NCBI GenBank assembly: GCA_029856045.1 | Contig: JAHQWG010000028.1 | Span: 128,001 to 192,000, forward strand | Direction of reading: 5' to 3' | Source: Promethearchaeia archaeon | GTDB lineage: Archaea; Asgardarchaeota; Lokiarchaeia; Sigyniarchaeales; SOKP01 | Length of the DNA: 64,000 nt | Shown: positions 1 through 64,000 of the stretch, piece by piece | Layout: each line of letters begins with the position of its first letter | How positions within the stretch are numbered: position 1 is the first letter of the stretch | Notes under the pieces: generated by a model | What the model was told of the DNA's origin: nothing | Databases searched by the model: none | The model's input: only the letters and a program-made list of their open reading frames with translations | Made by a program: the position numbers and the translations under genes

Positions 1-2
1 TT

Positions 3-146
3 GGAGAAGGTGTTCCCATTTTATTATCTAAAGAGGGAGCTAAGGTTAGTTGTAATTCAATATCTGAATCTGCTTTAAAGGTAACTGAAAAAATTATAAA
101 TTCTATTTTTAAATTATCTTGTTGTCCAACCACCATCCAAACGTAA
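3..146 (+). pseudogene. Truncated N-terminal remnant of an SDR oxidoreductase (runs off window start)
   Basis: Frame from nt 3 reads GEGVPILLSKEGAKVSCNSISESALKVTEKI..., resembling the SDR Rossmann N-terminus (cf. GRSTAILFAKEGAIQII in the neighbours). It stops at TAA 144-146, overlapping the convergent SDR. Confidence 0.5.
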
Positions 147-890
147 ATCCGCTCCCGTCATGTAAGAGGATTCTTCAGTTGCTAAAAATAGAATTCCTGT
201 AGCGATTTCTTCTGGTTTAGCCCATCTCCCCAACACTCCTTCTTCTTCAAATTCTTTTTTTACTACCTCATAATCAACCCCTCTATCTTTTGCCTGTTTA
301 GCTACATCACTTTGTAACATCGGAGTGTCTGTAGCTCCTGGACTCACACTATTGACTCGGATTCCATAAGGAGCCAAATCTAACGCTAAAGCTCTTGTGA
401 ATCCTAAAATACCAGCTTTAGTGGAGCAATAATTTGCATGATTGACTTGTCCAATGTGAGCGGCAACTGAAGCTAAGGTTATAATTGAACCAAATTTTTG
501 ATTTTTAAAATATGGAATAGCATATTTACATGTATAATAGGTACCCTTAAGATTAACATCAATCAATAAATCATAATCCTCATCTGGAAAATCTTCAATG
601 GGACCTACTCTTACAACACCAGCATTACATATCAATATATCCATTTTTCCATATTTTTTTATGGTTGTATCAATCATATCTTTAACTTCAGCAGGTTTAG
701 TTACATCCACTTTCATAAATATTGTATTTTCTTTTCCATCTTTTATCATTTCATATGTTTCGTTTAAACCCTTTTCATCAATATCTGAAATAATTTGAAT
801 CGCACCCTCTTTAGCAAATAGAATTGCAGTAGACCTACCAATGCCGGAGGCTGCACCAGTTAATACTACTACTTTATCTTTTAATCTCAT
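114..890 (-). CDS. Classical short-chain dehydrogenase/reductase (FabG-like), copy 1
   Basis: TGAASGIG cofactor motif, NAG, catalytic YCSTK (YxxxK), IRVNSVSPG, DGG at the C-terminus. Confidence 0.95.
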   Translation of the reverse strand: MRLKDKVVVLTGAASGIGRSTAILFAKEGAIQIISDIDEKGLNETYEMIKDGKENTIFMKVDVTKPAEVKDMIDTTIKKYGKMDILICNAGVVRVGPIEDFPDEDYDLLIDVNLKGTYYTCKYAIPYFKNQKFGSIITLASVAAHIGQVNHANYCSTKAGILGFTRALALDLAPYGIRVNSVSPGATDTPMLQSDVAKQAKDRGVDYEVVKKEFEEEGVLGRWAKPEEIATGILFLATEESSYMTGADLRLDGGWTTR

Positions 891-916
891 TTGATTTACC
901 TTTAAAAAAAATTAAG

Positions 917-983
917 ACATTTAGATATGAAGTATTTCTCTGAAATATATTTTATTCTTTAGATTATAAATAATACTAGATAA
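917..983 (-). promoter_or_regulatory. Conserved upstream/promoter element of SDR copy 1 (duplicated at ~1975-2044)
   Basis: TTTCTCTGAAATATA.TTTATT.TTTAGATTA...ATACTAGATA is shared with the region upstream of SDR copy 2. Confidence 0.6.
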
Positions 984-1172
984 CAAAGAGCATTAAAAAG
1001 GAAAAAATAAGATTTTAATATTTGTTTAAAATATAATAAAACGATCGAAGAAAGTTAAGAATCCAGCCTTTATGGCAGTAAATGGATATATTCTATTTGA
1101 TTACGATTATTTTGTGAACAATTTTTCATTACAAGTAAATAAATATATAAAAATTAAAACATATTCAAATGT

Positions 1173-1949
1173 TTATCTAATTTTCCAACCTCCATCTATG
1201 CGTAAATCTACACCATTAATATAAGATGATTCATCAGTTGCTAAAAAGAGAATACCAGTAGCTATTTCTTCAGGTCTCGCCCATCGACCCATCACTCTCT
1301 CTTCTTCAAATTCTCTCTTAACCACGTTGTAATCAACACCTCTATCTTTTGCTTGTTTAGATACATCATTTTGCAACATAGGTGTATCAGTAGCTCCAGG
1401 ACTAACACTATTTACCCGAATTCCATAAGGTGCTAAATCTAATGATAAAGCTCGTGTAAACCCTAATACTCCTGATTTCGTAGAACAATAATTTGCATGA
1501 TAAATTTTCCCCATATGAGCTGCTACAGAGGATAAGGTTATGATTACACCATATCTTTGTTTTTTGAAATATGGTACAGTATATTTGCAAGTATAATAAG
1601 TTCCTTTAAGATTAACATCGATCAATAGATCATAATCCTCATCTGGAAAATCTTCAATAGGACCCACTTTCACGACTCCAGCATTACATATTAAAATATC
1701 TATCCTTCCATATTTTTCAATAGTAATATCAATCATATCTTTAATTTCAGCGGGTTTAGTAACATCTACTTTCATAATTATCGTATTTTCTTTTCCTTTA
1801 GTTATCAATTTATAAGTTTCTTTCAAACCTTCTTTATTAATATCAGAAATAATTTGAATTGCTCCTTCTTTTGCAAATAAAATTGCTGTTGCCCTCCCAA
1901 TACCTGATGCTGCACCCGTTAATATTACAATTTTATCTTTTAATCTCAT
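1173..1949 (-). CDS. Classical short-chain dehydrogenase/reductase, copy 2 (tandem paralog)
   Basis: Same length (258 aa) and motifs as 114-890, with high visible identity. Confidence 0.95.
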   Translation of the reverse strand: MRLKDKIVILTGAASGIGRATAILFAKEGAIQIISDINKEGLKETYKLITKGKENTIIMKVDVTKPAEIKDMIDITIEKYGRIDILICNAGVVKVGPIEDFPDEDYDLLIDVNLKGTYYTCKYTVPYFKKQRYGVIITLSSVAAHMGKIYHANYCSTKSGVLGFTRALSLDLAPYGIRVNSVSPGATDTPMLQNDVSKQAKDRGVDYNVVKREFEEERVMGRWARPEEIATGILFLATDESSYINGVDLRIDGGWKIR

Positions 1950-1974
1950 TTTTCTTAACTTTAATGGTTTTTGA

Positions 1975-2044
1975 ACATTTTAAATATAAAGAATTTCTCT
2001 GAAATATAGTTTATTATTTAGATTAAAAAAAAAGATACTAGATA
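1975..2044 (-). promoter_or_regulatory. Conserved upstream/promoter element of SDR copy 2
   Basis: Matches 917-983 at a similar distance from the ATG. Confidence 0.6.
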
Positions 2045-2085
2045 TCTATAAAAAATATTGGGAAAAAAAAGTAAAATAAAAGCAA

Positions 2086-3636
2086 TTATTGAAGTGTATA
2101 TGCTGCAATTTTTTGAAGTTCCTCATTCTTAAGAAATTCTGATGTAGGTAATTTTTGTATTAAGTTTCCATCATCAAGAATTATAACTGTTTTTGAATAT
2201 TGGGCGATAACGCGGGGATCATGAGTTATAATAATGATTGTGTGTTTTTGTTCATGAAGATCTTGAAGAATTTTCATAAATTCTTGAATCATACGATAAT
2301 CCTGACCAGTAGTAGGCTCATCTACTATTAAAATCTCAGGTTTTAGAACTAAAACCGAAGCTAATGCTAATCTTTGGCGAATTCCCTTACTAAGATAAAA
2401 TGTTGATTCATATATTTCTTCAAATTTTCTTAAATCTAATAGATCGATAATTTCATTGTATCGATTTTTAATTTCATCATCGGGAAATTTAAGATTTTTT
2501 AAACCAAATTCAATTTCTTCTCTAATAGTATTTTTAAATAATTGATGGTCAGGGTTTTGATAGCAAAAACCAATAATTTGTGCCATCTGTGTGATAGAAT
2601 ATTGCAAAACAGGATCACCTCTAATAAAGACTTCTCCTTGCTGAGGTCTGAGAAGCCCATTAAAATGCTTTATTAGAGTTGTTTTTCCAGAACCATTTTT
2701 TCCTATAATAGAAATAAAATCCCCATTAAAAATTTTAAGACTTATATCTTTTAGAGCTTGAGTATTATTAGGGTAAGTAAAACTTAGATTAGATATTTCA
2801 ATTATTGGATCCTGTTCTGTCGTTACATATTTACCCGTACTTATTTGTTCTGAAAATTTTAGATTCTTAGAAATTCCATTTTGGGATAAATGTATTGGAA
2901 TATAAATTCCCAATTTGTTTAAAAGTTCCTTATGTTTTAAAAACTCAGAAGTTGCTCCGTTAAATCTAATTTCTCCATTATCGAGAAGTATTATTCTATT
3001 ACAAAATTGAACAATTTTTTCAGTTATATGACTAACCAATATAATTGTCAAATCAAACTCTTTTCTTATTTCCTCAAGTATTTCAATAATTTCATATTTT
3101 CCTATAGGATCGAGATCAGATGTAGGTTCATCTAAGATAAGTATCTCGGGTCTCATTGCCATAATTGAAGCAATAGCAACACGCTGTTTTTGACCTCCAG
3201 AGAGCTCATCGGGTGATTTTTGCTCAAACCCTTCTAATCCAACAAGTTTTAATGCCCATTCAATTCGTTTCTTAATTTCTACACGATCAAGACCTAAAGT
3301 TTCAAGACCAAGAGCAATTTCATCTTCTACTGTTATCATTATAAATTGAGTTTCAGGATCTTGAAATACTAAACCAATACGCTGTCCCAATTCTGTCATT
3401 TTCGCTGTTCGAGTATTTTTACCAAGAACTTCAACATTTCCTTTGATCCATCCGCGAGTTCTTAAAGGAATTAGTCCATTAATACAACAACATAGAGTGG
3501 ATTTACCTGCACCCGTCGGGCCCATAATTCCAATAAACTCACCTTGAGAGATTTTTAAATTAATTGATTTAAGAACCAGATCCTTTGAAGCTTTATATTT
3601 CCATGAAAAATCATTAAATTCTACAACAGTTTTCAA
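2086..3636 (-). CDS. ecfA: ECF transporter ATPase, fused A-A' (two ABC domains)
   Basis: Two Walker A motifs (GPTGAGKST, GKNGSGKTT), QDPETQ/QNPDHQ Q-loops, LSGGQKQR and LSKGIRQR signatures, DEPT twice; TTG start. Confidence 0.93.
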   Translation of the reverse strand: MKTVVEFNDFSWKYKASKDLVLKSINLKISQGEFIGIMGPTGAGKSTLCCCINGLIPLRTRGWIKGNVEVLGKNTRTAKMTELGQRIGLVFQDPETQFIMITVEDEIALGLETLGLDRVEIKKRIEWALKLVGLEGFEQKSPDELSGGQKQRVAIASIMAMRPEILILDEPTSDLDPIGKYEIIEILEEIRKEFDLTIILVSHITEKIVQFCNRIILLDNGEIRFNGATSEFLKHKELLNKLGIYIPIHLSQNGISKNLKFSEQISTGKYVTTEQDPIIEISNLSFTYPNNTQALKDISLKIFNGDFISIIGKNGSGKTTLIKHFNGLLRPQQGEVFIRGDPVLQYSITQMAQIIGFCYQNPDHQLFKNTIREEIEFGLKNLKFPDDEIKNRYNEIIDLLDLRKFEEIYESTFYLSKGIRQRLALASVLVLKPEILIVDEPTTGQDYRMIQEFMKILQDLHEQKHTIIIITHDPRVIAQYSKTVIILDDGNLIQKLPTSEFLKNEELQKIAAYTLQ

Positions 3637-3645
3637 TTTTGTTCA

Positions 3646-4437
3646 CTAAAATAATTCTAGAAAGAGGAATACAAAACTTTTATTGATAAGAGATAAATAG
3701 ATAGAAAAAAATAGAAGTATGAATAAGCCAATAATGATTGCATAATCCTTTTTCTTAATTGGAAAATAATGATAAGTAGTCCTATTTTTTGAGCGTAATG
3801 GAATTCCTCGTGATTCAATAGATGCAGCCATGTCTTCTGTTTTTTTGAACATTAAAACAATTAATACAATAAAAATTGATATAAAATTTTTAATTCTTTT
3901 AGGTATTGAAGCACGTTCAAATTCAACCCCTCGAGTCATCATGGCTTCTCGGACAATAGAATATTCTTGTTGGAACATTGAGAGACCTCGAAAAGTCATA
4001 CTTATAATTAAAGTAACAGTAAAGGGTACCTTAATTGAACGTAATCCATGAATTAAATCTCGATCGGAGATCCCAGCAAAAAAGAATATCATTAAAAAGA
4101 ACATATTAATAATGCGTAAGTAGTATCTCGAAGCAATATAAATCGACTGATCACTAATTAATATATGCCAATTCCCAACCCATGTTTCAAAAAAGATGAT
4201 ATCTCCTTCTACTGGAGTAAAAAAGCACCATACAATATAAATAGATAAAGAAGAAATTAAAATGCCAATAATAATTTTTCTAAATTTCCTTGAAAATATA
4301 GGTATTTTAGCCAATAAACCCAAAATGATGATCAATATAAGGAGGCAAATTAAATCAAAAACGTTAGAAAAGAGTAAGACAACAAAGCTTAAAATAAACA
4401 CAATAGATATCTTTGTAATTGGATGTAGTTTGGTCAT
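3646..4437 (-). CDS. ecfT: ECF transporter transmembrane T component
   Basis: LHPITK N-terminus, TM helices, two conserved xRG motifs (AMMTRG, SIESRG), adjacent to the ECF ATPase. Confidence 0.92.
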   Translation of the reverse strand: MTKLHPITKISIVFILSFVVLLFSNVFDLICLLILIIILGLLAKIPIFSRKFRKIIIGILISSLSIYIVWCFFTPVEGDIIFFETWVGNWHILISDQSIYIASRYYLRIINMFFLMIFFFAGISDRDLIHGLRSIKVPFTVTLIISMTFRGLSMFQQEYSIVREAMMTRGVEFERASIPKRIKNFISIFIVLIVLMFKKTEDMAASIESRGIPLRSKNRTTYHYFPIKKKDYAIIIGLFILLFFSIYLSLINKSFVFLFLELF

Positions 4438-4503
4438 GAAAGATTCTGATGGAATATAAGAAAAAAAAGTTTTTGAAAGAGTTGAGATTAAATCTCACCT
4501 CAT

Positions 4504-5271
4504 TTATGAAAACCACTTGTCTACAAATATTGAAGTTTCTTTTATTTTTCCAGTTAAAGATACCATCATTGGTGTAGCTATTGCAGACAAGACAATCAAA
4601 TCTCCTGCAAACCAACCTATTACTCCGATCCAATATGCTTCAGCTGAAGGTTCGCCTATGAATACATTAATACCCCAAATTCCCCACAATGCTGAAGTAA
4701 TTGCTGCTCCAAATATTCCAAAAATTACATATAGTAACCATGAACGAGATGGATTTATTATGTACATAAATATTATTAAAACTACTGCAACTATTAAAGT
4801 TATTAGCCACAGTACTTCTAAGCCACCTATAGCTGTTGCGATTGCTGATACTATAAGATTTATAACTAAAATTGCGAGCAATATATACATTTCTTTTTTA
4901 CGCTTTAAATTTGCTCCGATATCTACATCAGCTTTAAAAATTCTGAATGCTAAAAGAGGTACAAATCCCTCAATGAAATCTGCCATGGCCCAAACAAAAC
5001 TCCAAGGACCAAAACCTGAGACAAAACCAAGAATAACGCATGAAAAATAACCTGCAAAACAGCCCCACATACCTAACCATAAACTTAATGGGACATACAC
5101 AGCTGCAGCTAAATAAAGACCAGAAACTCCAGGAAATGGTGCTACTGGGGCAAGAATTACCGCATAAATTGCTAAAATCGCACTAACTCCTGTAGCTAAG
5201 GCAGTAACAACTAAATGCCTCCAAGTAACTCCAATTCTTACCTCTTCCATACCAGAACTAGAATTATTCAT
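4504..5271 (-). CDS. ECF transporter substrate-specific S component (QueT-like membrane protein)
   Basis: About 7-8 hydrophobic helices; first gene of the S-T-AA operon. Confidence 0.75.
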   Translation of the reverse strand: MNNSSSGMEEVRIGVTWRHLVVTALATGVSAILAIYAVILAPVAPFPGVSGLYLAAAVYVPLSLWLGMWGCFAGYFSCVILGFVSGFGPWSFVWAMADFIEGFVPLLAFRIFKADVDIGANLKRKKEMYILLAILVINLIVSAIATAIGGLEVLWLITLIVAVVLIIFMYIINPSRSWLLYVIFGIFGAAITSALWGIWGINVFIGEPSAEAYWIGVIGWFAGDLIVLSAIATPMMVSLTGKIKETSIFVDKWFS

Positions 5272-5424
5272 TTTTTATTCAACTTGTTTTTTCTTTTTAT
5301 GATTTTAATTAGATTTATTTTCGTGTTACAAATTGTCTAATTTTTATTTAAACTTTAATATATTAATGGATTATTCTATATTTCTGTTTCTTGCATATTA
5401 GGAGAAAAATGTATGTTAAAAAGA

Positions 5425-5638
5425 TTATATTACATAGATATTTTTATCGAGAGTAGAAAGTTTTCCACATTTCGATTCAGTAATTCGATAACAATCTTCA
5501 ATTCCGACTAAACAAAATTTTTTAAAAAGTTTGCCAAACTTCAATATCTAACACCATATTTTCTTCAAAATTCAGATCAGGAGTTTTCATTATATCAAGT
5601 AGATGAAATTCTTCGCATTCAAAGCCATTTTCATTTCT
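5425..5638 (-). pseudogene. Frameshifted C-terminal remnant of an M24 (Xaa-Pro aminopeptidase-like) peptidase
   Basis: Minus strand reads GFECEEFHLLDIMKTPDLNFEENMVLDIEVWQ, then a frameshift in a T/A run, then FKKFCLVGIEDCYRITESKCGKLSTLDKNIYVI*. This matches the M24 pattern L.EnMV..iE ... G.ED...IT..G.e.Ls. Confidence 0.7.
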
Positions 5639-5738
5639 CCTTAATAATATTAATTAATTTAATTTTTAATATAGTTAAAGATTTTTTACTTGATGAGATA
5701 TATTAATTAAATCTTCAATAATAAAAAAGGTTCAAGAA

Positions 5739-6506
5739 ATGGGAATTAGAGTAGAAAAAAAAGGAGTTGTAACCACAGTAATTATTGATAATCCTAAAGT
5801 TAAAAATGCAATTGATCGGAAAAATGCATCTTCACTTGCAAATGCGTTTCGAGAGTTTAAACAGGATGAGAATGCACGTGTGGCGGTTCTCTGGGGTGCA
5901 AATGGAATATTTTGTTCGGGTGCAAATCTAAAGGCAATAGTAATGGGAAATGGAAATAGAATAGAGAAGAAAGGAGATGGGCCAATGGGATCAACTAGGA
6001 TGGTCTTATCTAAACCTGTAATTGCTGCAGTTGCAGGGTATGCGGTTGCTGGAGGATTGGAACTCGCTTTATGGTGTGATTTGCGAGTGGTTGAAAAAAA
6101 TGCAGTTTTTGGAGTCTTTTCTCGCAGATTTGGAGTCCCCCTTATCGATGGTGGTACGGTACGTCTTCCAAGACTTATTGGATTAAGTAATGCATTGGAT
6201 ATGATAATTACTGGACGACCTATTACTGCTAAAGAGGCATTTAGGATGGGTCTTGCAAATCGAGTTGTTGATGTTGATAAGTCAAGAGAGGATGCTGAAA
6301 AATTAGCGAGAGAAATTGCTACATTTCCACAAACATGTCTTAGAGAGGATCGATTATCGGTATATGAACAATTTGGATTAAATTTAAAAGATGCATTAGC
6401 AAATGAATTTGAACATGGTCTTAAAACTTTAGCAAGTCAAGAACACTTAAAAGGATCTCAAGTCTTTATGGATGGGAAAGGAAAACATGGGAAATTTTTT
6501 AATTAA
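5739..6506 (+). CDS. Enoyl-CoA hydratase/isomerase (crotonase family)
   Basis: FCSGANL, KPVIAAVAGYAVAGGLELALWCDLR, GVPLIDGGTVRLPRLIG. Confidence 0.95.
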   Translation: MGIRVEKKGVVTTVIIDNPKVKNAIDRKNASSLANAFREFKQDENARVAVLWGANGIFCSGANLKAIVMGNGNRIEKKGDGPMGSTRMVLSKPVIAAVAGYAVAGGLELALWCDLRVVEKNAVFGVFSRRFGVPLIDGGTVRLPRLIGLSNALDMIITGRPITAKEAFRMGLANRVVDVDKSREDAEKLAREIATFPQTCLREDRLSVYEQFGLNLKDALANEFEHGLKTLASQEHLKGSQVFMDGKGKHGKFFN

Positions 6507-6555
6507 TCCCTTATCTATATTAATATAAATCCAATATAAAAAAATTGAAAATAAG

Positions 6556-6759
6556 ATGAGAAGATTACTTATTATTTATGGAATTTTTGTTATTTTTACA
6601 ATTATTACAGTTATAATTTGGATTATGTATTTTATTGATATTTATTTTCTTTTTCAATATACTAGTTATAACAATCCACTTTTATTTTTAGGAATTTTAT
6701 TTATGATAATTGAGGGTATATTAGAAGTAATTACTATGTTTATTAAGAGAAGATATTAA
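6556..6759 (+). CDS. Small two-TM hypothetical protein
   Basis: 67 aa, two hydrophobic stretches, basic termini, co-directional with the upstream gene. Confidence 0.5.
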   Translation: MRRLLIIYGIFVIFTIITVIIWIMYFIDIYFLFQYTSYNNPLLFLGILFMIIEGILEVITMFIKRRY

Positions 6760-6959
6760 ATAAATAATTGAAAATCTTTACATTTCTAAAAAGATTAACG
6801 TAATTCTATTGAAATTTGTAATTTCTTTTTACCTCCCTTTTCTCTATTTTCAAAGAAGATCTTTAAGTTGGGTAAATTTAACATACATTATTCTTTATAT
6901 TTCTTTTTGAAAAAAAGTTGAAAATCCAAAAATAATTAAATCTGTCAAGGAACAAAATT

Positions 6960-6978
6960 AAAAAAAAAAAAAAAAAAA
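6960..6978 (-). terminator. Long oligo-T tract (19 T on minus strand), likely archaeal terminator of the 1141-aa gene
   Basis: A19 run on the + strand about 40 nt downstream of the stop at 7019. Confidence 0.5.
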
Positions 6979-7018
6979 TTAATTTTTATATTATATATTA
7001 GTAATATCGCAGATTCCT

Positions 7019-10000
7019 TTATGTTCTTCTAGATAATATTAATACAACTACACCGAGAGCTGCCAAGCAAACTCCTCCTACAGCCATTCCCATGAATATC
7101 CCACTACCTAGTGTATATGGATCTGCTGGTAATCCCATTTCTTCTTTTGCAAGAACAGGAACAACATTGTCTCTAAAGTTTGTTATCCATGTGGTCATCA
7201 TCCCCATTTGGGTATTACTCAAACCAAAAGTTGCTTTTAGCTCAGTATATTCATTAGAACTTGAATCCGCTGCCTTATACCATTTCTGAAGACCACTGGG
7301 GTCAACTATTGATGAGGAGTTTCTTTTATCAAAAAGAATCTCAGCAACTGATAACGAAATACTTGATGCCGTCGGACAACCTACTTCTAATCCTGTAATA
7401 TTATCAAATGGGAGTACAATTCCTTCTGGAAACATTTTCTCACCGAGAATCGTACAATTAGCCCACTGTTCAAAGAATAGTACTTCTGCATAATCCGATA
7501 AGGACATTCCTAACTCTTCTGCTGCGAGAATTGGGACAACATCGTCTTTAAATGAATTTTCCCATAGCCAATCAAGGATTAAACTCATTTGGGTTGTATC
7601 CAAACCAAAAGTTGTGCGTAATTCAGTTTGAACTGTAGTATCTGTAGCTGCATCAAGCCATTTATCAATTCCAGTATCATTAACAAATGTTGAGCCATTT
7701 ACCTCATTCCAGAGAAGTTCACATACAGCAAGAGAGATATTTGATTCTGTTGGAATACCTACTTCGAAACCAGTAAGACCACCACCTAGATCCAATCCTT
7801 GTGGATACACAGCTTCACCGAGAATTGTACCATTAGCCCATTGTTCATAGAAAAGAGTTTTTGCATATGATGGTATTGTCATTCCTCTTCCCAATGTTGG
7901 ATCAGCAAAAAGAGCTGGAACGAAAATATCTATAATATCTTCTAACCAGTCGAGCATTAATCCCATTTGGGATATATCCAAACCAAATGTTCCACTTAGA
8001 TTTAACCAAATGTCAAGTTCTGTAGCTGCATCGCGCCATTTTAGAAGTCCAGTATCATTTACAAATGATGAGGGGTTTGTATCATCCCAAAGTGCATAAC
8101 ATGCTGTGAGCGAAATACCAGAGGAGGTTGGAACACCTACTTCAAAGAGTCCTTTAAGCGCTTCCCCTCCTGAAATTGGGAGATCAATTCCATCTGGATA
8201 TTGAGGTATACCTTGGATAGTTCCATTAGCCCATTGTTCATATACTAGAATTTCTGCATAAACCGTTGTTGTCATTCCATATCCTCCTAAAGCCACTGGG
8301 AGTGCAAAGAATGGGGGAACAATATTTTCCTTAACTATGGTAAATAACCAAGGGAGAATTAATTCAATTTGGCCCGAAGCCAGACCGAAAGTAGCGTTTA
8401 ATAAACTCTCTATTGTTGTATTTCCTTCAGATGCTAAATACCAAGATCCAAATCCGGTGGTTGTATTGATAAATGAATATGGATTTGAAATATCCCAGAG
8501 AGCTTTAGCAGATGTATATGAAATATTTGATGGATTGGGTGGAAGTCCAACTTCAAATCCAATGACAGGTCCAACTAAATCCCCAATAAAATCACTGAAA
8601 TCAATTCCGCCTGGAAACATTTCCTCCCCAAGCATTGTACCATTAGTCCATTGTTCGTAGAACATATATTCAGGAGCAGCATCCAATGTTATGAGATATT
8701 CATATGAAAAGAGAGTTGGTGCAACAATGAGTGTCCAACTATATAACCAGCCAAGAAGTGCATTCATTTTATCATTTCCCAAACCAAGAGTCGTATTTAA
8801 GACTGCATAACTAGCAGGATCTCCAGCTAATGCACCGAGCCATACCATAAGTCCAGCACTATTGATAAGTGAATAGGAGTATGACGAATTCCATAGATCT
8901 ATGGCCGTCGTAAGCGAAATATTAGATCCATATGGATAAATACCCACTTCAAACCCATAGAGGGTTCCAGGGAGACCAAGAAATTCATTAAAGTTAAGTC
9001 CTAGTGGAAACATAACCTCACCGAGAATTGTACCATTAGCCCATTGCTCATAGAATATAATTTCTGGAGCTGCCTCCAGTGATATCCCTTTTTCAGTCTC
9101 AAAAAGAATTGGGGCAATATTTAGCATCCAATTATATAGCCAACCAAGCACTATTCCCATTTGAGTATCATTCAGACCAAAAGTTGTCTTTAAGGCTATA
9201 TAACTAGCAGGATCCCCAGCTAATGCACCAAGCCATACCATAAGTCCAGTATCATTAACAAAAGATGAGGAATTCATATGATCCCAAAGATCTAAAGCTG
9301 TCATATAAGAAATATTAGTTTTGATCGGAATACCCGCTTCAAATCCATAGAGGGGATCATCATATCCTTCAATAAAAAGACTCATGTCAAGTCCATCTTC
9401 GGAAATCGTGGCATTAGCCCATTGTGCATAGAATATAAATACTGCCAATTGTGATGGAGTCATACCACCATACATCAATGGAACATAAAAAGGAACCTCA
9501 ACAGTCCACAAATAGTTTTGTATATATCCTGCTATAGCACCTAGGTTGGCCCAAGTTGTATTATAGCCCGCTTTCATTAAGCCCTGTATAGTGACATTTC
9601 CAGCTGCTCCTAACGCATAGTATCCCATAAATTCTAACAGTCCTATACCTAAGTCAGTATCTGTTATTAATCCTGGCAGTCCATAAATTGGGTTCCCATA
9701 TAATAAATAGTCTTGACCAGGCCGTGTATAGCTGAGATTTAACATACCAGAGGTCATATTCTCTGAAACACCTTGAACTGGACATGTTGTATTTTTCTGG
9801 ATAGTTTTGTTATTGAAAAAATGTTCTTTACCAAGAGTCAAATCACCTGAAAAAGTAATGTATCCTAAAAAATCTATGGTTTGATTAATTAGTTTTGCTG
9901 CGGTTGAACCATTGACTATATCAGGTAAAGCTCCCATTGCCCTGCTTTTAGTTTCGTTTAAAGTCTCAAGATAAGCTGTAAAATTAATCATATTTTCAAT

Positions 10001-10444
10001 TTCTGGAATGAATTGAGTTTTAGTTTCATTAAGAGTATTAAGATATGCTGTAAAATTGACCAAGTTTTCAATTTCTGGAATAATTTGAGTTTTAATTCCA
10101 CCTAAAACCTCAGGAATTGCTTGGGTCTTGACATTATCATCAAATACCGGAATTGCCATTCCTTTTACTGTCTTAAGAATTTCAAGAATTGCTTCAGACT
10201 CCACCATATTCTCAATTTCTGGGAGAGCTCCGTCTCTGATACCTGATAGCACAGTAGGAATTCCCAAAACTTTAACGTTTTCTTCTAATTCAGGTTCTAC
10301 TTGATCCTTAATACCCAAAAGTGCCTCAGGAACGCCTTTAGAGACCTCATTACGAAGGTAATCATTTATTACAAATCCACTTGGTATTAAAAGACCACCA
10401 ATTACTAATAATAAAATTGATGCTGTTAATTTTTTAGTAGACAT
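7019..10444 (-). CDS. Large surface/membrane repeat glycoprotein (N- and C-terminal TM, six ~125-140 aa EQWAN repeats)
   Basis: N-terminal hydrophobic helix; C-terminal TM followed by SRRT; six repeats FYEQWANGT..GFEVG.P..SNIS...LW..N.SS.VN.TGL..W...TFGL...QM...W; many NxS/T sequons. Confidence 0.85.
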   Translation of the reverse strand: MSTKKLTASILLLVIGGLLIPSGFVINDYLRNEVSKGVPEALLGIKDQVEPELEENVKVLGIPTVLSGIRDGALPEIENMVESEAILEILKTVKGMAIPVFDDNVKTQAIPEVLGGIKTQIIPEIENLVNFTAYLNTLNETKTQFIPEIENMINFTAYLETLNETKSRAMGALPDIVNGSTAAKLINQTIDFLGYITFSGDLTLGKEHFFNNKTIQKNTTCPVQGVSENMTSGMLNLSYTRPGQDYLLYGNPIYGLPGLITDTDLGIGLLEFMGYYALGAAGNVTIQGLMKAGYNTTWANLGAIAGYIQNYLWTVEVPFYVPLMYGGMTPSQLAVFIFYAQWANATISEDGLDMSLFIEGYDDPLYGFEAGIPIKTNISYMTALDLWDHMNSSSFVNDTGLMVWLGALAGDPASYIALKTTFGLNDTQMGIVLGWLYNWMLNIAPILFETEKGISLEAAPEIIFYEQWANGTILGEVMFPLGLNFNEFLGLPGTLYGFEVGIYPYGSNISLTTAIDLWNSSYSYSLINSAGLMVWLGALAGDPASYAVLNTTLGLGNDKMNALLGWLYSWTLIVAPTLFSYEYLITLDAAPEYMFYEQWTNGTMLGEEMFPGGIDFSDFIGDLVGPVIGFEVGLPPNPSNISYTSAKALWDISNPYSFINTTTGFGSWYLASEGNTTIESLLNATFGLASGQIELILPWLFTIVKENIVPPFFALPVALGGYGMTTTVYAEILVYEQWANGTIQGIPQYPDGIDLPISGGEALKGLFEVGVPTSSGISLTACYALWDDTNPSSFVNDTGLLKWRDAATELDIWLNLSGTFGLDISQMGLMLDWLEDIIDIFVPALFADPTLGRGMTIPSYAKTLFYEQWANGTILGEAVYPQGLDLGGGLTGFEVGIPTESNISLAVCELLWNEVNGSTFVNDTGIDKWLDAATDTTVQTELRTTFGLDTTQMSLILDWLWENSFKDDVVPILAAEELGMSLSDYAEVLFFEQWANCTILGEKMFPEGIVLPFDNITGLEVGCPTASSISLSVAEILFDKRNSSSIVDPSGLQKWYKAADSSSNEYTELKATFGLSNTQMGMMTTWITNFRDNVVPVLAKEEMGLPADPYTLGSGIFMGMAVGGVCLAALGVVVLILSRRT

Positions 10445-11044
10445 AACATATACTAATTTGTCTATGTTTTATTTAAATATATCGACAAACATATCCATAT
10501 AGGTTTTTTCTTCTCCCAGTTCAAAAATGACTAAACATGAAAAGAACAAACTTAAAACAAAAATACTTTCTTGAGATTATACTTTAATAAATCTTTGAAG
10601 AAATTTAAGAGTGAAATCAAGTGAGCTATTTATTTAATAATTTGTTTCGTTTTTCAAAATATTTAAAATTTTTTCTATAATCATTATATCTTTCTTCAGG
10701 TGGTTCTTTTAAAAATTGCGGGTCAACTTTATGAAATTATCTACTTCACGAATTTGGGATAAGTAAAAAAAGAAAAAAGTCAGATTCTTGCAAATCCTCA
10801 TATATCACTATTATCTCCAGAAAAAATTAATAACAACATAGTAAAGATTTGAACATTATTTTAAGCAGAAAAATAAATACTTCTAATTTCTGTAAATCAG
10901 CCATATTTCCCCTTGTTTTGAGATGTCCTTCAATAAAAACCTTTATTGGGGGGCAATATTTCCATAAGCAATATCTCCAAAAAGTTCAGAATTCATTTCT
11001 ATAAAGGAATTTTATACATAATTTGAGATTAAATATAAAAAAAG

Positions 11045-12190
11045 TTATGGTAATCCCATTGATAAATAGGTTGGACAATAAAGAGGTTTTTCAAATTTTG
11101 GGATTGATAAACCGCTTTTCATAGCTTTTAACATAATGACTTCCATGGGATGTTGTAAAAGACCTATACTAGTAAATGCTCTTCTTAAGTCAACATCAGA
11201 TTTTGTACTTAGATATATAAAAACTCCTTCTTTCCGTTGAACAGTCGCTTTAAGAATTTTATCAATTAAATATAAATACCCAAAATGCAAATCCCTTTTA
11301 TTCATGAAATAGGATTTATCAAGATAAATTTCATGAAGAAGGGAGAAACCAAACTTGAATTTTAGTTTTTTTAAGCACAATAGTGAACTTGTGAGAGTAC
11401 CTCCTCCAATTGTAACACCATTTTTTTTGATGAGAACATAAGTTGGCTCATAATCTTTATTGGGAACGTTGATTCGCATCCATCGATATATCTTTCGATC
11501 ATATGGATAAAAACCAGTATAATTTTTGGAAAGAATTCGATTTATGACATCCATAACTTCCCAATGTCTATTATTATGCACGATTTCATAGGAAAAATTT
11601 CTAAAAGATGAGTCTAATTTAATTCTTAATCGATTTAAAAATCTCCCGCCATAATTTAATGTAACAAATATAGGGAGTGCTGGGGAAAGAAGTGGATTAT
11701 CTTTAATAAACTTAAGAAAATATGGAAATCCGATGGTCGCGTACCCATGTTCAACATCTTCATATCCCATCTTTAAGTAAATTTTTTCTCGTGGAAAACC
11801 TTTAGGATCTGCTGTAAGGATAGAGTAATCACAATCCCTTGATTGCATATAACTAAATGCCATCTCCATTAATTTTTTTGCAATCCCCTGGCGTGTATAA
11901 CGAGGATCTGTGCTAACATCATTAACATCACCTACTAGATACTCATTACTATTAAAAAGCACCCTTTCAACTCGATTAACAATAACCATGCCTACGAGTC
12001 TATCATTCTCTGAATCTTCAGCAATTTGAATCATCTCGGGTTCAAAATCAGGATCAGAAGGATAACGCCAATGCCATTTGCTTTCTGTATCAATTCGTGA
12101 AATACCAGTCATTTGGAATGCATCAACAAATAAATGCGCAAGTTGCTTCTCGTCTCCCTCATTATAATGACGATATGTTATATTAACCAT
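11045..12190 (-). CDS. GNAT family N-acetyltransferase
   Basis: Motif A VSTDPRYTRQGIAKKLM and IYLKMGY; extended C-terminal domain. Confidence 0.85.
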   Translation of the reverse strand: MVNITYRHYNEGDEKQLAHLFVDAFQMTGISRIDTESKWHWRYPSDPDFEPEMIQIAEDSENDRLVGMVIVNRVERVLFNSNEYLVGDVNDVSTDPRYTRQGIAKKLMEMAFSYMQSRDCDYSILTADPKGFPREKIYLKMGYEDVEHGYATIGFPYFLKFIKDNPLLSPALPIFVTLNYGGRFLNRLRIKLDSSFRNFSYEIVHNNRHWEVMDVINRILSKNYTGFYPYDRKIYRWMRINVPNKDYEPTYVLIKKNGVTIGGGTLTSSLLCLKKLKFKFGFSLLHEIYLDKSYFMNKRDLHFGYLYLIDKILKATVQRKEGVFIYLSTKSDVDLRRAFTSIGLLQHPMEVIMLKAMKSGLSIPKFEKPLYCPTYLSMGLP

Positions 12191-12379
12191 GGTCTATTTA
12201 ATCAGTTCCATTTATAAATAAAATATAATTTAATAGGAATTTAATTTTTTATTTCAAAAATATTAACATGTAAAAAATACGGAGATTTTCGTTAAATTAA
12301 AATAGTTTTAAATTTAATTAAATTTTATTAACATATTTATAAATATAATTTAAAAATCCTATTTTACTTAGAATATAAT

Positions 12380-12739
12380 GTGATTTTTATGGGAGAAAGA
12401 AATATTCAAGGAATATTAGAATCTTTACGTGAGATTAAAGGCGTTCATGGAGCAGTTTTAATTGAGAAATTTGCAGGAATTGTAGGTGAAGCCCTTCCCG
12501 GCTGGATTGATAGTGATGCAATCTCTGCCATGGTTAATTTGATTCTTAAAGTGGGCCAAAGAGCTACAAAAGAATTAGAACAAGGTTCATTTATTAGTGC
12601 CACATTAGAAAATACAATGGGAAAGCTTTTATTTTCTGAAGTAGCTGGTAAAATTTTATGTGTAATCGCAACGAACGAAGCTAAGCTGGGGATTATCAAA
12701 TTAAAATTAGATGCTGCGAAGAAGGCTTTAACTGGTTAA
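12380..12739 (+). CDS. Roadblock/LC7 (MglB-like) domain protein
   Basis: About 116-119 aa; ILESLREIKGVHGAVLI..GIV..; DAISAM; ELEQG...LENTMGKLL; VIATNEAKLGII. Probable ATG start at 12389. Confidence 0.9.
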   Translation: MIFMGERNIQGILESLREIKGVHGAVLIEKFAGIVGEALPGWIDSDAISAMVNLILKVGQRATKELEQGSFISATLENTMGKLLFSEVAGKILCVIATNEAKLGIIKLKLDAAKKALTG

Positions 12740-12740
12740 A

Positions 12741-14219
12741 TTAACTCTTTTTATATTTTTTTATTTTATTAGAAAGTAACTCTAATAAGATTTCTCGAGT
12801 TAATTCTGGGTCTAATCGACCTTTTGTTTTTTTCATACACTTTCCAATTAAAGCTTCTAAAGCTCGTGGATTCTTTTCAAAATCTCTTATTATATCTAGA
12901 TTATCTGTAATTACTTCTTTTGTAATTTTAAGAATATATTCTTTATCAGAAATTCTTCTCTTACCTGTTTTTTCAATTAAAGCTTTAACATTAAATCCCA
13001 CCATAAGATCTGGAATAAAAGATTTGGCTATTTTTCCAGTTATTTTACCATCTTTAATAGCATTTATTAAATCTACAAGATGTTTTGGTGTTATTTTGGT
13101 TTCTTGTATTATCTTATTATTATTATTTAACCATCTCGAAATATCATTCATTAACCAATTACAATATAATTTATATTCTTCAGAGTCAAAAGATGGGTCA
13201 GATTTTACTCCTTCTTCATAAAAATCAGCGAAATTTTTATCCAGAACTAAATTATATGAGTCAAATTCAGTCAATCTATATTCTTTTCGAAACCTTACTG
13301 ATCTCTCATTTGGCATTTCTGGTAATTCACTTTTAACTTTTTGAATAAAATCGCTATTAATTTCTATTGGAACTAAATCTTGTTCAGGAAAATAGCGATA
13401 ATCCTCCTCCAATTCCTTAGTTCGTAATGGAATTGTGATCCTTCTTTTATCATCCCAATGTCTTGTTTCTTGAATTAATTTTTTTCCTCTTTTAAGTATG
13501 TTTTTTTGCCTAATAATTTCGTGTCTTAAAGCTCTTTCAACTTCTTTAAAACTGTTGATATTTTTAACTTCACTGCGATCGTAGCCCTTTATCGAAATAT
13601 TTGCATCAACTCTAACTGAACCTTCAAGCTCGAGATTTGAAATTCCTGTATATTGAACGATTGATTTTAATTGTTTGAGAAATTCTCTAGCTTCTTCTGG
13701 AGAACTAATGACGGGTTCAGAAACAATTTCAATTAAACAAACACCAGAACGGTTATAATCTATTAAAGTGAATGGTGAAGTTGCTATGCTTCCCTTATGT
13801 ACTAACCGTGCAGGATCCTCTTCAAGATGAATTCTATTCAAAATTATATCTTTTTTATGATTATTTAATCTAATAGTTGTTTTTCCCCCATCTGCAAAAG
13901 CTTTGCCCCCTGCTTTATTATACTGGCTAATCTGGAATCCTTTAGGGAGATCTGGATAAAAATAATTCTTTCGAAAGAACCAAAATTGATTATTGATTTT
14001 ACAATCTAAAGCTAATGCTAATCTAATAGCAAGTTCGATTACTTTTTTGTTAACAACAGGAAGTGAACCTGGTAAGCCAATACAAATAGGACAAACATGA
14101 GTATTTGGTTCTGTGCCTCGATAATCATTACTGCAGCTACAAAAAAGTTTGGTTTTGAGATTTGTTAATTGAATATGAATTTCTAATCCAATCATTATTT
14201 CATTATTTTGGATACTCAT
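12741..14219 (-). CDS. gatB: Asp/Glu-tRNA amidotransferase subunit B
   Basis: IGLEIHIQL..TKLFC, RKNYFYPDLPKGFQISQ, IHLEED, DYNRSG, EVKNINS, DYRYFPE. Confidence 0.97.
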   Translation of the reverse strand: MSIQNNEIMIGLEIHIQLTNLKTKLFCSCSNDYRGTEPNTHVCPICIGLPGSLPVVNKKVIELAIRLALALDCKINNQFWFFRKNYFYPDLPKGFQISQYNKAGGKAFADGGKTTIRLNNHKKDIILNRIHLEEDPARLVHKGSIATSPFTLIDYNRSGVCLIEIVSEPVISSPEEAREFLKQLKSIVQYTGISNLELEGSVRVDANISIKGYDRSEVKNINSFKEVERALRHEIIRQKNILKRGKKLIQETRHWDDKRRITIPLRTKELEEDYRYFPEQDLVPIEINSDFIQKVKSELPEMPNERSVRFRKEYRLTEFDSYNLVLDKNFADFYEEGVKSDPSFDSEEYKLYCNWLMNDISRWLNNNNKIIQETKITPKHLVDLINAIKDGKITGKIAKSFIPDLMVGFNVKALIEKTGKRRISDKEYILKITKEVITDNLDIIRDFEKNPRALEALIGKCMKKTKGRLDPELTREILLELLSNKIKKYKKS

Positions 14220-14229
14220 GATTTTTCCC

Positions 14230-15711
14230 TCATTTTATTGCAGGTACAGTTTTTCGATAAATATTCAGTTCTTGCTCTAATTGATATCCGATGTTAAGAA
14301 TACCCTTTTCATCAAAATAATTGCCAATAATTTGAAATCCTATAGGCAAATCATTACTATCAAAACCACAAGGGATTGTTATTGCAGGTAAACCAGCAAG
14401 GTTAACGGGACATGTTAACACATCATCCATGTACATTTGTAATGGATCATCTACTTTCTCTCCAATTTTAAACGCTGTTGAGGGCATTGTTGGACAAATA
14501 ATAAAATCACATTTTTTATAGGCTTCTTGAAAATCTTTTTTGATTAAAGTTCTCACTTTCAGAGCCTTAATATAATACATGTCGTAGTATCCAGCAGATA
14601 AAGCATAAGTGCCTAAAAAGATTCTTCTTTTTACTTCAGTTCCTAAACCTTCATTTCTGGTCCTGCTAAAAACATCATAAACATCGCCTTTTAAATTTTG
14701 ACTCATTTTTCCATACCTTAGCCCATCATATCTCGCTAAATTCGAGCTTGCTTCACTCATACATAGTAAATAATACGTAGCGACAGTATATTCAAGATGT
14801 GGAATTGTCACCTCTACTGTAGTTCCTCCTAAACTTTCCAATTTTTTAATTGAGTTTTTTACTGAGCTTTTTACTTCATTATTGACCCCTTCTCCAAAAA
14901 ATTCTTCGGGGACTCCTAAAATCTTTTTATCGATTGATTTTTTTAATTCTGCGGTGTATTTATCTACTTTTATATTTACTGAAGTGGAATCCAAGGGATC
15001 TTTACCAGCCATAATTTCAAGTAATAATGCTGAATCGTATACACATTTAGTTATTGATCCAATTTGGTCTAATGAGTTGGCAAATGCCACTAAACCATAC
15101 CTTGAGATCCTTCCATACGTCGGTTTTAATCCTACAACACCGCAAAATGAAGCAGGACATCGAATACTTCCACCTGTATCACTTCCTAAAGCTAATATTG
15201 TCTGTCCTGATGCGATACTGGCCGCAGAACCACCACTTGATCCTCCAGGAACTCTTGAAATATCCCATGGATTGAATGTAGGTCCATAACAGCTGTTTTC
15301 TGTAGAACTTCCCATAGCAAATTCATCCATATTTGTATTTCCAATATGAATTGCTCCCTCTTGTTCTACAAGACGTTCAATGACGAAAGCATTGTATGGA
15401 GGATGATATCCCTTTAATATTTTTGAACAACAAGTAGTAGGAAAACCTTTTAGACAGATTAAATCTTTATTTGCTAAAGGTAGTCCACAAAGTTTCCCAA
15501 CTTTTTTACCTTTTTGAATTTTTATATCATATTCTTTTGCCTTTTTGAGTGCTTTATCTTTTGATAGATTGATAAAAGAATGAAGGAGATTATCAGTTGC
15601 CTCAATTCTGTCAAATGTTGATTGAATTAAATCACTAACTGTAATTTCTTTATTTATTATCTTTTCGATTAATTCATATCCCATGTAATTGTAGAGTTCC
15701 ATTAATAACAA
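14230..15711 (-). CDS. gatA: Asp/Glu-tRNA amidotransferase subunit A
   Basis: Amidase signature NMDEFAMGSS, PGGSSGGS, GSDTGGSIR, SSNLARYDG; probable ATG start at 15702. Confidence 0.97.
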   Translation of the reverse strand: MLLMELYNYMGYELIEKIINKEITVSDLIQSTFDRIEATDNLLHSFINLSKDKALKKAKEYDIKIQKGKKVGKLCGLPLANKDLICLKGFPTTCCSKILKGYHPPYNAFVIERLVEQEGAIHIGNTNMDEFAMGSSTENSCYGPTFNPWDISRVPGGSSGGSAASIASGQTILALGSDTGGSIRCPASFCGVVGLKPTYGRISRYGLVAFANSLDQIGSITKCVYDSALLLEIMAGKDPLDSTSVNIKVDKYTAELKKSIDKKILGVPEEFFGEGVNNEVKSSVKNSIKKLESLGGTTVEVTIPHLEYTVATYYLLCMSEASSNLARYDGLRYGKMSQNLKGDVYDVFSRTRNEGLGTEVKRRIFLGTYALSAGYYDMYYIKALKVRTLIKKDFQEAYKKCDFIICPTMPSTAFKIGEKVDDPLQMYMDDVLTCPVNLAGLPAITIPCGFDSNDLPIGFQIIGNYFDEKGILNIGYQLEQELNIYRKTVPAIK

Positions 15712-15806
15712 ACCAAACTTCTTAATAATTTAGAATAAACTTCTCTTAAATTAAATTATTTTTGATCATATTGTGTATTTCTAAAAAATTTAACTGTAGT
15801 GCTACA

Positions 15807-17114
15807 TTAAGGTGCTTTTCTGGTTAAAGTTCTAGGGAAAGGAATGGCATCTTTAATATTATCCAACCCACAGATCCAAGAAACGACTCTTTCCACACCT
15901 AAACCATAACCTGAATGAGGAACACTGCCATATCGTCTCAAATCAAAATACCAGTCATAATTTTTTGGATCTTCGCCATCTACTTCTAATCTCTGAATCA
16001 TATCACTCACGGATGTATTTCTTTCTGACCCACCGATAATTTCACAATATCCTTCTGGAGCTAACATATCAAAACATAATGCTTCTTTAGGATTTTCTTC
16101 ACTGGGTGGTTTATAAAAACCCATAATTTCTGTGGGATAATGTGTGACAACCACAGGAACCTTAAAATGTTCTACTATTTTTTCTTCTTCAATAGTTCTT
16201 AAATCCTTACCCCAAGGAACATTCATTTGGTATTTCTTATTAAGAAGATCTAAAGCTTCTGCATACTTAATTGTAGGATATTCTGCTTTCGTGTAATGCT
16301 CTAGAAACTTAATATCTCTCTTTAAAATTTCAAGTTCTTTCCTATTATGTTTTAAAACTTTTTGTATAATAAATCTGATTTCGTCTTTTGCAACTTCGGT
16401 GACCTCATCAAGCTTCATCCATGCAGCTTCCATTTCAGCCATCCAAAATTCTGCTAAATGTCTGGAAGTTTTTGATCTTTCTGCTCTAAAAGTTGGTCCC
16501 ATATTGTAAATTTTCCCTAATGTAAAAATCCCAGCCTCAGCATATAATTGCCATGTTTGGCTTAGATAGATTTTATCTTCAAAATATTTAACTTCAAATA
16601 ATGTAGCACCACCTTCGGACTGGATAGGTTGGAAAATTGGCGCGTCAAATTCATAATAACCCCGATTTCTAAAAAATTCATGAATAGCCCCAACAATTGT
16701 ATGTCGAATTTTTAAAACTGCGTTTAATTTCCTTGATCTTAACCATAAATGCCTATTATCATATAAAAGTTCGGGTGATTGATATTCTGTAATTGGAAAA
16801 GGTTCGGAAATTTGGATAATTTCTAAATCAGTTACAGAAATTTCATAACCTGTGGGAGCTCTTTCATCCTTCTTTAATTCACCCGAAACTTTGATTGAAG
16901 ATTCAGTTGTTAATTGTTCAGCTTTTTCAAAGAGTTCTGGATTTCTATCTTTAGAAATAACACATTGTATTATGTCAGATTCATCCCTTAAAACAATGAA
17001 TACAAATTTGTTCGATTTTCTTATTCTATGTACCCAACCTCTCAAATTTACATTAGTAGATTCCTTTTTCAGAGCTTCCTTAATTGTTATATATTTTGAT
17101 TCTTTCATTGCCAA
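15807..17114 (-). CDS. asnS: Asparagine--tRNA ligase (archaeal/eukaryote type)
   Basis: OB-fold RGWVHRIR, RHLWLRS, EGGATLF, FRAERSKTSRHLAEFWMAE, WYFDLRRYGSVPHSGYGLGVER. Confidence 0.93.
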   Translation of the reverse strand: MAMKESKYITIKEALKKESTNVNLRGWVHRIRKSNKFVFIVLRDESDIIQCVISKDRNPELFEKAEQLTTESSIKVSGELKKDERAPTGYEISVTDLEIIQISEPFPITEYQSPELLYDNRHLWLRSRKLNAVLKIRHTIVGAIHEFFRNRGYYEFDAPIFQPIQSEGGATLFEVKYFEDKIYLSQTWQLYAEAGIFTLGKIYNMGPTFRAERSKTSRHLAEFWMAEMEAAWMKLDEVTEVAKDEIRFIIQKVLKHNRKELEILKRDIKFLEHYTKAEYPTIKYAEALDLLNKKYQMNVPWGKDLRTIEEEKIVEHFKVPVVVTHYPTEIMGFYKPPSEENPKEALCFDMLAPEGYCEIIGGSERNTSVSDMIQRLEVDGEDPKNYDWYFDLRRYGSVPHSGYGLGVERVVSWICGLDNIKDAIPFPRTLTRKAP

Positions 17115-17159
17115 ATTAGATCACACTATTTGTTAATTTATTTGGGATAAAAATTAAAT

Positions 17160-17954
17160 CTATTCTTTCTTTTTATCGTTTTTTTTCAGTAGATATTGTG
17201 CAAATATATTCATATATAAACATTCTTCAGGGTCCATTTGCATCGAACTTGGTGGTTTTTCTATAAATCTAACTGGTGCCCCTTTAATTAAAACAATGGG
17301 TGTTTGCTCATCAGCTTCACCGAGTAAAATTTGAGCTGCACTTACTAAATCGTCTGCTACAGCTCGTTGGGTAATTTGAAGTGGTCTTCCAAATAAATCG
17401 GCACGGCCTCGACAATCTTCAATTGGTTCAAAACCCGAAACTGCAATAGCTACACCAATGGTTCCTTTTTTTAAAGGTTGAACTCTTGAGTCGGCAATTA
17501 TTACTCCCAAATGTTTTAAATTGAATTCCTTTAAAAAAAAATTTCGATATTGATTAACAGTTTTTTGAGGGTTTTTTGGTAATAAAACAACAAAATTTTC
17601 ACCACCTGAATTTGAATGATCAATTCCTGCATTTGCAATTAACATACCGTTGATTTCTGCTAATACTACAGTATCTATTCCACCTAATACCATATCAGCT
17701 TCGCTTAATATCAACTCTACAATACGTTCATCCATTAAATATTTTAATGCTAACTCTTTTGCTTGATCTGAAACGTTTCTAATACTTGTAAGATCTACTA
17801 CTCTTCCTTGTGCAGTAGCAATAATTTTCTCAGAAATTACTATTATATCCTTATCACCAAGAATAATATCATTATCCTTGAATGTATCTAAAATAATTTG
17901 AAATAAATCATCATTGGGTTTAATAATTGGCAATTTCACACTATTAACAATCAT
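17160..17954 (-). CDS. cofE: CofE-family gamma-glutamyl ligase (F420-0:L-glutamate ligase-like)
   Basis: VISEKIIA..QGR, ANAGIDHSN, VIIADS, GVAIAVSG, DLFGRPL.IT..AVADDL..AA...GEA.E.TP. Confidence 0.9.
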   Translation of the reverse strand: MIVNSVKLPIIKPNDDLFQIILDTFKDNDIILGDKDIIVISEKIIATAQGRVVDLTSIRNVSDQAKELALKYLMDERIVELILSEADMVLGGIDTVVLAEINGMLIANAGIDHSNSGGENFVVLLPKNPQKTVNQYRNFFLKEFNLKHLGVIIADSRVQPLKKGTIGVAIAVSGFEPIEDCRGRADLFGRPLQITQRAVADDLVSAAQILLGEADEQTPIVLIKGAPVRFIEKPPSSMQMDPEECLYMNIFAQYLLKKNDKKKE

Positions 17955-18060
17955 ATAATCATCTATTATGGACTCAAGATAATTTCTCTTATTATAATAA
18001 AAGAAAATAATTAATATTTCATAATGTTTATTATTTTATAATAAAAAATTTCATAGAGAT

Positions 18061-18948
18061 GTGCGGGTTCATATGAACTTGATTAATATTAAATTGTTTG
18101 ATTGCTTAGAAATAGGAGATTCACATCCAATTGTTATCATGGGAGTTATAAATTTAAGTCCAGAATCTTTTTTTAAAGGTTCTGTTTTAAAAAATTTGAA
18201 TGATCTATCTTCCATTGTTAAAAATATGATTCAGAATGGCGCTAAAATTATAGATGTTGGTGCGCGTTCGACAGCTCCATGGTCTGCGAAAATTTCTATT
18301 GATGAAGAATTAAAACGGATAATACCTGTAATAAAAAGGGTATGCAAATTAATCCCACAAGAGATAATAATCTCCGTTGATACTCAATACAGGAAGATTG
18401 CAGAAAAATGCTATGAAATAACGAAGGAACACAATAAGTATATGATTATTAATGATGTTTCTAATCTTAAAACAGATTCGACTCTGAAAGATTTAATAAT
18501 TGAAAAAGAAATCCCGATAATATTAATGGCATCAGAGAAAATACCTGGAGACCTTCTGTCAATTGAGGAGATTACGGATAAATTAAAGGAATCGATAATA
18601 TCTCTAGAGAATGAGGGTTTTGCAGGTGATAAAACTATAATAGATCCGGGAATTGGAGCCTGGATTAAGGAAAAAACGTTCCAATATGATATTGGTATAA
18701 TCAATAATCTTAATAAACTAAAATCTCTAAAGAAGCCAATACTTGTTGCAATATCCAGAAAATCTTTTATTGGAAATGCATTGGATATTCCCGATCCTAA
18801 AGATAGATATTTTGGATCATTGTCATCTACGGCTATTGCTATTTATAATGGTGCTCATATAGTTAGAACTCACGATGTGGAGAAAAATTTCCTTGATTTC
18901 ATAAAAATGTCTAAAATAATAAGAGAGCATAGGAAAAATTGGATTTAA
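18061..18948 (+). CDS. folP: Dihydropteroate synthase
   Basis: IMGVINLSPESF, IIDVGARSTAP, ISVDT, IINDVS, IIDPGIG, ISRKSFIG, IVRTHDV. Confidence 0.93.
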   Translation: MRVHMNLINIKLFDCLEIGDSHPIVIMGVINLSPESFFKGSVLKNLNDLSSIVKNMIQNGAKIIDVGARSTAPWSAKISIDEELKRIIPVIKRVCKLIPQEIIISVDTQYRKIAEKCYEITKEHNKYMIINDVSNLKTDSTLKDLIIEKEIPIILMASEKIPGDLLSIEEITDKLKESIISLENEGFAGDKTIIDPGIGAWIKEKTFQYDIGIINNLNKLKSLKKPILVAISRKSFIGNALDIPDPKDRYFGSLSSTAIAIYNGAHIVRTHDVEKNFLDFIKMSKIIREHRKNWI

Positions 18949-19211
18949 ATGATATCATCTTCTTGGAACAGAGTATTTTTTGAATAATAATTGTTAATAA
19001 AATTACGCAACTCATTTCGAAAAGCAATAATAATTTCATATTTTCATTCTAGATTTTGATAATTTATTTCCCAAAATTGATAAAAAAAACTCCCATAGGT
19101 TTATATCGTTAAGTAACTTATATTTATATTGAAACCTACAAATAAAGAATACGTTTTCACCTCTAATAAATCAAATTTAATTAGAAAAAAATAGGTAGGA
19201 AGGATTAAATT

Positions 19212-21224
19212 TTGGATTCAAATAAACACCCCCAGAATCAAAACAATTCCGTTTATGATGCAGAAAGTATTAAGGTTTTAAAGGGACTAGAAGGAGTTAG
19301 AAAAAGACCTGCCATGTATATTGGTGATACTGGGGAAAATGGACTGCACCACCTTATTTTTGAAGTCATTGATAATTCAATAGATGAAAGTTTGGCAGGA
19401 TTTTGCGATAAAATTGATATTCTTATCAATTCTGATAATTCTGTTGAGATTAGAGACAATGGACGTGGAATTCCAATCGGAAAACACCCAGAATATGAGA
19501 AATACACTCCAGAAGTTATTCTTGAGCATTTACATGCAGGAGGTAAATTTGATAGTAAAGCATATAGGATATCAGGTGGCTTGCATGGAGTGGGGCTTTC
19601 TGTTGTGAGTGCACTAACTGAAAAATTGATTGTTGAAATAAAAAGAGAGGGAAAATTTTATAAACAAATATTTTCTAAAGGCTTAAGTGTTTCCGAACCT
19701 GAAATAATAAATTTACCAGAAAATGAAGTGAATATAACTGAAACCAAAATCTCATTCTATCCAGATAATGAAATATTTGATTTTAATCCCGAAGATGATA
19801 TATGGAATATTAATAAAATATCTAATCGCGTGAGAGAATTAGCTTTTCTTAGTCCCAACACAAAATTTTCAATCCTAAATGAAAATATTGAAGAACCCAT
19901 TGAATATTATTTTAAGGAGGGCTTGATAGATTTTGTATCTTTTCTTAATAAAAATAAGAAATTACTGATTCCAAGTCCAATTTATTTTAAAAAAGCTTTT
20001 GTTAAAAAAAAAGAATCTGGTACGGAAGAAATTTTAGTTGAAGTCGCTATGCAATATAATCAAAGTTATGGGACAAACATTTTAACTTTTGTAAATACAA
20101 TCAATACTATAGAAGGGGGTACTCACTTAACCGGATTTAAAGGTGCATTAACAAGGGTTATGAATTCATACCTTGAAAATGAACAATTTAAGAAATTTAA
20201 AGACGTGATATTATCAGGAGAAGATGTTAAAGAAGGATTAACAGCAATTCTCTCAATAATGTTGCCTGATCCACAATTTGAAAGCCAAACAAAGATAAAA
20301 CTAGGAAATCCTGAAGTAAGACAAATAGTTAGTAAGATTGTATCTAATGAATTAGAAAAATATTTGGAAGAAAATCCAGAGACTGCAAAATCAATAATTT
20401 ATAAAGCGTTGGAAGCAAAAAAAGCAAGGGATGCTGCTCAAAAAGCGAGATCGTTAATTCGTAGGAAGTCTGCTTTAGATTCAATTCGATTACCTGGTAA
20501 ACTTGCAGATTGCTCTTCAAGTGAATCAGAAAAATGCGAACTTTTTATTGTTGAGGGATCCTCGGCTGGTGGTTCGGCCAAACAAGGGCGTGATAGAGAA
20601 TTTCAAGCCATTTTACCTTTACGAGGGAAAATTCTAAATGTTGAAAAATCCCGAATTCATAAAATTCTTAATAATAACGAGATACAAGCAATGATTAAAA
20701 CTATTGACGCAGGAATTGAGGGTATAGATGATGAACCTTTCGATTTATCTAAACTTCGTTATCACAAAATTATTATTATGTGTGATGCAGACATCGATGG
20801 ATCTCATATTGAAACACTTTTATTAACTTTTTTCTTTAGATATATGCGCCCATTAATTGAAAAGGGACATCTTTACATTGCTTTACCTCCTTTATACAAA
20901 ATTAATTATAAAAAATTTGAAAAATATGCATTCAATGACAAAGAAAGGGATAATACAGTTAAGGATTTAATGGAAAAGTACAAAATAAAAATAGAAAACA
21001 AGGGATCTATAAAAATACAGCGGTATAAAGGTTTGGGAGAAATGAATCCTCAAGAGTTATATGAAACAACGATGAAAAAGGATAATCGATCACTTTTAAG
21101 AGTTAAAATTGAAGATTTCATTGAAACTGATCAAATTTTTTCTCAATTGATGGGAGATGAAGTCCAACCCAGAAAAAAATTTATTGTAGAGAAATATAAG
21201 GATGTAAAAGTCTTGGATATTTAA
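19212..21224 (+). CDS. gyrB: DNA gyrase subunit B
   Basis: EGVRKRPAMYIG, EVIDNSIDE, DNGRGIP, GGLHGVG, PGKLADC, VEGSSAGG, PLRGK, DADIDG, RYKGLGEM; TTG start. Confidence 0.97.
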   Translation: MDSNKHPQNQNNSVYDAESIKVLKGLEGVRKRPAMYIGDTGENGLHHLIFEVIDNSIDESLAGFCDKIDILINSDNSVEIRDNGRGIPIGKHPEYEKYTPEVILEHLHAGGKFDSKAYRISGGLHGVGLSVVSALTEKLIVEIKREGKFYKQIFSKGLSVSEPEIINLPENEVNITETKISFYPDNEIFDFNPEDDIWNINKISNRVRELAFLSPNTKFSILNENIEEPIEYYFKEGLIDFVSFLNKNKKLLIPSPIYFKKAFVKKKESGTEEILVEVAMQYNQSYGTNILTFVNTINTIEGGTHLTGFKGALTRVMNSYLENEQFKKFKDVILSGEDVKEGLTAILSIMLPDPQFESQTKIKLGNPEVRQIVSKIVSNELEKYLEENPETAKSIIYKALEAKKARDAAQKARSLIRRKSALDSIRLPGKLADCSSSESEKCELFIVEGSSAGGSAKQGRDREFQAILPLRGKILNVEKSRIHKILNNNEIQAMIKTIDAGIEGIDDEPFDLSKLRYHKIIIMCDADIDGSHIETLLLTFFFRYMRPLIEKGHLYIALPPLYKINYKKFEKYAFNDKERDNTVKDLMEKYKIKIENKGSIKIQRYKGLGEMNPQELYETTMKKDNRSLLRVKIEDFIETDQIFSQLMGDEVQPRKKFIVEKYKDVKVLDI

Positions 21225-21261
21225 TTTTATTTTTTTTATCACTAAAAATTAGAGTGAAATT

Positions 21262-23709
21262 ATGAGTTCAGAAAAAATTTTCGAAAAAAAAATTGGAATT
21301 GAGTTAGAGGAAAGATATATTGATTATGCAATGTCCGTGATTGTTGGGCGAGCTATTCCTGATGTTAGAGATGGATTAAAGCCGGTCCATAGACGAATAC
21401 TCTATACAATGTATAGAGACAATTTCCTTTATACTAGACCCTTTGTTAAAAGTGCTAAAATAGTTGGGTATGTGCTTGGTGATTATCATCCTCATGGAGA
21501 CCAAGCCATTTATAATTCATTGGTTCGATTAGCTCAAGATTTTTCGATAAGATATCCTCTGATTCAAGGTCATGGTAATTTTGGTTCTGTTGATGGTGAT
21601 CTACCCGCAGCGATGCGATATACAGAAGCAAGGTTAGCACAAATTTCAAATGAAATTTTTGAAGATATCACAAAAGAGACAGTAGAGTTTGTGGATAATT
21701 TTGATGGATCAAATAAAGAACCAAAAGTTTTACCTTCAAAATTTCCAACTTTATTAGTAAATGGAACGAGTGGAATTGCGGTTGGAATGTCGACTAATAT
21801 GGCGCCGCACAATTTAACCGAAATTTGCAATGGTATTATTGCGAAAATTGAAAAACCAGAAATTTCAATTACAGAACTCTCAAAAATTATCAAAGGTCCC
21901 GACTTCCCAACTGGAGGGATTATTATAAATCCCAAAAGCATATTACAATCATATAAAACGGGTCGAGGAAAATTAATAATAAGAGGAAAAATTTCTGTAG
22001 AAACCAATAAGAAAGATAAGACAGCAGTTGTAATAACAGAAATTCCTTATTTAGTAAATAAAACTTCTCTTATGCATTCAATTGCAAAACTCATTAGCAA
22101 TAAAGAGATGCCAGATATTAAAGCCTTAAGGGATGAGTCAGATCAAAAGGGTATGAGAATAGTTATTGAACTCTCCAAGGATGGAGAACCTAAACTTGTT
22201 GAAAATATTCTCTATAAAAAAACAAAACTCCAAGATTCATTTAATATAATTAATTTAACACTAATAAATAAAGGATTAAAACCCAAAATCCTAAATTTAC
22301 TTGAATTAATTAAAGAATATTTAAATCATAGAGAAAGAGTTATATACAAACGTTCTGTATTTAACCGAGATGAGGCTAAAAAGAAATTACATAAAATTGA
22401 AGGTTTATTAATTGCTCTCGATGATATTGATAACATCATTCAAATAATAAAAAGTTCTAAAGACGCAGCAGAAGCAAATAAAAAATTGATAACAAAATAT
22501 AGTCTAACCAAAATTCAATCTGAGGCAATTTTATCTATGAGACTTTCAAGGTTAACAAGCTTAGAAAGACAAAAACTGGTAGATGATAAAAAAGATTTAA
22601 TCATTAAGATAAAAGAACTTGAAGAAATTATTGCAGATGAAAAAATAAGATATAAAATTATAAAAAATGAGTTAATAGAATTATCCAAAAAGTTCGGTGA
22701 TAAACGTAGAACACAGATCATAGATTTATCTCATCAAAAAGAGATTAAACGACAAGATTTAATCAAGATTAAATCAAATATTGTTATACTTACTAGCAAT
22801 CAATATATTAAACGACTTCCGACAGAAGTTTATCAACGACAGCTACGGGGCGGTAAAGGGAAAAAAATTATGAAAATGGATGAAGAAGATTTCATACAAG
22901 ACATTTTCTCATGTGTCACACATGATTCTATCTTATTTTTTACTAGTAAGGGACGAATTTATTCCCTAAAGTGTTATAACCTTCCAAAACAATTAAGAAC
23001 ATCTAAAGGTCGCTCAATCATTAGATTACTAAACCTAAAAGAAAATGAAAAAATCGCCCATATGATTCCGATTAGCAAATTCTCAGAAGATGATAAACTT
23101 ATTTTTGTAACTAAAAATGGGTTAGTCAAGAAAACTTTATTAAAATATTTCTTAAAAATATCAAAAAGTGGAATAATTGCAATCAAAATCAGACCAGATG
23201 ATGAGTTGATAACAGTATTAAAACTCGAAGATGAAAATAAAGATATTTTTATTGGAACAAAAAATGGTTATGCCTCTAGATTTGCCGTTAAACAACTTAA
23301 AAATCTAGGAAGGACAGCAATGGGCGTGGGGGGTATAAAATTACGAGAAAATGATGAGGTAATCGGTGTTTTATTAACGGATGAGAAAACCAAAATTCTC
23401 ACTTTAACTAAAAAAGGATTAGGAAAATGTAGTTCGATTAAAGAATACAGAAAAACCTCAAGAAACGCAAAAGGAGTTATAAATATTCATTTTAAATCGA
23501 AGGATGATGAAGTAATCGCTATACAACGGGCTGCGGGGCAAGATCTATTAATAGGAACTAAAAAAGGACAAGTAGTAAGAATCCATTCTGATTCAATTAG
23601 AGTTAGCCACAGAGTCACACAAGGAGTTAAAGCAATGGATCTTTACGAGGATGATGAGGTCGTTACTATAGGAAAATGTACAGAAGTGGTAAACGACAGA
23701 TTAAAGTAA
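21262..23709 (+). CDS. gyrA: DNA gyrase subunit A
   Basis: DGLKPVHRR, YHPHGD, catalytic AAMRYTE, GyrA-box QLRGGKG, C-terminal beta-pinwheel repeats. Confidence 0.97.
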   Translation: MSSEKIFEKKIGIELEERYIDYAMSVIVGRAIPDVRDGLKPVHRRILYTMYRDNFLYTRPFVKSAKIVGYVLGDYHPHGDQAIYNSLVRLAQDFSIRYPLIQGHGNFGSVDGDLPAAMRYTEARLAQISNEIFEDITKETVEFVDNFDGSNKEPKVLPSKFPTLLVNGTSGIAVGMSTNMAPHNLTEICNGIIAKIEKPEISITELSKIIKGPDFPTGGIIINPKSILQSYKTGRGKLIIRGKISVETNKKDKTAVVITEIPYLVNKTSLMHSIAKLISNKEMPDIKALRDESDQKGMRIVIELSKDGEPKLVENILYKKTKLQDSFNIINLTLINKGLKPKILNLLELIKEYLNHRERVIYKRSVFNRDEAKKKLHKIEGLLIALDDIDNIIQIIKSSKDAAEANKKLITKYSLTKIQSEAILSMRLSRLTSLERQKLVDDKKDLIIKIKELEEIIADEKIRYKIIKNELIELSKKFGDKRRTQIIDLSHQKEIKRQDLIKIKSNIVILTSNQYIKRLPTEVYQRQLRGGKGKKIMKMDEEDFIQDIFSCVTHDSILFFTSKGRIYSLKCYNLPKQLRTSKGRSIIRLLNLKENEKIAHMIPISKFSEDDKLIFVTKNGLVKKTLLKYFLKISKSGIIAIKIRPDDELITVLKLEDENKDIFIGTKNGYASRFAVKQLKNLGRTAMGVGGIKLRENDEVIGVLLTDEKTKILTLTKKGLGKCSSIKEYRKTSRNAKGVINIHFKSKDDEVIAIQRAAGQDLLIGTKKGQVVRIHSDSIRVSHRVTQGVKAMDLYEDDEVVTIGKCTEVVNDRLK

Positions 23710-23774
23710 TAAATAATAGATTATTGGAAAAAATCCAAATATTAATTCAGTTTGAGATATTTAAAAAATTAAAA

Positions 23775-24329
23775 TTATAAATAACGAATTTCAGGTTCAA
23801 TTTTCTCCCTTGACAAAGTTAAAAACCCATATGAGTTAATATCCGTAAATTTCTTATCAGTTGGGGTTCCGGGATTAATGAAATATTGATTATCAACCTT
23901 CTCGGTTAATGGCTTGTGTATGTGTCCAAATAATATAATGTGATATTTTTCCAAATCAATATGTTTCTTTAAACGTCGAATCACCATATTAGGACCACCC
24001 CAACCATGTAATAATAAAATGTTATATCCATACGCAGTTAATTCTATGCGTTCAGGCAATTTAGAATTTATCTTCGAATCATCCATATTCCCCCTAATTC
24101 CAATAACTTTATCCCTTCCAAATATATCTTGCAAGCCTTCATACACGCTATAATCCGTAAAGTCACCCAAATGAAATACATAATCCACCTCCTTATCTAA
24201 AAAATCATCAATAATTACTTTAGGAATTTCTGCACATCGAGAAGGGATGTGAGTATCTGCTATCAAACCAATAAAAATTTCATCTTTACTATCATCAATC
24301 ATAAGAAGATACCCAACTTTTGGACTCAA
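23775..24329 (-). CDS. YfcE/MJ0936/Vps29-family metallophosphoesterase
   Basis: ADTHIP, HLGD, RGNMD, LHG, GHIH, INPGT motifs; probable ATG start near 24302. Confidence 0.9.
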   Translation of the reverse strand: MSPKVGYLLMIDDSKDEIFIGLIADTHIPSRCAEIPKVIIDDFLDKEVDYVFHLGDFTDYSVYEGLQDIFGRDKVIGIRGNMDDSKINSKLPERIELTAYGYNILLLHGWGGPNMVIRRLKKHIDLEKYHIILFGHIHKPLTEKVDNQYFINPGTPTDKKFTDINSYGFLTLSREKIEPEIRYL

Positions 24330-24478
24330 TTTTTGAGATATCTTATTAGTAGAAATTATTTAAATACTTTAAACAATATTAAATTAATATAATTTAATTA
24401 ACATTAATTTAAGAGAATTCTTATAAATTATATAACAATCTTTCTTTATCAAAATTAATAGAGGAAATTTATTTAATA

Positions 24479-24486
24479 GGAGAGGA
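24479..24486 (+). promoter_or_regulatory. Shine-Dalgarno-like GGAGAGGA ahead of the ATT start of the small GTPase
   Basis: GGAGAGGA followed by TTAAAT and in-frame ATT at 24493. Confidence 0.6.
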
Positions 24487-24492
24487 TTAAAT

Positions 24493-25113
24493 ATTCCAAG
24501 TCGTCGCGGAGATGGAACACTTGTATTCAAAGTTGTATTCTGGGGTCCCTCTTTAGGAGGGAAAACTACTGCTTTAGAATGGGTTTACAAGAAGGAGGGG
24601 CTTGCTTCAGGTGATATGCAGCAAATAGCTGACCCAACTGGAAGAACCCTCTTTTTTGACAGAGTTGTCGCTCGAGTAAGCAATGTAGTTTTTCAAGTAT
24701 ATACCGTTGCTGGCCAGAGACGCCATAAGTTCCAGAGACGAACGGTCCTCAAAGGAACTGACTGCATCCTCTTCTTTTGGGACAGTTTAATCGACCAGTG
24801 GGAAGAAAATATATGGAGTTTAAAAGAATTATTACAATTTTATGGAGATAAATTAATTTCTAAAAGTTTTTCTGACCCAGCGGAAGTTCCACTCGTTGTT
24901 TGTGCAAATAAACGTGATTTAGAAGATATTGTAGAGATAAATAAGATTCGCGAAGTTCTTGATAAAGCTAAGTTAAATCAAACGTTGGTCTATGAAACGA
25001 TCGCAATTACCGGAGTTAATGTGAAGCGAGGATTTGTTTATGCTGCACGCCAGGGGGTGCTAAATCATTATAAAAAACTTCAGGGCGAAGTGTCCGAGCA
25101 AGAGACTGCGTAA
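24493..25113 (+). CDS. MglA-like small GTPase (Ras superfamily); real start upstream of the called ORF, probably ATT
   Basis: In-frame extension reads IPSRRGDGTLVFKVVFWGPSLGGKTT (P-loop) before the called ATG at 24616; RTLFFD, TVAGQ, NKRD, ETIA motifs. Confidence 0.88.
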   Translation: MPSRRGDGTLVFKVVFWGPSLGGKTTALEWVYKKEGLASGDMQQIADPTGRTLFFDRVVARVSNVVFQVYTVAGQRRHKFQRRTVLKGTDCILFFWDSLIDQWEENIWSLKELLQFYGDKLISKSFSDPAEVPLVVCANKRDLEDIVEINKIREVLDKAKLNQTLVYETIAITGVNVKRGFVYAARQGVLNHYKKLQGEVSEQETA

Positions 25114-25139
25114 AATTTTAATTTTGTATTTGGGTTAAT

Positions 25140-27338
25140 TTAGATTATTTCTTGAACAATTTTATTTATTTCATCTAAAATATTGCTAATTTTTTCTTTT
25201 ACTTTTATTACGCTAATTTTTTCATCTTTTTGGATAATATCATTTACTTTTTCTTCTGATTTCATACCAATCTTTGATAATTTTTGATGATTAGAATTGT
25301 TGGGATCAAATTCAGGTATGGAGAAATCAAATGGTCGTTTATGAATATGGCGACTACTTTTTACAATCTTGATATTTTCACTAAGGATGGGTGCATTTAA
25401 AATACTTGTTAAATAATAGGCTTCTTCCTTGTAATTAGTTGAGAAATAATAATTTTCAGAACAAATAATGATTTTTTCTATCTCATTATTAATTACTGCA
25501 GATTTTATATTGGAACCGCTTGCGTTGTAAACTACTAGAAATTTTTTATTTGAATTTTGTTTGCTTAATTTATTCCAATAGTTTAGATTATCAAAAAGGG
25601 TGTTAATATTGCTTGTTCCTTTCTTGAATTTCTTGTAGGAATTATTAATTTTATTATAAAACTTTTCTCCGTAAGGAAGTTTTTCAAGGTATTTCTTAGA
25701 GAAATTTAATTTATCGTTAACAGGAAGAAAAATATTTCTTATTTTTTTTATGTAAAATGGAACGAGATCTTTATTCAAAAATGTTTTAAAATGAAAATTA
25801 TTTTCAATTAATTCTTCTTTAAAAAAATTTTTATTCCAAGGTGGTTTGGCTTGTTTTATTGAGTTTATATCAGGAGAAATTATTAAAATATTATCAGATT
25901 CCTGAACACCAACTATACAAAAATAAGTTAAAGCTCGAGGGACTAATGTAGCTCCTTGAAAGAATCTTTTTTTGTAATAGCTTGTTGAGAACTTTTTTAA
26001 TTTATGGTATTGCTCACTTGGAATAATAGATTTTGCACCTTGTTCGCTTATCTCAACAGAGAAATAATTGGTTTCTTTAATTAAATTCAAATTTTGGTCA
26101 AATATTTTTGCAGGAATTGGATATTTACTTTCAATTAAAGTTTTAGATATACTATTAATCTTATTTTGGGAATAATCAAATTTTGATTTGAGTATTATGA
26201 AATCCATATTAAAAAAAGTATATTTTTCAAAATCCCAGATTTCTAAATCATAGAAAAACTTGAAAGCTCGAAATTTTAAGCAGTGATCACCGGTTAAGAC
26301 GCTTTTAGTTAAGATTAAAAAAATAGTTCCATTATTTTTTAGAAATAATTTGGGGGTCTGGTAAAAAAATAATGAGGCTATCTCGATATGAGTAATATAT
26401 TGACTCTTAGGTTTTATTCCCAATCTATCTGCTAAATTTCTAAGATTAATTTGATATTTTTTATCATTTACATCTTTATATGTTAACCATGGAGGGTTTC
26501 CGATTATTAAATCAAATTTATTTTTAAAATCTTGATATGGAAATAGGAAATCATCTGTAGGATTTAATGGATCAAATCGATAAAAATTGACGGTAGGCAA
26601 AAAGTCCTCTAAAATATTATATATATCTTGAATATTTAAAAGGAAATTTGCAGTAGTTACTAAAATTGCTATTGGGTTTATGTCTAATCCGTAAATATTG
26701 TTTAAATTTTTTATTTTCTCTTTATTATTTAGGTCAGAATTTAGTATTATTTTTATTATTTCCATTAAAAACATACCTGAGCCACATGAACAATCAAGAA
26801 CTTTCATGCCTAATGAATAAGCATCTTCAATCATCAATATAGCTAGGTTTTTTGGAGTGAAATACTCTCCTTTTTCATGTCGAGCAGATTGATTAATCAT
26901 TTCTTGATAAATATGAAAAAATAAATCTTCATTTGAAATTTTATAATTCCCTATTTGATCTACGATTAAATTAGTAAATGAATCAGCATTGGAAAGCCAA
27001 TTGAATATCTCATTTATTTTTAAATGCTTTAATTTTTTATTAAATATTTCTTTTGTTTTATTTTTTTCTTGAATATTATGTAATTGTCTCTCTATGAAAT
27101 GTAAAATAATGGTCTTTACTAAATAATATAGATATGTATGGTTTAGGAATAGTTGGTGTGTTAGATTTTGTGATTTATATAATTTTTCAAAAGATTTCTT
27201 CCATTTGTTAAAATAAAAATCATAAGTTTTTCTTGATTTTCTTTTTGATTGATTTAAGTATTTAATTGAATTTTGAAAAAAAGCAGATTTATTTCCAAAC
27301 AATGTTGAGAGTTTTCTTGAATCTATAATAGAGTTCAT
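25140..27338 (-). CDS. N6-adenine DNA methyltransferase (type IIG/Eco57I-like MTase + TRD region)
   Basis: GEYFTP, motif I VLDCSCGSGMFL, GLDINP, motif IV IIGNPPW, C-terminal TRD-like region; no recognisable N-terminal nuclease motif. Confidence 0.88.
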   Translation of the reverse strand: MNSIIDSRKLSTLFGNKSAFFQNSIKYLNQSKRKSRKTYDFYFNKWKKSFEKLYKSQNLTHQLFLNHTYLYYLVKTIILHFIERQLHNIQEKNKTKEIFNKKLKHLKINEIFNWLSNADSFTNLIVDQIGNYKISNEDLFFHIYQEMINQSARHEKGEYFTPKNLAILMIEDAYSLGMKVLDCSCGSGMFLMEIIKIILNSDLNNKEKIKNLNNIYGLDINPIAILVTTANFLLNIQDIYNILEDFLPTVNFYRFDPLNPTDDFLFPYQDFKNKFDLIIGNPPWLTYKDVNDKKYQINLRNLADRLGIKPKSQYITHIEIASLFFYQTPKLFLKNNGTIFLILTKSVLTGDHCLKFRAFKFFYDLEIWDFEKYTFFNMDFIILKSKFDYSQNKINSISKTLIESKYPIPAKIFDQNLNLIKETNYFSVEISEQGAKSIIPSEQYHKLKKFSTSYYKKRFFQGATLVPRALTYFCIVGVQESDNILIISPDINSIKQAKPPWNKNFFKEELIENNFHFKTFLNKDLVPFYIKKIRNIFLPVNDKLNFSKKYLEKLPYGEKFYNKINNSYKKFKKGTSNINTLFDNLNYWNKLSKQNSNKKFLVVYNASGSNIKSAVINNEIEKIIICSENYYFSTNYKEEAYYLTSILNAPILSENIKIVKSSRHIHKRPFDFSIPEFDPNNSNHQKLSKIGMKSEEKVNDIIQKDEKISVIKVKEKISNILDEINKIVQEII

Positions 27339-27463
27339 AGTAGAATTGAATTAAAATTTGCTTTAATATATAAATAAATCTTGTTCCTAATAAAAACAGA
27401 TGAAATTATTAATTTAAATTTAGGAATTAAATGATATGTTTTAAAAATCTTTTTTTATGGGCA

Positions 27464-27994
27464 TTACCTCATAAAAGATGGAAGCATATTCGAGAAGATC
27501 TGTTCAATTCTCACTAATTTTTTTTTTTCTTTAACAAGAGTTCCTATTAAAATAGAATTAGTTAATTCTTTTTTTACCAAAGATGCTGCACTGAATACAA
27601 CTTCTTTTTCATTCATAACTAAGAGACATTTTACATTAGGGTTATTCACAATACTTACATTGGATTTTGTTTTTAAGTTATCGTAGTATTGTTGAAATTC
27701 TTGTGGGATAAATCTTCTGTCATTAATTATCATAAGTACAGGGATTCCCTTTTTAGCTACACTTAAAATATTTTCAGAATAGAAAGGTCCAATTTTTGGG
27801 GTTATTATTTTTAAACTAGATACAGTTGAGTTTATAACTGATAAAATTTTCTCATTTAGTGCTTCTTTTTTACCTTCAATTCCAGATGGAAAAAGATCAA
27901 TCAGACCGACAATGGAGATAATTTTTTGTTCGAGTTCATTTACCTTATCTCTTAATTTAGTATTTTCTAATCTTAATTGTGATATTCTATCCAT
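27464..27994 (-). CDS. Coiled-coil + degenerate PLD-superfamily (HKD-less) domain protein
   Basis: N-terminal coiled coil; LKIITPKI..SVAKKGIPVLMII..; NVKCLLVMNEKEVVFSAASL resembles HxKxxxxD...GSxNL without the catalytic H/K. Confidence 0.55.
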   Translation of the reverse strand: MDRISQLRLENTKLRDKVNELEQKIISIVGLIDLFPSGIEGKKEALNEKILSVINSTVSSLKIITPKIGPFYSENILSVAKKGIPVLMIINDRRFIPQEFQQYYDNLKTKSNVSIVNNPNVKCLLVMNEKEVVFSAASLVKKELTNSILIGTLVKEKKKLVRIEQIFSNMLPSFMR

Positions 27995-28078
27995 ACAAAT
28001 TTCCTTGTTTTTTATTTTATTTATTATGTTTTATTAATTTTGAATATTTAAATTATTTTTGTTTCTCTGGTTAACAAT

Positions 28079-30652
28079 TTATTCAAGCATTTTCCAGGGC
28101 TTTCCGAAAAGAAGAAATGAATTAAAAGCAATGATTGATTCTACATTTATGTCTTGTTGTATATCTATTTCTTTTTGGTCAACATTTGACGCCACCTTAT
28201 TTAGAAGAATTTTTTGTCGTGCTTTCAATACAGAAATTCCTTGACTAAACCCATCAGTTAGATTATTATATATATTTGAAATTAATTGCCTTGTATTATC
28301 GTTAAAATCGTATAAAATTCTTATAATAATTCCAGTTATCTCGTTTTGATCGAAATTTTGAATTATCTTAGAAATAACCTTTAAAATTGATGGTAATTGA
28401 TCTCCCAAAAGATTGAATATACGTACATTAAAGAAAATGAATGGTTTTTTGCTAGTAGTAGTCTTTTTTATAGCATAATTAATATCTGAAATAGAAACTG
28501 TTTGATAATCATTAGTAATAAAATAACTATTTTTTGGATTCTCGGTTGAATAAAATAAATTTCCAATGATATGAATGATGTCATTAGTGCCTGAGATTAT
28601 ACTATTTAAAACATTTTCTCGGGTTAAATTTTCTTGTATGTAATATTCCATATGGTCAACGAAAGAAGATTCACTGAAATATTGGATAATATGATTTAAC
28701 TCATTTACACCTTCATTAAAGGGATACATTAACACATTATTTTTTGTGGCATCATCCCATTTTGATGGAAGCATTAAATTTAAACTCCCAAAAGTTAATA
28801 TATTAAATTTTTGTTTCGATTGATCTAAAGGCAAAATAGGTATGTTCGAATTAATTCCTCTTAAATCAGGTTCTCCTAGAGAGTATCCAATAGGATATTT
28901 CAAAGAAAAGAATCCAGACCCATCGTGGATTAAATCAAACGGTATATTTATTTTATCAAGTATTAAAAATATGTGAGGAATATGATCTGTACAATCTTGT
29001 TTCAATTTTAAAAATATATTTCTAAGTTTTTTTGGAAGAGATAAATACAGAAGTTTTCCAAAATCTACAAATGTTATATCTTTTTCAACTTCTATATTCC
29101 AAAAAAGATCATTATAAATTTTAATTAAATAAGCGTCGTTCCAATATTCATCAACAATTATATCTTGAAATTCTTGTGAATCCTCGAATTTTCCAAAATA
29201 ATTTATTTTCCCATTATCTCTAATTCTTATTGAGAGATATTCGATTTTCAGATTCTCTTTTTCGTCGAATAGATTAAATAATCCTTCATCTTGTTGATCG
29301 AAAAAAGTCATATTTTCAAGTTCCTGAGAATATTCATTTGGAAATTCTTGTAAATTTGTCAATAATGGTTGTATTTTTTTGGATAAAAATTTATTTATAT
29401 TTTCGCTTAAATTTATATCCTGTTCTTCAAAAAATGCTCTATAAAACATTGAATTCCAAAATTCAAATTTTTCAGGTGTAATAAATTTAGTTTTTAGCCT
29501 CCAAATAAAATTATAGACATAAAAGTAATGCACTATTTGTTTAGCATTTGAAGGAGTTGAAATATTTTTTTGTAATTCTTCTAATGATCTCAAAAGATAT
29601 TTTTTTTCTTTTAGATCTCTAAAATTTTTGCAAGCGTCAGCCCAATGTTCAATTAAAAGAAAATTATATTTATTTTTATAGAATTCTTTAAAATAATTCC
29701 CTAAAAACTTATATAAATTAAATGATATCTCAAATCGATTTCTTTTTAGTAAAAAATATAAGTATTTCTTTATATAATCAACAGCATCATCTAGGGAATT
29801 GAATTGAATAATCTTAAGAAAAATATTCTCAATTAAACTCAATATCCAGCTAGATTCTCCGATATCATTCAAATACATCAATAAATTTTCTAAATCTGAG
29901 AAGATCTCATTAAAATTTGTTTCATTTATTTTTATTTTTGATAAATGAGAGAATTCACTTTTTAATTCAGGGCGTAATTTATCTACCATAATATTATTTA
30001 TCTCTTTTACAAATTCTTCAGAATTCTCCTTTAATTGAAATGAGATTCCAATATTTTCTATAAAAACATATAGTAATAAGGTTCTTTTAGTAGGCTCAAT
30101 TTTTTTTAGAAATTCCCATAAAAAATTTACAGAAAAATAATATATTGATGATGGAGAAACTGATTTATTAAGGTAAATGGATAGAATTTGGTATTTAAGT
30201 AATTCATGATAATTTCCTTCATCTTTCATAATGTTTGAAAGAGAGTTTAGTAATTTTATTAAACCATTAATTGAAACGTCTGGTTGATTAATATAAGATT
30301 TGATAAGATTTTTTCCGTGATTTAGTAATTCATAATATTTGTTTTGTTTAGCCAAAAAACCAAAATAACGATTATAAGAATCATAATATTTTATAACGTC
30401 AAAAATTGAGCCCTCGTCGGTTTGTTGAATTAGAGACTGCAAATATTTATCCCAAGAATTATTTAAAATTTCATTTAATTGGTCTTTTTTTTGAAGGTTT
30501 ATCCAATCTGCCTTTTGAATATCAAAATATAGCTTTGTGAATAACTTATCTGCCCATTTATGATTTCCTAACTTTAACAATTTTCGACCTTGGATTATTT
30601 GCTGTTCAAAATTCTTGAAAAACTCTTGGTTTTTTTCATTTTGAGAACTCAT
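28079..30652 (-). CDS. Alpha-helical solenoid + CHAT (caspase/HetF-like) domain protein, apparently inactive
   Basis: FGKLLY..LP, NIPFDLIHDGSGFFSLKYPIG, DIIHIIGN, FIFFNVR, VLKARQ, FLLFGKP match the CHAT layout; the N-terminal ~450 aa are helical. Confidence 0.75.
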   Translation of the reverse strand: MSSQNEKNQEFFKNFEQQIIQGRKLLKLGNHKWADKLFTKLYFDIQKADWINLQKKDQLNEILNNSWDKYLQSLIQQTDEGSIFDVIKYYDSYNRYFGFLAKQNKYYELLNHGKNLIKSYINQPDVSINGLIKLLNSLSNIMKDEGNYHELLKYQILSIYLNKSVSPSSIYYFSVNFLWEFLKKIEPTKRTLLLYVFIENIGISFQLKENSEEFVKEINNIMVDKLRPELKSEFSHLSKIKINETNFNEIFSDLENLLMYLNDIGESSWILSLIENIFLKIIQFNSLDDAVDYIKKYLYFLLKRNRFEISFNLYKFLGNYFKEFYKNKYNFLLIEHWADACKNFRDLKEKKYLLRSLEELQKNISTPSNAKQIVHYFYVYNFIWRLKTKFITPEKFEFWNSMFYRAFFEEQDINLSENINKFLSKKIQPLLTNLQEFPNEYSQELENMTFFDQQDEGLFNLFDEKENLKIEYLSIRIRDNGKINYFGKFEDSQEFQDIIVDEYWNDAYLIKIYNDLFWNIEVEKDITFVDFGKLLYLSLPKKLRNIFLKLKQDCTDHIPHIFLILDKINIPFDLIHDGSGFFSLKYPIGYSLGEPDLRGINSNIPILPLDQSKQKFNILTFGSLNLMLPSKWDDATKNNVLMYPFNEGVNELNHIIQYFSESSFVDHMEYYIQENLTRENVLNSIISGTNDIIHIIGNLFYSTENPKNSYFITNDYQTVSISDINYAIKKTTTSKKPFIFFNVRIFNLLGDQLPSILKVISKIIQNFDQNEITGIIIRILYDFNDNTRQLISNIYNNLTDGFSQGISVLKARQKILLNKVASNVDQKEIDIQQDINVESIIAFNSFLLFGKPWKMLE

Positions 30653-30702
30653 ATTTTTATTAACTCAACTAAAACTAATTAAAATTAATTATATTTGACA
30701 CT

Positions 30703-31905
30703 TCAATCTTCATCTACTTCGTTAGAAGGAGGTTGGGATATAACCTCACCATTTTGATTTTTATTTTGAAAATTTGGATTTTCAATCCATCCTTTCGTAA
30801 TTAATCCACGAGAATATAAAATAGAGGCTCCAATCCAACCCATATCATCTCTTCCTGTTGGTGTAATAACCTTAATTTCATCTCTGATTTTTTCGGAAAA
30901 AAACTTACCAACTTCCACTTTTAATCTTTTACCAAGATCTTTAATTAGGCTAGTTCCGCCACAAAGAATAATATTTTGGAGTAATTCCAACCAATCATTC
31001 CTATTCCATGTTTTAACAAGATCTGCAATCATTTTTGGTAATTCTATAATATCCAAATGAATTCGATTTGGATTGAATAAAGGTTCGGGAATCATTATTC
31101 TTTCATAATTAATCGTAAAAATACATCCATCAGGTAGTTGAATTTCTTGGTCAAAAGAACTTAACCCTTCTTCAATTTTTTTTTTAGTTTCTTTAGGATT
31201 AAAAACACATATTGAAGATCTATCTTTTATTTCTCGTGCAATCCATTTATCTATATAATTTATTTTGTATTTCTTATTAAATAATATTAAATCCATAAAA
31301 TATTCAGTAAGATCCTTTCCTGCAATTGGAAAAAAGTCGCGAGCTGAGAAATTACTAAATCCATGTAAATATGTTGAAACAAACGAATTTTGCTCTCCTA
31401 GATTGATAACAACCCCTGTATTTTTACCTATGGCAGATAAAACACAATCAGAAAAAGTAAGAAAATTAATTTGGGGGAAATTTAATTCATCTAAAAATAT
31501 CTGTTGCATTTTTTTTTTATCATTCTCTGAACTAGTAAAAGGAAATAAAACAATTAATGGCTGTTGGAAAAAAAAGTTCTGTTCTATTCCCAATTGATGA
31601 TAATAATATAAAAAGAATTTTTTCAAGACGTTATAATTTTTTTCTATTACAAATTGATGATTATTCAAAATATCTTTATATTTTAACGCTTCAGACCCAT
31701 ATAGATGTTTTTCTGTATTCTTAGAAATAACAATATCCTTTAATCCTGAAATATTATCTGATTTATATATGGGATCTGTTATATCCGTATATATACTTGG
31801 AACTATAATATCGGGAAGATCGTCTCCCGCAAAACCTAACCGAAAATTAGCAGAACCTATATCTAAGATTAGGGGACGCAAAAACTCTTCTTTCTCATTT
31901 TCCAT
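30703..31905 (-). CDS. Actin-related protein (Asgard ARP)
   Basis: PLILDIGSANFRLGFAGDDLP..IVPS, YGSEA, TGVVINLG, IAGKDLTEYF, AREIKD, LPDG..I..ER...PE.LF.P, NIILCGGTS, WIGASIL. Confidence 0.93.
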   Translation of the reverse strand: MENEKEEFLRPLILDIGSANFRLGFAGDDLPDIIVPSIYTDITDPIYKSDNISGLKDIVISKNTEKHLYGSEALKYKDILNNHQFVIEKNYNVLKKFFLYYYHQLGIEQNFFFQQPLIVLFPFTSSENDKKKMQQIFLDELNFPQINFLTFSDCVLSAIGKNTGVVINLGEQNSFVSTYLHGFSNFSARDFFPIAGKDLTEYFMDLILFNKKYKINYIDKWIAREIKDRSSICVFNPKETKKKIEEGLSSFDQEIQLPDGCIFTINYERIMIPEPLFNPNRIHLDIIELPKMIADLVKTWNRNDWLELLQNIILCGGTSLIKDLGKRLKVEVGKFFSEKIRDEIKVITPTGRDDMGWIGASILYSRGLITKGWIENPNFQNKNQNGEVISQPPSNEVDED

Positions 31906-32017
31906 AATATTTTATATGCAATTTATCCTTAAAAAAACCTTGTTATTACACCAAAAAAACTGTGAAATCCGTGGTTTTTAGGAGAACTAAGAAATATTAA
32001 TTAATTAATTCTAAACT

Positions 32018-32710
32018 CTATGAAGGTTTAAGTAAAAGCTCCGAAACTTCTTTTTTTAATTGATATTCTTGAATCTGTAATTCTAGAAGGCCTAATATTT
32101 TTTTAAAATCTTTCGAAATTACCCCAAAATTAGTGTTTGAAATTTTTTCAATTTCATTGCGCTTTATTTCAAAATCAGTTAATCCTTTTTGTGTTTTTGC
32201 AAGTAAATTTTCTATCGAATTTATCAGCTGTTCTGTGTTTTTTTTGGTTATTTTTCTCATTTTTCGTAAAATAGATAAAATCATTCCAGTAGAATTCTCC
32301 CATCTTGTGTATCTATCACTAAAACTATTAAATAATTCTGTAAAAAAAAGATTCATATTCTCATATAAATTCAATTCTTCTCTATGGGGTGTTGTTGGTA
32401 AATCTTCAATTTCTTTAAAATCCTCTAAAACCTCGATCTTTATACCGGACTCTTCAGATATCGTTTTATTATCCTGACTAGTTTCAGATGTCAATTGTGG
32501 GGTTATCTCGATATTATCATTTTTCTCATTTGCAGTTTCTTCAGTTTTTGACTCCGCTTTTCCTCCCATAAATTCTTCTAAAGCTTTTTTACTATCTTTA
32601 CTTTTTTTCAAAGCGGTCTCTAAAAAACTAAGTCCATCTTGCTTTACTTCTGGCTCACTTAAATCTTCATCCTTTTCTGATTTTTCTTTCTTAACCTTCT
32701 TCTTAGCCAT
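32018..32710 (-). CDS. Hypothetical protein: charged disordered N-terminus + C-terminal coiled coil
   Basis: K/E-rich low-complexity first ~110 aa, then heptad-like helical region. Confidence 0.8.
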   Translation of the reverse strand: MAKKKVKKEKSEKDEDLSEPEVKQDGLSFLETALKKSKDSKKALEEFMGGKAESKTEETANEKNDNIEITPQLTSETSQDNKTISEESGIKIEVLEDFKEIEDLPTTPHREELNLYENMNLFFTELFNSFSDRYTRWENSTGMILSILRKMRKITKKNTEQLINSIENLLAKTQKGLTDFEIKRNEIEKISNTNFGVISKDFKKILGLLELQIQEYQLKKEVSELLLKPS

Positions 32711-32745
32711 AATAATTCATAATTTTTTTAAAATTCTTTAAAAAT

Positions 32746-33147
32746 CTATTCAATTATCTCAATTTTCTGAGCATTACCTCTTTGAATTAATGTTTCAATT
32801 ACATTATCAATATTTAAACCATCAGGAATAGGTGCAATCACATTCCATATCGCTAATTTTCCTTTCTCAATAACGATTGCTTCACCGTAAATAAGAGAAA
32901 TATTTAATTCACCTATGGTTTTTGCAATTAGTGCTAATGAACCCGCAACATCATTCATATAAATTTTTAATTTAACAGTGTCTTTTTCTCCAGTCCAACC
33001 TACGGGATAGATTCGAATTTCTTTCTTCTCACTATCTGCTATCATCATTATTTGGGTTGCATCCTCGATCCCTAACGATTTTCGGAAGATATTTGGAATT
33101 ACTATTCTTCCTCTTGTATCAATATTGAGAATTCGTGCTTCTTTCAT
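32746..33147 (-). CDS. AbrB/MazE/SpoVT DNA-binding domain + ACT domain regulator
   Basis: IDTRGRIVIPNIFRKSLGI (AbrB); DVAGSLALIAKTIGELNISL (ACT). Confidence 0.9.
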   Translation of the reverse strand: MKEARILNIDTRGRIVIPNIFRKSLGIEDATQIMMIADSEKKEIRIYPVGWTGEKDTVKLKIYMNDVAGSLALIAKTIGELNISLIYGEAIVIEKGKLAIWNVIAPIPDGLNIDNVIETLIQRGNAQKIEIIE

Positions 33148-33232
33148 ATGTGCTTCTTTCCAAAATTTTTGTAAAATCTTAATTTATTAATAAAAAATTC
33201 TCAAAACTTGTTTAAAAATATTACTTAATCAT

Positions 33233-36200
33233 TCATATTTTCTCTTCTTTTTGCTTTCTTAATAAGAGATATAAAATAATAACGACTGTAATTATTAGCG
33301 GAAAAAACACTGCCAAAGGGTTTCCTCCTGTTAAATTATTGAGGGCTAAAGAAATTGTAAACAAAGCGGCAATTAAAGAGATAACTGATCCATATTGACT
33401 GGCAACGAATCTTAATCTATTAAGGATCTCATAAAATTTGAAGTTTGTGGTTTTAATAACTTTTAACTTAGCAGGATTTAAACTATCAATAATTTCAGGA
33501 TTCTCATAATATAACTGAAGTTCAGGGTCATATTTTCCTGGTAAAGCATTTTCACCAATCAATGTGATAATATATGTTTGGATTTTATCTTTTTTAATTT
33601 TAAGTTCGCGCGCCAAAAAAGATATTGTTATATATTCGTCTTTAACCGCTTTAATAACAATTTTTACATAACTTTTAAGTATTAATTGCTCTAATTTTTT
33701 AATTTTCTCATTAATTATCTCATCATACTCATGCAGAAAATGTTTAAAATCGTCAAAAAGAAATTTATTTTTTGTATTGAATGTAGGAGATGATTTTTTG
33801 AATTCTTTTTTAAGTTTAGATGTTTCGTTTTCAATATATTTTAATCTTTCACGTATTTTTTTTACCCTTCTTTGAACCATAATACTTGTAGATTTAAAAT
33901 CTTTAATTTCTAATTTGTCTTCAACTTTTCGTTCTAAGGATCCAAGCATTTGATTAAGTATAACCTGGTTTCTATTTATAAAATGCATCAAATCTTCTTT
34001 TAAAGCGTCATTTTTAATCAAGTCTAATTTTTTTGATAAATTTTCCTTAAATTCTTCAAATTCTTTATTAAATTGATGCTTCTTAAAAACAAGTTCTTCT
34101 CGAATTTCAGAATTTGATATTTTTAAACTTTCATTCTCTACCATCATGGTACTAATTTTTTGTTCAATCTCATTCAAAGAAATTTTCCTAGTTTCTGATA
34201 ATTTTAAGATTTTACCGCTAAAATTATTTATAAGTTTATCATAATCGTTTATTTTTTCAGCTTCGTCTTGAAATAATTTATTTAATTCCCGTAATTGGAT
34301 TCTTAAAGAGTTGAATTCTTCACCGATGAAACTTACAAGTTGATTAAAAATTATTGTATTTTTGTTAATTTCATTAATAATATTCCTATATCTATTAAGT
34401 TCAGTATTAAAAAAATTTTTATTCGCTATGAAATCATCTCTATTTGTATTTATTCCAATTTTTAAAATTTCATTTTGGTAACTTCTTTCTAAATTTAATT
34501 GCTGGTTATTAAATTCTTCTATTCTATTTTGAATTTCTAAAACATTAACTTTAAGAGATTTATTTTTTATTGCAGATTCATATAGAGATACTAATTTTCC
34601 GAAATTATTTCCTAATTTCTCTATTTGTTTTTCTATAAAATTTCTCAATTGTTTATTCTTATAATAGTTATCTGTGAATACAAGGAGTTCCTTGTTATTT
34701 TCATCCAATTCTCCATCTAATTTTGTAATTTCTATCATTTCATTGATTCTTTCGATCAATATATTACATTTTAGATTTAATTTTTTCTTTAAATCATCCA
34801 GTTTTATGAGATTTGTATGGGATTGCGAGGTATTTGACAGAATCTCTTGTTTAATAATCTCATTTGTATATCTATTTTTTAAATCATTCAAATTATTTTT
34901 AAATAGATCTATGAATTTATTCCATGATAACATACATAACTTTGATTTCTCTTGAAAATCTACTACAATTTTAGCAAGTTCTTTTACTTTATCTTTAACT
35001 TTTTCATTGAGATCTGAATAATTTTTAGAAAGTTCAGCAATTCGAGATTTTAAATTGGCGATTTTAAGTTTTTGATAATTTAAATCTTTCGCACATTCAT
35101 TTTCTTTCTTTCTTAATTGTTCTTCTAAAATGGAAATATTGCTTTTTATAAAATTATCAAATTCTTTTAATTTCTCAAGTTCCCGTTCTTGAATAACTTT
35201 ATCTTCAATAGAATTTCGATAATTATCAAATTTCTCAATTATTTTCTGCTCTAATTTATTCCAATCCTCTTGAATTTTTTTTAGAAGTAGAAAAAGTTTT
35301 CTCTTACTCTTCAAATGTTCCTTTAATTGAGATTGGGATTTTTTAATTAATTCTAATTTTTCATTTAAAAGCTTCTCAGTTTTTTCTTCAATAATTTCCA
35401 GTGCCAGTTGATATTTTTTTTCCTTTAAGATTAAATCAACTGTGTTTTTGAGTTCATTAATCATCATAGAAGTACTTTGTTCTATTTCCTTTATTTCATT
35501 TTTATCATTTTCATAAATCTTAAATCCTTCTAGGAAATAATCAATAAATGTATCTGCATCTTCTTTAATTGATATCCATTTTGAGATAACCTTCTTTTGC
35601 GTTTTTTGAATGGATTTTTCTTTAGAAGTAATTTTATGTGATATTTTATAGATTTGCGTATCTAATTTCGTGATTTCTGAATTAAGATGTTCGCAAACTT
35701 TTAATAATTGTTGAACAATTCCATTAGAATATGATTTCTCTAGGGATTCTCTAAATAAATTTTTAAAGTGGTCAATTAAAGAATAAATCTTTTGTTCATT
35801 TTTATCAATTAAATCTTCTAACTTATTCAAAATTAATTTGAAATTTTTTAGATTTTCTTTTTCCTTGAAAATTTCATTAAAATAATTTTGTAAATTAAAA
35901 TATTTGCCTCGAATTTCTGAATAATTCTTGTTCCATTCCACTATCTCATTGGATAACTGATAATTTGGATTTATGTATTTAAAATCTGTAGAAAAGGAAT
36001 TTTCAATATTTTCATTTAAAAAATCGGCTTCCATTAAAGCATTTTTTACATTATATTTTAACCTTTCTCTTGCTAAATCGAATTCATTTACAAGTATTAA
36101 GCTTTTAATCTCTTCTTTAATCTTTTTTGGTGTATCTTTTAATTTGATTATTATATTATAAATATCTGTTTTTATTTCCTCCAATTTAAATTTTTCATTA

Positions 36201-37663
36201 ATTATTTCTTCGCTATTTATATTAGAATCAATTCTAATTACTTCAGAAATAAATTTGTCTTTATATAGATAATATTTGCTAAAAAAAATCATGTTTTTCC
36301 GAAGAATTCGACCTAGGAAAAAGTTGTGCGAAATTAAATCTTCTGTTAGAAGGATCAAATCCCTAATTTTTTTTGGCTTATTTGGGTAATTGTATTTGTA
36401 GTCATTCAGAAGTTTATTTAAATAGATAACGCTATTATTTTTTATCGATGCATATACTGATTTAGCTAAATATGCATTTTCTCGGGTTAAATTTCTTAAA
36501 TAATTATTAAATTCAATTTCATTATCTAAAATCTCCAAATTAAAGTTGTATTTCTGATTAATATGTCTGAGAATTTCTGGTATTCCCTCATTTATTCCTA
36601 ACTCTTTTTTTAAAATATTTAAGTCTAAAGAAGTATTTATATCAAAATGTCTAAAAGCAGTTCTCTCAACTTCTTCAATAAATTTAGACCAAATAAATGA
36701 GCACATTAAAATAATTTTCGAAATATCCATTAATTTCAAGGTATTAAATGAACTATAATCATGATTTAAGCCTTTAATTTTCGTTGAGAGAAAAGAATAA
36801 ATCTTTCCACGATTGTAATCAAAGAACCAGGAATAATTTTCCAAAACATAAATAATCCAAAATGTTTCATTTATTTTCCCAACATTTTCCTTAAAACTAA
36901 AACCTCCATCATTTTGTTGAAATTGGTGTAAATATTTTAAGTGTTTAGTCTCAATATCAGAAATTAAATCAAAATATTTAAGACTAAGTAATTGAAATAC
37001 TATGGAATATTTCTTTTTTAAATCATTAAAATATTTTAAAAACACATTTTGTTCTAATTTGATATCAAAATCTAGAAGAATCAATGCTTCTATTACGAAA
37101 AAACTTGTTCTAATAGGCGTTGTTTTTTGGCAAATTGTACAATTTTTGTTTAAACAATGAATAAAACGCCCTTTATCTCTGGTCTTATAAATAAAATTAA
37201 TAATCTTTTCTTTTATATTTTCTCTTGAATGTGTAGATAAATAGGCATCTAATTGTCCTAATAAATTTAAACTGGCTAAAGCAAAAAAGGTTGACCAATT
37301 ATCTGGTTTTCTCTGTTTAGATTCAGGGGAAAACTTAAATCCTAGGGAATTTTCTTCAAAAATTTCACATCCTGTTATGAAATTAATGATCTTTTTGAGA
37401 TTTATAGATATATCTTCCCTCAAATATTTCCCCAATAAAAGAAACCAATATATATTCTCTAAATTCAGATTTCTGAAATTTAATAATTTTTTTTCAAAAA
37501 AACGATAAATTTTCACAATCTTATCATATTCAGGTATAAAAAAACTTCCTATATCGTCATCTATGGCAAAAGTAAATGATCTAAACGGCTTCTTTTTGAA
37601 TACCGTTACATACGGATAGGCAGAATTATCTTTTACCTTTGCCATGTTATTGTGCTCAACCAA
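33233..37663 (-). CDS. Giant membrane-anchored protein: prenyltransferase/squalene-cyclase-like alpha-alpha repeats, long coiled coil, PCI-like winged helices, two C-terminal TM
   Basis: IINFITGCE...GFKFSP..PDNWSTFFALASL, YLHQFQQNDGGFS..INETFWII; extensive heptads; ITISFLARELKI...IITLIGENALPGKYD; terminal hydrophobic hairpin. Confidence 0.8.
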   Translation of the reverse strand: MVEHNNMAKVKDNSAYPYVTVFKKKPFRSFTFAIDDDIGSFFIPEYDKIVKIYRFFEKKLLNFRNLNLENIYWFLLLGKYLREDISINLKKIINFITGCEIFEENSLGFKFSPESKQRKPDNWSTFFALASLNLLGQLDAYLSTHSRENIKEKIINFIYKTRDKGRFIHCLNKNCTICQKTTPIRTSFFVIEALILLDFDIKLEQNVFLKYFNDLKKKYSIVFQLLSLKYFDLISDIETKHLKYLHQFQQNDGGFSFKENVGKINETFWIIYVLENYSWFFDYNRGKIYSFLSTKIKGLNHDYSSFNTLKLMDISKIILMCSFIWSKFIEEVERTAFRHFDINTSLDLNILKKELGINEGIPEILRHINQKYNFNLEILDNEIEFNNYLRNLTRENAYLAKSVYASIKNNSVIYLNKLLNDYKYNYPNKPKKIRDLILLTEDLISHNFFLGRILRKNMIFFSKYYLYKDKFISEVIRIDSNINSEEIINEKFKLEEIKTDIYNIIIKLKDTPKKIKEEIKSLILVNEFDLARERLKYNVKNALMEADFLNENIENSFSTDFKYINPNYQLSNEIVEWNKNYSEIRGKYFNLQNYFNEIFKEKENLKNFKLILNKLEDLIDKNEQKIYSLIDHFKNLFRESLEKSYSNGIVQQLLKVCEHLNSEITKLDTQIYKISHKITSKEKSIQKTQKKVISKWISIKEDADTFIDYFLEGFKIYENDKNEIKEIEQSTSMMINELKNTVDLILKEKKYQLALEIIEEKTEKLLNEKLELIKKSQSQLKEHLKSKRKLFLLLKKIQEDWNKLEQKIIEKFDNYRNSIEDKVIQERELEKLKEFDNFIKSNISILEEQLRKKENECAKDLNYQKLKIANLKSRIAELSKNYSDLNEKVKDKVKELAKIVVDFQEKSKLCMLSWNKFIDLFKNNLNDLKNRYTNEIIKQEILSNTSQSHTNLIKLDDLKKKLNLKCNILIERINEMIEITKLDGELDENNKELLVFTDNYYKNKQLRNFIEKQIEKLGNNFGKLVSLYESAIKNKSLKVNVLEIQNRIEEFNNQQLNLERSYQNEILKIGINTNRDDFIANKNFFNTELNRYRNIINEINKNTIIFNQLVSFIGEEFNSLRIQLRELNKLFQDEAEKINDYDKLINNFSGKILKLSETRKISLNEIEQKISTMMVENESLKISNSEIREELVFKKHQFNKEFEEFKENLSKKLDLIKNDALKEDLMHFINRNQVILNQMLGSLERKVEDKLEIKDFKSTSIMVQRRVKKIRERLKYIENETSKLKKEFKKSSPTFNTKNKFLFDDFKHFLHEYDEIINEKIKKLEQLILKSYVKIVIKAVKDEYITISFLARELKIKKDKIQTYIITLIGENALPGKYDPELQLYYENPEIIDSLNPAKLKVIKTTNFKFYEILNRLRFVASQYGSVISLIAALFTISLALNNLTGGNPLAVFFPLIITVVIILYLLLRKQKEEKI

Positions 37664-37769
37664 ATAATTATTTGTTGCAAAATCTAAATTAGATATAAAA
37701 AATTTAAAATAAAAAATTATTGTAAAAAAAATTCAAGTATTGTTTATTAAAGGAAAAATTTTAATCTTT

Positions 37770-38492
37770 TCAAACAATTTTTCCCGCAATTACTTTAATA
37801 CCCTGCTTTACAATTTGCTCATAATTATTTTGTGTAATTTCCAAGCAAATAATCATTAACTCGTCGTAGTTCCTATTAAATTGATACTTGTATAATTCTG
37901 CCTTTTTAATAAGTTGATAAGCGTCTCTATTGTCTGCATGGAATTTTATTTCAATTAAAATCGTTTTATTGTTCTGAATCAATATATCGATATCAGTTGA
38001 ATAATTTTCCCAAAATACTTTACCTTCTTTATCATTTAGTTTTTCTTTTTTAATTTCACTTGTATTTATACTTTCTTGAATTAAATTATCATTTAAGAAG
38101 TATAAAATAGCATTTTCCAACCCTATACCGCCTCGACGTCCTAACGAGTTTATAGAAGCTTGTAACTGGACTCTTTCTTCTCTGGCTATTTCAAAACCCT
38201 TATTCATCTCTTTAATTAATGCTTCAAAACGATTATCTACGGCTTCAAATCGCTTATCTACGGCTTCAAATCGGTTATTCATTTGCTCTTGAAGGGTTTC
38301 GAATCGTTTATCCATGGCTTCAAATCGCTTATCTACGGCTTCAAATCTTCTGTCGGAATGTTCAATAATTCTTATAATATCTTCTTTTGTAGCAACTACT
38401 CCAGAGAGCGCAGTTATTATTGCACCCTTTATCTCGTCGTCTTCCCTTATTAACTTTGGTAAAAGTTTTAACAACTCGTTTTTATCGATCAA
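37770..38492 (-). CDS. Heptad-repeat coiled coil + PD-(D/E)XK nuclease-like domain (DUF3782-like archaeal family)
   Basis: VATKEDI, (RFEAVDK)n repeats, LGRRGG, DIDILI..ILIEIKF; TTG start with GGAG RBS. Confidence 0.85.
   Translation of the reverse strand: MIDKNELLKLLPKLIREDDEIKGAIITALSGVVATKEDIIRIIEHSDRRFEAVDKRFEAMDKRFETLQEQMNNRFEAVDKRFEAVDNRFEALIKEMNKGFEIAREERVQLQASINSLGRRGGIGLENAILYFLNDNLIQESINTSEIKKEKLNDKEGKVFWENYSTDIDILIQNNKTILIEIKFHADNRDAYQLIKKAELYKYQFNRNYDELMIICLEITQNNYEQIVKQGIKVIAGKIV
38221..38350 (-). repeat. Intragenic 21-bp tandem repeats encoding RFEAVDK heptads
   Basis: Repeated ggcttcaaatcgcttatctac-like units on the + strand. Confidence 0.9.
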
Positions 38493-38723
38493 TTTTATTC
38501 TCCAGTTAATAATATAAAATAAGACTTATATTTTTAAATATATCTGCTCAAAGAAGTTATAATAGTCATCTAAAATTTTAAGAATTGCTGCAATAATATT
38601 CGGTTTCAAGAATAAAATTATTAAAATTAGGAAAAACGCAAAAAATCGTAAGATAATTAGTTCTGTTTATTTTTTTAATTTATTTAATAATATTTTTAAT
38701 TTTTAATAATTACTATTTTTATT

Positions 38724-39767
38724 ATGGCTGAAAAACCTATTTTTGGAAATTGGCTCTCAATTGAAAAAATTAACTCTCTCGAGAAATATATTTTAGTCAC
38801 AATGGAAGAACCATGGAAAATTATAGAACCAAAAATCACACAAAAACCAATTTTCCTTAAATTTAATAATAATATGGCAATCGACCATTTAAAAGCATTA
38901 GCTTTGAGTTTTGACCCTAATATTTTAAAAAATTGTAGTTTAATAGGGATTGGTGGAGGAACATCTTGTGATACTGCAAAATTTTTAGCTTGGTATTTAA
39001 GAGATAAATTTGATTTAAATTTAGACTTACTATTGATTCCATCAATTATTTCTGTGGATGCCTTCTTATGTTCTTCAATTGCCGTAAGAATTAATAGTAA
39101 AGTAAAATATATTGGAGAAATCCATCCAAAAGAAATTTTGATCGATTATAATTTAATCCAAAGTGCTCCTCCATTTTTAAACAGAGCAGGAGTTTCGGAT
39201 ACAATTTCAATAATTACAGCGTTAGGAGATTGGAGACTCGCCAGAGATGAAATAAATGAAAAATTTAACCAAGATGTATTTAATCGAGCAAAAAAGATTG
39301 CTAAAAATTTAATGGAAGCAAGAACTGAAATTAAGGATGTGACAGAAAAAGGAATTAAAGCTTTAGTTGATGGTTTTTATAATGAAGTTGTACTTTGTGA
39401 AGAATGGGGGAATGCAAGGCCTGAAGAAGGAAGCGAACATTTTCTTGCATATTGCCTAGAATCAATTACTCATAAACATTATATTCACGGTAATTTAATT
39501 GGCATGAATATACTAATTAGTCTCTTTCTACAAGAAGAATATGCGGAATTTCCAATTGAAGAAATAAAACAATTTTTTGAATATATTAAAATAAATATTA
39601 CTCCTGAAAAGCAGCATATTTCTTATAATAATATTAGAAAAGCTTTAAAAAAAATTAAAAAGTATGTTATTTCCGAAAAATTACCTTATTCAATATATAA
39701 TTCCTCAAAATTAATCCTAAATAATAAAAAGATTGATGAAATCATTAAATTCTTAAAAGCAATTTAG
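38724..39767 (+). CDS. Glycerol-1-phosphate dehydrogenase-like protein (EgsA/AraM, DHQS/Fe-ADH superfamily)
   Basis: GIGGGTSCDTAK, IPSIISVDA, AGVSD.IS..TA..DW, RPEEGSEH, HG motifs. Confidence 0.8.
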   Translation: MAEKPIFGNWLSIEKINSLEKYILVTMEEPWKIIEPKITQKPIFLKFNNNMAIDHLKALALSFDPNILKNCSLIGIGGGTSCDTAKFLAWYLRDKFDLNLDLLLIPSIISVDAFLCSSIAVRINSKVKYIGEIHPKEILIDYNLIQSAPPFLNRAGVSDTISIITALGDWRLARDEINEKFNQDVFNRAKKIAKNLMEARTEIKDVTEKGIKALVDGFYNEVVLCEEWGNARPEEGSEHFLAYCLESITHKHYIHGNLIGMNILISLFLQEEYAEFPIEEIKQFFEYIKINITPEKQHISYNNIRKALKKIKKYVISEKLPYSIYNSSKLILNNKKIDEIIKFLKAI

Positions 39768-40017
39768 ATGGATATTTGATTTGATTAATAAATTCCGATT
39801 TAATCATATTTAAGCTCAGTTAAGTCGATCATCCACGGAAAAATTTTTTTATTATTATTGAAGTGTAATTTGACAATTTTTAACAAAATTAAATTACTGA
39901 TCTACTGACAAAAGTACATTACTACTAACAATAAAGGATAAATAAATTAAAAATAAAATAATCTTTAATTCACTTAATTAATAACTTTTATTGAATTTCA
40001 ATACAGAGGAAGAAATA

Positions 40018-41067
40018 ATGCAAAACTTAAAGGTTGGGATTATAGGTTCCGGTTTTATTGCTGAACATCATTGTTATGCATATAGTTTATTACCAAATGT
40101 GGAGTTGATGGCAATGTCTTCTTTATTAGAAAATAAGGCAAAAGAATTGATGAAAAAATATAACATACCTGGAAAGCCCTATAAAGATTATAATGAGTTA
40201 TTAAAATTGGATTTGGACGTTGTATCACTATGTATTCCTAATTTTCTCCATAAACAGGGTGCAATTGATGTTTTGAAATCGGGAAAGCATGTTTTTGTGG
40301 AAAAACCGTTAGCAAGAACCGTTGAAGAGGGTAAAGCAATGTTGATGGCTGCGAATAAAGCGAATAAACAAATTTTTTATTGTGAAAATAACATGTATGC
40401 GCCATCTTTTTCAAAGGTAAAAGAGATAATTGAAGAAGGTGCTTTAGGGAAAATATATATGGGAAGAGGAAAGGAACAGCATAGCGGCCCTCATTCTGCT
40501 TGGTTTTATAAAGCAGATAAAGCTGGAGGTGGATGTATATTAGATCTTGGAGTTCATGATGTTGCGTGTCTTATTTGGTATTTAAATTGTGAGGTAGAAA
40601 AGGTATTTTGCCAAACAACTATAACTCTGCCAGATAGAGGTGAGTTTGGAAAATGCAATGTAGAAGATAATGCTGTGGGGATATTGTATTTTAAAAATGG
40701 AGCACAGGTTGTAATTGAAGAATCTTGGACTGCTCCGGGAGGTTATAATATGAGATTTGAACTTTATGGCACTGATGGACAAATCATAGTTGATCCCTCT
40801 AGAAATAATCTTTGTGTTGTCTATAGCGAAAAAAGTTATGGATATGTAGTAGAAAAAGCTGGTTCAACTAAGGGATGGACATTTCCTGTCCCTGAAGAAG
40901 CTTGGGTATTTGGATATCCACAAGAAATAAAACAATTTACTAAATGTATTTTGGAAAATAAAAAACCACTAACAGACGGAGCTTATGGTCTAAAAGTTTT
41001 AAATATAATCGAAACATTGTATAAGAGCGCTAAATCTGGAAAAATTGAGTGGGTTCCATCTCTTTAA
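40018..41067 (+). CDS. Gfo/Idh/MocA family oxidoreductase
   Basis: VGIIGSGFIA, HVFVEKP, GGGCILDLGVH, VEDNA; ATG at 40018 with GAGGA RBS (track start 39991). Confidence 0.93.
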   Translation: MQNLKVGIIGSGFIAEHHCYAYSLLPNVELMAMSSLLENKAKELMKKYNIPGKPYKDYNELLKLDLDVVSLCIPNFLHKQGAIDVLKSGKHVFVEKPLARTVEEGKAMLMAANKANKQIFYCENNMYAPSFSKVKEIIEEGALGKIYMGRGKEQHSGPHSAWFYKADKAGGGCILDLGVHDVACLIWYLNCEVEKVFCQTTITLPDRGEFGKCNVEDNAVGILYFKNGAQVVIEESWTAPGGYNMRFELYGTDGQIIVDPSRNNLCVVYSEKSYGYVVEKAGSTKGWTFPVPEEAWVFGYPQEIKQFTKCILENKKPLTDGAYGLKVLNIIETLYKSAKSGKIEWVPSL

Positions 41068-41101
41068 GAAAAGATTAAGCTAAAAATTTATCTTTTTAAA
41101 C

Positions 41102-42310
41102 CTATTTTTGCAAAGATTTAATAAAATCTACTATGTAATTTAATTTATCTTTTGATGCGAGTAGCATTTCATGAGGGAATTCAATGCTTCTTGAATAGAT
41201 ATCACTTACTACGGGAAAGTTTTTATCATCACTTTTGGTTCTACCCCAATTAGCATTACTATAATCAATTCCTTTCTTTAAATTAACATTTTTAAAACAA
41301 TCTAAACTATGTAATGGGGGATAACAATCAACAATTGGAATACCATTATCGTTAAATTTCTTATAAAAATCTTCCTTTGTAATTCCTCCAAATTTTTCAG
41401 GTTTAAAAACAATTGGATAAATATACCATCCGAGTTCTTCAGTTCCAGGGGTTGGTTTCATAACCTGAATACCATCTATTTGATTTAATTTTTCCATTAA
41501 AAATTTAGCATTTTCATTTCTTAATTTGTGTTGATCTGGAAATTTCTTAATTTGTGATCTTAGTACTGCTGCTTGATACTCGCTCATCCTATAATTGGTA
41601 CCATAGATAAAATGATTATAGAAATAGTCATCTTTCCTTCTTCCACAATCTGAAATTGAATACATTAAATCGGCTAATTTTTCATTATTGGTAATTATTG
41701 CGCCTCCTTCTCCACTTGTCAATACCTTAGAAGCTTGAAAGCTAAACGTTCCCGCATCACCCCAATTTCCAAGTCTTTTCCCTTTATAACGAGATCCATG
41801 CGCATGCGAAGAATCCTCAACAACCTTTAGATTATATTTTTCTGCAATTTCCATTAATAGATCCATTTCAACGGGATTTCCGCCCAAATGAACGGGTATT
41901 ATTGCTTTAGTTTTCTCCGTAATTAAACCCTTAACTTTATCGACATCCATAACTAATGTGTTTGGATCAATGTCACAAAATATAGGAACGGCATTTGTAG
42001 CAACGATTGCAGATGCGGAAGCTACAAAAGTATAATCACTTACAATTACTTCATCTCCCAACCCAACTCCCAAAGATAATAAAGCGACTTCAATAGCAAC
42101 AGTACCATTAAATACGGCAACACAATGTTTCGCTTCCTGTAATTTAGCAAAATCTTCTTGAAACGCCCAAACATTTTCACCTTGATGAACACTAGGCGAT
42201 CCGCACCACCATTTTCCTGATTTAATTATATCATTTAAAGCAAAAATCTCATCATCATCATAAATGGGCCATTTAGGAAAATCTTTTCTCACATTTTGTT
42301 CAAAACTCAT
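41102..42310 (-). CDS. DegT/DnrJ/EryC1/StrS PLP aminotransferase (AHBA-synthase/BtrR-like subgroup)
   Basis: NGTVA, GDEVIV, EDSSHAHG, FSFQASK (PLP lysine), GEGG, GTNYRM. Confidence 0.93.
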   Translation of the reverse strand: MSFEQNVRKDFPKWPIYDDDEIFALNDIIKSGKWWCGSPSVHQGENVWAFQEDFAKLQEAKHCVAVFNGTVAIEVALLSLGVGLGDEVIVSDYTFVASASAIVATNAVPIFCDIDPNTLVMDVDKVKGLITEKTKAIIPVHLGGNPVEMDLLMEIAEKYNLKVVEDSSHAHGSRYKGKRLGNWGDAGTFSFQASKVLTSGEGGAIITNNEKLADLMYSISDCGRRKDDYFYNHFIYGTNYRMSEYQAAVLRSQIKKFPDQHKLRNENAKFLMEKLNQIDGIQVMKPTPGTEELGWYIYPIVFKPEKFGGITKEDFYKKFNDNGIPIVDCYPPLHSLDCFKNVNLKKGIDYSNANWGRTKSDDKNFPVVSDIYSRSIEFPHEMLLASKDKLNYIVDFIKSLQK

Positions 42311-42404
42311 TGTTATTTCTCCTTATTATATTTAAATCCTGTAAAAAAGAATACTTAATAAAGGATATATAAGAAAAAAGATTAAATTAATTAATTATTT
42401 TAGT

Positions 42405-44372
42405 CTAAGCTATATCTTCCAAAAATCCAGCACCTATTCTATTAAAAATTTCACCATATTTTGCTCCAAATTTCTGCCCTATTTCACCATATACTAATTT
42501 AGCTAATAAATTCACTTTGATAGCAATAGGAACATCTTCTTCTAACAACTCAATATATAATCGATTTGCCCGCGCAAGTAATTTATTCTGAAAGAAAAAG
42601 TTTTTCATTACCGTTTTTTGTTCGCAAACCGCTTTTATTTTATCATCAATATAATCAGTAATATCTACATTAAAATTAACAACTGTAGGATTTCGAGCAA
42701 ATAAATATCTCTCTCCTACTGTGTGGATTTCTAAACCTTCTTTAAAATGTTCGGGATAAAATAAGTCAAAAGAACTTTGCCAACATGCTTCATTAACCGC
42801 TCTGGCGGTGGTTATATGATCCATATTTTCCTCGTCTGTTCCATTTAAATCAAAAGATATAACAAGATCTGGTTTATATTTTCTCATCAAATAAACTAAT
42901 TTTCCTCGCAATTCTAAATAATCAGCTCCAGCTAATGTGTCTGTGGGATAATTTAAATGTATGATTTCTTCAGCTCCAAGAACTTTATACGCTCTTTCTA
43001 CTTCTTTTTTATTATTTTTTATTGCTTTTTCTGCGGTAATTCCTACACAATCAGCATAATCATCAGTTATTCTAACACATATTAATTTATTACCTTCACT
43101 TGTCAGTTTTTTAAGAGTACCACCCGCCCAAATAGTTAAATCGTCAGCATGAGCTGCAATTGCCATGATTTTCTTATAAACAAATAGGTTTTTAACAGTT
43201 TTTCTTATTATCTCAGCAGCTTCCGAACCAATAGATTCTAATTCATGACCAATGAATTTTTCATTGTTAATTTTATCAGCCCATTCTTTGGTTTTTAACT
43301 TGAATTGCTCCAGTGGGATAAAGTAACCTAATGCATCATTTGAAAGACTAACGAACATAATTTCCTTATCTTTATTTTCTTCAATTATTTCTGAAAATAA
43401 ACCCGGAAAGGGTTCTCCTGGAATATGGATAATATGCAAATTCCCAATTCTAATCTTGCTTATAGTGCTTACTATTGTATAATCATTCATATCTCTCTCA
43501 AAAATTCCAATATTAAACAAAAGCTGAAAATCAGGATTATTTACTTTAAGATGGACTTTTTCTTCCCTTATCTCTATTTGAGTATCTTCAATTTTTTTAC
43601 CTTTCTGAAAAATTTTTTGTATTTCTATAAAAATTTCCTTAGCAAACGTTTCCATTTTCTCATATCCTTTTTCGCAATAAATTGGCGATTGGGATCCACA
43701 AAGACCTAATGCGAATAATGAAATGCCCCCATATTCCTTTTCAATCATTTCACTTATAAGACCCGGATAATCTCCAGATATTTCAACATTTTCTCGCGTG
43801 GTTATCTCTGGTTGAGCAGAATAACTCCATAAACTTGCAACTAACGTCCTATTAGTTATAAATCTTAAAATTTTAATATCTCCATTAATATCTTTCTCAG
43901 AACGATAATTTTCTATTTGTTTTTCTAAAATCGACTTAGATAAAAATAAATCAACTTCCTTTAATTCCCTCTCTGCCTCTAATACCACGGAAACAATTGT
44001 ATCAATTAAAAAAATAGAATACTTTTTGTTAATTCCTGATTTTCCAATTAGTGGCCCCCATAATCCCATTGTATCTGGACCCGCATGAGTATGGGTTGAA
44101 AAAATATAAACATTTTTTGGTTGATAATCATAAGCCAAAAGTCTTTCTTTTACTTTATCAATAAAATCTGCTAAAAGTCCGATACACTCAACAGAAACTA
44201 AAGAAATCTTTTTTTCCCCATCTGAAATTACCATTGCTCGAGTATAAATTGCATTATGCACTCCTTTTATCTTAGGAGCCATCATTGTGGAATATCCGGC
44301 AATATACATATCTCCAATATCGGATGGAGGTATTATACTATTTTTAGACGCACCACATTTCAGTAAATACAT
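42405..44372 (-). CDS. Fusion: neutral/alkaline ceramidase-like amidohydrolase + PIG-L/LmbE deacetylase
   Basis: N-half: GVH..IY.RA, STHTHAGPD, ISGDYPG, PGEPF, NDALGY. C-half: AHADD, KPDLVISFD, DH, VDITDYIDDKI. Confidence 0.8.
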   Translation of the reverse strand: MYLLKCGASKNSIIPPSDIGDMYIAGYSTMMAPKIKGVHNAIYTRAMVISDGEKKISLVSVECIGLLADFIDKVKERLLAYDYQPKNVYIFSTHTHAGPDTMGLWGPLIGKSGINKKYSIFLIDTIVSVVLEAERELKEVDLFLSKSILEKQIENYRSEKDINGDIKILRFITNRTLVASLWSYSAQPEITTRENVEISGDYPGLISEMIEKEYGGISLFALGLCGSQSPIYCEKGYEKMETFAKEIFIEIQKIFQKGKKIEDTQIEIREEKVHLKVNNPDFQLLFNIGIFERDMNDYTIVSTISKIRIGNLHIIHIPGEPFPGLFSEIIEENKDKEIMFVSLSNDALGYFIPLEQFKLKTKEWADKINNEKFIGHELESIGSEAAEIIRKTVKNLFVYKKIMAIAAHADDLTIWAGGTLKKLTSEGNKLICVRITDDYADCVGITAEKAIKNNKKEVERAYKVLGAEEIIHLNYPTDTLAGADYLELRGKLVYLMRKYKPDLVISFDLNGTDEENMDHITTARAVNEACWQSSFDLFYPEHFKEGLEIHTVGERYLFARNPTVVNFNVDITDYIDDKIKAVCEQKTVMKNFFFQNKLLARANRLYIELLEEDVPIAIKVNLLAKLVYGEIGQKFGAKYGEIFNRIGAGFLEDIA

Positions 44373-44561
44373 ATTTTATTCATCTCTTTATTGTAATTAA
44401 ATAAATCTAGAATTTGTTAATAATTAATTTATTAATATCCATCTATTTTAATCTTTGATTTACATAATGATTTCATTACAAATACTCTTAAAGAAAAATC
44501 CTTAAAAACCTCATAATAAAAAAAAAATAAAAATATATATTTTAATTCACTTTTTGGAAGA

Positions 44562-45986
44562 TTAACGAGTAGATTCCTTTTTTTTCGTATGTAATTCAGC
44601 GAGCATTTTCTGGTTTTCTTCGAAACGCTTTCCGTGAATAGGATAGAAATAAAGACATACAAGTGCAATCCCAATAATAATTGTTGGCCATATACCAACC
44701 AGAAATCGGAGCCCCAAAATAACATCTACGCCTGGTTTTGGATCATACACACCCCAACCGGTTCCAGTAAAAATTATCCCTATAACTAAATAATTTATAG
44801 CGTTAGAAAATCGATTAAAAAACGCAACAACGCCATAATAGGCGCCTTCTCGTCGCACATTGATACCAGAGCGGACTTCATCGTCATCAATGATCTCAGC
44901 CATCCCTTGATCATATAGATAAAGAGTACCACCCAATCCAACGCCCATTATAGCTGTAAAGAGATAACCTGTAAATTCATCAAAAGCCATCATAAAGAGT
45001 AAAAGTGAACATGCCCAGTAAATTAATGCAGTAATATAAGATTTCCTAACTCCCCATTTTTTACGAAGCCACATCCATAAAGGTGCTGATAGAGCACCAA
45101 CCAAAAGACCAACAAACATGAGAAATCCTGGGTCTTCCATTTCGATTACAAATACTGCAAAAAATGGTACCATCGGGGGTAGAATCGCGTATACAATAAA
45201 CACTGCAAGAGCGATTACACAATATATCATGAATGCCTTATTTTTAAAGGTGATTTTATAAGATTCTTTCCACGATGGAGCACTTTCCACGTCCTTAGAG
45301 AATTCTTTACGCTCAAAGGAGCCAAATTTAAGCATTATCAAGATTGTAATTAGAACAATTATTGCAGCAATAACTCCATTAAGTAAAAATTGCCCAGAAG
45401 TCTGTGGAAGACCTTGTGTATTAGCTATATCCTCAATAATGAATTCTGGAACAAGATAGGCAATAGCAAGTCCCAGAATCGTAAAAATATTTCGCCAAAC
45501 ACCAATAGAACTCCGATCCTCAACAGTAAGAAACATTTCGGGCCATAGTGCATTAAAATTAACGGTGTAAGTTGTAAAAACAAGGTCAAATATAATCAAC
45601 ATTATGATAAAATATATAAAAATTGTAATTTCATTGCCCGTTGGGGGGCTCCACAATAGTATCATAACAATACTTAATGGAATCATAGCAAGAAAAATCC
45701 ATGGTCTACGCCGTCCCCACTTAGTTTGGGTTCGATCGGAGAAAACACCTATTATCGGATCGTTGATGGCGTCCCAAATAGACCAGAGAAGGAATCCAAG
45801 ACTAACTAACAATATTGGAAGTCCCATTACTGCATAATAGAAAGCAAATCCTAGAAATGTGAAGTTTTGTAAAGCCAAATTATCTGCTAATGTTCCAGTT
45901 GCATATGCTACTTTAGTTCCGAGACCAGTTTTCAAGGGAAATGTTATGTCTTTTTCTATGTCCGAATTTAAATTTTTTTCGGTCAT
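44562..45986 (-). CDS. MFS transporter, glycoside-pentoside-hexuronide (MelB-like) family
   Basis: WDAINDPIIGVFSDRTQTKWGRRRPW, RREGAYYG, about 12 TM. Confidence 0.93.
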   Translation of the reverse strand: MTEKNLNSDIEKDITFPLKTGLGTKVAYATGTLADNLALQNFTFLGFAFYYAVMGLPILLVSLGFLLWSIWDAINDPIIGVFSDRTQTKWGRRRPWIFLAMIPLSIVMILLWSPPTGNEITIFIYFIIMLIIFDLVFTTYTVNFNALWPEMFLTVEDRSSIGVWRNIFTILGLAIAYLVPEFIIEDIANTQGLPQTSGQFLLNGVIAAIIVLITILIMLKFGSFERKEFSKDVESAPSWKESYKITFKNKAFMIYCVIALAVFIVYAILPPMVPFFAVFVIEMEDPGFLMFVGLLVGALSAPLWMWLRKKWGVRKSYITALIYWACSLLLFMMAFDEFTGYLFTAIMGVGLGGTLYLYDQGMAEIIDDDEVRSGINVRREGAYYGVVAFFNRFSNAINYLVIGIIFTGTGWGVYDPKPGVDVILGLRFLVGIWPTIIIGIALVCLYFYPIHGKRFEENQKMLAELHTKKKESTR

Positions 45987-46221
45987 ACTTAAAATTTCAA
46001 CATTATTATATTTATAGCTTTTATTGAAAAAACTTAGAAATAAAAAATTATAGTTGAAAAAATTGCAAATTAAAAAATCTTTCGATCAAATTAAATATGT
46101 TAAATTATCAAAAGGATTATTTAATTACCTTAAAAAGTTAAATTAGATTTATTTATCCTTCCATTAAATCATTTTAATTTTATAATGTAATTAAAAAAAA
46201 AAATTTAGAAAATTAAGAATT

Positions 46222-47529
46222 TTAATCTGCAATTAAATCATATTTGTCAATTAATTCTAAAATACCATAAACTGGTATACCGTGATTATACATTGTGTTT
46301 GCATCATCTAAATTTCGCCAGCAAAATGGACATTCTGTTAGCATGAAATCTGCACCAACAGCCTCCGCCTCATCAAGTCTTAAACTTGATGTTTTCAGAC
46401 TGAAATCAGGGTATCCCGCTCTAACTCCACCGCCCGCGCCACAACAGAAGGAATTCTCATGAATTCTATACATTTCATTAAATTTTACACCGGGTAGTGC
46501 ACGAATTATGATTCTAGGCTTCTCAAACCATTCCTCTTTCCATTTATTAAGCTTTCTCAAGTCAAATATTAAATTTTTAGACTCATCAATAATTTTTCTC
46601 TGAGTATCAATGTAAAAATGACGACCAGTATGGCAAGGATCGTGATATGTGACTACTTTTCCTTTTAATTCTGGATTTTCTTTAAATTTAATTTTTCCAT
46701 CTTTCACCATATCTGAAATTAACTCAAAAGCATGATTTGTTTTAAAGGGTAATTCTTTTTTAATCCATTTCGGATAGTCCACAGTAAAGGTTCGATAACA
46801 GCCAGCGCAAGAAAATAAAACCATTTCATATTTTTTAAAAAGTTCAAGGTTAGTGTTCATTAAATCTTGCGAAATGTCTGTTCTCCCAATCCTAAAGAAT
46901 GGGCTGCCGCAGCAAACTTCTTTTGTGACCAACGCAAAATCAATACCTAATCTCTTAAAAATTTTACAAGTAGCGACCGCAATATTTATTTGCCTATAAC
47001 TTGCAGTGCAACCAACATAATAAGCAATTTTGGCACCTTTTTTGTCCAAGTATTCTTCAAGCCCATTTTCTTTTACCCATTCAAATCGTTTGTCTTTATC
47101 TCCGCCATAAGGATTATTTCTTTCTACTACCAGCTTTGAGACTAATTCATGTTTCTCGATAAGGGGCACTCCAGAAAAATAACAAGCGGCTCGTAATGAT
47201 TCAATAATGTCGACAGTTGGGACCTTATTTTCACACTGGACTTCACACATCCCACAAGTTATGCATTGCATTATCGTATCACGGACATTTTCCGAAAACT
47301 CTAAATCTCCTTCCATAATACAACGAGCAATCCACATTCTTCCAGCATTCCAAAAACTCTCCCAGCCATATTCTAAACCACTTGGACAGCTTGGAACCAT
47401 GCCTTCATATAGGACTCCTTTATATTCTCCTACTCCTTCTCTACTTGGATCTCCACTATACGTAAACTTGCACGCCTTGCAATGAATACAACGATAAAGT
47501 TCTTTTTTCATTACTTCTAATCTTTCCAT
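46222..47529 (-). CDS. Fe-S/CCG-domain oxidoreductase subunit (GlcF/HdrD-like)
   Basis: CIHCKAC, CITCGMCEVQC, CCG, CAGC, YHDPCH, CCGAGGG, CPFC. Confidence 0.92.
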   Translation of the reverse strand: MERLEVMKKELYRCIHCKACKFTYSGDPSREGVGEYKGVLYEGMVPSCPSGLEYGWESFWNAGRMWIARCIMEGDLEFSENVRDTIMQCITCGMCEVQCENKVPTVDIIESLRAACYFSGVPLIEKHELVSKLVVERNNPYGGDKDKRFEWVKENGLEEYLDKKGAKIAYYVGCTASYRQINIAVATCKIFKRLGIDFALVTKEVCCGSPFFRIGRTDISQDLMNTNLELFKKYEMVLFSCAGCYRTFTVDYPKWIKKELPFKTNHAFELISDMVKDGKIKFKENPELKGKVVTYHDPCHTGRHFYIDTQRKIIDESKNLIFDLRKLNKWKEEWFEKPRIIIRALPGVKFNEMYRIHENSFCCGAGGGVRAGYPDFSLKTSSLRLDEAEAVGADFMLTECPFCWRNLDDANTMYNHGIPVYGILELIDKYDLIAD

Positions 47530-47555
47530 ATCTTTTAACCTCCTCTTCCTTCAAT

Positions 47556-49046
47556 TTAAGGAAGCATTAACCTCCCTGGATGCATTATAAAATTAGGATC
47601 AAACATTTTCTTAACCTCTCTTAAATATTTTAGGTATGTACCTGCTTGAGAATACATCATTGGTGCATGGATGTAAGGATCCGGTCGATAATTTAACCAA
47701 CCTCTTTTTATGGAATATTCAGTGGTGATACGATTAATTTCTTGTACTTTTTCAAAATCTTCTTGTTTCGTTGAGTCAAAACAAATTATTGGCATACAAA
47801 TAGCTTGTCTACATCTTTCAATGCTTGCAATCCACATTACCGGTGCAATACCATGATCTTCAAGGACCTTATTATACATTTCAGCAAATTCAGCACAATC
47901 TTTCCATGGCGTATACCATGTTATAAAGAGAAATCCAGCTTCCCAGTAGCCATATGGAATTGCAATTTTATTAGGTTTCTTTAGTCTACTGGCAATTTGT
48001 TTTGGATGTAATTCTTGTTTTATTATAGCTTTTGGATCTTTACATTCTTTAGATTCCATAAATTTCTTAGCAAATTCATCAATTCTTTTTTCAGTATATT
48101 CTAATTCTTCTTGAGTTTGTGCCCAGACTTCAAAATTCATCCACCACCTAGAAAATCCAATTTCTTTATAAAATTCGTAATCATGAGGAACTTTCTCTTT
48201 AGGCCAGCGCGTCATTACAAGTGGATAATTTCCACCTTGAACCATAACACAGTGATGTGCAATTCCAAATTCTTGATTTCCAATTTGCCATGTTAAATTT
48301 TGCATATCCTGTGGGTTACTCATGCCCCAAACCACAACAGTCTTATGTTCTGGATGGGGAAAGATTTTAATTGCTACTTTTGTGATGACCCCCATAGTTC
48401 CTTGCGAGCCCATTAAGGTAGACCACAAATCTGGTCCTATCCCATATTTATAAAATGGTTTTGCCGTAGGGAGAGCCCACGAACCTGTATAGAGTATATC
48501 ACCTCTTGGAATGACTACCTCCGCTGCCATAAATATATCTCCTTGAGGCCCCATGGATGAGGTGACTAAAGAGAACCCTCGATCAATTGCATCTCCCATA
48601 ACGGTTGATGAAGGAGGAGCTCCATCGGGAATGGGAGGACAATATTCTGGGGTGTGCTTATGCATATATGCCCATAATTGACCAAGAGTTACTCCGGGTT
48701 CAATTATTGCAATTCTATTTTCGGTATCAATTTCTATTATTCTATCCATTCTACTTAAATCTAATACAACGCCTCCGGGTCTTATTAATGGGCATGCGAA
48801 CCCTCCAGATAATCCTCCAGAAATAGGCGACACTGGAATCTTCTCTTGAGAGCAATAAACAAGAATTTTTCTAATTTCTTCAGGATATTTTGGACGAATG
48901 ACGATGTCAGGGATTTGAGATTCGAGTCCCATAACGCTTTTACTAAGATAGGACGCACAGATTGCATCATTTGCAGTTGCATAATTTTTACCTACTATTC
49001 CAATCATAGCCTCCAAATCTTTATTATCAGGTTTTTTGTAGCTCAT
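47556..49046 (-). CDS. FAD-binding oxidoreductase (VAO/PCMH-GlcD family)
   Basis: PDIVIRP, GGVVLDLSRMDRIIEID, EPGVT, GSQGTMGVITK, KKMFDPNFIMHPG. Confidence 0.92.
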   Translation of the reverse strand: MSYKKPDNKDLEAMIGIVGKNYATANDAICASYLSKSVMGLESQIPDIVIRPKYPEEIRKILVYCSQEKIPVSPISGGLSGGFACPLIRPGGVVLDLSRMDRIIEIDTENRIAIIEPGVTLGQLWAYMHKHTPEYCPPIPDGAPPSSTVMGDAIDRGFSLVTSSMGPQGDIFMAAEVVIPRGDILYTGSWALPTAKPFYKYGIGPDLWSTLMGSQGTMGVITKVAIKIFPHPEHKTVVVWGMSNPQDMQNLTWQIGNQEFGIAHHCVMVQGGNYPLVMTRWPKEKVPHDYEFYKEIGFSRWWMNFEVWAQTQEELEYTEKRIDEFAKKFMESKECKDPKAIIKQELHPKQIASRLKKPNKIAIPYGYWEAGFLFITWYTPWKDCAEFAEMYNKVLEDHGIAPVMWIASIERCRQAICMPIICFDSTKQEDFEKVQEINRITTEYSIKRGWLNYRPDPYIHAPMMYSQAGTYLKYLREVKKMFDPNFIMHPGRLMLP

Positions 49047-49477
49047 AGTTTTTTCCTCGAAATTATATTTTTTATTTTTTATGACTTCTTTTCATAGTTA
49101 AATAAATTGAAAATAACATTTAGAGTAATTATTTACCAAATTTTAAATTTACTTTTTTAAAATTTAAACCATCAATGTTATTTCTCAACAAATTTTTAGA
49201 GAAAATGATTAACTCTAATGATCAAAGTTAAATATCGAGATAAAGATTCTTTAATGAAATAAAATATTGATGGTTATAAGAGAAATAAAGAATATTTTCT
49301 AAAAAAAACATAATATCTCAAAATTGCGCTACCTTTTTATTTTAAATAACTCAATCTATTCTTCTGGTACTTTCAAGGATTTTCATTATTTCAATAAATA
49401 AATCAATTTTTCTTATGAATCTTCAATTTAGATAGAAAATCTATGAAAAAATTCATATTTAAAACAATGTTCAATTA

Positions 49478-49978
49478 TTAAGCAAAATAAGTTTGGCTTT
49501 CTCTATCAAAACCCTTTACGTATTCAATCTCCATCTCACTCGGGTCTATATCAGAGGGTGCATATATTAAATGTAAATTAGGAAAATAGACCCCTAGCCC
49601 ACGTCTTGCCAAAACAACCGCTGGATGTGAAAGATTACTAAAAGTTTTTTCAGTAATCTCACGGGTAATTGTTCGACAGGCGTGTTCGTCAAAAACACCT
49701 AAAGAATGAATATATTCGTGCAGTAGGATATGATAAGTATATGCCCACACGATATTATTTGATTGTTCTGTAATTATTATTTTTAAAGGGGTTCTATTCA
49801 TTAGAATCATTGTCCCACCAGGAAAAAACATTCCACCGATAAAATTTCCTTTGAACATACCCATATCTACCAATCCCAAACTTAAACCTGCCCTATGATG
49901 TCCTACTGCTCTTCGAACATCATCTTTAACCTTTTCGAAAATATCAGGCATCTGCTCTATTAATTCTTGTAAGTTCAT
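49478..49978 (-). CDS. Small zincin-like metallopeptidase (conserved archaeal protein)
   Basis: HILLHEYIHSLG (HExxH) motif. Confidence 0.75.
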   Translation of the reverse strand: MNLQELIEQMPDIFEKVKDDVRRAVGHHRAGLSLGLVDMGMFKGNFIGGMFFPGGTMILMNRTPLKIIITEQSNNIVWAYTYHILLHEYIHSLGVFDEHACRTITREITEKTFSNLSHPAVVLARRGLGVYFPNLHLIYAPSDIDPSEMEIEYVKGFDRESQTYFA

Positions 49979-50175
49979 GTATATTTTTTAAATCAATTCC
50001 GGAAATAAAAATTTATTTTCTATTTTTCATAGATTATATACCATTATTGGTTTTCAAAATAACAAAAGTCTTACTAGAGATTAATAAAAATTAACATCTA
50101 GAAATAAAAAAAAAGTCCTAAAACTCAATGAAAAGGTAAAAAAGAAAATTATAACATAAGATATCAATAATAATT

Positions 50176-50856
50176 TTACTTTTTATCATACTTTTTTAAA
50201 AATTCATCATCAATAGGTGCGGTTCCATTTCCATATATATGATATAATGCTGTTCTTCTAGCGCATTCATAAAAACTTCTATATACATCCCTTTTTAAAT
50301 CATATAGTGCGCAAGTTTCAAAAATAATAGGGTTCCATAATGATAATTTGTTAGGTGGAGAATACCATAATCCTTCTTCCTTTAAAATATGCTCAAATTC
50401 ACTGGTACCAATTGTTTCATCTAAGTCCTTTTTATTTAACATTATAACCATAGGAATTTCTTTTATTAAATCTCCTTGAGCTACTTTTTTTAATTCTTTT
50501 AATGATTCAATATTATCTTCAAAAAGATTAGTTTGAGAATCCGCAACGAATAGTACACCATCTGTTCCTTCGTATACTGTCTTTCTTAATGGAGAAAATT
50601 GAGTTTGCCCTGCAACGGTGTAAATATGGTAAAAAATCTTGGGAGTTTTTGTAGATTGAAAAATCCCTCTATCAAAGTATAAAGTAGAACCACTAGCCAT
50701 ATCTATTTTTTTTAAATCTCCTGTGGGTGTTATATCTTTCTTTTGCTCTTTTGTAAGACGATGTAGAGTGTCTACAATAGTAGTTTTACCAGAGCCTGCC
50801 ATCCCCCAGTATAATATTTTTATGTGTATTCGACCATCCTCTTCAATTCTTACCAT
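50176..50856 (-). CDS. MglA-like small GTPase, paralog 2
   Basis: KILYWGMAGSGKTT, TLYFD, TVAGQ, FVADS, NKKD, ETCA. Confidence 0.92.
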   Translation of the reverse strand: MVRIEEDGRIHIKILYWGMAGSGKTTIVDTLHRLTKEQKKDITPTGDLKKIDMASGSTLYFDRGIFQSTKTPKIFYHIYTVAGQTQFSPLRKTVYEGTDGVLFVADSQTNLFEDNIESLKELKKVAQGDLIKEIPMVIMLNKKDLDETIGTSEFEHILKEEGLWYSPPNKLSLWNPIIFETCALYDLKRDVYRSFYECARRTALYHIYGNGTAPIDDEFLKKYDKK

Positions 50857-51152
50857 AAAAAAATCTGCCTTTGATCGGGATTTCTTAAATTATAAAATAA
50901 TAATGATATAATCTAATTACAATCTTTTAATTTTTAATAATATTTTTTTTTTACAATAATTTTAACATAGTTTGAACATTTAAATAAAATTTATGGCTAA
51001 AAACTCAATAGGTATATTAAAATTTTATAATGAAAATCATTAAATATTTCTAATACAAAAAGTTTTCTAATAAGATCAAAATTTTATTAATATAAATTAT
51101 CTTTCTAAAAAGTGCAAAATATGTATATAATAAAAATGAGAGAGATTTCTGG

Positions 51153-51995
51153 GTGATTTTGTTGAAATCCAAATCTTTAAATATTGTCGCAATTATTGCT
51201 CATCCCGACGACCTAACATTCTTCTGTGCGGGAACAATAGCTAAGTGGGCAGAAGAAGGGCATAATATTTATGTGTTATGTTGCACAAGCGGAAATATAG
51301 GAACAGTAAGAACTGATTTAATAAAGAAACAGGTAGCCGATATGCGAGAAAAAGAACTCAGAGCTTCCAATAAAATACTTGGAGTGAAAGAGAATATAAT
51401 GTTAGGATATCCAGATGGAGGATTTATACCTGGTCCTGAACTACGAGAAAAACTCGTCTATTATGTTAGGAAACTAAAGGCAGACCGAATAGTAACTTTT
51501 GATCCTTGGGCAACTTATGAAGTTCATCCCGACCACTTAATTGTAGGACGAATGGCATCAGAGGCAGGAGCTTTCGCAGTTTTCCCATTGTTATATCCTG
51601 AACAAATTAAAGAAGGAGTGGAACCCTATACTTGCTCTGAAGTATGGTATATGGGGCTACTTGGTCACCTACCCAACTACTTTGTAGACATCTCTTCAAC
51701 CCTCGAAAAGAAAATTAATGCCATCCTAAAGTTTGAAGCCTCACTAACACTCGTAGCTCAATTATTTGCACCAAATATTGACCCTGCCAATGTTGGTCCA
51801 GAGGATCTGAAAAAATTATCCAAATATGCAAATAAATTGTTTCGTTCCATGGCGGCTGGCGTCGGACAGAAGGTTAAACTTAACGCAGCCGAAGCATTCT
51901 ATGTTCAAAAAATTCTACCTGGACACTTCGATAACTTTCAAGAGCAGATGAGGGAAATGCTGGGAAATCCTCCTGAACCACCCAAAATCTGCTAA
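51153..51995 (+). CDS. PIG-L/LmbE family deacetylase
   Basis: AHPDD, TSGN.G, RE.E, YPDG, HPDH, VDIS. Confidence 0.92.
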   Translation: MILLKSKSLNIVAIIAHPDDLTFFCAGTIAKWAEEGHNIYVLCCTSGNIGTVRTDLIKKQVADMREKELRASNKILGVKENIMLGYPDGGFIPGPELREKLVYYVRKLKADRIVTFDPWATYEVHPDHLIVGRMASEAGAFAVFPLLYPEQIKEGVEPYTCSEVWYMGLLGHLPNYFVDISSTLEKKINAILKFEASLTLVAQLFAPNIDPANVGPEDLKKLSKYANKLFRSMAAGVGQKVKLNAAEAFYVQKILPGHFDNFQEQMREMLGNPPEPPKIC

Positions 51996-52283
51996 ATGAA
52001 ATAATCAAGGTTAGATTTAATATAATTTTCAGCCATAAAATCAGAGATACTGATTTTATAATCAAATTGCATATCTATTTTTTTAATATTCTTTTTTTAT
52101 CAGAAAATTCATTGCAACTTAAAAATTGTTATTATTATATTATGGAGAAAAGTTAGATCAATTAGTCACTTTACAATATAAAACATTAAATAATACTTTA
52201 ACAAAAAATATTCTAATACATTTTAAAAAATTTTAATAAAAAATTAGTAAAATTCGATTTTTAAAGATACAAATAAAAAAAAA

Positions 52284-53702
52284 GTGAAATATATGGCTGA
52301 AAGTAAAATAATGCGAAAATTTTCAAGAAAACAAAAATTATTTTGGGCTAGTGCTGCTTTCGGCGGCGCAATCATTTCTAATATTTATGGTGCTACATTA
52401 CAATACTTTTATCATGTTTATATGAACTTAGGAGCTTCTTGGATTGCACTATCTGCTTTATTGTATGCTATATGGAATGCCGTAAATGATCCATTATTCG
52501 GATTTTGGTCAGATAGAAGTCGCAGCAAAAAGGGTCGGCGTATCCCTTTCATGAGATATTCAGCACCATTTTTGGGATTAACTTTCATTTTAGTCTGGTT
52601 AGTTCCAATAGGTTTGGATCAAATTGGGATATTCATTTGGATGTTGGTGACCATGGCCCTTTACGATACATTCTACACAATTATCTTTTTAGTCTATTCA
52701 GCGCTTCTTCCAGAAATTACAGAAGATGAGAATGAAAGAGGGGCACTTCAAACGTATGGTTCTTTATTAACATTAGTGGGAATGATTTTAGGATTTGTTT
52801 TACCAGAGGTATTACGACCTCATGTAGGTCAAACAGATCTATTCCCCTTCTATATAGGAATGATGATTATAGGGATTATTGGTGCGTTGCTTATCTTGAT
52901 TACAACTTATAAGTTTAAAGAACGTCCAGAATTCACTCTAGTAGATATCCCTCTTAGTTTAAAAGATTCATTGAAATATACCTTTAAGAGTAAATCATTT
53001 ATAATATTAGTAAGTGCGAATTTTATGACTATTTTTATGCAACAACTACTGCTTAGCCACATTTTTTATTTAGCTGATTATGTTATGCAAGTTAGTTCGA
53101 TATTATTATTTTTATGTGTCATTATTGGACTTCTAGCTGGGACATTTGTTGCCAATATTCTTGCAGGTAAATTCGGTGTTGTTAAAGCTAATCAACTACT
53201 TTTGCTAATCGGTTCTATTCCTTTAATATTAATCTTTTTCGTTGATGGGGTCATTATATATGTCTTTCAAATCTTAGCTGGCTTTGGATTATCTGGTCCA
53301 TTAGTTTTAACAAATGTTCTCTTCGCACAAGTTTGTGATGAAGATGAAATAAGGTCAGGTGTTCGAAGAGAAGCTGCTTTCTTCGGAATAAATGCATTGG
53401 TTACAAAACCCGCTCAATCTCTCTCTTTAATAATAGGTCCATCGTTATTAACGATTGCGGGTTTTTTAACATCTCCGACAGGTGAAATTATTTTGTCACA
53501 ACCCACATCTGCATTATTGGCAATAAAAGCACTAGTTGGTTTAATTCCAGGATTAGCGGTATTAATTGGCGCAATAATCCTTATATGGTATCCTCTTAAA
53601 GGAGATTATCTGAAAGAAGTTAAACAGAAAATCCTTGATATACATGGTGAAAAAGAATTAAAATTAAAGGAATTACAATCAAAGAATATATCTAAAGAGT
53701 AG
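52284..53702 (+). CDS. MFS transporter, GPH (MelB-like) family
   Basis: WNAVNDPLFGFWSDRSRSKKGRRIPF, RREAAFFG, about 12 TM. Confidence 0.93.
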   Translation: MKYMAESKIMRKFSRKQKLFWASAAFGGAIISNIYGATLQYFYHVYMNLGASWIALSALLYAIWNAVNDPLFGFWSDRSRSKKGRRIPFMRYSAPFLGLTFILVWLVPIGLDQIGIFIWMLVTMALYDTFYTIIFLVYSALLPEITEDENERGALQTYGSLLTLVGMILGFVLPEVLRPHVGQTDLFPFYIGMMIIGIIGALLILITTYKFKERPEFTLVDIPLSLKDSLKYTFKSKSFIILVSANFMTIFMQQLLLSHIFYLADYVMQVSSILLFLCVIIGLLAGTFVANILAGKFGVVKANQLLLLIGSIPLILIFFVDGVIIYVFQILAGFGLSGPLVLTNVLFAQVCDEDEIRSGVRREAAFFGINALVTKPAQSLSLIIGPSLLTIAGFLTSPTGEIILSQPTSALLAIKALVGLIPGLAVLIGAIILIWYPLKGDYLKEVKQKILDIHGEKELKLKELQSKNISKE

Positions 53703-53781
53703 CGATATTAAGTAATAAAAAAAAACAAATCTATTTAAAATTTTAAATCTTTTTTTTTGATTTTTTCTTTTTTCTCATTAG

Positions 53782-53815
53782 ATTAAAGTTTTTATTTACT
53801 TTATCTAATCTTATA
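53782..53815 (+). repeat. ~34-bp promoter-like element, repeated at 54926-54960
   Basis: attaaagtttttatttactttatctaatcttata vs attaaaccttttatttctttttatctaatcttata. Confidence 0.6.
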
Positions 53816-53948
53816 TTAAATTCTAAACGAATTATAATAAAAACTACAAAAACCGCTTTGAGTATTTTAAATTTAAAGGAATCTAAATGAGTCATACCAA
53901 ACAAAGAAAGATTTAGGAAAAATAGAAAATAAAAGAGCTGATATAAAA

Positions 53949-54920
53949 ATGAGTATTGATAATAACAAAAAAAAAATTTTTATGATTACTTTTCTTATAT
54001 CATATAAATGCACTAATGAATGCAAGCATTGTGCGCTTCTAGGATCACCAAATCAAGACGAAATTACAATAAAATTAGAGGATGTAAAAAGCTATTTAGA
54101 AGACTTAACATCAAATTATATAGTTGAAGAAGTCGGTTTTTTTGGAGGAGAACCTCTACTTAATTTTAATTTACTAGTTAGCCTCATTGAAGAAGTGAAG
54201 AGATTTGATATTACAAAGATTGGATTACCAACGAATGGATATTGGGGAAAAAGTGATTTAATTGCTAAGAAATATGCCCTAAAGTTAAAAGAAGCGGGAT
54301 TATATCGCATTGGTTTTAGCGTTGACGCATTTCATCAAGAATTTATTTCGCTCGATGTCGTAAGGCGAGCAATAAAAGCTGCTCATGAAGTTGGGATTGA
54401 ATGGATAGCTTTGATGCCCAAATATCTAGGATCGGAAAATGAAAAAAATCTTTTTAATGAACAAACTAAAAGTATGATTGATGTTCTTTCAAAAGAGTTT
54501 GAGTTTTGCGAGGTAATAAAGAGTGAGGTAATAGTGACAGGTCGAGCCACACAAGAACTATCAAAATATTACTCAATGAACGCAATACCCTCAGATAAAT
54601 GCCTTATTCTTAAGACTCCGGTGTTTTCAATTGATCCAAATGGATGGGTTTCTCATCAATCGTGTCATGGAATTTGTATCGGGAATGCCAAGAAAAAATC
54701 TGTGTCTGAAATAATAAGTGAGTATAACTATAGAAAACATCCGATAATAGGTAAGTTAGTAGCTAAGGGAGGACCTAAAAATCTTCTTGAAATCGCGATT
54801 GAAAAAGGATATAAGCCTCAAAATGGATATGTGGATAAATGTCACCTCTGCTTTTGTGCGCGGAATTTTCTCCGTCCTTTTTATCCAAATATCCTCGAAC
54901 CTTCAAATTTGTACTTTTAA
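53949..54920 (+). CDS. Radical SAM protein
   Basis: CTNECKHC (CxxxCxxC), FGGEP, TNG, SVDAFH; C-terminal Cys cluster (CHG, DKCHLC). Confidence 0.92.
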   Translation: MSIDNNKKKIFMITFLISYKCTNECKHCALLGSPNQDEITIKLEDVKSYLEDLTSNYIVEEVGFFGGEPLLNFNLLVSLIEEVKRFDITKIGLPTNGYWGKSDLIAKKYALKLKEAGLYRIGFSVDAFHQEFISLDVVRRAIKAAHEVGIEWIALMPKYLGSENEKNLFNEQTKSMIDVLSKEFEFCEVIKSEVIVTGRATQELSKYYSMNAIPSDKCLILKTPVFSIDPNGWVSHQSCHGICIGNAKKKSVSEIISEYNYRKHPIIGKLVAKGGPKNLLEIAIEKGYKPQNGYVDKCHLCFCARNFLRPFYPNILEPSNLYF

Positions 54921-54925
54921 AAAAA

Positions 54926-54960
54926 ATTAAACCTTTTATTTCTTTTTATCTAATCTTATA
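54926..54960 (+). promoter_or_regulatory. Second copy of the ~34-bp element; probable leaderless promoter of the FAD oxidoreductase
   Basis: TTTTATTT box about 25-30 nt upstream of the ATG at 54964; matches 53782-53815. Confidence 0.5.
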
Positions 54961-54963
54961 ATT

Positions 54964-56478
54964 ATGACTTTAATACAAAAATTACAAAATATTGTTACTG
55001 AAAAATTTGCTTCTGATGATATTTACGTGCGCCATGCTTACAGTCGTAATGTACATCCGGATTTACAAGGCGTTCCAGAATATGTAGTTAGACCAAAAGA
55101 TGCTAAGGAAATATCAGAAATCCTAAAAGTAGCCAATGAAGAAAATATTCCCGTTATACCACGTGGTGGTGGAGATTGTGAATGGGGAGGCAGTATAGCA
55201 ACTGGAGATGTCGGAATTATCTTAGATATGAAGAGAATGGATAATATCATGAATCTTGATGAAGAGAATCTTATTTGCACGGTAGAGGCTGGAATTTCAT
55301 GGGGAAAATTAAATGAATATTTATCTCGGTTTGGACTTTATACTGGTTGTATGGGTCCAGGAAGTGGTTTAACTGCTTCAATTGGTGGTGGAATCTCTCA
55401 TCACTCTGTAGGTGCTGGTGGGTGCGCTAAATATGGAGCTTGCACAAACCAACTCGTCTCTTTGGAAGTAGTCCTTCCCACAGGTGAAATAATTGAGACA
55501 GGATCTCAAGCTAATAAATTTTCAAAGTTTCCCTTCAACAGATTTGGCAACGGACCTGATCTGGCAGGATTATTTTGTGGAGATAACGGAATTTATGGTG
55601 TTAAAACTAAGGTTTCCTTACAAGTATTTCCAAAACCTCCCTTTGCGAATTATAAAACATTTCTGTGTCCGCGGAATTCAGCTGAAGTTGCTGCTCAAAT
55701 TTTTACTGAAATAAGACAAAAAGGAATAGATGTTTATGATGCCATGTATATTGATGAGATCCTTATAAAACTTGGTACTAATACATTCGGAATGTATCCA
55801 ATGTTTGAGCATCTAAAAAGAAAAAGGGGTATAGTCTTTTATGTCGTAGAAGCAAATTCTGAACAAGAATTAGAAGAAAAAATTAAACAATTGGATAATA
55901 TTCTTTTAAGTAATAAAGCCGAAGAGTTGGGTTCAGAGATTGCGGATGGCAATTTCGCAAAATGGCATTATACCGAAGGACAATGGCAGACATATCATAA
56001 TTGCTGGGGAATTATACCCACTTTTGAAAATATTACCACGGAATGCTTTACACCAATAAAATCTTTTCCTAAAATTCTCAAAGATATCGAAGTATGGGAT
56101 ATAGAAAATGAAGAAAACATGAAAAAAATCGAGGAAATAGCGGGATTTCGTCCAATTAGTGGGACTGGAGTTGTTCCATTGGTTGATGGTAATAATGTAG
56201 AATTAACTTGCGGATTTACCACTTTTGGTTGTTATCATGATGGAGAATACCATGAAATTATCAAAGATATCAATCTTAAATTGTGGAAATCATTTTTAAC
56301 CTTGGTTTTAAAACATGGCGTCCAATTTTATATGATGGGTAGCATTCCCTCTCGTCTTATGGTTGAAATTGGTGCCTATACTTCAGAATATTATAACCTT
56401 ATGAAATCGATTAAAAAAACCCTCGATCCACACATGATTTTAAGTCGTGGGAAATTTAATTTTTGGGAGGATGATTAA
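54964..56478 (+). CDS. FAD-binding oxidoreductase (VAO/GlcD family), copy A
   Basis: PEYVVRP, PRGGG, DMKRMD.I, EAGISW, GDNGIYGVKTK, IKKTLDP. Confidence 0.92.
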   Translation: MTLIQKLQNIVTEKFASDDIYVRHAYSRNVHPDLQGVPEYVVRPKDAKEISEILKVANEENIPVIPRGGGDCEWGGSIATGDVGIILDMKRMDNIMNLDEENLICTVEAGISWGKLNEYLSRFGLYTGCMGPGSGLTASIGGGISHHSVGAGGCAKYGACTNQLVSLEVVLPTGEIIETGSQANKFSKFPFNRFGNGPDLAGLFCGDNGIYGVKTKVSLQVFPKPPFANYKTFLCPRNSAEVAAQIFTEIRQKGIDVYDAMYIDEILIKLGTNTFGMYPMFEHLKRKRGIVFYVVEANSEQELEEKIKQLDNILLSNKAEELGSEIADGNFAKWHYTEGQWQTYHNCWGIIPTFENITTECFTPIKSFPKILKDIEVWDIENEENMKKIEEIAGFRPISGTGVVPLVDGNNVELTCGFTTFGCYHDGEYHEIIKDINLKLWKSFLTLVLKHGVQFYMMGSIPSRLMVEIGAYTSEYYNLMKSIKKTLDPHMILSRGKFNFWEDD

Positions 56479-56481
56479 AAG

Positions 56482-57705
56482 ATGAGCAAAATAGAAAATT
56501 TAAAAAAGCAATGGGAAGCTATTATGTCCTGCATGGGGTGCGGTGATTGTGGCTTTGCCATAAGACCAGCGGTGGGGAGATATTTGGTCTGTCCTGTAAA
56601 AGAAGCCAAAGGAGAAGAAGGTTTTGAAATTTGGTTTGCCCGAGGTAGAATGAATGTTCTTAAAAGTATTTTGGAGGGGAAACTCGAATTAAGTAAAGAT
56701 TTAGCGGAGTTTGCTTATCAGTGCTCTGAATGTGGCTCTTGTACGGACACGTGTCATGAAACACATAATCCATATATTATCCTTAATACCTCAAAATGGA
56801 TTGACCATGTAGAAGTATGGCACGCTTTAAGGCAAGATTTAATTAAAGCAGGTTTTGCGCCACTTGACCGCCATGCCAAATTAATTGAATACATGAATAA
56901 TCCAGATATGAGAAATCCTTATGGTGAGCCTAAAGAGAAAAAGTTTGAGTGGCTCAATGATGTTAAAGGAGTTTCTAAAACAGGGGATCTCGCTTTTTAT
57001 GCTGGTTGCACTGAACCACTAAGACAAAAGGAAACCTTATTAAATCTAGCCAAAATTTTCAATGCCGCAGGTAAAGAATTTGCTGTTATAGAAGATGAAT
57101 GGTGCTGTGGGTCTATTTCAATACGTATTGGGGATATTGAAGCTGTTAAACCTAATATTGAACATAATATTGAACAGATTAAAAAAACTGGAGCAAAAAA
57201 GGTATTTGTGGCTTGTGCAGGATGTTATAGGACTTTAAAAAAGGACTGGCCTGAAATATTTGGTCAAGATTTGCCGTTTGAAGTTGTTAATGTTACAGAA
57301 GTTCTCTTAGATCTAATCAACAATGAAAGTTTAAAAATTCCTGAAAAGGATACAGAAGTAATAAAAGTTGCCTATCATGACCCTTGTCATTTAGGACGGC
57401 ATATGGATTTTTACGAACCACCTCGAGAAGTTATTGCAAAAATACCAAATACAGAAATGATTGAATTAAGGCGAAATAGAAATAATGCTTGGTGTTGTGG
57501 CGCTGGAGGTGGAGTAAAAAGTCAATTTCCTGAATTGGCTTTGGATATTGCAAAAGATAGAATTGATGAGGCAGTTGAGTCCGGTATAGATATATTGCTT
57601 ACAGAATGTCCATTTTGTGTCGGAAATTTAGCAGATAGTGTAAAAAAAGAAAACACAAATATGAAAGTATTAGATATCATTGATTACATTGCTACAAAAA
57701 TATAA
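56482..57705 (+). CDS. Fe-S/CCG-domain oxidoreductase subunit (GlcF/HdrD-like)
   Basis: CMGCGDC, CSECGSCTDTC, WCCG, CAGC, YHDPCHLGR, CCGAGGG, CPFC. Confidence 0.92.
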   Translation: MSKIENLKKQWEAIMSCMGCGDCGFAIRPAVGRYLVCPVKEAKGEEGFEIWFARGRMNVLKSILEGKLELSKDLAEFAYQCSECGSCTDTCHETHNPYIILNTSKWIDHVEVWHALRQDLIKAGFAPLDRHAKLIEYMNNPDMRNPYGEPKEKKFEWLNDVKGVSKTGDLAFYAGCTEPLRQKETLLNLAKIFNAAGKEFAVIEDEWCCGSISIRIGDIEAVKPNIEHNIEQIKKTGAKKVFVACAGCYRTLKKDWPEIFGQDLPFEVVNVTEVLLDLINNESLKIPEKDTEVIKVAYHDPCHLGRHMDFYEPPREVIAKIPNTEMIELRRNRNNAWCCGAGGGVKSQFPELALDIAKDRIDEAVESGIDILLTECPFCVGNLADSVKKENTNMKVLDIIDYIATKI

Positions 57706-57763
57706 AATATTTAAATCAAATTTTATTTTTAAAATTTTTTAAGATTTTTCTAAGGAATGAAAT

Positions 57764-59269
57764 ATGTCTGAAGTATATCAAAAATTAAAAAAAATCGTTT
57801 CAGAAAAATTTGTATCGAATGATCTATATATGCGACATGCTTATAGTCGCAATGTCGATCCTGTTCTGCAGGGGATCCCTGAATATGTAGTAAGACCTAA
57901 AGACGCCAAGGAAATCTCTGAAATTTTAAAAATAGTAAATGAAGAGAATATACCTGTAATTCCACGAGGAGCTGGATGCTGTGAGTTTGGAGGAAGTAAA
58001 CCGATTGGAGATGGAGGAATTGTTTTAGATATGAAAAGAATGGAAAATATAATCAATTTAGATGAAGAAAATCTTATTATTACTGTCGAAGCGGGAATAT
58101 CTTGGTCAAAATTAAATGAATATTTATCTCAATTTGGGCTTTACACAGGATGTATGGGTCCAGGAAGTGGTTTGACCGCTTCTGTTGGAGGAGGTATCTC
58201 ACATCACTCTGTTGGTGGAGGGGGCTGTGCAAAGTATGGAGCCTGTACAAATCAACTCGTTTCCTTGGAGATTGTTCTTCCAACTGGAGAAATAATTGAA
58301 ACTGGTTCTCAAGCTAATAAATATTCGAAGTTTCCATTCAATCGATTTGGTAATGGACCTGACCTAGCAAGTTTATTCTGTGGAGATAATGGAATCTTTG
58401 GGGTTAAGACAAAAGTTTCATTGCAAGTATTTCCTAGACCAGATTTTGCCAATTATAAGACTTTTTTACTACCCCGAAAATCAGTTGAAGCATCCGTTAA
58501 TATTTTCACAGAAATAAGAAAGAAGGGAGTTGATGTTTATGATGCAATATATATTATGGATCTTCTGGTATCAGTTGGCTGTCAATATGGTTTATTTCCC
58601 TTGTGGGATAACTTAAAAAGAAAGCGTGGGGTCTTTTTTTATGTTATAGAAGCAAATTCAGAGGTAGAATTGGAGGAAAAAACAAAACAATTAGACAATA
58701 TTCTTTTAACTAATAAAGCCGAAGAGTTGGGTCCAGAGATTGCGGATGGCAATTTCGCAAAATGGCATTATACAGAACAGGGGCATTGGCTCTTTGCTCA
58801 TAATTTATGGGGTGTAGTCCCCGGATTTGAGCCATTAGATGCGGAGTGCCATACTCCAATTAATTCTTATCCAGCAATCTTGAAAGATTTAGATCAATGG
58901 GATCAGGAGCATTCTGAGGAAATGAATATGATTTTAGAGATTGCAGGATTCCGTCCTATTACTGGTAGTGGTCCAATCATTTTAATTGATGGCAATAATG
59001 TTGAATTTACTTGCGGATTTACGAGTTTTGCAAGTTATATTGATGGTAAGTATTATGATATTATTAGAGAGACAAACATTAAATTATGGAAATCAATATT
59101 GGAAAGGGTTACAAAGTGGGGAGTTCAATGGTATATGATGGGTGAGATAATGAGCAGGTTGATGATCGAAATTGGAGCATATTCAGAAGAATATTATAAT
59201 TTTCTGAAATCGATAAAGAAGACTCTCGATCCCAATTTGATTTTAAGTAGAGGGAAATTCAATTTTTAA
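57764..59269 (+). CDS. FAD-binding oxidoreductase (VAO/GlcD family), copy B
   Basis: Close paralog of 54964-56478 with the same motifs. Confidence 0.92.
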   Translation: MSEVYQKLKKIVSEKFVSNDLYMRHAYSRNVDPVLQGIPEYVVRPKDAKEISEILKIVNEENIPVIPRGAGCCEFGGSKPIGDGGIVLDMKRMENIINLDEENLIITVEAGISWSKLNEYLSQFGLYTGCMGPGSGLTASVGGGISHHSVGGGGCAKYGACTNQLVSLEIVLPTGEIIETGSQANKYSKFPFNRFGNGPDLASLFCGDNGIFGVKTKVSLQVFPRPDFANYKTFLLPRKSVEASVNIFTEIRKKGVDVYDAIYIMDLLVSVGCQYGLFPLWDNLKRKRGVFFYVIEANSEVELEEKTKQLDNILLTNKAEELGPEIADGNFAKWHYTEQGHWLFAHNLWGVVPGFEPLDAECHTPINSYPAILKDLDQWDQEHSEEMNMILEIAGFRPITGSGPIILIDGNNVEFTCGFTSFASYIDGKYYDIIRETNIKLWKSILERVTKWGVQWYMMGEIMSRLMIEIGAYSEEYYNFLKSIKKTLDPNLILSRGKFNF

Positions 59270-59441
59270 GGAAATTAACTCTTTTAATTTTTTTTTAAAG
59301 AAAAAATTAAAAATTATTATAATCCATATCAGTAAATATAAAAAAAGTAATTATACTCAATATTATGATCTATAAAGAAATTGTTTAGATTATTTTTGAT
59401 ATTTTTTTGATAAAATTAATTATTATATAGGGAAAGAAATC

Positions 59442-61298
59442 ATGATTCCAAAAAAAATGGACGCTTATCTTCGTTCTCATCTTCCTAAGGCAGCGATTAT
59501 GAATCGGCTTAAAAAAGAGGATGGGAAATGTTATTTGGAATTTAGTCATACAGATGAACACCTTTTATCCGGTATAGGAATTGTTTGCGATAAAATAGGT
59601 CCGGACCTTGTTGCATGTATATGGGATGAGAAATCAGAATTAGAAATTGGTGGGTATTTAGTAGTTGATAACCTTTCAATGGGGCGCCCGTCAATGGGTG
59701 GTATTAGAATGTTACCAAATGTCTCTCCGTCAGATATCTATAATTTAGCGCGAGGTATGACTTTAAAAAATGGAGCTGCTAATCTTCCCTATGGCGGTGG
59801 AAAATTAGGGATTGTAGCTGAAAGCAATCTCTCACCTGAGGAACATGTTGAAGTGGTGCGAGTCATTGCTCGCTTAATTCGCCGTTATAGAGATGTTTAT
59901 GTTCCGGGACCTGATGTTGGTACTAATGATGCTGATATGAAGACTATTGCTATAGAAAATGGATTGGATAGTGCTGTATCTAAACCTGCGGATATGGGTG
60001 GCAACAGAATTGATGAACTTGGTGCTGCTGCTGGTGGGGTAATTATTGCTCTGCAAACATTACTGGAAATAATGCCTAGGTTGAGAGTGCTTCCACAATT
60101 TGTAAATTTAGAAATTCCAGAATCTAAAGATCTTGAAATATTAATACAAGGTTTTGGTGCTGTTGGCGCACATGCAGCACGAATTTTGAAAGAACGTATT
60201 CCTGAAGCCAAAATAATAGGTATAAGTGATTTGGAGGGTTATTTATATAACAAATCTGGCCTTCCAATTGAGGACCTTTTCAAATTATGGAGAGAACAGG
60301 GGTTAGTTACTAATGCTTATTTTAAAGAGCATATAATCTTGGAGGGATATAAGTATCCTACTAAATTTTCTACAAATCCAAATAATCTACTTCTCGAAAA
60401 TGCTTTTTGTTTAGTGCCTGCCGCTCCTATATTTAATTATCTGGGTGTTCATCCATCTGAAAATGCATCAACAACAGTTGATCATGTGGGAAACTGGACA
60501 GTAATTATTGAAGGTGCAAATACTTACTCCCCAGATCCAAACAGAAAAGCTGCTCGAACCCGAATGGAACAAATTGTGTACCGTGAAAAAGGTGTGATGA
60601 TAGCAAATGATTATTTGGTAAATTCAGGTGGTGTAATTTTTGCTGCGCAAGAACATATTGTAAAGACACCAGACTATTTACAAGTTCCCGAGGAAATGTT
60701 AGGTGATCGTAAAGTAGTGGAAAAATGGCTAACAGATCACATTAAAGAATTTGCTGAACTGTCAAAACAACGTTTGAAAGCAGGAGAGGAATATAGAGAA
60801 AATGTTATTCACCATAACATGATAGAATTGGTTGATTTATTAGTATCACACCCAGATATGCTCCCTTGTGTAGCTGCTGAGCGTATCAGCCTTCAACGTC
60901 TCACCGCAAAAGAAAGTGAACGCACAGCAAAAGATATCATGATTCCTATTCCCACCATTGATGTTAATAGCAATATACAAGAGGCTTCTACATTGATCAT
61001 TGAAACAAATAGTAGTATTATAGCTGTACTTTCTGAAGATAAGCTTGTAGGAGTGGTAACAGTATGGGATATTACTAAATCTAATGCTGATGAAGTTGGT
61101 GGTGTTAATCTTGATAAAATAATGACAAAGGATGTTATTTCAGCCTCTCCAGATTTTACTATTCTGGACATTGTGCGGGGATTTGAACAACATCAAATTT
61201 CAGCTATGCCAGTAGTTAAAGAAGGAAAGGTCTTAGGTAAAGTTAGTTCAGACCTGATTGCGCAACGATATCTTCAACATTTATTGCAGGATCATTAA
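59442..61298 (+). CDS. Glu/Leu/Phe/Val dehydrogenase fused to a C-terminal CBS pair
   Basis: GGIRM, MTLK, GGGK, PGPDVGT, QGFGAVG, EGAN, NSGGV; then AKDIM..., LVGVVTVWDI, IMTKDVI, MPVV..GKVLG (CBS). Confidence 0.9.
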   Translation: MIPKKMDAYLRSHLPKAAIMNRLKKEDGKCYLEFSHTDEHLLSGIGIVCDKIGPDLVACIWDEKSELEIGGYLVVDNLSMGRPSMGGIRMLPNVSPSDIYNLARGMTLKNGAANLPYGGGKLGIVAESNLSPEEHVEVVRVIARLIRRYRDVYVPGPDVGTNDADMKTIAIENGLDSAVSKPADMGGNRIDELGAAAGGVIIALQTLLEIMPRLRVLPQFVNLEIPESKDLEILIQGFGAVGAHAARILKERIPEAKIIGISDLEGYLYNKSGLPIEDLFKLWREQGLVTNAYFKEHIILEGYKYPTKFSTNPNNLLLENAFCLVPAAPIFNYLGVHPSENASTTVDHVGNWTVIIEGANTYSPDPNRKAARTRMEQIVYREKGVMIANDYLVNSGGVIFAAQEHIVKTPDYLQVPEEMLGDRKVVEKWLTDHIKEFAELSKQRLKAGEEYRENVIHHNMIELVDLLVSHPDMLPCVAAERISLQRLTAKESERTAKDIMIPIPTIDVNSNIQEASTLIIETNSSIIAVLSEDKLVGVVTVWDITKSNADEVGGVNLDKIMTKDVISASPDFTILDIVRGFEQHQISAMPVVKEGKVLGKVSSDLIAQRYLQHLLQDH

Positions 61299-61455
61299 AA
61301 CTTTTTAATTTTACTTAAATCAATCATTTTCTTTTCCTTTAGATATTTATATACTAAAGGTAAATTAATTTAGAATAATAAATCAAGACTCCCTAAGCAA
61401 TTACAAAAAATATTAATAATATTTATTTTTTATTCACAATTTAATAAATCGGGTT

Positions 61456-62145
61456 ATGAATAAATTAGAACAATATTTACAACCAACTGAATTTTTTAAT
61501 TTTAATAAGCGTAATGTTAGAGAGAAAGCCCTTGAAATCACAAAAGGTTTAAAAACTGATAAAGAGAAAGCGATTGCTCTCTTTTATTGGGTTAGAGACA
61601 AAATAAAATACAATATGATGGCATTTTACATGCGTAAAAACAATTTCAAGGCAAGTATAACTATACGAAGACTAAATGGTTTTTGCGTCTCCAAAGCAAT
61701 TTTATTGTCTACATTAGCGAGAGCTGTCGGAATACCAGCCAAACTTCATATAGTTGACATTATAAATCATCTAGTTCCTAAAAGAATTGTGGAATTAATG
61801 GGGACAAATGTATTTTATTTTCATGGATATTCCGAACTCTATCTTAATGGTAAATGGGTTAAGGCTACACCTGTATTTGATAAAGATACTGCCCTTAAAG
61901 CTGGATTTTTACCAATGGTTGAATTTGATGGAGAAAATGACGGACTTCTTGCTCCTTATGATGTAAATGGAAATATTTTCGTAGAATATGTCGGAGATAG
62001 GGGTGTACATATTGATTTTCCTTATGATGATATTGAAATCGAATTTAACAAAAATTATGGTAACATTATAGATATGATTGAAAAAGGATTTCCTAGTCTA
62101 AAACCCCTTAAGAAAGGCACACCTGAATCAAACTTAACAATTTAA
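61456..62145 (+). CDS. Transglutaminase-like cysteine protease family protein
   Basis: YLQPT, LFYWVRD.I.Y, GFCVSKAILL..LARAVGIPA, HGYSE, GKW. Confidence 0.9.
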   Translation: MNKLEQYLQPTEFFNFNKRNVREKALEITKGLKTDKEKAIALFYWVRDKIKYNMMAFYMRKNNFKASITIRRLNGFCVSKAILLSTLARAVGIPAKLHIVDIINHLVPKRIVELMGTNVFYFHGYSELYLNGKWVKATPVFDKDTALKAGFLPMVEFDGENDGLLAPYDVNGNIFVEYVGDRGVHIDFPYDDIEIEFNKNYGNIIDMIEKGFPSLKPLKKGTPESNLTI

Positions 62146-62181
62146 AAAATGAATTTCTAATTTTAGTTATTTTAAAGCCAA

Positions 62182-62916
62182 TTATTTACTTGTTTTTTTA
62201 ATCATTATTATTCCAACCGGAATTATCCAAAGAAATATCGAAATCATAAGCATCCACTCCCAAAATGGTTTTGATGGGGGAAAATTTAATAAAAATATTA
62301 TCGCTATAATAGTTGGTCCAAAAATCATATAAATTCCTAGAAACCGGCGAATCATCATTGGATAAAATGTGATTAATAATCCAAAAAAAATACCAGAAAT
62401 AACAAACCCACTAAATACAATAATCGAAAACATCATATGTAAACCCAATGGTGTTGTACGGTCTTCAGAAAATAATCCGATCCCAAAAAACCCCACTATT
62501 CCGAAAAGCATCCATAGAAAACCGAGACTACTTAATCGAAATCTCATTCGAGAATATTCTTGTAAATCTTTTGCATCCTTTGGGAGTGGTGCAAATTGTT
62601 TTTCCATATAAAATAAAATGGGGATTAATAAAAATGCTGAAATCATGGCTCCATAGTCCAAAAAATAAGGTAAAGGAGTGTGATTAAATGATCCAAGATC
62701 ACTTATATAATTATCAATAATATTATAACCATCAGGGTCAAATTGAGCAACAATCACACCTATAATTAATGCAGAAAGAAAAATTACATTTACTCCAATA
62801 GTCGAAATCCTAACAATTTTAGGAGTCGTTAAAGAAACTTCAGTTTTTTCTTCTTTTTTTTGCAACCAATCGAAAAAATTATTAATTTTCATTTTAAACT
62901 TGTCATTTTTACTCAA
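62182..62916 (-). CDS. DUF998-like membrane protein, paralog 1
   Basis: GYNIIDNYISDLG, GLFSED, LH, WEW; five TM; TTG start with GAGGAG RBS. Confidence 0.75.
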   Translation of the reverse strand: MSKNDKFKMKINNFFDWLQKKEEKTEVSLTTPKIVRISTIGVNVIFLSALIIGVIVAQFDPDGYNIIDNYISDLGSFNHTPLPYFLDYGAMISAFLLIPILFYMEKQFAPLPKDAKDLQEYSRMRFRLSSLGFLWMLFGIVGFFGIGLFSEDRTTPLGLHMMFSIIVFSGFVISGIFFGLLITFYPMMIRRFLGIYMIFGPTIIAIIFLLNFPPSKPFWEWMLMISIFLWIIPVGIIMIKKTSK

Positions 62917-62950
62917 CTATTTCTCCTCTCTAATGTTTTATCTTTTATTT

Positions 62951-63736
62951 TTATTTATTTAATTTTTTTTGAAGCATTTTCTCTTTTTTAAACTGTCTAA
63001 GGGAGTATATACAGAGTGGATTCACCCATGCAAGAATAGAAAAAAGCAACATCCATTCCATAAATGGATTCGATATGGGTGTATATGCTGGCAATATCTG
63101 ATACAATATCATCGTTAAAGGGGGTATAATAATCATATAAATACCAAACTCTCTGGGAATGCTCGTTTTATAAAATACAATACATAAACCGAAGAAAAAT
63201 CCAGCGAATACAAAACCTCCAAAAGATAAAATACTTGCAATCCCATGGAGCCCCCAATAGTCTCTGTCTGCTGAAAACAACCCAACAAGTATATATCCAA
63301 TATTTCCTATAAGTCCAAATAAAAACCCATAACTAGAAAATCTAAATCTCCATCGTGAATATTGATGAAGTTCTTCTAGTTTAGAAGGAACCGGCGCTAC
63401 AGTTTTCTCTATAAAAAAAGTTAAAGATATTGTTAATGCACCAGCTAAACAGGCAGCTAAATCATAGAAAATAGGCATAGGGGTAAAATTGCTCCCTCCA
63501 AGGTCACTTATCCAATTATCCCATATATTATATCCATCAATTGCACTAAAATTAGAATTAAACTGGGCAATAATTACGCCAATAATTAATAAAGCATGAT
63601 AACCAATTAATGTGATAATCATTGATATTTTCACATTCCGGTGATCCGTGAGAAAATCCTCAGCCTTGTCATATTGATTTTTTATCCAAGCTAATAAAAT
63701 GTCTAACTTTTCATTTAATTTATCTAATAATTCCAC
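62951..63736 (-). CDS. DUF998-like membrane protein, paralog 2
   Basis: GYNIWDNWISDLG, GLFSAD, LH, MEW; tandem paralog of 62182-62916. Confidence 0.75.
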   Translation of the reverse strand: MELLDKLNEKLDILLAWIKNQYDKAEDFLTDHRNVKISMIITLIGYHALLIIGVIIAQFNSNFSAIDGYNIWDNWISDLGGSNFTPMPIFYDLAACLAGALTISLTFFIEKTVAPVPSKLEELHQYSRWRFRFSSYGFLFGLIGNIGYILVGLFSADRDYWGLHGIASILSFGGFVFAGFFFGLCIVFYKTSIPREFGIYMIIIPPLTMILYQILPAYTPISNPFMEWMLLFSILAWVNPLCIYSLRQFKKEKMLQKKLNK

Positions 63737-64000
63737 TTTTTCTCACTATTATAGATTAATTTTTTTAATGATAATAAAATAAATATTAAACTTATAACAA
63801 TATAATAATTCTTACAAGTTTAACGTTAGTTTTTAACAATGATGTTAAATTTAAAATGTGTAAAAAAGCATTTTTAAGAGTTTCTATTGGAATAGAAAAA
63901 CCATCTTTAAAAATTTTAATTCTTAATTTTTATTGAAAACACTTAATAATCTTGATTTTACTAATATTTTAAATTTGATTTACACTTTTATTTATTCACT

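Follow-up and report, generated by a model that had tools for sequence, protein, structure and literature searches.

A small GTPase gene related to bacterial mglA, in an Asgard archaeon of the class Promethearchaeia, begins at an ATT codon. The gene lies in a stretch of 64,000 nucleotides (hereafter the window) on contig C36 of a genome (G000) of 3.34 Mb and 29.4% GC, where its coding sequence occupies positions 24493-25113 of the plus strand (206 codons, followed by TAA at 25111-25113). Our main conclusion, held with a probability of about 0.85, is that translation of a full-length, functional MglA-like GTPase starts at AUU 24493, led by a Shine-Dalgarno (SD) site and using the initiator tRNA, presumably with reduced output. 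The gene belongs to a wider pattern in which this lineage tolerates, or uses, ATT, ATA and ATC (ATH) start codons behind strong SD sites, a pattern that also takes in the gene of the initiation factor aIF1.

The open frame and its start region

Read directly from the sequence, the open frame of the GTPase covers 24436-25113, starting immediately after an in-frame TAA at 24433-24435, and it contains no in-frame ATG, GTG or TTG from this stop to the ATG at 24616-24618, which encodes residue 42 (Met42) and is the start used by public gene calls. The segment encoding the P-loop GPSLGGKTT (24544-24570), identified by alignment to the P-loop of MglA and missing from the truncated gene calls, lies 15 codons 5' of that ATG. 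A sequence-only reading of the window had pointed out both the position of the P-loop and the lack of a canonical start between the stop and the P-loop, and both are borne out here.

The same reading had proposed initiation at ATT 24493-24495, and the features on which it drew are confirmed: the codon is in frame and is preceded by the SD site AGGAGAGGA (24478-24486, plus strand) with TTAAAT as a 6-nt spacer. The SD site matches seven of the nine positions of AGGAGGUGA, the complement of the 16S rRNA 3' end in the same genome (...GGAUCACCUCCU). By contrast, the start coordinate first given for the gene, 24479, falls in the SD site and not at the coding start. Across the genome, unambiguous starts show an enrichment in G at positions -14 to -8, and the distance between SD and ATT is typical of the genome's genes and equal to that of the other orthologs, AGGAG followed by 10 nt being equivalent to GGTGA followed by 6 nt. 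The paralog to which the GTPase had been compared also exists, on the minus strand at 50176-50856, with its ATG at 50854-50856, and begins MVRIEEDGRIHIKILYWG.

When all three frames of 24360-24492 are read, no ATG, GTG or TTG is found in any of them, and there is therefore no upstream ORF from which a shift could occur. A frameshift in, or fusion with, an upstream ORF was considered and rejected, given these 130 nt upstream without a canonical start in any frame.

The ATT codon is genuine and starts a protein under selection

The N-termini of about 30 orthologs, drawn from 35 genomes and derived from six-frame matches independently of gene callers, begin xPSRRGDGTLVFK at the codon aligned with 24493 or one before. 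ATT at this position, together with the same SD site, is present in four species-level genomes (G000, G001, G002 and G004) and in 15 further contigs from separate NCBI, ENA, JGI and SRA assemblies, and the SD site is identical in all 19 ATT-bearing sequences, bar one base in two contigs. An assembly or sequencing error concealing a true ATG, for which nothing speaks beyond its prior plausibility, is therefore excluded for all practical purposes, as the same codon recurs in species-representative genomes and contigs obtained from different samples with different assemblers. ATG alleles do exist (L042-44, L153 and L016), but they are clearly distinct sequences.

The ATT alleles encode a protein under strong purifying selection. 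None of the 19 carries a frameshift or a stop, and comparison of the window with the alleles L013-15, which all have ATT, gives a dN of 0.013 and a dS of 0.55-0.65, i.e., a dN/dS of about 0.02, a value at odds with a dead gene. The 41 codons 5' of Met42 are as conserved as the remainder. These data weigh heavily on the idea of a start-loss pseudogene, or of a gene expressed only as a truncated protein from Met42. Gene callers do pick Met42, and an SD-like GGTGAT motif is found just 5' of its ATG (24610-24615), but this motif abuts the ATG with a spacing of zero, the product would lack the P-loop and strand 1, and the pattern of selection, maintained from the origin of the ATT onwards over a dS of about 0.6, already contradicts this reading, which we consider very improbable. 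A minor truncated product from Met42, made beside the full-length protein, is conceivable, though here too the zero spacing of GGTGAT has to be kept in mind.

Initiation at some other non-canonical codon further upstream, namely ATC 24448, ATT 24454 or the ATT of a 214-aa gene call, is likewise hardly probable. The last of these is the start of NCBI record P0123, placed 8 codons upstream in L013-type alleles, but it reads TTA in the window, while the window's own ATC 24448 and ATT 24454 lie beyond a stop that L013-type alleles have 10 codons upstream of their ATT. None of the three codons is served by an SD site, the upstream ATT overlaps the very SD that serves 24493, and the orthologs lack any such extension. 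Position 24493 is the sole near-cognate codon common to window-type and L013-type alleles. ATT 24493 as the initiation codon, put forward from the window's sequence, is thus upheld by the aligned N-termini of the orthologs, the retained SD site, the 19 assemblies and the dN/dS of about 0.02.

The protein is an MglA-like GTPase

Matches of the protein in Pfam are weak, to Arf and Ras, with a score of 36 bits for Arf (PF00025) against a gathering cut-off of 22.3, whereas structures of MglA match far better, the best solved relatives being MglA of Myxococcus and Thermus (PDB 5ymx, 3t12 and 6h17; E ~1e-21). The motifs GPSLGGKTT, NKRD and YTVAGQ align with GPGLCGKTT, NKRD and YTVPGQ of MglA, the G3 motif having Thr in place of Asp (TxxGQ), as expected of MglA-like GTPases, and GRTLFFD aligns with DRTLFFD and ERTLFFD. 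In MglA, the RTLFFD segment carries the catalytic intrinsic arginine. Counted from the ATT, the N-terminal region is as long as that of MglA, to within one residue. Members of the Arf family have an N-terminal amphipathic helix and a Gly2 for lipid modification; the N-terminus found here, M-PSRRGDGTLVFK, is charged and has no Gly2.

The archaeal protein and the MglA proteins of Myxococcus and Thermus thus have in common the P-loop GPxLxGKTT, RTLFFD, TVxGQ in place of DxxGQ, and NKRD. However, their identity is only about 35-40%, and the Asgard gene has no adjoining MglB/roadblock gene in the window, its neighbours being a metallophosphoesterase gene and a methylase/Eco57I-like gene. Roadblock genes are present at other sites in the genome, e.g., G000:C36:237518-237994. 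Of 41 related genomes, 35 carry an ortholog at 68-98% identity, essentially as a single copy; the GTPase is slowly evolving and probably important.

The two neighbours have histories of their own. The metallophosphoesterase gene (Metallophos_2 by Pfam; 23775-24302, minus strand, ATG start) is divergent from the GTPase gene. In most genomes of the family the two genes are adjacent, tail-to-tail with the metallophosphoesterase on the downstream side; only in this genus does it stand head-to-head upstream. It follows that either the GTPase or its neighbour has been inverted here, so that the GTPase acquired a new upstream region. The gene downstream of the GTPase (25140-27350, minus strand) varies among otherwise near-identical strains (loci L154-L168), where the same slot holds either an Eco57I/N6-methylase-like gene of about 732 aa or unrelated genes of 139, 212, 363 and 433 aa, and it looks like a variable restriction-modification slot.

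Start-codon history across orthologs

The codon aligned with 24493 is ATG in most genomes, TTG in three, GTG in two, ATT in G000, G001, G002 and G004 and, independently, in G006 (with TAG directly upstream), CTG in G012 (taa ccg CTG), and ATA in G036 and G040 (tga tga aat ATA) as well as at locus L061. By locus, the independent near-cognate starts stand behind nearby stops at L018 (tag ATT), L024 (taa ccg CTG) and L038/L040 (tga tga aat ATA), and L061 (ATA) is likewise independent. On a maximum-likelihood tree of 34 GTPase orthologs, 33 of which could be scored for their start codon, near-cognate starts (ATT, ATA, CTG) are found in 9 of 33 and trace back to at least five origins from ATG, each beside an ATG sister. 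In two control genes from the same genomes, non-canonical starts number 1 of 30 for the paralogous GTPase and 0 of 23 for the neighbouring metallophosphoesterase (1 of 53 together), and the corresponding excess in the GTPase has a Fisher p of 6e-4 counted by sequences and 0.03 counted by events, both overstated in that relatives are not independent. All nine near-cognate orthologs have an SD of 5-7 nt at an aligned spacing of 6-7; in canonical-start orthologs the SD measures 0-7 nt, with a mean of 4.5.

Alignment of orthologous 5' ends, which the sequence-only reading had named as the way to see whether ATT is conserved across the Lokiarchaeia, shows that it is not: ATT is restricted to a sub-genus clade plus one other tip, and most orthologs have ATG. 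The ATT of the window, confined to a clade within one genus, is thus young, and would have arisen from ATG by a single G-to-T change in a 29%-GC genome and then been kept within that clade. The other near-cognate origins are tip events, as would be expected if they were slightly deleterious but tolerated and not a device under selection, and such shallow origins also fit single-base changes of ATG that SD-led mRNAs can tolerate. On the other hand, this ortholog group gains near-cognate starts more often than the two control genes, an excess which suggests that a low output of the GTPase is harmless or favoured, and a weaker form of the regulatory idea survives.

Several GTPase orthologs (L029, L030, L032, L036, L058 and L061) carry inserts of 28-45 nt at differing positions of the coding sequence; the inserts bring in stops or break the frame, and contain an inner hairpin. 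The window copy has none. Six of eight inserts conform, with precisely the length required, to a pattern of 4-bp helix, 3-nt bulge and inner helix, and from this architecture they are probably tRNA-type (bulge-helix-bulge) mini-introns. The window's own genome may contain such elements as well: in the closest paralog of the second GTPase (G000:C27:170169-170831, plus strand; 77% identity with 50176-50856), two TAA codons stand in frame, and the counterparts of this paralog in G001, G002 and G004 show a single one; these may be mini-introns.

Putative leader, promoter-like block and a predicted leaderless ATG allele

Upstream of the GTPase, a promoter-like block of 42 nt (24352-24393, plus strand), including the TATA-like box TTTAAATA (24359-24366), is almost invariant across window-type, L013-type, L153 and L042-44 alleles, the synonymous sites of which are far diverged, a degree of conservation that suggests promoter function. 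Between this block and the start codon lies a putative 5' leader of about 100 nt (24394-24492, plus strand), which can be aligned among the ATT alleles and with the two ATG alleles L153 and L016; L042-44 have lost it by deletion. An Rfam search of 24300-24560 gave no match, and folding of the leader with the early coding sequence (z-score -0.8) gave no sign of a structured switch.

The L042-44 sequences, found on metagenome contigs, represent the closest ATG allele, with a protein one residue different from that of the window apart from the start. They keep the TATA block, but the ~100-nt leader and the SD site are gone and the ATG stands 25 nt after TTTAAATA, a geometry that predicts a leaderless mRNA. 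Their first ~100 coding bases differ from the window at 27 positions, all synonymous, and the remainder is nearly identical, which points to recombination at the 5' end of this allele. The genes flanking L042-44 differ from those of the window on both sides. Leaderless initiation needs AUG, whereas SD-led initiation can tolerate near-cognate codons; the contrast offered by L042-44, with neither leader nor SD and with an ATG, fits this rule.

ATT, ATA and ATC starts across the genome

A scan for ORFs whose coding signal begins 15 or more codons 5' of the first canonical start yielded 33 candidates in the genome, the GTPase included, from a crude codon-usage model that under-scored the GTPase itself (body score 10) and therefore biases the list towards genes of typical codon usage. 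Among 20 candidates tested, a complete Pfam domain begins 5' of the first canonical start in 13, which encode a Ras/Rab-like GTPase, an SDR, an aldehyde:ferredoxin oxidoreductase, a POR-type oxidoreductase, a UBC-like protein, a roadblock protein, an AAA ATPase, a hydantoinase, a PFL-like enzyme, TFB, Orc1/Cdc6, an ERCC4 nuclease and a zinc-ribbon protein.

The class is also visible statistically. At the tops of coding ORFs, a 5-mer SD stands 5-9 nt before ATT/ATA/ATC in 66 of 2132 cases, as compared with 142 of 12813 for other codons (2.9-fold lower, p = 9e-11) and 51 of 5248 for five AT-rich control codons (p = 4e-10), and the excess of SD plus ATT/ATA/ATC corresponds to about 40 genes in the genome. 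Apart from TFB and aIF1, at least 10 genes (L066-L085, on contigs C35, C51, C9, C47, C36, C27, C25 and C1) combine a complete Pfam domain 5' of the first canonical start with a nearby SD and ATT or ATA; among them are the SDR, AOR, POR, UBC-like, AAA ATPase, PFL, Orc1/Cdc6 and ERCC4 nuclease genes, the Rab-like GTPase gene at C35:99358-99888 and the roadblock/MglB-like gene at C36:237518-237994.

For three of these genes, orthologs bear out the ATH start. The Rab-like GTPase has an ATT start in three genomes, and the SDR starts with ATT here and with ATA in three relatives. In TFB (L075, G000:C53:11207-12163; L100-L113), the zinc ribbon precedes the first Met. AGGTG invariably stands before the start codon of TFB, which is ATC in four genomes of this genus and ATA in a fifth; three other genera have ATT. 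Several of the ATH starts of the Rab-like GTPase, TFB and SDR have a stop directly upstream.

A further case is aIF1 (SUI1; L128:1384-1773, G000:C27:190766-191113), whose whole frame lacks ATG. Its start is ATA in this genus, while nine or more other genera of the family (L129-L152) have ATT or ATC, an ATH codon being present in every family genus examined, behind a conserved AAGGTWGTGA and often 2-4 codons after a stop; sister families have TTG or ATG. This arrangement resembles, by analogy, the autoregulation of infC or eIF1.

The initiator tRNA is normal: its anticodon is CAU, it carries an A1:U72 pair, and its anticodon stem contains three G:C pairs. A special initiator reading Ile codons was also considered, but only the CAU initiator was found among the 35 tRNAs that ARAGORN detected in this intron-rich genome. 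A search of the literature on non-canonical starts in Asgard or other archaea returned nothing specific, although such work may have been published elsewhere.

Mechanism and regulation

The most probable mechanism is one in which the mRNA is SD-led: AGGAGAGGA would pair with the 3' end of 16S rRNA and put AUU in the P site, where the ordinary initiator tRNA (CAU) would read it with a third-position mismatch, yielding an N-terminal Met and an output below that of AUG. AUU starts behind SD sites are known from infC and pcnB of E. coli. The archaeal gene is like these bacterial ones in its AUU, its probable dependence on an SD and on initiator tRNA, the lower yield expected and the relevance of initiation-factor stringency. 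It differs in its archaeal host, which has the eukaryote-type factors aIF1, aIF1A and aIF2, in a codon that is not deeply conserved and no autoregulatory loop involving the GTPase protein, and in being one of dozens of such starts in its genome rather than a rare exception. Degenerate triplets as bacterial starts have been the subject of a dedicated study (PMC5499595).

In eukaryotes, eIF1 and eIF5 autoregulate through the stringency of start-site selection (PMC3326321), and the likeness to aIF1 lies in a fidelity factor with a poor start of its own, the ATH start of aIF1 being found in at least 10 genera. Unlike the eukaryotic case, aIF1 has a non-AUG codon behind an SD rather than an AUG in poor context, and the archaeal example is known at the level of sequence. 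Archaeal aIF1 reportedly disfavours non-AUG initiation complexes (PMC6237735). Since aIF1 itself starts at ATH, the yield of all ATH genes may follow the level of aIF1, and a shared dependence on this level is possible by analogy.

Whether the AUU of the GTPase is a dedicated regulatory device, i.e., a weak start selected in this gene so that the protein is made only when stringency drops, for instance at low aIF1, is a separate question, and we regard such a device as unlikely. The excess of near-cognate starts among its orthologs (9 of 33, five origins) over the two control genes (1 of 53) would fit it, as would the retention of ATT over a dS of about 0.6 (none of 19 sequences has drifted to ATA or ATC), the ATH start of aIF1 throughout the family and the reported discrimination of aIF1 against non-AUG complexes. 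However, ATT occurs only in a sub-genus clade while most orthologs have ATG, the leader has neither significant structure nor a known RNA family, the same type of start is found in about 40 unrelated genes, and the nearest relative has reverted to, or kept, ATG. The infC-like regulated AUU that had been inferred from the window thus finds only partial support: the excess over controls and the start of aIF1 speak for it, and the youth of the codon, the unremarkable leader and the ~40 unrelated ATH genes against it.

A broader version would make the ATT/ATA/ATC starts a translational regulon, in which aIF1 autoregulates in the manner of IF3 or eIF1, the ATH genes co-vary with aIF1, and the whole represents an archaeal precursor of eukaryotic stringency control. 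Putative members would be the MglA-like GTPase, the Rab-like GTPase, the roadblock protein, TFB and Orc1/Cdc6. We put this forward tentatively, as a possibility that is at present rather doubtful.

Consequences for annotation and for the evolution of start-site selection

The prediction that standard gene callers would truncate the GTPase proved correct, a 165-aa product from Met42 being present in NCBI, ENA, JGI and Logan. The 90% cluster of the protein includes many such 165-aa members, among them P0126 (NCBI, JGI, Logan, ENA), which corresponds exactly to residues 42-206 of the window protein, along with 197-aa members starting at CTG, one 214-aa NCBI member from the unsupported upstream ATT, and 206-aa members that are alleles with a real ATG. 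Public records show a highly conserved Asgard GTPase either without its P-loop (165 aa) or wrongly extended (214 aa), and about 40 genes per genome, TFB, Orc1/Cdc6, Rab-like GTPases and aIF1 among them, suffer from the same annotation fault. Domain integrity would be misjudged in any survey of Asgard 'eukaryotic signature' GTPases that draws on such calls.

Taken alone, the GTPase is an ordinary, if well-supported, example of a known phenomenon, and its value is the corrected annotation of an Asgard GTPase. To the wider phenomenon it adds an ATT start of dated origin, control genes, and a sister allele that has reverted or is probably leaderless. More broadly, near-cognate starts behind SD sites are tolerated or used by archaea closely related to eukaryotes, and the start-codon proofreading factor aIF1 is itself made from a near-cognate start. 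Whether stringency-based translational control predates eukaryotes can now be tested.

Follow-up and report, generated by a model that had tools for sequence, protein, structure and literature searches.

The window, a stretch of 64,000 nucleotides from a genome of the class Lokiarchaeia (order Sigyniarchaeales), contains six co-directional open reading frames on the minus strand (g1–g6, Table 1), whose coordinates agree exactly with a preliminary description of six genes separated by 35–112 nt. In transcription order, the gaps measure 85, 35, 112, 50, and 84 nt; all are AT-rich, carry T-runs, and leave room for a promoter or terminator of their own. The GC content of the block (24%) is below that of its flanks (~30%), which encode an Eco57I-type methyltransferase and a PD-(D/E)XK protein. 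The genes gyrB and gyrA lie near the cluster, an adjacency that is family-specific, and the surroundings consist of housekeeping genes. Against a sister species, dN/dS values of 0.17–0.27 show purifying selection on all six genes. Between positions 24000 and 39000, an Rfam search returned no match and no repeat array was detected, nor did the intergenic DNA of the cluster contain notable tandem or iterated repeats. A set of 21-nt repeats (38221–38347) falls inside the PD-(D/E)XK gene.

Table 1. Genes of the actin-related protein cluster, with positions counted from the first letter of the window.
Gene	Position	Strand	Protein
g1	33233–37663	minus	1476 aa; α/α-toroid, coiled coil, and PCI
g2	32746–33147	minus	133 aa; AbrB-ACT
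g3	32018–32710	minus	230 aa; Lys-tipped helical protein
g4	30703–31905	minus	400 aa; actin-related protein (ARP)
g5	28079–30652	minus	857 aa; TPR and caspase-like CHAT
g6	27464–27994	minus	176 aa; zipper and PLD fold
Methyltransferase	25140–27338	minus	732 aa; Eco57I-type γ-class N6-adenine; directly downstream of g6

Four of these genes, g3, the ARP gene (g4), g5, and g6, kept the same order and strand in all 20 loci compared (17 genera of three families, f1–f3), including one in a closed 6.04-Mb genome (G055). Protein identities were ~90% within the genus, 40–52% within the family, and 22–30% between families. The cluster is single copy and its divergence follows taxonomy across the order, as in vertical inheritance. 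This collinearity supports the earlier proposal of an ARP-centred module built from non-catalytic, enzyme-derived folds. The six genes do not form one unit when neighbourhoods are compared across genomes: the four core genes stayed together, g1 lay elsewhere, and g2 was not universal.

The core consists of two nested pairs, an outer one (g3 and g6) found throughout one order of Lokiarchaeia and an inner one (ARP and g5). The distributions of g3 and g6 are alike (32/36 genomes in f1, 12/14 in f2, 1/1 in f3, and 0/4 in f4). Not one of 61 related genomes encoded an ARP orthologue without g5, and the cases of g5 alone were remnants, fragments, contig-edge cases, or a divergent copy. In five genomes from two f2 genera (G037, G040, G044, G042, and G046), g3 is followed directly by g6, and neither the ARP nor g5 occurs anywhere in the genome. 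An in-contig deletion in the sister species G001 removed the ARP and residues 1–648 of g5, with g3 and g6 retained. From these five short loci and the G001 deletion, we infer that the ARP and g5 are gained or lost jointly, nested between g3 and g6, and that their joint loss occurred at least twice (in the f2 genera and in G001). Gene content thus clearly suggests that the outer pair works without the inner one. Related lineages therefore carry natural "long" and "short" forms of the core.

Gene order could also have been kept among genes that share no function and have simply not been separated so far. This reading would fit the space that every gene has for a separate promoter, and also the lineages in which the outer genes function without the inner ones. 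However, order and strand have persisted at 22–30% protein identity while both flanks were reshuffled repeatedly, with a vWA gene, Hef-PHP, or g1 upstream and the methyltransferase, a 405-aa gene, or others downstream. The repeated joint loss of the ARP and g5 also speaks against independent neighbours, and we consider this explanation quite unlikely.

The preliminary description assigned g1 to the cluster as a giant membrane-anchored tether, which would hold an ARP complex at the membrane under metabolite control by the ACT domain of g2. The protein combines a prenyltransferase-like α/α toroid (Pfam Prenyltrans, 2.6e-6, above cut-off), a ~900-aa coiled coil, a PCI-like winged helix (PCI, 0.0024, below cut-off), and a C-terminal hydrophobic hairpin, read from the translation as two hydrophobic stretches. 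A comparison of its C-terminal part with a 411-aa coiled-coil/winged-helix protein (L044) yielded only coiled-coil noise. The gene is single copy and conserved (35–40% identity in f1, 25–30% in f2, and ~23% in other families of the class), and its range across f1–f3 is broadly similar to those of g3 and g6, all three being undetected in f4. Together with the shared direction, the short gaps in the source genome, and the hydrophobic hairpin, this range would fit a six-gene operon. The g1–g2 junction itself is real, being bridged by contigs from two independent metagenome studies (X14, 28128–33613; X5, 32674–34371). By contrast, in every other genus examined g1 lies on a different contig or more than 1 Mb from the cluster (in G050 and G055, whose genomes are closed); nor is it linked in two genomes of the same genus (G004, on another contig, and G002). 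Outside the source genome, the junction was found only in G001 (L029). Elsewhere, g1 usually has a helicase gene beside it in convergent orientation, which indicates that g1 is normally a stand-alone gene. The AbrB gene, for its part, usually follows Roadblock and vWA genes. In the source genome this ancestral vWA neighbour is found on the opposite strand at a distance of 88 kb, the arrangement expected after an inversion, and we therefore infer an inversion of ~88 kb. We conclude that g1 is a recent chance neighbour rather than an ancestral member, placed by an inversion that G001 shares, and that the PD-(D/E)XK gene arrived through the same event, on the side of g1. Synteny thus largely refutes the six-gene operon, which we regard as very improbable, and membership of g1 as a tether is not supported.

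The two remaining neighbours are less widely conserved than the core. The single-copy g2 encodes an AbrB-type swapped-hairpin domain followed by an ACT domain (NCBIfam PRK08577, 4e-23; weak Pfam matches to MraZ, MazE, and ACT) and probably acts as a regulator that binds DNA. Of the 16 f1 loci, 15 have g2 upstream of g3, in L014 at a distance of 5 kb; the contig of L015 stops at g3. The same arrangement was seen in f3 (L016) and one f2 genus (g17, L041), but the cluster lacks g2 in the other f2 loci, that is, in most of f2. AbrB-ACT is likely a local regulator of the cluster in part of the order. The methyltransferase (Pfam Eco57I, 4e-13) matches the methyltransferase part of type IIG and generic type II models in PADLOC, and its motif I (LDxSCGSG) and GNPPW motif are invariant in 13 orthologues. 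These motifs mark it as a predicted active enzyme, not a pseudo-enzyme. It is located downstream of g6 on the same strand in 12/16 f1 loci, is replaced by another methyltransferase in G004, and is not at the cluster in L004, L014, L015, f2, or f3; it is a neighbour at the level of family f1 only.

Of the fold assignments made in the preliminary description, most were upheld by Pfam and NCBIfam profiles, predicted models of g5 and g6, and Foldseek searches. The product of g4 belongs to the actin family (Pfam PF00022, 1.4e-44, 152.8 bits against a cut-off of 27, residues 11–381). Three actin-family genes were found in the genome, scoring 443, 290, and 146 bits against the Actin profile; g4 is the lowest of these, is only 29% identical to the 443-bit gene, and does not qualify as a Lokiactin. 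Its best PDB matches were actins (~1e-33 to 1e-36), and it was closer to no particular eukaryotic ARP than to actin itself. Bacterial actin-like models matched only marginally, whereas the eukaryote-type Actin profile fitted. Orthologues occur in all 13 genera of f1 (44–52% identity) and, at 27–31%, in both f3 and part of f2. The phosphate-1 (DIGS) and adenosine (GGTS) motifs are kept. The phosphate-2 motif of actin is DSGDG; among the ARP orthologues it reads NLGEQ, as in g4, or NMGES, and the equivalent of Gln137 is Cys in the genus of the source genome.

The predicted model of g5 (pLDDT 85) comprises a TPR solenoid (residues 1–447), a middle β domain, and a caspase-like CHAT module (~465–857). 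The best structural match was Csx29 (Foldseek 3e-11; VIA Z 18.6, RMSD 3.7 Å over 285 residues at ~10% identity, for residues 469–855), and Foldseek also matched DdvA and separase. Residues 454–857 aligned with the SD-CD region of separase (VIA Z ~16, RMSD 4.0 Å), and residues ~600–857 with caspases and metacaspases (VIA Z 11–15), placing the module in the caspase-like fold of clan CD. At the sequence level, the Pfam CHAT match fell below cut-off (1e-3) and a g5 profile found no match among PDB chain sequences. Across 34 orthologues, no conserved His or Cys column, and hence no catalytic dyad, was present in residues 465–857. The strands ending at the catalytic positions read IIHFVGN(698) and FFNxQ/R(745); H694 occurs in 26/34 orthologues, and column 815 is Cys in 17/34. 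Full-length orthologues among 400 searched genomes of the phylum were confined to f1 (117/134), f2 (7/14), and f3 (1/1). The gap between the ARP and g5 genes is 0–50 nt, with a 4-nt overlap in L016 and L019. A 788-aa gene preceding a g6-like gene in L038 was considered as a relative of g5 and found to be unrelated.

In the model of g6 (pLDDT 86), a leucine-zipper-like helix (residues 3–27) precedes a PLD fold that matched NucT (Foldseek 4e-10, TM 0.67–0.74) and Nuc (1e-7), as well as TrmBL2 (6e-9, with helix and PLD fold aligned), TrmB, Zucchini, and FAM83. The position of the catalytic HxK(x)4D motif reads N118-V-K, and none of the His columns reached 50% among 21 orthologues. The earlier statement that catalytic residues are missing was thus borne out for the CHAT His/Cys and the PLD His, both absent in orthologues, and for the altered phosphate-2 loop of the ARP. 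The C-terminal tail of g6 (LPSFMR) is invariant among orthologues. Genomes without the ARP and g5 still encode g6 with this tail, which is therefore not specific to the ARP. Distant relatives of 178–202 aa that share this architecture and have an LP[STP]F[ML] tail were found on other Asgard-like contigs. The fourth core protein, g3, starts with a Lys-rich tip (MAKKKVKK), followed by a disordered, variable linker; its helical C-terminal domain of ~115 aa is conserved, with invariant residues including F122, Y134, W137, and N158 in an alignment of 21 orthologues. It matched no Pfam family, and its sole Atlas cluster is from Promethearchaeota. A search for kin of g3 by hhalign found no relation to the coiled-coil/winged-helix proteins beside g6-like genes elsewhere; a 131-aa longin-like protein likewise proved unrelated.

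CHAT proteases, PLD nucleases, and Eco57I/PglX-type methyltransferases are frequent in defence systems, and the preliminary description named immunity as an alternative role. A defence island against viruses or plasmids, assembled from CHAT, PLD, methyltransferase, and PD-(D/E)XK parts, would fit these part types, the low GC content of the block, the weak match of g6 to the PADLOC model DrmC (6e-4), and the type IIG matches of the methyltransferase. PADLOC, however, returned no match for g1–g5 and no system. No orthologue retains the protease dyad or the PLD His, the flanking methyltransferase is intact, and the PD-(D/E)XK gene arrived with g1. Vertical, single-copy inheritance across the order, with divergence that tracks taxonomy, and the housekeeping surroundings also oppose this alternative, which we consider very improbable.

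An association with DNA or chromatin, similar to that of the nuclear ARPs of eukaryotic remodellers, has more in its favour. Here the Lys-rich tip of g3 and AbrB-ACT would bind DNA, g6 would act as a PLD-like dimer of the TrmB/TrmBL2 type that lacks the winged helix, and ARP–g5 would be an accessory subunit. The alignment of g6 with the chromatin protein TrmBL2 and the nucleases NucT and Nuc is consistent with such a role, as are the AbrB-type protein upstream, the putatively active N6-adenine DNA methyltransferase directly downstream in f1, and the nearby gyrase genes. Distant g6 relatives show weak Regulator_TrmB matches, and g6-like genes in other Asgard classes adjoin coiled-coil and winged-helix proteins. 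By contrast, g6 itself has no TrmB match in Pfam and no winged helix-turn-helix, with no room for one ahead of its helix, which excludes it from the TrmB family, and the HKD site with which Nuc-type enzymes act on nucleic acid is missing from it. Neither the methyltransferase nor AbrB is a universal member, gyrase adjacency is specific to one family, and the intergenic DNA holds no repeat arrays or centromere-like sites. On balance, we regard a DNA-associated ARP module as unlikely.

We propose instead that the g3–ARP–g5–g6 core encodes a non-catalytic ARP scaffold complex, to which we assign a probability of roughly 55%. The four proteins would assemble without catalysis. The ARP may be held by the TPR-pseudoprotease g5, by analogy with TPR-CHAT proteins and separase, which hold protein partners; g6 would dimerize through its zipper and PLD fold, similar to Nuc and TrmB-type PLD folds; and the basic tip of g3 could link the assembly to membrane or nucleic acid. 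Because the phosphate-1 and adenosine motifs are kept and the residues for hydrolysis are altered, the ARP would serve as a structural or switch subunit with bound nucleotide, rather than as a filament former. Since Lokiactin is encoded by a separate gene, g4 is probably not the main filament former of the cell. A complex prediction combining ARP residues 6–385, g5 residues 465–857 (without the TPR half), and g3 residues 20–230, run without controls, scored 0.00. The cellular role of the complex is most likely the regulation or anchoring of the Lokiactin cytoskeleton, which is the weakest step of our proposal; we found no feature of the module that ties it to Lokiactin or to the membrane. The AbrB, DNA methyltransferase, and gyrase neighbours, along with the TrmBL2 match of g6, would fit a DNA-related role equally well.

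More tentatively, and with the odds somewhat against it, we hypothesize that the cluster encodes the first dedicated archaeal ARP complex, in which a hydrolysis-impaired ARP is held by a separase/Csx29-like pseudoprotease and docks optionally on an older adaptor of g3 and the dimeric pseudo-PLD protein g6, which positions it in the cell. If so, the recruitment of ARPs into multiprotein machines would have begun in Asgard archaea, with partners unlike those of eukaryotes. The cluster also names three candidate partners for one clade of Asgard ARPs, and lineages that lost only the ARP–g5 pair provide a ready-made natural comparison. Furthermore, it indicates that caspase-like and PLD folds have been kept for a very long time in archaea as catalytically dead scaffolds. 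A literature search found no published description of the g3–ARP–g5–g6 cluster.

Among eukaryotes, ARP-containing complexes include Arp2/3, INO80/SWR1 (Arp4–Arp8), and dynactin (Arp1–Arp11). The putative complex resembles them in its divergent actin fold, its altered hydrolysis residues, and an apparent set of dedicated non-actin partners. To our knowledge, none of the TPR-pseudoCHAT, pseudo-PLD, or g3 families is a subunit of these complexes, and no domains of the ARPC1-5 type occur among the genes neighbouring the cluster. The order of TPR, middle, and CHAT domains in g5 is shared with Csx29 of the type III-E CRISPR Craspase, which works bound to a large partner; unlike Csx29, g5 lacks the His/Cys dyad, and neither Cas7-11/gRAMP, a cas-type match, nor a CRISPR array was found near the cluster (PADLOC on the cluster genes; repeats in 24000–39000). 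Separase, the partner of securin, likewise has a helical solenoid followed by pseudo-caspase and caspase modules, whereas g5 is about half its size, catalytically dead, and of no evident relation to cohesin/kleisin or securin; structural similarity alone is no proof of shared ancestry outside the caspase-like protease clan. Dead PLD folds of the FAM83 type serve as protein anchors. Structurally, g6 matches the FAM83 DUF1669 domain and the PLD-like domains of TrmB and TrmBL2, in which the HKD His is also missing, and it shares with TrmBL2 a long helix before the PLD fold. It differs from TrmB in lacking the winged helix, from FAM83 in lacking a CK1-anchor context, and from both in being a stand-alone protein of 176 aa with a family-specific LPSFMR C-terminus.

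Two actin-based systems of prokaryotes provide further comparisons. ParMRC combines an actin-like ATPase with a DNA-binding adaptor and a repeated centromere site. We rejected a segregation cassette of this type: centromere-like repeats were not found in the intergenic DNA of the cluster, the AbrB gene is not universal, and the ARP is of the eukaryotic Actin type. Within the Asgard archaea, a study of Ca. Lokiarchaeum ossiferum reports three non-Lokiactin ARPs that are transcribed less than Lokiactin, and assigns them no function (PMC9834061). The arcade cluster of Thermoproteales (crenactin and arcadins 1–4) likewise pairs an archaeal actin homologue with small partners of no known family, and one of these partners, arcadin-2, regulates crenactin: behind a disordered linker it carries a conserved C-terminal peptide that docks on the actin (PMC5173319). 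The disordered linker of g3 and the invariant C-terminal tail of g6 resemble this docking peptide, in a comparison of organization only. Unlike the arcadin-2 peptide, which acts on crenactin, the g6 tail persists in genomes without the ARP. Unlike crenactin, g4 is a divergent ARP, and its partners, unlike those of the arcade cluster, are a TPR-pseudoprotease and a pseudo-PLD protein.

Six minus-strand open reading frames, separated by 85, 35, 112, 50 and 84 nt, lie where the preliminary description had placed them. They encode a 1476-aa toroid/coiled-coil/PCI protein (g1), an AbrB-ACT protein (g2), a Lys-tipped helical protein (g3), an actin-related protein (ARP, g4), an 857-aa TPR and CHAT protein (g5) and a 176-aa protein with a zipper helix and a PLD fold (g6). 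The genome comprises 3.34 Mb in 55 contigs. The block has a GC content of 24% vs ~30% in its flanks, strongly AT-rich intergenic DNA, and dN/dS values of 0.17–0.27 for all six genes against a sister species, indicating purifying selection. Profile searches assigned g4 to Pfam Actin (1.4e-44), g2 weakly to AbrB/MraZ and ACT in Pfam and to NCBIfam PRK08577 (4e-23), and g1 to Prenyltrans (2.6e-6, with PCI sub-threshold); g5 gave a weak CHAT match, g6 nothing beyond noise and g3 no match. The methyltransferase and nuclease-like gene reported to flank the block were recovered as Eco57I-type and PD-(D/E)XK matches. A 21-nt tandem repeat within the PD-(D/E)XK/DUF3782 gene gives its protein a repeated heptad-like segment.

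Coordinates of features in the window and in loci of related genomes (f2, a related family; G, genome; L, fetched locus; C, contig)
Feature	Locus	Position	Remark
Arf-like small GTPase	window	24493-25113	plus strand; translated from ATT at 24493
Eco57I-type methyltransferase	window	25140-27338	flank of block
PD-(D/E)XK protein	window	37770-38492	flank of block
21-nt tandem repeat	window	38221-38347	two runs (2.8 and 2.4 copies)
PD-(D/E)XK gene and sugar/amino-sugar block	window	37770-45986	
FAD-binding/CCG gene pair	window	46222-49046	
ARP/g5 deletion	G001, L029 (G001:C20)	12463-13786	orthologous to window 28079-32710
1001-aa N6-methyltransferase	G004, L001	14990-17995	opposite strand
DEAD/Helicase_C beside g1	L022	12136-14289	
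DEAD/Helicase_C beside g1	L026	12236-14440	
DEAD/Helicase_C beside g1	7 other g1 loci		
Short form, one f2 genus	G037 (L043); G040 (G040:C372); G044 (L040)		g3 directly followed by g6
Short form, second f2 genus	G042 (L041); G046 (G046:C12)		g3 directly followed by g6
Distant g6-like locus	L035	5590-8558	zipper, dead PLD, LPxFM tail; Asgard-like contig
Distant g6-like locus	L037	2857-8588	as L035
Distant g6-like locus	L044	9890-12181	as L035
Distant g6-like locus	L045	9692-11838	as L035

We mapped the window proteins onto 20 loci fetched via ARP orthologues. The order g3-ARP-g5-g6 was collinear and co-directional in all of them (20/20), so the check on gene-neighbourhood conservation put forward earlier held for these four genes across three families and failed for g1, which is unlinked in other genera. 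AbrB-ACT precedes g3 in the window's family (f1) and in the related family f3. Upstream, f1 loci usually carry YjeF, a 275-aa gene, Roadblock/LC7 and a 720-aa vWA protein, and f2 loci carry genes for a Hef-type helicase and a PHP protein. In 12/16 f1 loci g6 is followed by the methyltransferase, which is no pseudo-enzyme: its LDxSCGSG and GNPPW motifs are invariant. In G004, a genome of the same genus, its place is taken by a different N6-methyltransferase with 31–32% identity to the usual one and a large insertion ahead of NPPW. Relative to the cluster, the gene of the nearby Arf-like GTPase has opposite orientations in the window's genus and in other genera. Its coding sequence reaches upstream of the first ATG (24616), since residues from position 1 of the ATT-initiated translation align at 98% identity within the genus and 81–83% across genera.

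The four genes form two nested pairs. The distributions of g3 and g6 are identical (f1 32/36, f2 12/14, f3 1/1, and 0/4 in a further related family, f4) and wider than those of ARP and g5. ARP orthologues occur at 44–52% identity in all 13 f1 genera and at 27–31% in f3 and part of f2; full-length g5 was confined, among 400 genomes of the phylum, to f1 (117/134), f2 (7/14) and f3 (1/1). Five f2 genomes from two genera, one of them closed (4.36 Mb), carry a short form with g3–g6 gaps of 17–111 nt, with AbrB-ACT ahead of g3 in G042; neither an ARP orthologue nor g5 was found anywhere in these five. No genome held an ARP orthologue without g5. Given the short forms and this joint absence, ARP and g5 behave as one unit set inside another, g3 and g6. 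As f1, f3 and part of f2 have the long form, the distribution favours loss of ARP and g5 as the simpler account of the short forms. In G001, of the window's genus, an in-contig deletion has removed the whole ARP and g5 residues 1–~648, leaving a 22-nt spacer between g3 and a 205-aa ORF (g5 residues ~650–857), with g6 and the methyltransferase downstream as usual; this may reflect ongoing decay or a fault of MAG assembly.

The preliminary description had cast g1 as a giant tether of the ARP system, a role that its linkage does not support. The gene is conserved and single-copy (35–40% identity in f1, ~25% in f2). In all other genera it is unlinked to the ARP cluster, being placed on a separate contig or, in the closed genomes G050 and G055, at a distance of >1 Mb. 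Within the genus, the g1-AbrB junction is absent from G004 and G002 and shared by G001 alone. The junction is no assembly error, as it is spanned by contigs of two independent studies. AbrB-ACT is normally preceded by the vWA gene, which here stands on the other strand of the contig at a distance of 88 kb, as expected if an inversion had one of its breakpoints between the two. Thus, g1 is a chance neighbour of the ARP cluster. Its own recurring neighbour is a convergent 717–734-aa DEAD/Helicase_C protein, found tail-to-tail with g1 in 9/14 g1 loci across two families. A small CBS-pair protein lies immediately upstream of g1 in f2. In the window, the PD-(D/E)XK gene and a sugar/amino-sugar block (Fe-ADH/G1PDH-like, Gfo/Idh/MocA, DegT, ceramidase-PIG-L and MFS genes) part g1 from a FAD-binding/CCG gene pair; because this pair lies ~220 nt from g1 in G004 and 1.5–2.7 kb away in other genera, the intervening stretch is an insertion or rearrangement restricted to some members of the genus.

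Three actin-family genes are present in the genome (443, 290 and 146 bits against the Actin profile), of which the window ARP (146 bits) is the most divergent. Its phosphate-1 and adenosine motifs are kept, phosphate-2 reads NLGEQ or NMGES, in line with the altered loop described earlier, and the residue equivalent to Gln137 in actin numbering is Cys in the window's genus. Orthologues already carry the automatic annotation "actin-related protein" or "hypothetical protein", and a literature search found no published description of the g3-ARP-g5-g6 cluster. For L. ossiferum, four actin homologues have been reported, of which three are ARPs, with neither partners nor function (PMC9834061).

Structure models of g5 and g6 were built from orthologue alignments (pLDDT 85 and 86). 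The g6 model combines an N-terminal helix with a PLD fold matching NucT, TrmBL2/TrmB, Zucchini and FAM83 in Foldseek. As previously read from the sequence, HxK is missing: its position holds N-V-K, and no alignment column contains His at 50% or more. The final six residues, LPSFMR, are invariant over three families and retained in ARP-less genomes, so this tail serves more than the window-type ARP. Among 1.84 billion representatives, a profile search recovered more distant relatives (178–202 aa) of the same zipper and PLD-like build, with LP[STP]F[ML] at or close to the C-terminus. Adjoining these genes on Asgard-like contigs and genomes are Arf/Ras/Roc-type GTPases, and they are also adjoined by coiled-coil proteins with a C-terminal winged helix and a conserved 131–134-aa protein (52% identity between two contigs; longin/roadblock-like by eye). 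Together, these may constitute a second recurrent module, which may offer a lead on the connections of the outer pair, with no bearing on ARP.

In the g5 model, a TPR solenoid (residues 1–447) is followed by a small beta domain and then by a caspase-like module. The two strands that in this fold bear His and Cys terminate in IIHFVGN and FFNxQ/R, and 34 orthologues lack a conserved His or Cys column in the module, in agreement with the reported absence of the CHAT dyad. Our strongest inference is that g3, ARP, g5 and g6 work jointly, probably in a non-catalytic assembly, because their order and strand survive at 22–30% identity while both flanks are repeatedly replaced, and because ARP and g5 are lost as a unit. 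An immune role, raised earlier on account of the flanking genes, is unlikely given the dead catalytic sites, vertical inheritance and absence of a PADLOC system match. AbrB, the methyltransferase, the TrmBL2-like fold of g6 and the Lys-rich tip of g3 speak to some extent for a DNA-related role, but we favour a cytoskeleton-related (Lokiactin) role for the assembly.

Known systems offer precedents. Csx29/TPR-CHAT, the anti-sigma factor DdvA and separase ranked highest for g5 in Foldseek. Csx29 aligned with g5 residues 469–855 at a VIA-align Z of 18.6 (rmsd 3.7 Å, 285 residues), the separase SD-CD module at Z ~16, and caspases and metacaspases at Z 11–15. Both TPR-CHAT and separase hold protein partners, and dead PLD folds act as anchors or dimerisation modules. 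Regulation of an archaeal actin by proteins of its own gene cluster has likewise been described (PMC5173319).

Follow-up and report, generated by a model that had tools for sequence, protein, structure and literature searches.

Eukaryotic nuclear Arps (Arp4, Arp8, and Arp7/Arp9) are non-polymerizing subunits of larger complexes. They combine an actin fold that carries insertions with a modified ATPase site, and are held as fixed subunits by helical partners. Crenactin is an active, polymerizing ATPase. We know of no Asgard actin-related protein (ARP) besides Lokiactin that has an assigned function, partner, or biochemical property. Such ARPs are a recognized class with a patchy distribution and a function that is not known (PMC9834061), and five asgardactin clades have been described (PMC8850707). 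Prokaryotic actin-like proteins are usually encoded together with adaptors, as in the crenactin-arcadin cluster (PMC5173319). Here, we describe an Asgard ARP with an altered nucleotide pocket, whose gene lies in the window, i.e., the whole stretch of 64,000 nucleotides that was analyzed:

30703..31905, (-) strand: actin-related protein (ARP) gene, P0001, 400 aa, ATG start, no internal stop

The ARP is a genuine, strongly diverged actin-fold protein under purifying selection. It matches the Pfam Actin family (PF00022) with 152.8 bits (E=1.4e-44, residues 11-381 of 400; cut-off 27 bits), and actins in the PDB are matched by its sequence at E~1e-33 to 1e-36. The AF2 model (pLDDT 80.7) shows the four-subdomain actin fold and compares to actins with TM scores of 0.78-0.80 in Foldseek. 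VIA-align also placed actin nearest (Z 37.1, rmsd 2.4 over 338 residues, 26% identity). The dN/dS relative to the same-genus ortholog, which is 89% identical, is 0.17. Furthermore, the reading frame is unbroken in >60 genomes, and the mean column identity within the ARP family is 66% (120 relatives). The NCBIfam profiles for MamK and BeeR scored far under their cut-offs with this protein. Fusions of ARP-family proteins were sought among longer proteins and none was found; the sole match was 25% identical, which makes this weak evidence. A 1256-aa frame of genome G201 was rejected as a fused form, as it represents two genes in one frame with a TAG between them.

The genome encodes three actin-family proteins, which score 443 (Lokiactin), 290, and 146 bits against Pfam Actin, with the window ARP being the lowest. 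It shares 27% identity with the Lokiactin of the same genome and 23-26% with actins (the Lokiactin criterion is ~58-60% to actin). In a maximum likelihood tree of 150 rows, which has no outgroup and no named eukaryotic Arp2-Arp10 references, the ARP family (SH-aLRT 100) is joined by its cousins in a superclade (99), and Lokiactin and the included eukaryotic actins fall outside it. The best 150 of 4414 library matches comprised only actins, Arp1-like, and unnamed proteins, and cluster look-ups yielded Arp1/centractin, divergent actins, and unnamed proteins. The original prediction had set the protein apart from Lokiactin, and the separate clade, the low identity, and the missing Q137, D154, and H161 (see below) indeed rule it out as Lokiactin proper. 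Since the genome carries a canonical Lokiactin gene at another site, the ARP is presumably not the cell's filament-forming actin. VIA-align comparisons with eukaryotic Arps gave Z scores of 34.0 for Arp3, 32.2-32.9 for Arp4, 31.9 for Arp7, 28-31 for Arp5/Arp8, 28.2-31.2 for Arp6, and 29.4 for the dynactin Arp chain; crenactin scored 30.9. Identity to eukaryotic Arps is 16-22%, below the 26% to actin. A specific tie to any one eukaryotic Arp was seen neither in this structure comparison nor in the tree (without named Arp2-Arp10).

Among 301 Asgard genomes, members of the ARP family are restricted to the GTDB family of the window (62/69). The gene module to which it belongs (see below) is single-copy, syntenic, and near-universal there. 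Remote cousins of the ARP (~29% identity) are found in a sister family, and the module is confined to this one order. Lokiactin is present throughout the 301 genomes. Both the ARP gene and the neighboring TPR-CHAT gene are missing from five genomes, of which two are 99% complete. The module is also absent from a 4.4-Mb sister-family genome that consists of a single contig. The sequencing runs listed as containing positions 27464-33200 of the window were DNA only, from marine-sediment and salt-marsh metagenomes; none was RNA.

The actin residues Q137, D154, and H161 keep the attacking water in place and activate it; in the triple mutant Q137A/D154A/H161A, ATPase activity was not measurable (PMC9646518). 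We compared the corresponding pocket over 120 members of the ARP family, using actin numbering for the reference residues. The relevant elements of the window ARP are:

31840..31863, (-) strand: phosphate-1 loop DIGSANFR (actin D11-K18); Asp, Gly, and Ser kept, G15 replaced by Ala and K18 by Arg
31447..31455, (-) strand: F151-S-D153, with F151 at the position of actin Q137 (HMMER alignment to a solved Asgard actin and MAFFT alignments)
31381..31404, (-) strand: phosphate-2 loop NLGEQNSF, with N168 = actin D154, G170 = G156, E171 = D157, Q172 = G158, and F175 = H161
31222..31227, (-) strand: K227-D228 (actin K213-E214, ribose/adenine contacts); kept, with Lys in 120/120, then Glu or Asp in 117/120
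30949..30966, (-) strand: adenosine loop LCGGTS (actin G301-G302-T303); kept, with G316 in 120/120, G317 in 117/120, and S319 in 119/120

The equivalents of G13, S14, G156, K213, E214, and G301-G302 are 90-100% kept in the family, and the phosphate-1 loop has Asp in 109, Gly in all, and Arg in 111 of the 120 members. The DIGSA and LCGGTS motifs, described as retained in the original prediction, are both in place, and so is the NLGEQ reported instead of actin DSGDG. The latter alteration is family-wide, and its replacement residues are conserved (N168 in 94/120, E171 in 113/120). None of the three catalytic residues is left in any family member (Q137, D154, and H161: 0/120 each). At these positions the window ARP carries F151, N168, and F175, whereas the Lokiactin of the same genome has Gln, Asp, and His; the Phe at both the Q137 and the H161 position was absent from the list of changes in that prediction. 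The family consensus is Glu at the Q137 position (E-S-Q at residues 151-153) and Tyr at the H161 position, and a Phe followed by an acid two residues later occurs only in the window's small subclade. In an alignment of the superclade (18 rows), the H161 column is without His in 18/18 and the Q137 column without Gln in 17/18, the exception being P0126 with Gln.

Because all three residues of the actin water-activating network are replaced and their triple substitution by Ala leaves actin without measurable ATPase, it is strongly suggested that the ARP is hydrolysis-impaired. Judged by these residues, it corresponds to a naturally occurring form of the ATPase-dead triple mutant. The protein would bind nucleotide, hydrolyzing it slowly or not at all. 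Hydrolysis may also proceed by another route, given the Glu at the Q137 position of most family members, as in MreB (E140), and D153 in the window's subclade. In MreB, E140 orients the attacking water, but catalysis also needs an acid at the H161 position as part of the motif T-X-[D/E], and an MreB without this motif shows slow phosphate release (PMC9597168). The MreB/ParM-type motif E ... T-X-[D/E] is absent from the window ARP, which has Phe at the Glu position and Phe at the [D/E] position. Purifying selection on the pocket would be equally compatible with a working ATPase and with a pure nucleotide-binding switch. It is hardly reconcilable with mere erosion of the active site in a decaying actin paralog that has no function. 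The loss of the canonical catalytic residues and the lowest Pfam Actin score of the three paralogs could be read in this way, but the frame is intact in >60 genomes, dN/dS is low, columns are well conserved, and the replacements themselves are maintained. We therefore rejected the pseudogene reading, which is contradicted by these conservation data, and give it practically no chance.

Two further regions distinguish the ARP:

31723..31773, (-) strand: subdomain-2 (D-loop region) insert, residues 45-61, from an alignment to the genome's own Lokiactin; low model confidence
30706..30759, (-) strand: acidic low-complexity C-terminal tail ending PPSNEVDED; pLDDT <50 for residues 382-400

The insert makes this region ~11 residues longer than in the Lokiactin of the same genome, which agrees with the divergent D-loop region noted in the original prediction. 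The insert sequence is conserved across the ARP family, with S49, I52, G54, L55, and E56 being nearly invariant. In the barbed-end groove, the family has K/Q in place of actin L349, K/Q in place of T351, and G in place of M355. F183 at the position of actin Y169 and the W357/W373 core are retained. The polar groove and the subdomain-2 insert provide a weak hint that the ARP does not polymerize in the canonical, actin-type manner. The acidic tail was predicted correctly and is also present in the same-genus ortholog, but it is restricted to the window's genus: only 14/120 family members end acidic, and the family median tail is 8 residues.

The same data bear on the alternative of a specialized filament-former like crenactin, ParM, or MamK, with its own polymer geometry and with the operon partners acting as adaptors or regulators. 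Genes for prokaryotic actin-like proteins typically lie beside those for their adaptors (crenactin-arcadin), the conserved insert could make a new longitudinal contact, and the model matches crenactin (Z 30.9). The pocket is strongly conserved and contains an MreB-like Glu in most family members; however, the acid that MreB requires at the H161 position is missing, and the window ARP is without even the Glu. Moreover, the groove that receives the D-loop is hydrophobic in actin and polar here. We regard this alternative as rather unlikely, although it deserves to be kept in mind, and the ARP may form a non-canonical homopolymer.

The ARP gene is flanked by the following genes:

32746..33147, (-) strand: AbrB/MraZ-like + ACT-like gene, 133 aa, upstream of the module
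32018..32710, (-) strand: upstream partner, 230 aa, variable charged N-terminal half and conserved ~115-residue C-terminal helical domain
28079..30652, (-) strand: TPR-CHAT partner, 857 aa, helical repeat + CHAT domain (caspase fold), separase/Csx29-like, downstream of the ARP gene
27464..27994, (-) strand: second downstream partner, 176 aa, N-terminal coiled coil, PLD-like domain, invariant C-terminal MLPSFMR

In 61/61 other genomes of the GTDB family that contain both, the ARP gene is immediately followed by the TPR-CHAT gene in the same orientation, with gaps of ~20-70 nt (50 nt in the window). The same order is found in a sister-family genome at 29% (ARP) and 28% (TPR-CHAT) identity, and the two genes also adjoin each other in three further metagenomic cousins, two of them with 4-nt overlaps (cousin loci L025, L027, L028, and L029). 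The gene for the 230-aa helical-domain protein occupies the same position in L004, L005, L006, L025, L027, and L028, and the 176-aa protein is conserved in position and sequence in seven loci. The 133-aa AbrB/MraZ-like gene occurs only in the window's GTDB family and is missing from the sister-family loci. Therefore, we consider it accessory; its product is possibly a regulator.

Assignment of the TPR-CHAT partner is based on a Pfam CHAT match in 12/17 orthologs (best E 4.4e-7) and on its AF2 model (pLDDT 84.5), which retrieved TPR-CHAT/Csx29 (E~1e-10) and separase (6e-8) in Foldseek; a PDB sequence search with the partner profile gave no match. The catalytic dyad is replaced in 17/17 orthologs, the His and Cys columns being N and V/S/A/T/G, respectively. 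The 176-aa protein, which shows weak DrmC/PLD matches (E=6e-4), contains NPNVK where PLD proteins have HxK.

The operon neighbors are likely partners of the ARP, although gene adjacency is not proof of physical binding. For the role of a complex subunit put forward in the original prediction, genomics speaks with the strict TPR-CHAT adjacency, the joint loss of both genes, and the 4-nt overlaps in the cousins. A complex prediction for ARP residues 11-380 with TPR-CHAT residues 228-857 gave an ipSAE of 0.00 in each of two runs without controls, which speaks neither for nor against binding.

Two other explanations assign different roles to these neighbors. The ARP could regulate Lokiactin filaments (cap, nucleate, or anchor them) like Arp2/3 or Arp1/Arp11, with the TPR-CHAT and small proteins as accessory subunits. 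A canonical Lokiactin is available in the same genome, the nearest structures are actin and then Arp3, and F183 and the W357/W373 core are kept. But none of the Arps compared is closer than actin, homologs of ARPC or dynactin subunits were not found among the neighbors, and the module occurs in one order only while Lokiactin occurs throughout, so that we judge a regulator of this kind to be quite improbable. In a second scenario, the module would be an anti-virus defense island, composed of a CHAT scaffold, a relative of PLD-type nucleases, and a type IIG-like methyltransferase, with the ARP sensing ATP. The nearest solved relatives of the TPR-CHAT protein are Csx29 of type III-E CRISPR, the 176-aa protein weakly matches DrmC of DISARM, and in the window, as in four further loci, a gene for an Eco57I/type IIG-like methyltransferase lies downstream. 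However, this methyltransferase is missing from the sister-family loci. The CHAT domain has lost its dyad and the PLD-like domain its His; therefore, neither protein is predicted to cut. Defense islands are patchy, in contrast to the single-copy, syntenic module in 62/69 genomes, and PADLOC and NCBIfam returned nothing for the ARP, the TPR-CHAT protein, or the coil protein. A defense function thus seems very unlikely to us.

We consider it probable that the ARP is a functional, lineage-specific protein that serves as a hydrolysis-impaired, nucleotide-binding structural subunit of a four-gene pseudoenzyme module. This module would consist of the helical-domain protein, the ARP, the dead-dyad TPR-CHAT protein, and the coiled-coil/PLD-like protein with a dead HKD motif. 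The ARP has kept the actin fold and most nucleotide-binding elements and lost the ATP-hydrolysis network, with F, N, and F now standing in for Q137, D154, and H161. A more far-reaching proposal, which we regard as speculative and unlikely to hold in full, is that the four genes encode the first ARP complex known outside eukaryotes, made up entirely of pseudoenzymes. The dead separase-like CHAT domain would then clamp a partner segment as a pseudosubstrate, candidates being the conserved acidic subdomain-2 insert of the ARP (D-G-L-E-D-type) and the invariant C-terminus of the small protein, and the unhydrolyzed nucleotide of the ARP would serve as a conformational latch.

The ARP clade offers a concrete handle on Asgard ARPs, with an ATPase site rewired in a fixed and interpretable manner and three neighbors that are always present. 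If the proteins assemble, the module would represent an archaeal case in which an actin fold serves as a static, nucleotide-loaded subunit, like the eukaryotic nuclear Arps, and a separase-type scaffold operating without proteolysis. If the pseudoenzyme complex is real, non-polymerizing actin-fold subunits of large assemblies would have arisen independently in Asgard archaea. Since the module is limited to one order of the 301 genomes and has no specific tie to an Arp, it informs parallel innovation and not directly eukaryotic ancestry.

Compared to Lokiactin, with which it shares the fold, the Pfam family, and the genome, the ARP lacks the hydrolysis residues, is extended by 11 residues in subdomain 2, has a polar barbed-end groove, and belongs to a separate clade. 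Like the other Asgard ARPs and asgardactins, it is an Asgard actin-fold paralog that clusters away from Lokiactin. Its clade is marked by the fixed loss of Q137/D154/H161 and the invariant TPR-CHAT operon. In the literature searched, we found no description of either feature in Asgard ARPs and nothing relevant on an Asgard ARP-CHAT or ARP-separase cluster. The nuclear Arps are structurally similar (Z 32-33 for Arp4, 31.9 for Arp7, and 28-31 for Arp5/Arp8), but orthology is unsupported at 16-22% identity. The TPR-CHAT, PLD-like, and helical-domain partners are without counterpart in INO80, SWR1, and SWI/SNF, and no chromatin-remodeler ATPase was seen among the genes of the compared loci. The crenactin-arcadin cluster of Thermoproteales and ParMRC/MamK-type loci likewise combine a prokaryotic actin homolog with dedicated small partners; crenactin, however, is only 16% identical to the ARP, which is without the hydrolysis network. 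Finally, Csx29 of type III-E CRISPR, separase, and DdvA share with the TPR-CHAT partner an N-terminal helical repeat followed by a CHAT domain. In contrast to these proteins, the partner has lost the catalytic dyad and is linked to an ARP instead of a CRISPR effector, securin, or a sigma factor.

The actin-related protein (ARP) of the window is encoded by an unbroken open reading frame of 400 codons with an ATG start (30703..31905, - strand). Residues 11-381 match the Pfam Actin family with 152.8 bits (E=1.4e-44; cut-off 27 bits), and solved actins match the protein at E~1e-33 to 1e-36 in a PDB sequence search. The motif positions were re-read, and all motifs named in the original prediction are found at the places it had given:

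31840-31863, - strand, phosphate-1 motif DIGSANFR
31381-31404, - strand, phosphate-2 motif NLGEQNSF
30949-30966, - strand, adenosine loop LCGGTS
30706-30759, - strand, C-terminal tail ending PPSNEVDED

An AlphaFold2 model, calculated with an alignment depth of 68 relatives, has the four-subdomain actin fold (pLDDT 80.7, pTM 0.78). Foldseek matches it best to conventional actins (TM 0.78-0.80, 23-26% identity), and VIA-align superimposes it on actin with a Z of 37.1 and an rmsd of 2.4 over 338 residues. Structural comparison places ARP closer to actin (26% identity) than to the eukaryotic Arps compared, which reach 16-22%. Relative to the 89%-identical ortholog in genome G144, dN/dS is 0.17 and the gene is therefore under purifying selection; that it is a decaying paralog has next to no probability.

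The genome of the window (3.34 Mb, 55 contigs) contains three actin-family genes. The 380-aa paralog (443 bits), with intact DNGTG, Q, DIGDG and H, is a canonical Lokiactin. A second paralog has 372 aa (290 bits), and ARP is the most divergent of the three (146 bits in the same search; 26% identity to the 372-aa paralog). When 1.84 billion cluster representatives were searched exhaustively with HMMER, ARP and its close relatives, hereafter the family, came out as a single 50%-identity cluster (404 bits), followed after a gap by a few unnamed or Asgard-labelled proteins at 148-190 bits (26-32% identity); ordinary actins score at most 120 bits. In a maximum-likelihood tree of 150 rows, the family forms one clade (SH-aLRT 100) and joins these 148-190-bit proteins, its cousins, in a superclade (SH-aLRT 99); the genome's Lokiactin, the 372-aa paralog and the eukaryotic actins included all fall on the other side of the tree. 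Since it includes neither an outgroup nor named Arp2-10, this tree shows separateness and not ancestry. The claim that the protein is distinct from Lokiactin was thus borne out by 27% identity, a separate clade (SH-aLRT 99-100) and a Lokiactin of the genome's own encoded elsewhere: ARP is not the cell's actin. That it acts as a regulator of Lokiactin seems improbable to us. The Asgard ARPs are recognised as a class of unknown function, and 'Ca. L. ossiferum' has three of them beside Lokiactin, all transcribed below the level of Lokiactin (PMC9834061); five 'asgardactin' clades have been described (PMC8850707).

The 372-aa paralog (contig C23 of the window's genome, locus L002, 1471..2589, - strand) is 43% identical to the genome's Lokiactin and also lacks the hydrolysis residues (Q137 to D, D154 to E, H161 to R), so that two of the three actin-family genes have non-canonical ATPase sites. 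Separately, a cluster around P0251 (WP_387461369.1 and relatives) is recorded as 'actin, cytoplasmic 2' in Nocardia genomes (contigs of 90-617 kb); either bacteria have acquired a eukaryote-like actin, or the sequences are contaminants.

We determined the distribution of ARP in 301 Asgard genomes from across the phylum, using GTDB-coded taxonomy. Matches above 380 bits are restricted to the GTDB family of the window, where 62 of 69 genomes have one (the window's genome counted); outside it, the best matches among the 301 genomes reach ~130-140 bits, the level of Lokiactin cross-matches. This one-family, one-order result clashes with NCBI submitter labels (Hod-, Thor-, Odin- and Hermodarchaeota) on the members P0010, P0047, P0060, P0075, P0091, P0093, P0095 and P0104, and these labels may be loose.

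The window and four distant family members share a gene order: a ~134-aa AbrB/ACT-like gene, a 230-288-aa gene, ARP, an 831-867-aa gene and a 165-179-aa gene. The partners in the window are:

32018..32710, - strand, 230-aa protein
28079..30652, - strand, 857-aa TPR-CHAT protein
27464..27994, - strand, 176-aa protein

Adjacency is strict: in 61/61 other family genomes with both genes, the ~850-aa gene follows immediately downstream of ARP on the same strand (gaps of ~20-70 nt). The two are also lost together. Of the seven family genomes in which the family ARP is missing, two have an assembly break that truncates the partner gene at the end of a contig; in the remaining five, which belong to a single genus and include two of 99% completeness, the ~850-aa gene is missing as well. 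The arrangement extends to a sister-family genome (a single 4.3-Mb contig), where 3 nt separate a 362-aa ARP from the 853-aa homologue downstream of it (27% identity to the window's partner), and homologues of the 230-aa and 176-aa genes lie on either side of the pair. G285, another genome of the sister family, encodes an equivalent ARP with 29% identity to ours. The cousin ARPs P0132 and P0127 are set in this four-gene order as well, and the cousin P0135 has an 833-aa gene directly downstream; at the P0127 and P0135 loci, two of the three, the ARP and partner genes overlap by 4 nt. Because this gene order recurs in family, sister family and cousins, the operon defines the whole superclade. 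A search with a partner profile found the module in 63/68 genomes of the window's family, 2/7 of the sister family and 0 of the ~225 other Asgard genomes sampled.

Outside the conserved core are the AbrB/ACT gene, a 1476-aa upstream gene and a downstream methyltransferase. The 1476-aa protein (33233..37663, - strand; prenyltransferase-like repeat, long coiled coil, weak PCI match) is confined to the lineage of the window; in its place, the family's other genera have a 690-740-aa VWA-domain protein with a Roadblock/LC7-like 129-aa gene nearby. The methyltransferase (25140..27338, - strand; 732 aa, Eco57I/type IIG-like) lies just downstream of the module, here and at four further loci from the window's GTDB family; a 382-aa DEAD/ResIII helicase comes next at two of these four. 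The methyltransferase is absent at the sister-family loci. An Arf/Ras-like small GTPase and a Metallophos_2 phosphoesterase are encoded near the module (23775..25113). Since this pair recurs downstream of the module at locus L004, synteny reaches past the operon; the GTPase alone is present in the context of the ARP P0004. In genome G201 (locus L030, G201:C28:214300-218700; 276..4028, - strand), ARP and TPR-CHAT lie in one reading frame, parted by only one TAG and 27 nt. We rejected a fusion, as these are two genes split by the TAG; a single read-through would join them.

The predicted structure of the 857-aa partner (pLDDT 84.5) consists of a helical solenoid (~residues 1-465) and a beta-rich, caspase-fold C-terminal part. 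Pfam CHAT matches 12/17 orthologs (best E 4.4e-7), and Foldseek aligns the protein end-to-end with TPR-CHAT/Csx29 proteins (E~1e-10), DdvA and separases (E 6e-8 to 4e-5). In the dyad columns of all 17 orthologs, His is replaced by Asn and Cys by V, S, A, T or G. The best-conserved stretch comprises the 30 residues around the dead His, which suggests a putative binding site. The 176-aa protein has a coiled-coil N-terminus, a PLD-like domain whose HxK motif reads NPNVK, an invariant C-terminal MLPSFMR and a weak DrmC match. In the 230-aa protein, the N-terminal half is variable and charged, and a C-terminal helical domain of ~115 residues is conserved. As the respective residues are replaced in each case, the actin-, caspase- and PLD-fold members all lack canonical catalytic residues. 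The dead catalytic sites and the near-universal syntenic inheritance both speak against ARP being a component of a defence island, which we regard as very unlikely.

Subdomain 2 of ARP carries an insert of ~11 residues relative to Lokiactin, whose near-invariant sequence across the family (S49, I52, G54, L55, E56) identifies it as a functional element and not slack. In the groove which takes the D-loop or WH2-type helices, actin L349, T351 and M355 are replaced by K/Q, K/Q and G in the family. This argues against canonical longitudinal contacts, although the protein may form another polymer; an autonomous filament-former with adaptors appears a less probable, but real, alternative. The acidic C-terminal tail of the original prediction is present in the window's ARP and retained in the G144 ortholog, but is genus-specific: only 14/120 family members end acidic, and the median tail length is 8 residues.

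Taken together, we consider it rather probable that ARP is a selected, lineage-specific subunit of a pseudoprotease module. In this module it would associate with the TPR-CHAT pseudoprotease and the two small proteins, still binding a nucleotide that would no longer be hydrolysed by actin's mechanism, and canonical polymerisation would be absent. Our literature search found no account of an ARP whose site is rewired in this way, and none of an operon joining ARP and TPR-CHAT genes. The pocket residues were assigned with HMMER and two MAFFT alignments, which are in accord and gap-free there; the assignments rest on alignment and predicted model, not on a nucleotide-bound structure.

Nucleotide-pocket residues of actin and their counterparts in ARP
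D11: D15
G13: G17
S14: S18
G15: A19
K18: R22
Q137: F151
D154: N168
G156: G170
D157: E171
G158: Q172
H161: F175
K213/E214: K227/D228
G301/G302: G316/G317
K336: D353

The retained adenine/ribose and phosphate-backbone elements suggest that nucleotide is still bound. In high-resolution structures of F-actin, the attacking water is held by Q137 and activated by D154 and H161, and the ATPase of the Q137A/D154A/H161A mutant is not measurable (PMC9646518). ARP is in effect a natural triple replacement of these residues, and the change is fixed throughout the family: Gln is found in 0/120 members at the Q137 column (E 101, D 14, F 4), Asp in 0/120 at D154 (N 94, S 23) and His in 0/120 at H161 (Y 72, the remainder I, S, T, F or L). 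The best-conserved columns include those of the replacement residues and of the kept glycines, Lys and Ser. ATP hydrolysis is likely impaired, and more likely so in the window's protein than across the family. The impairment is likely rather than proven, because most family members have Glu at the Q137 position, as in MreB, and the window's small subclade reads F-S-D/E where the family has E-S-Q, which places an acid two residues further on. MreB also requires an acid at the H161 position (motif E...T-X-[D/E]), and phosphate release is slow in an MreB without this motif (PMC9597168); in contrast to MreB, the ARP family lacks the acid at the H161 position.
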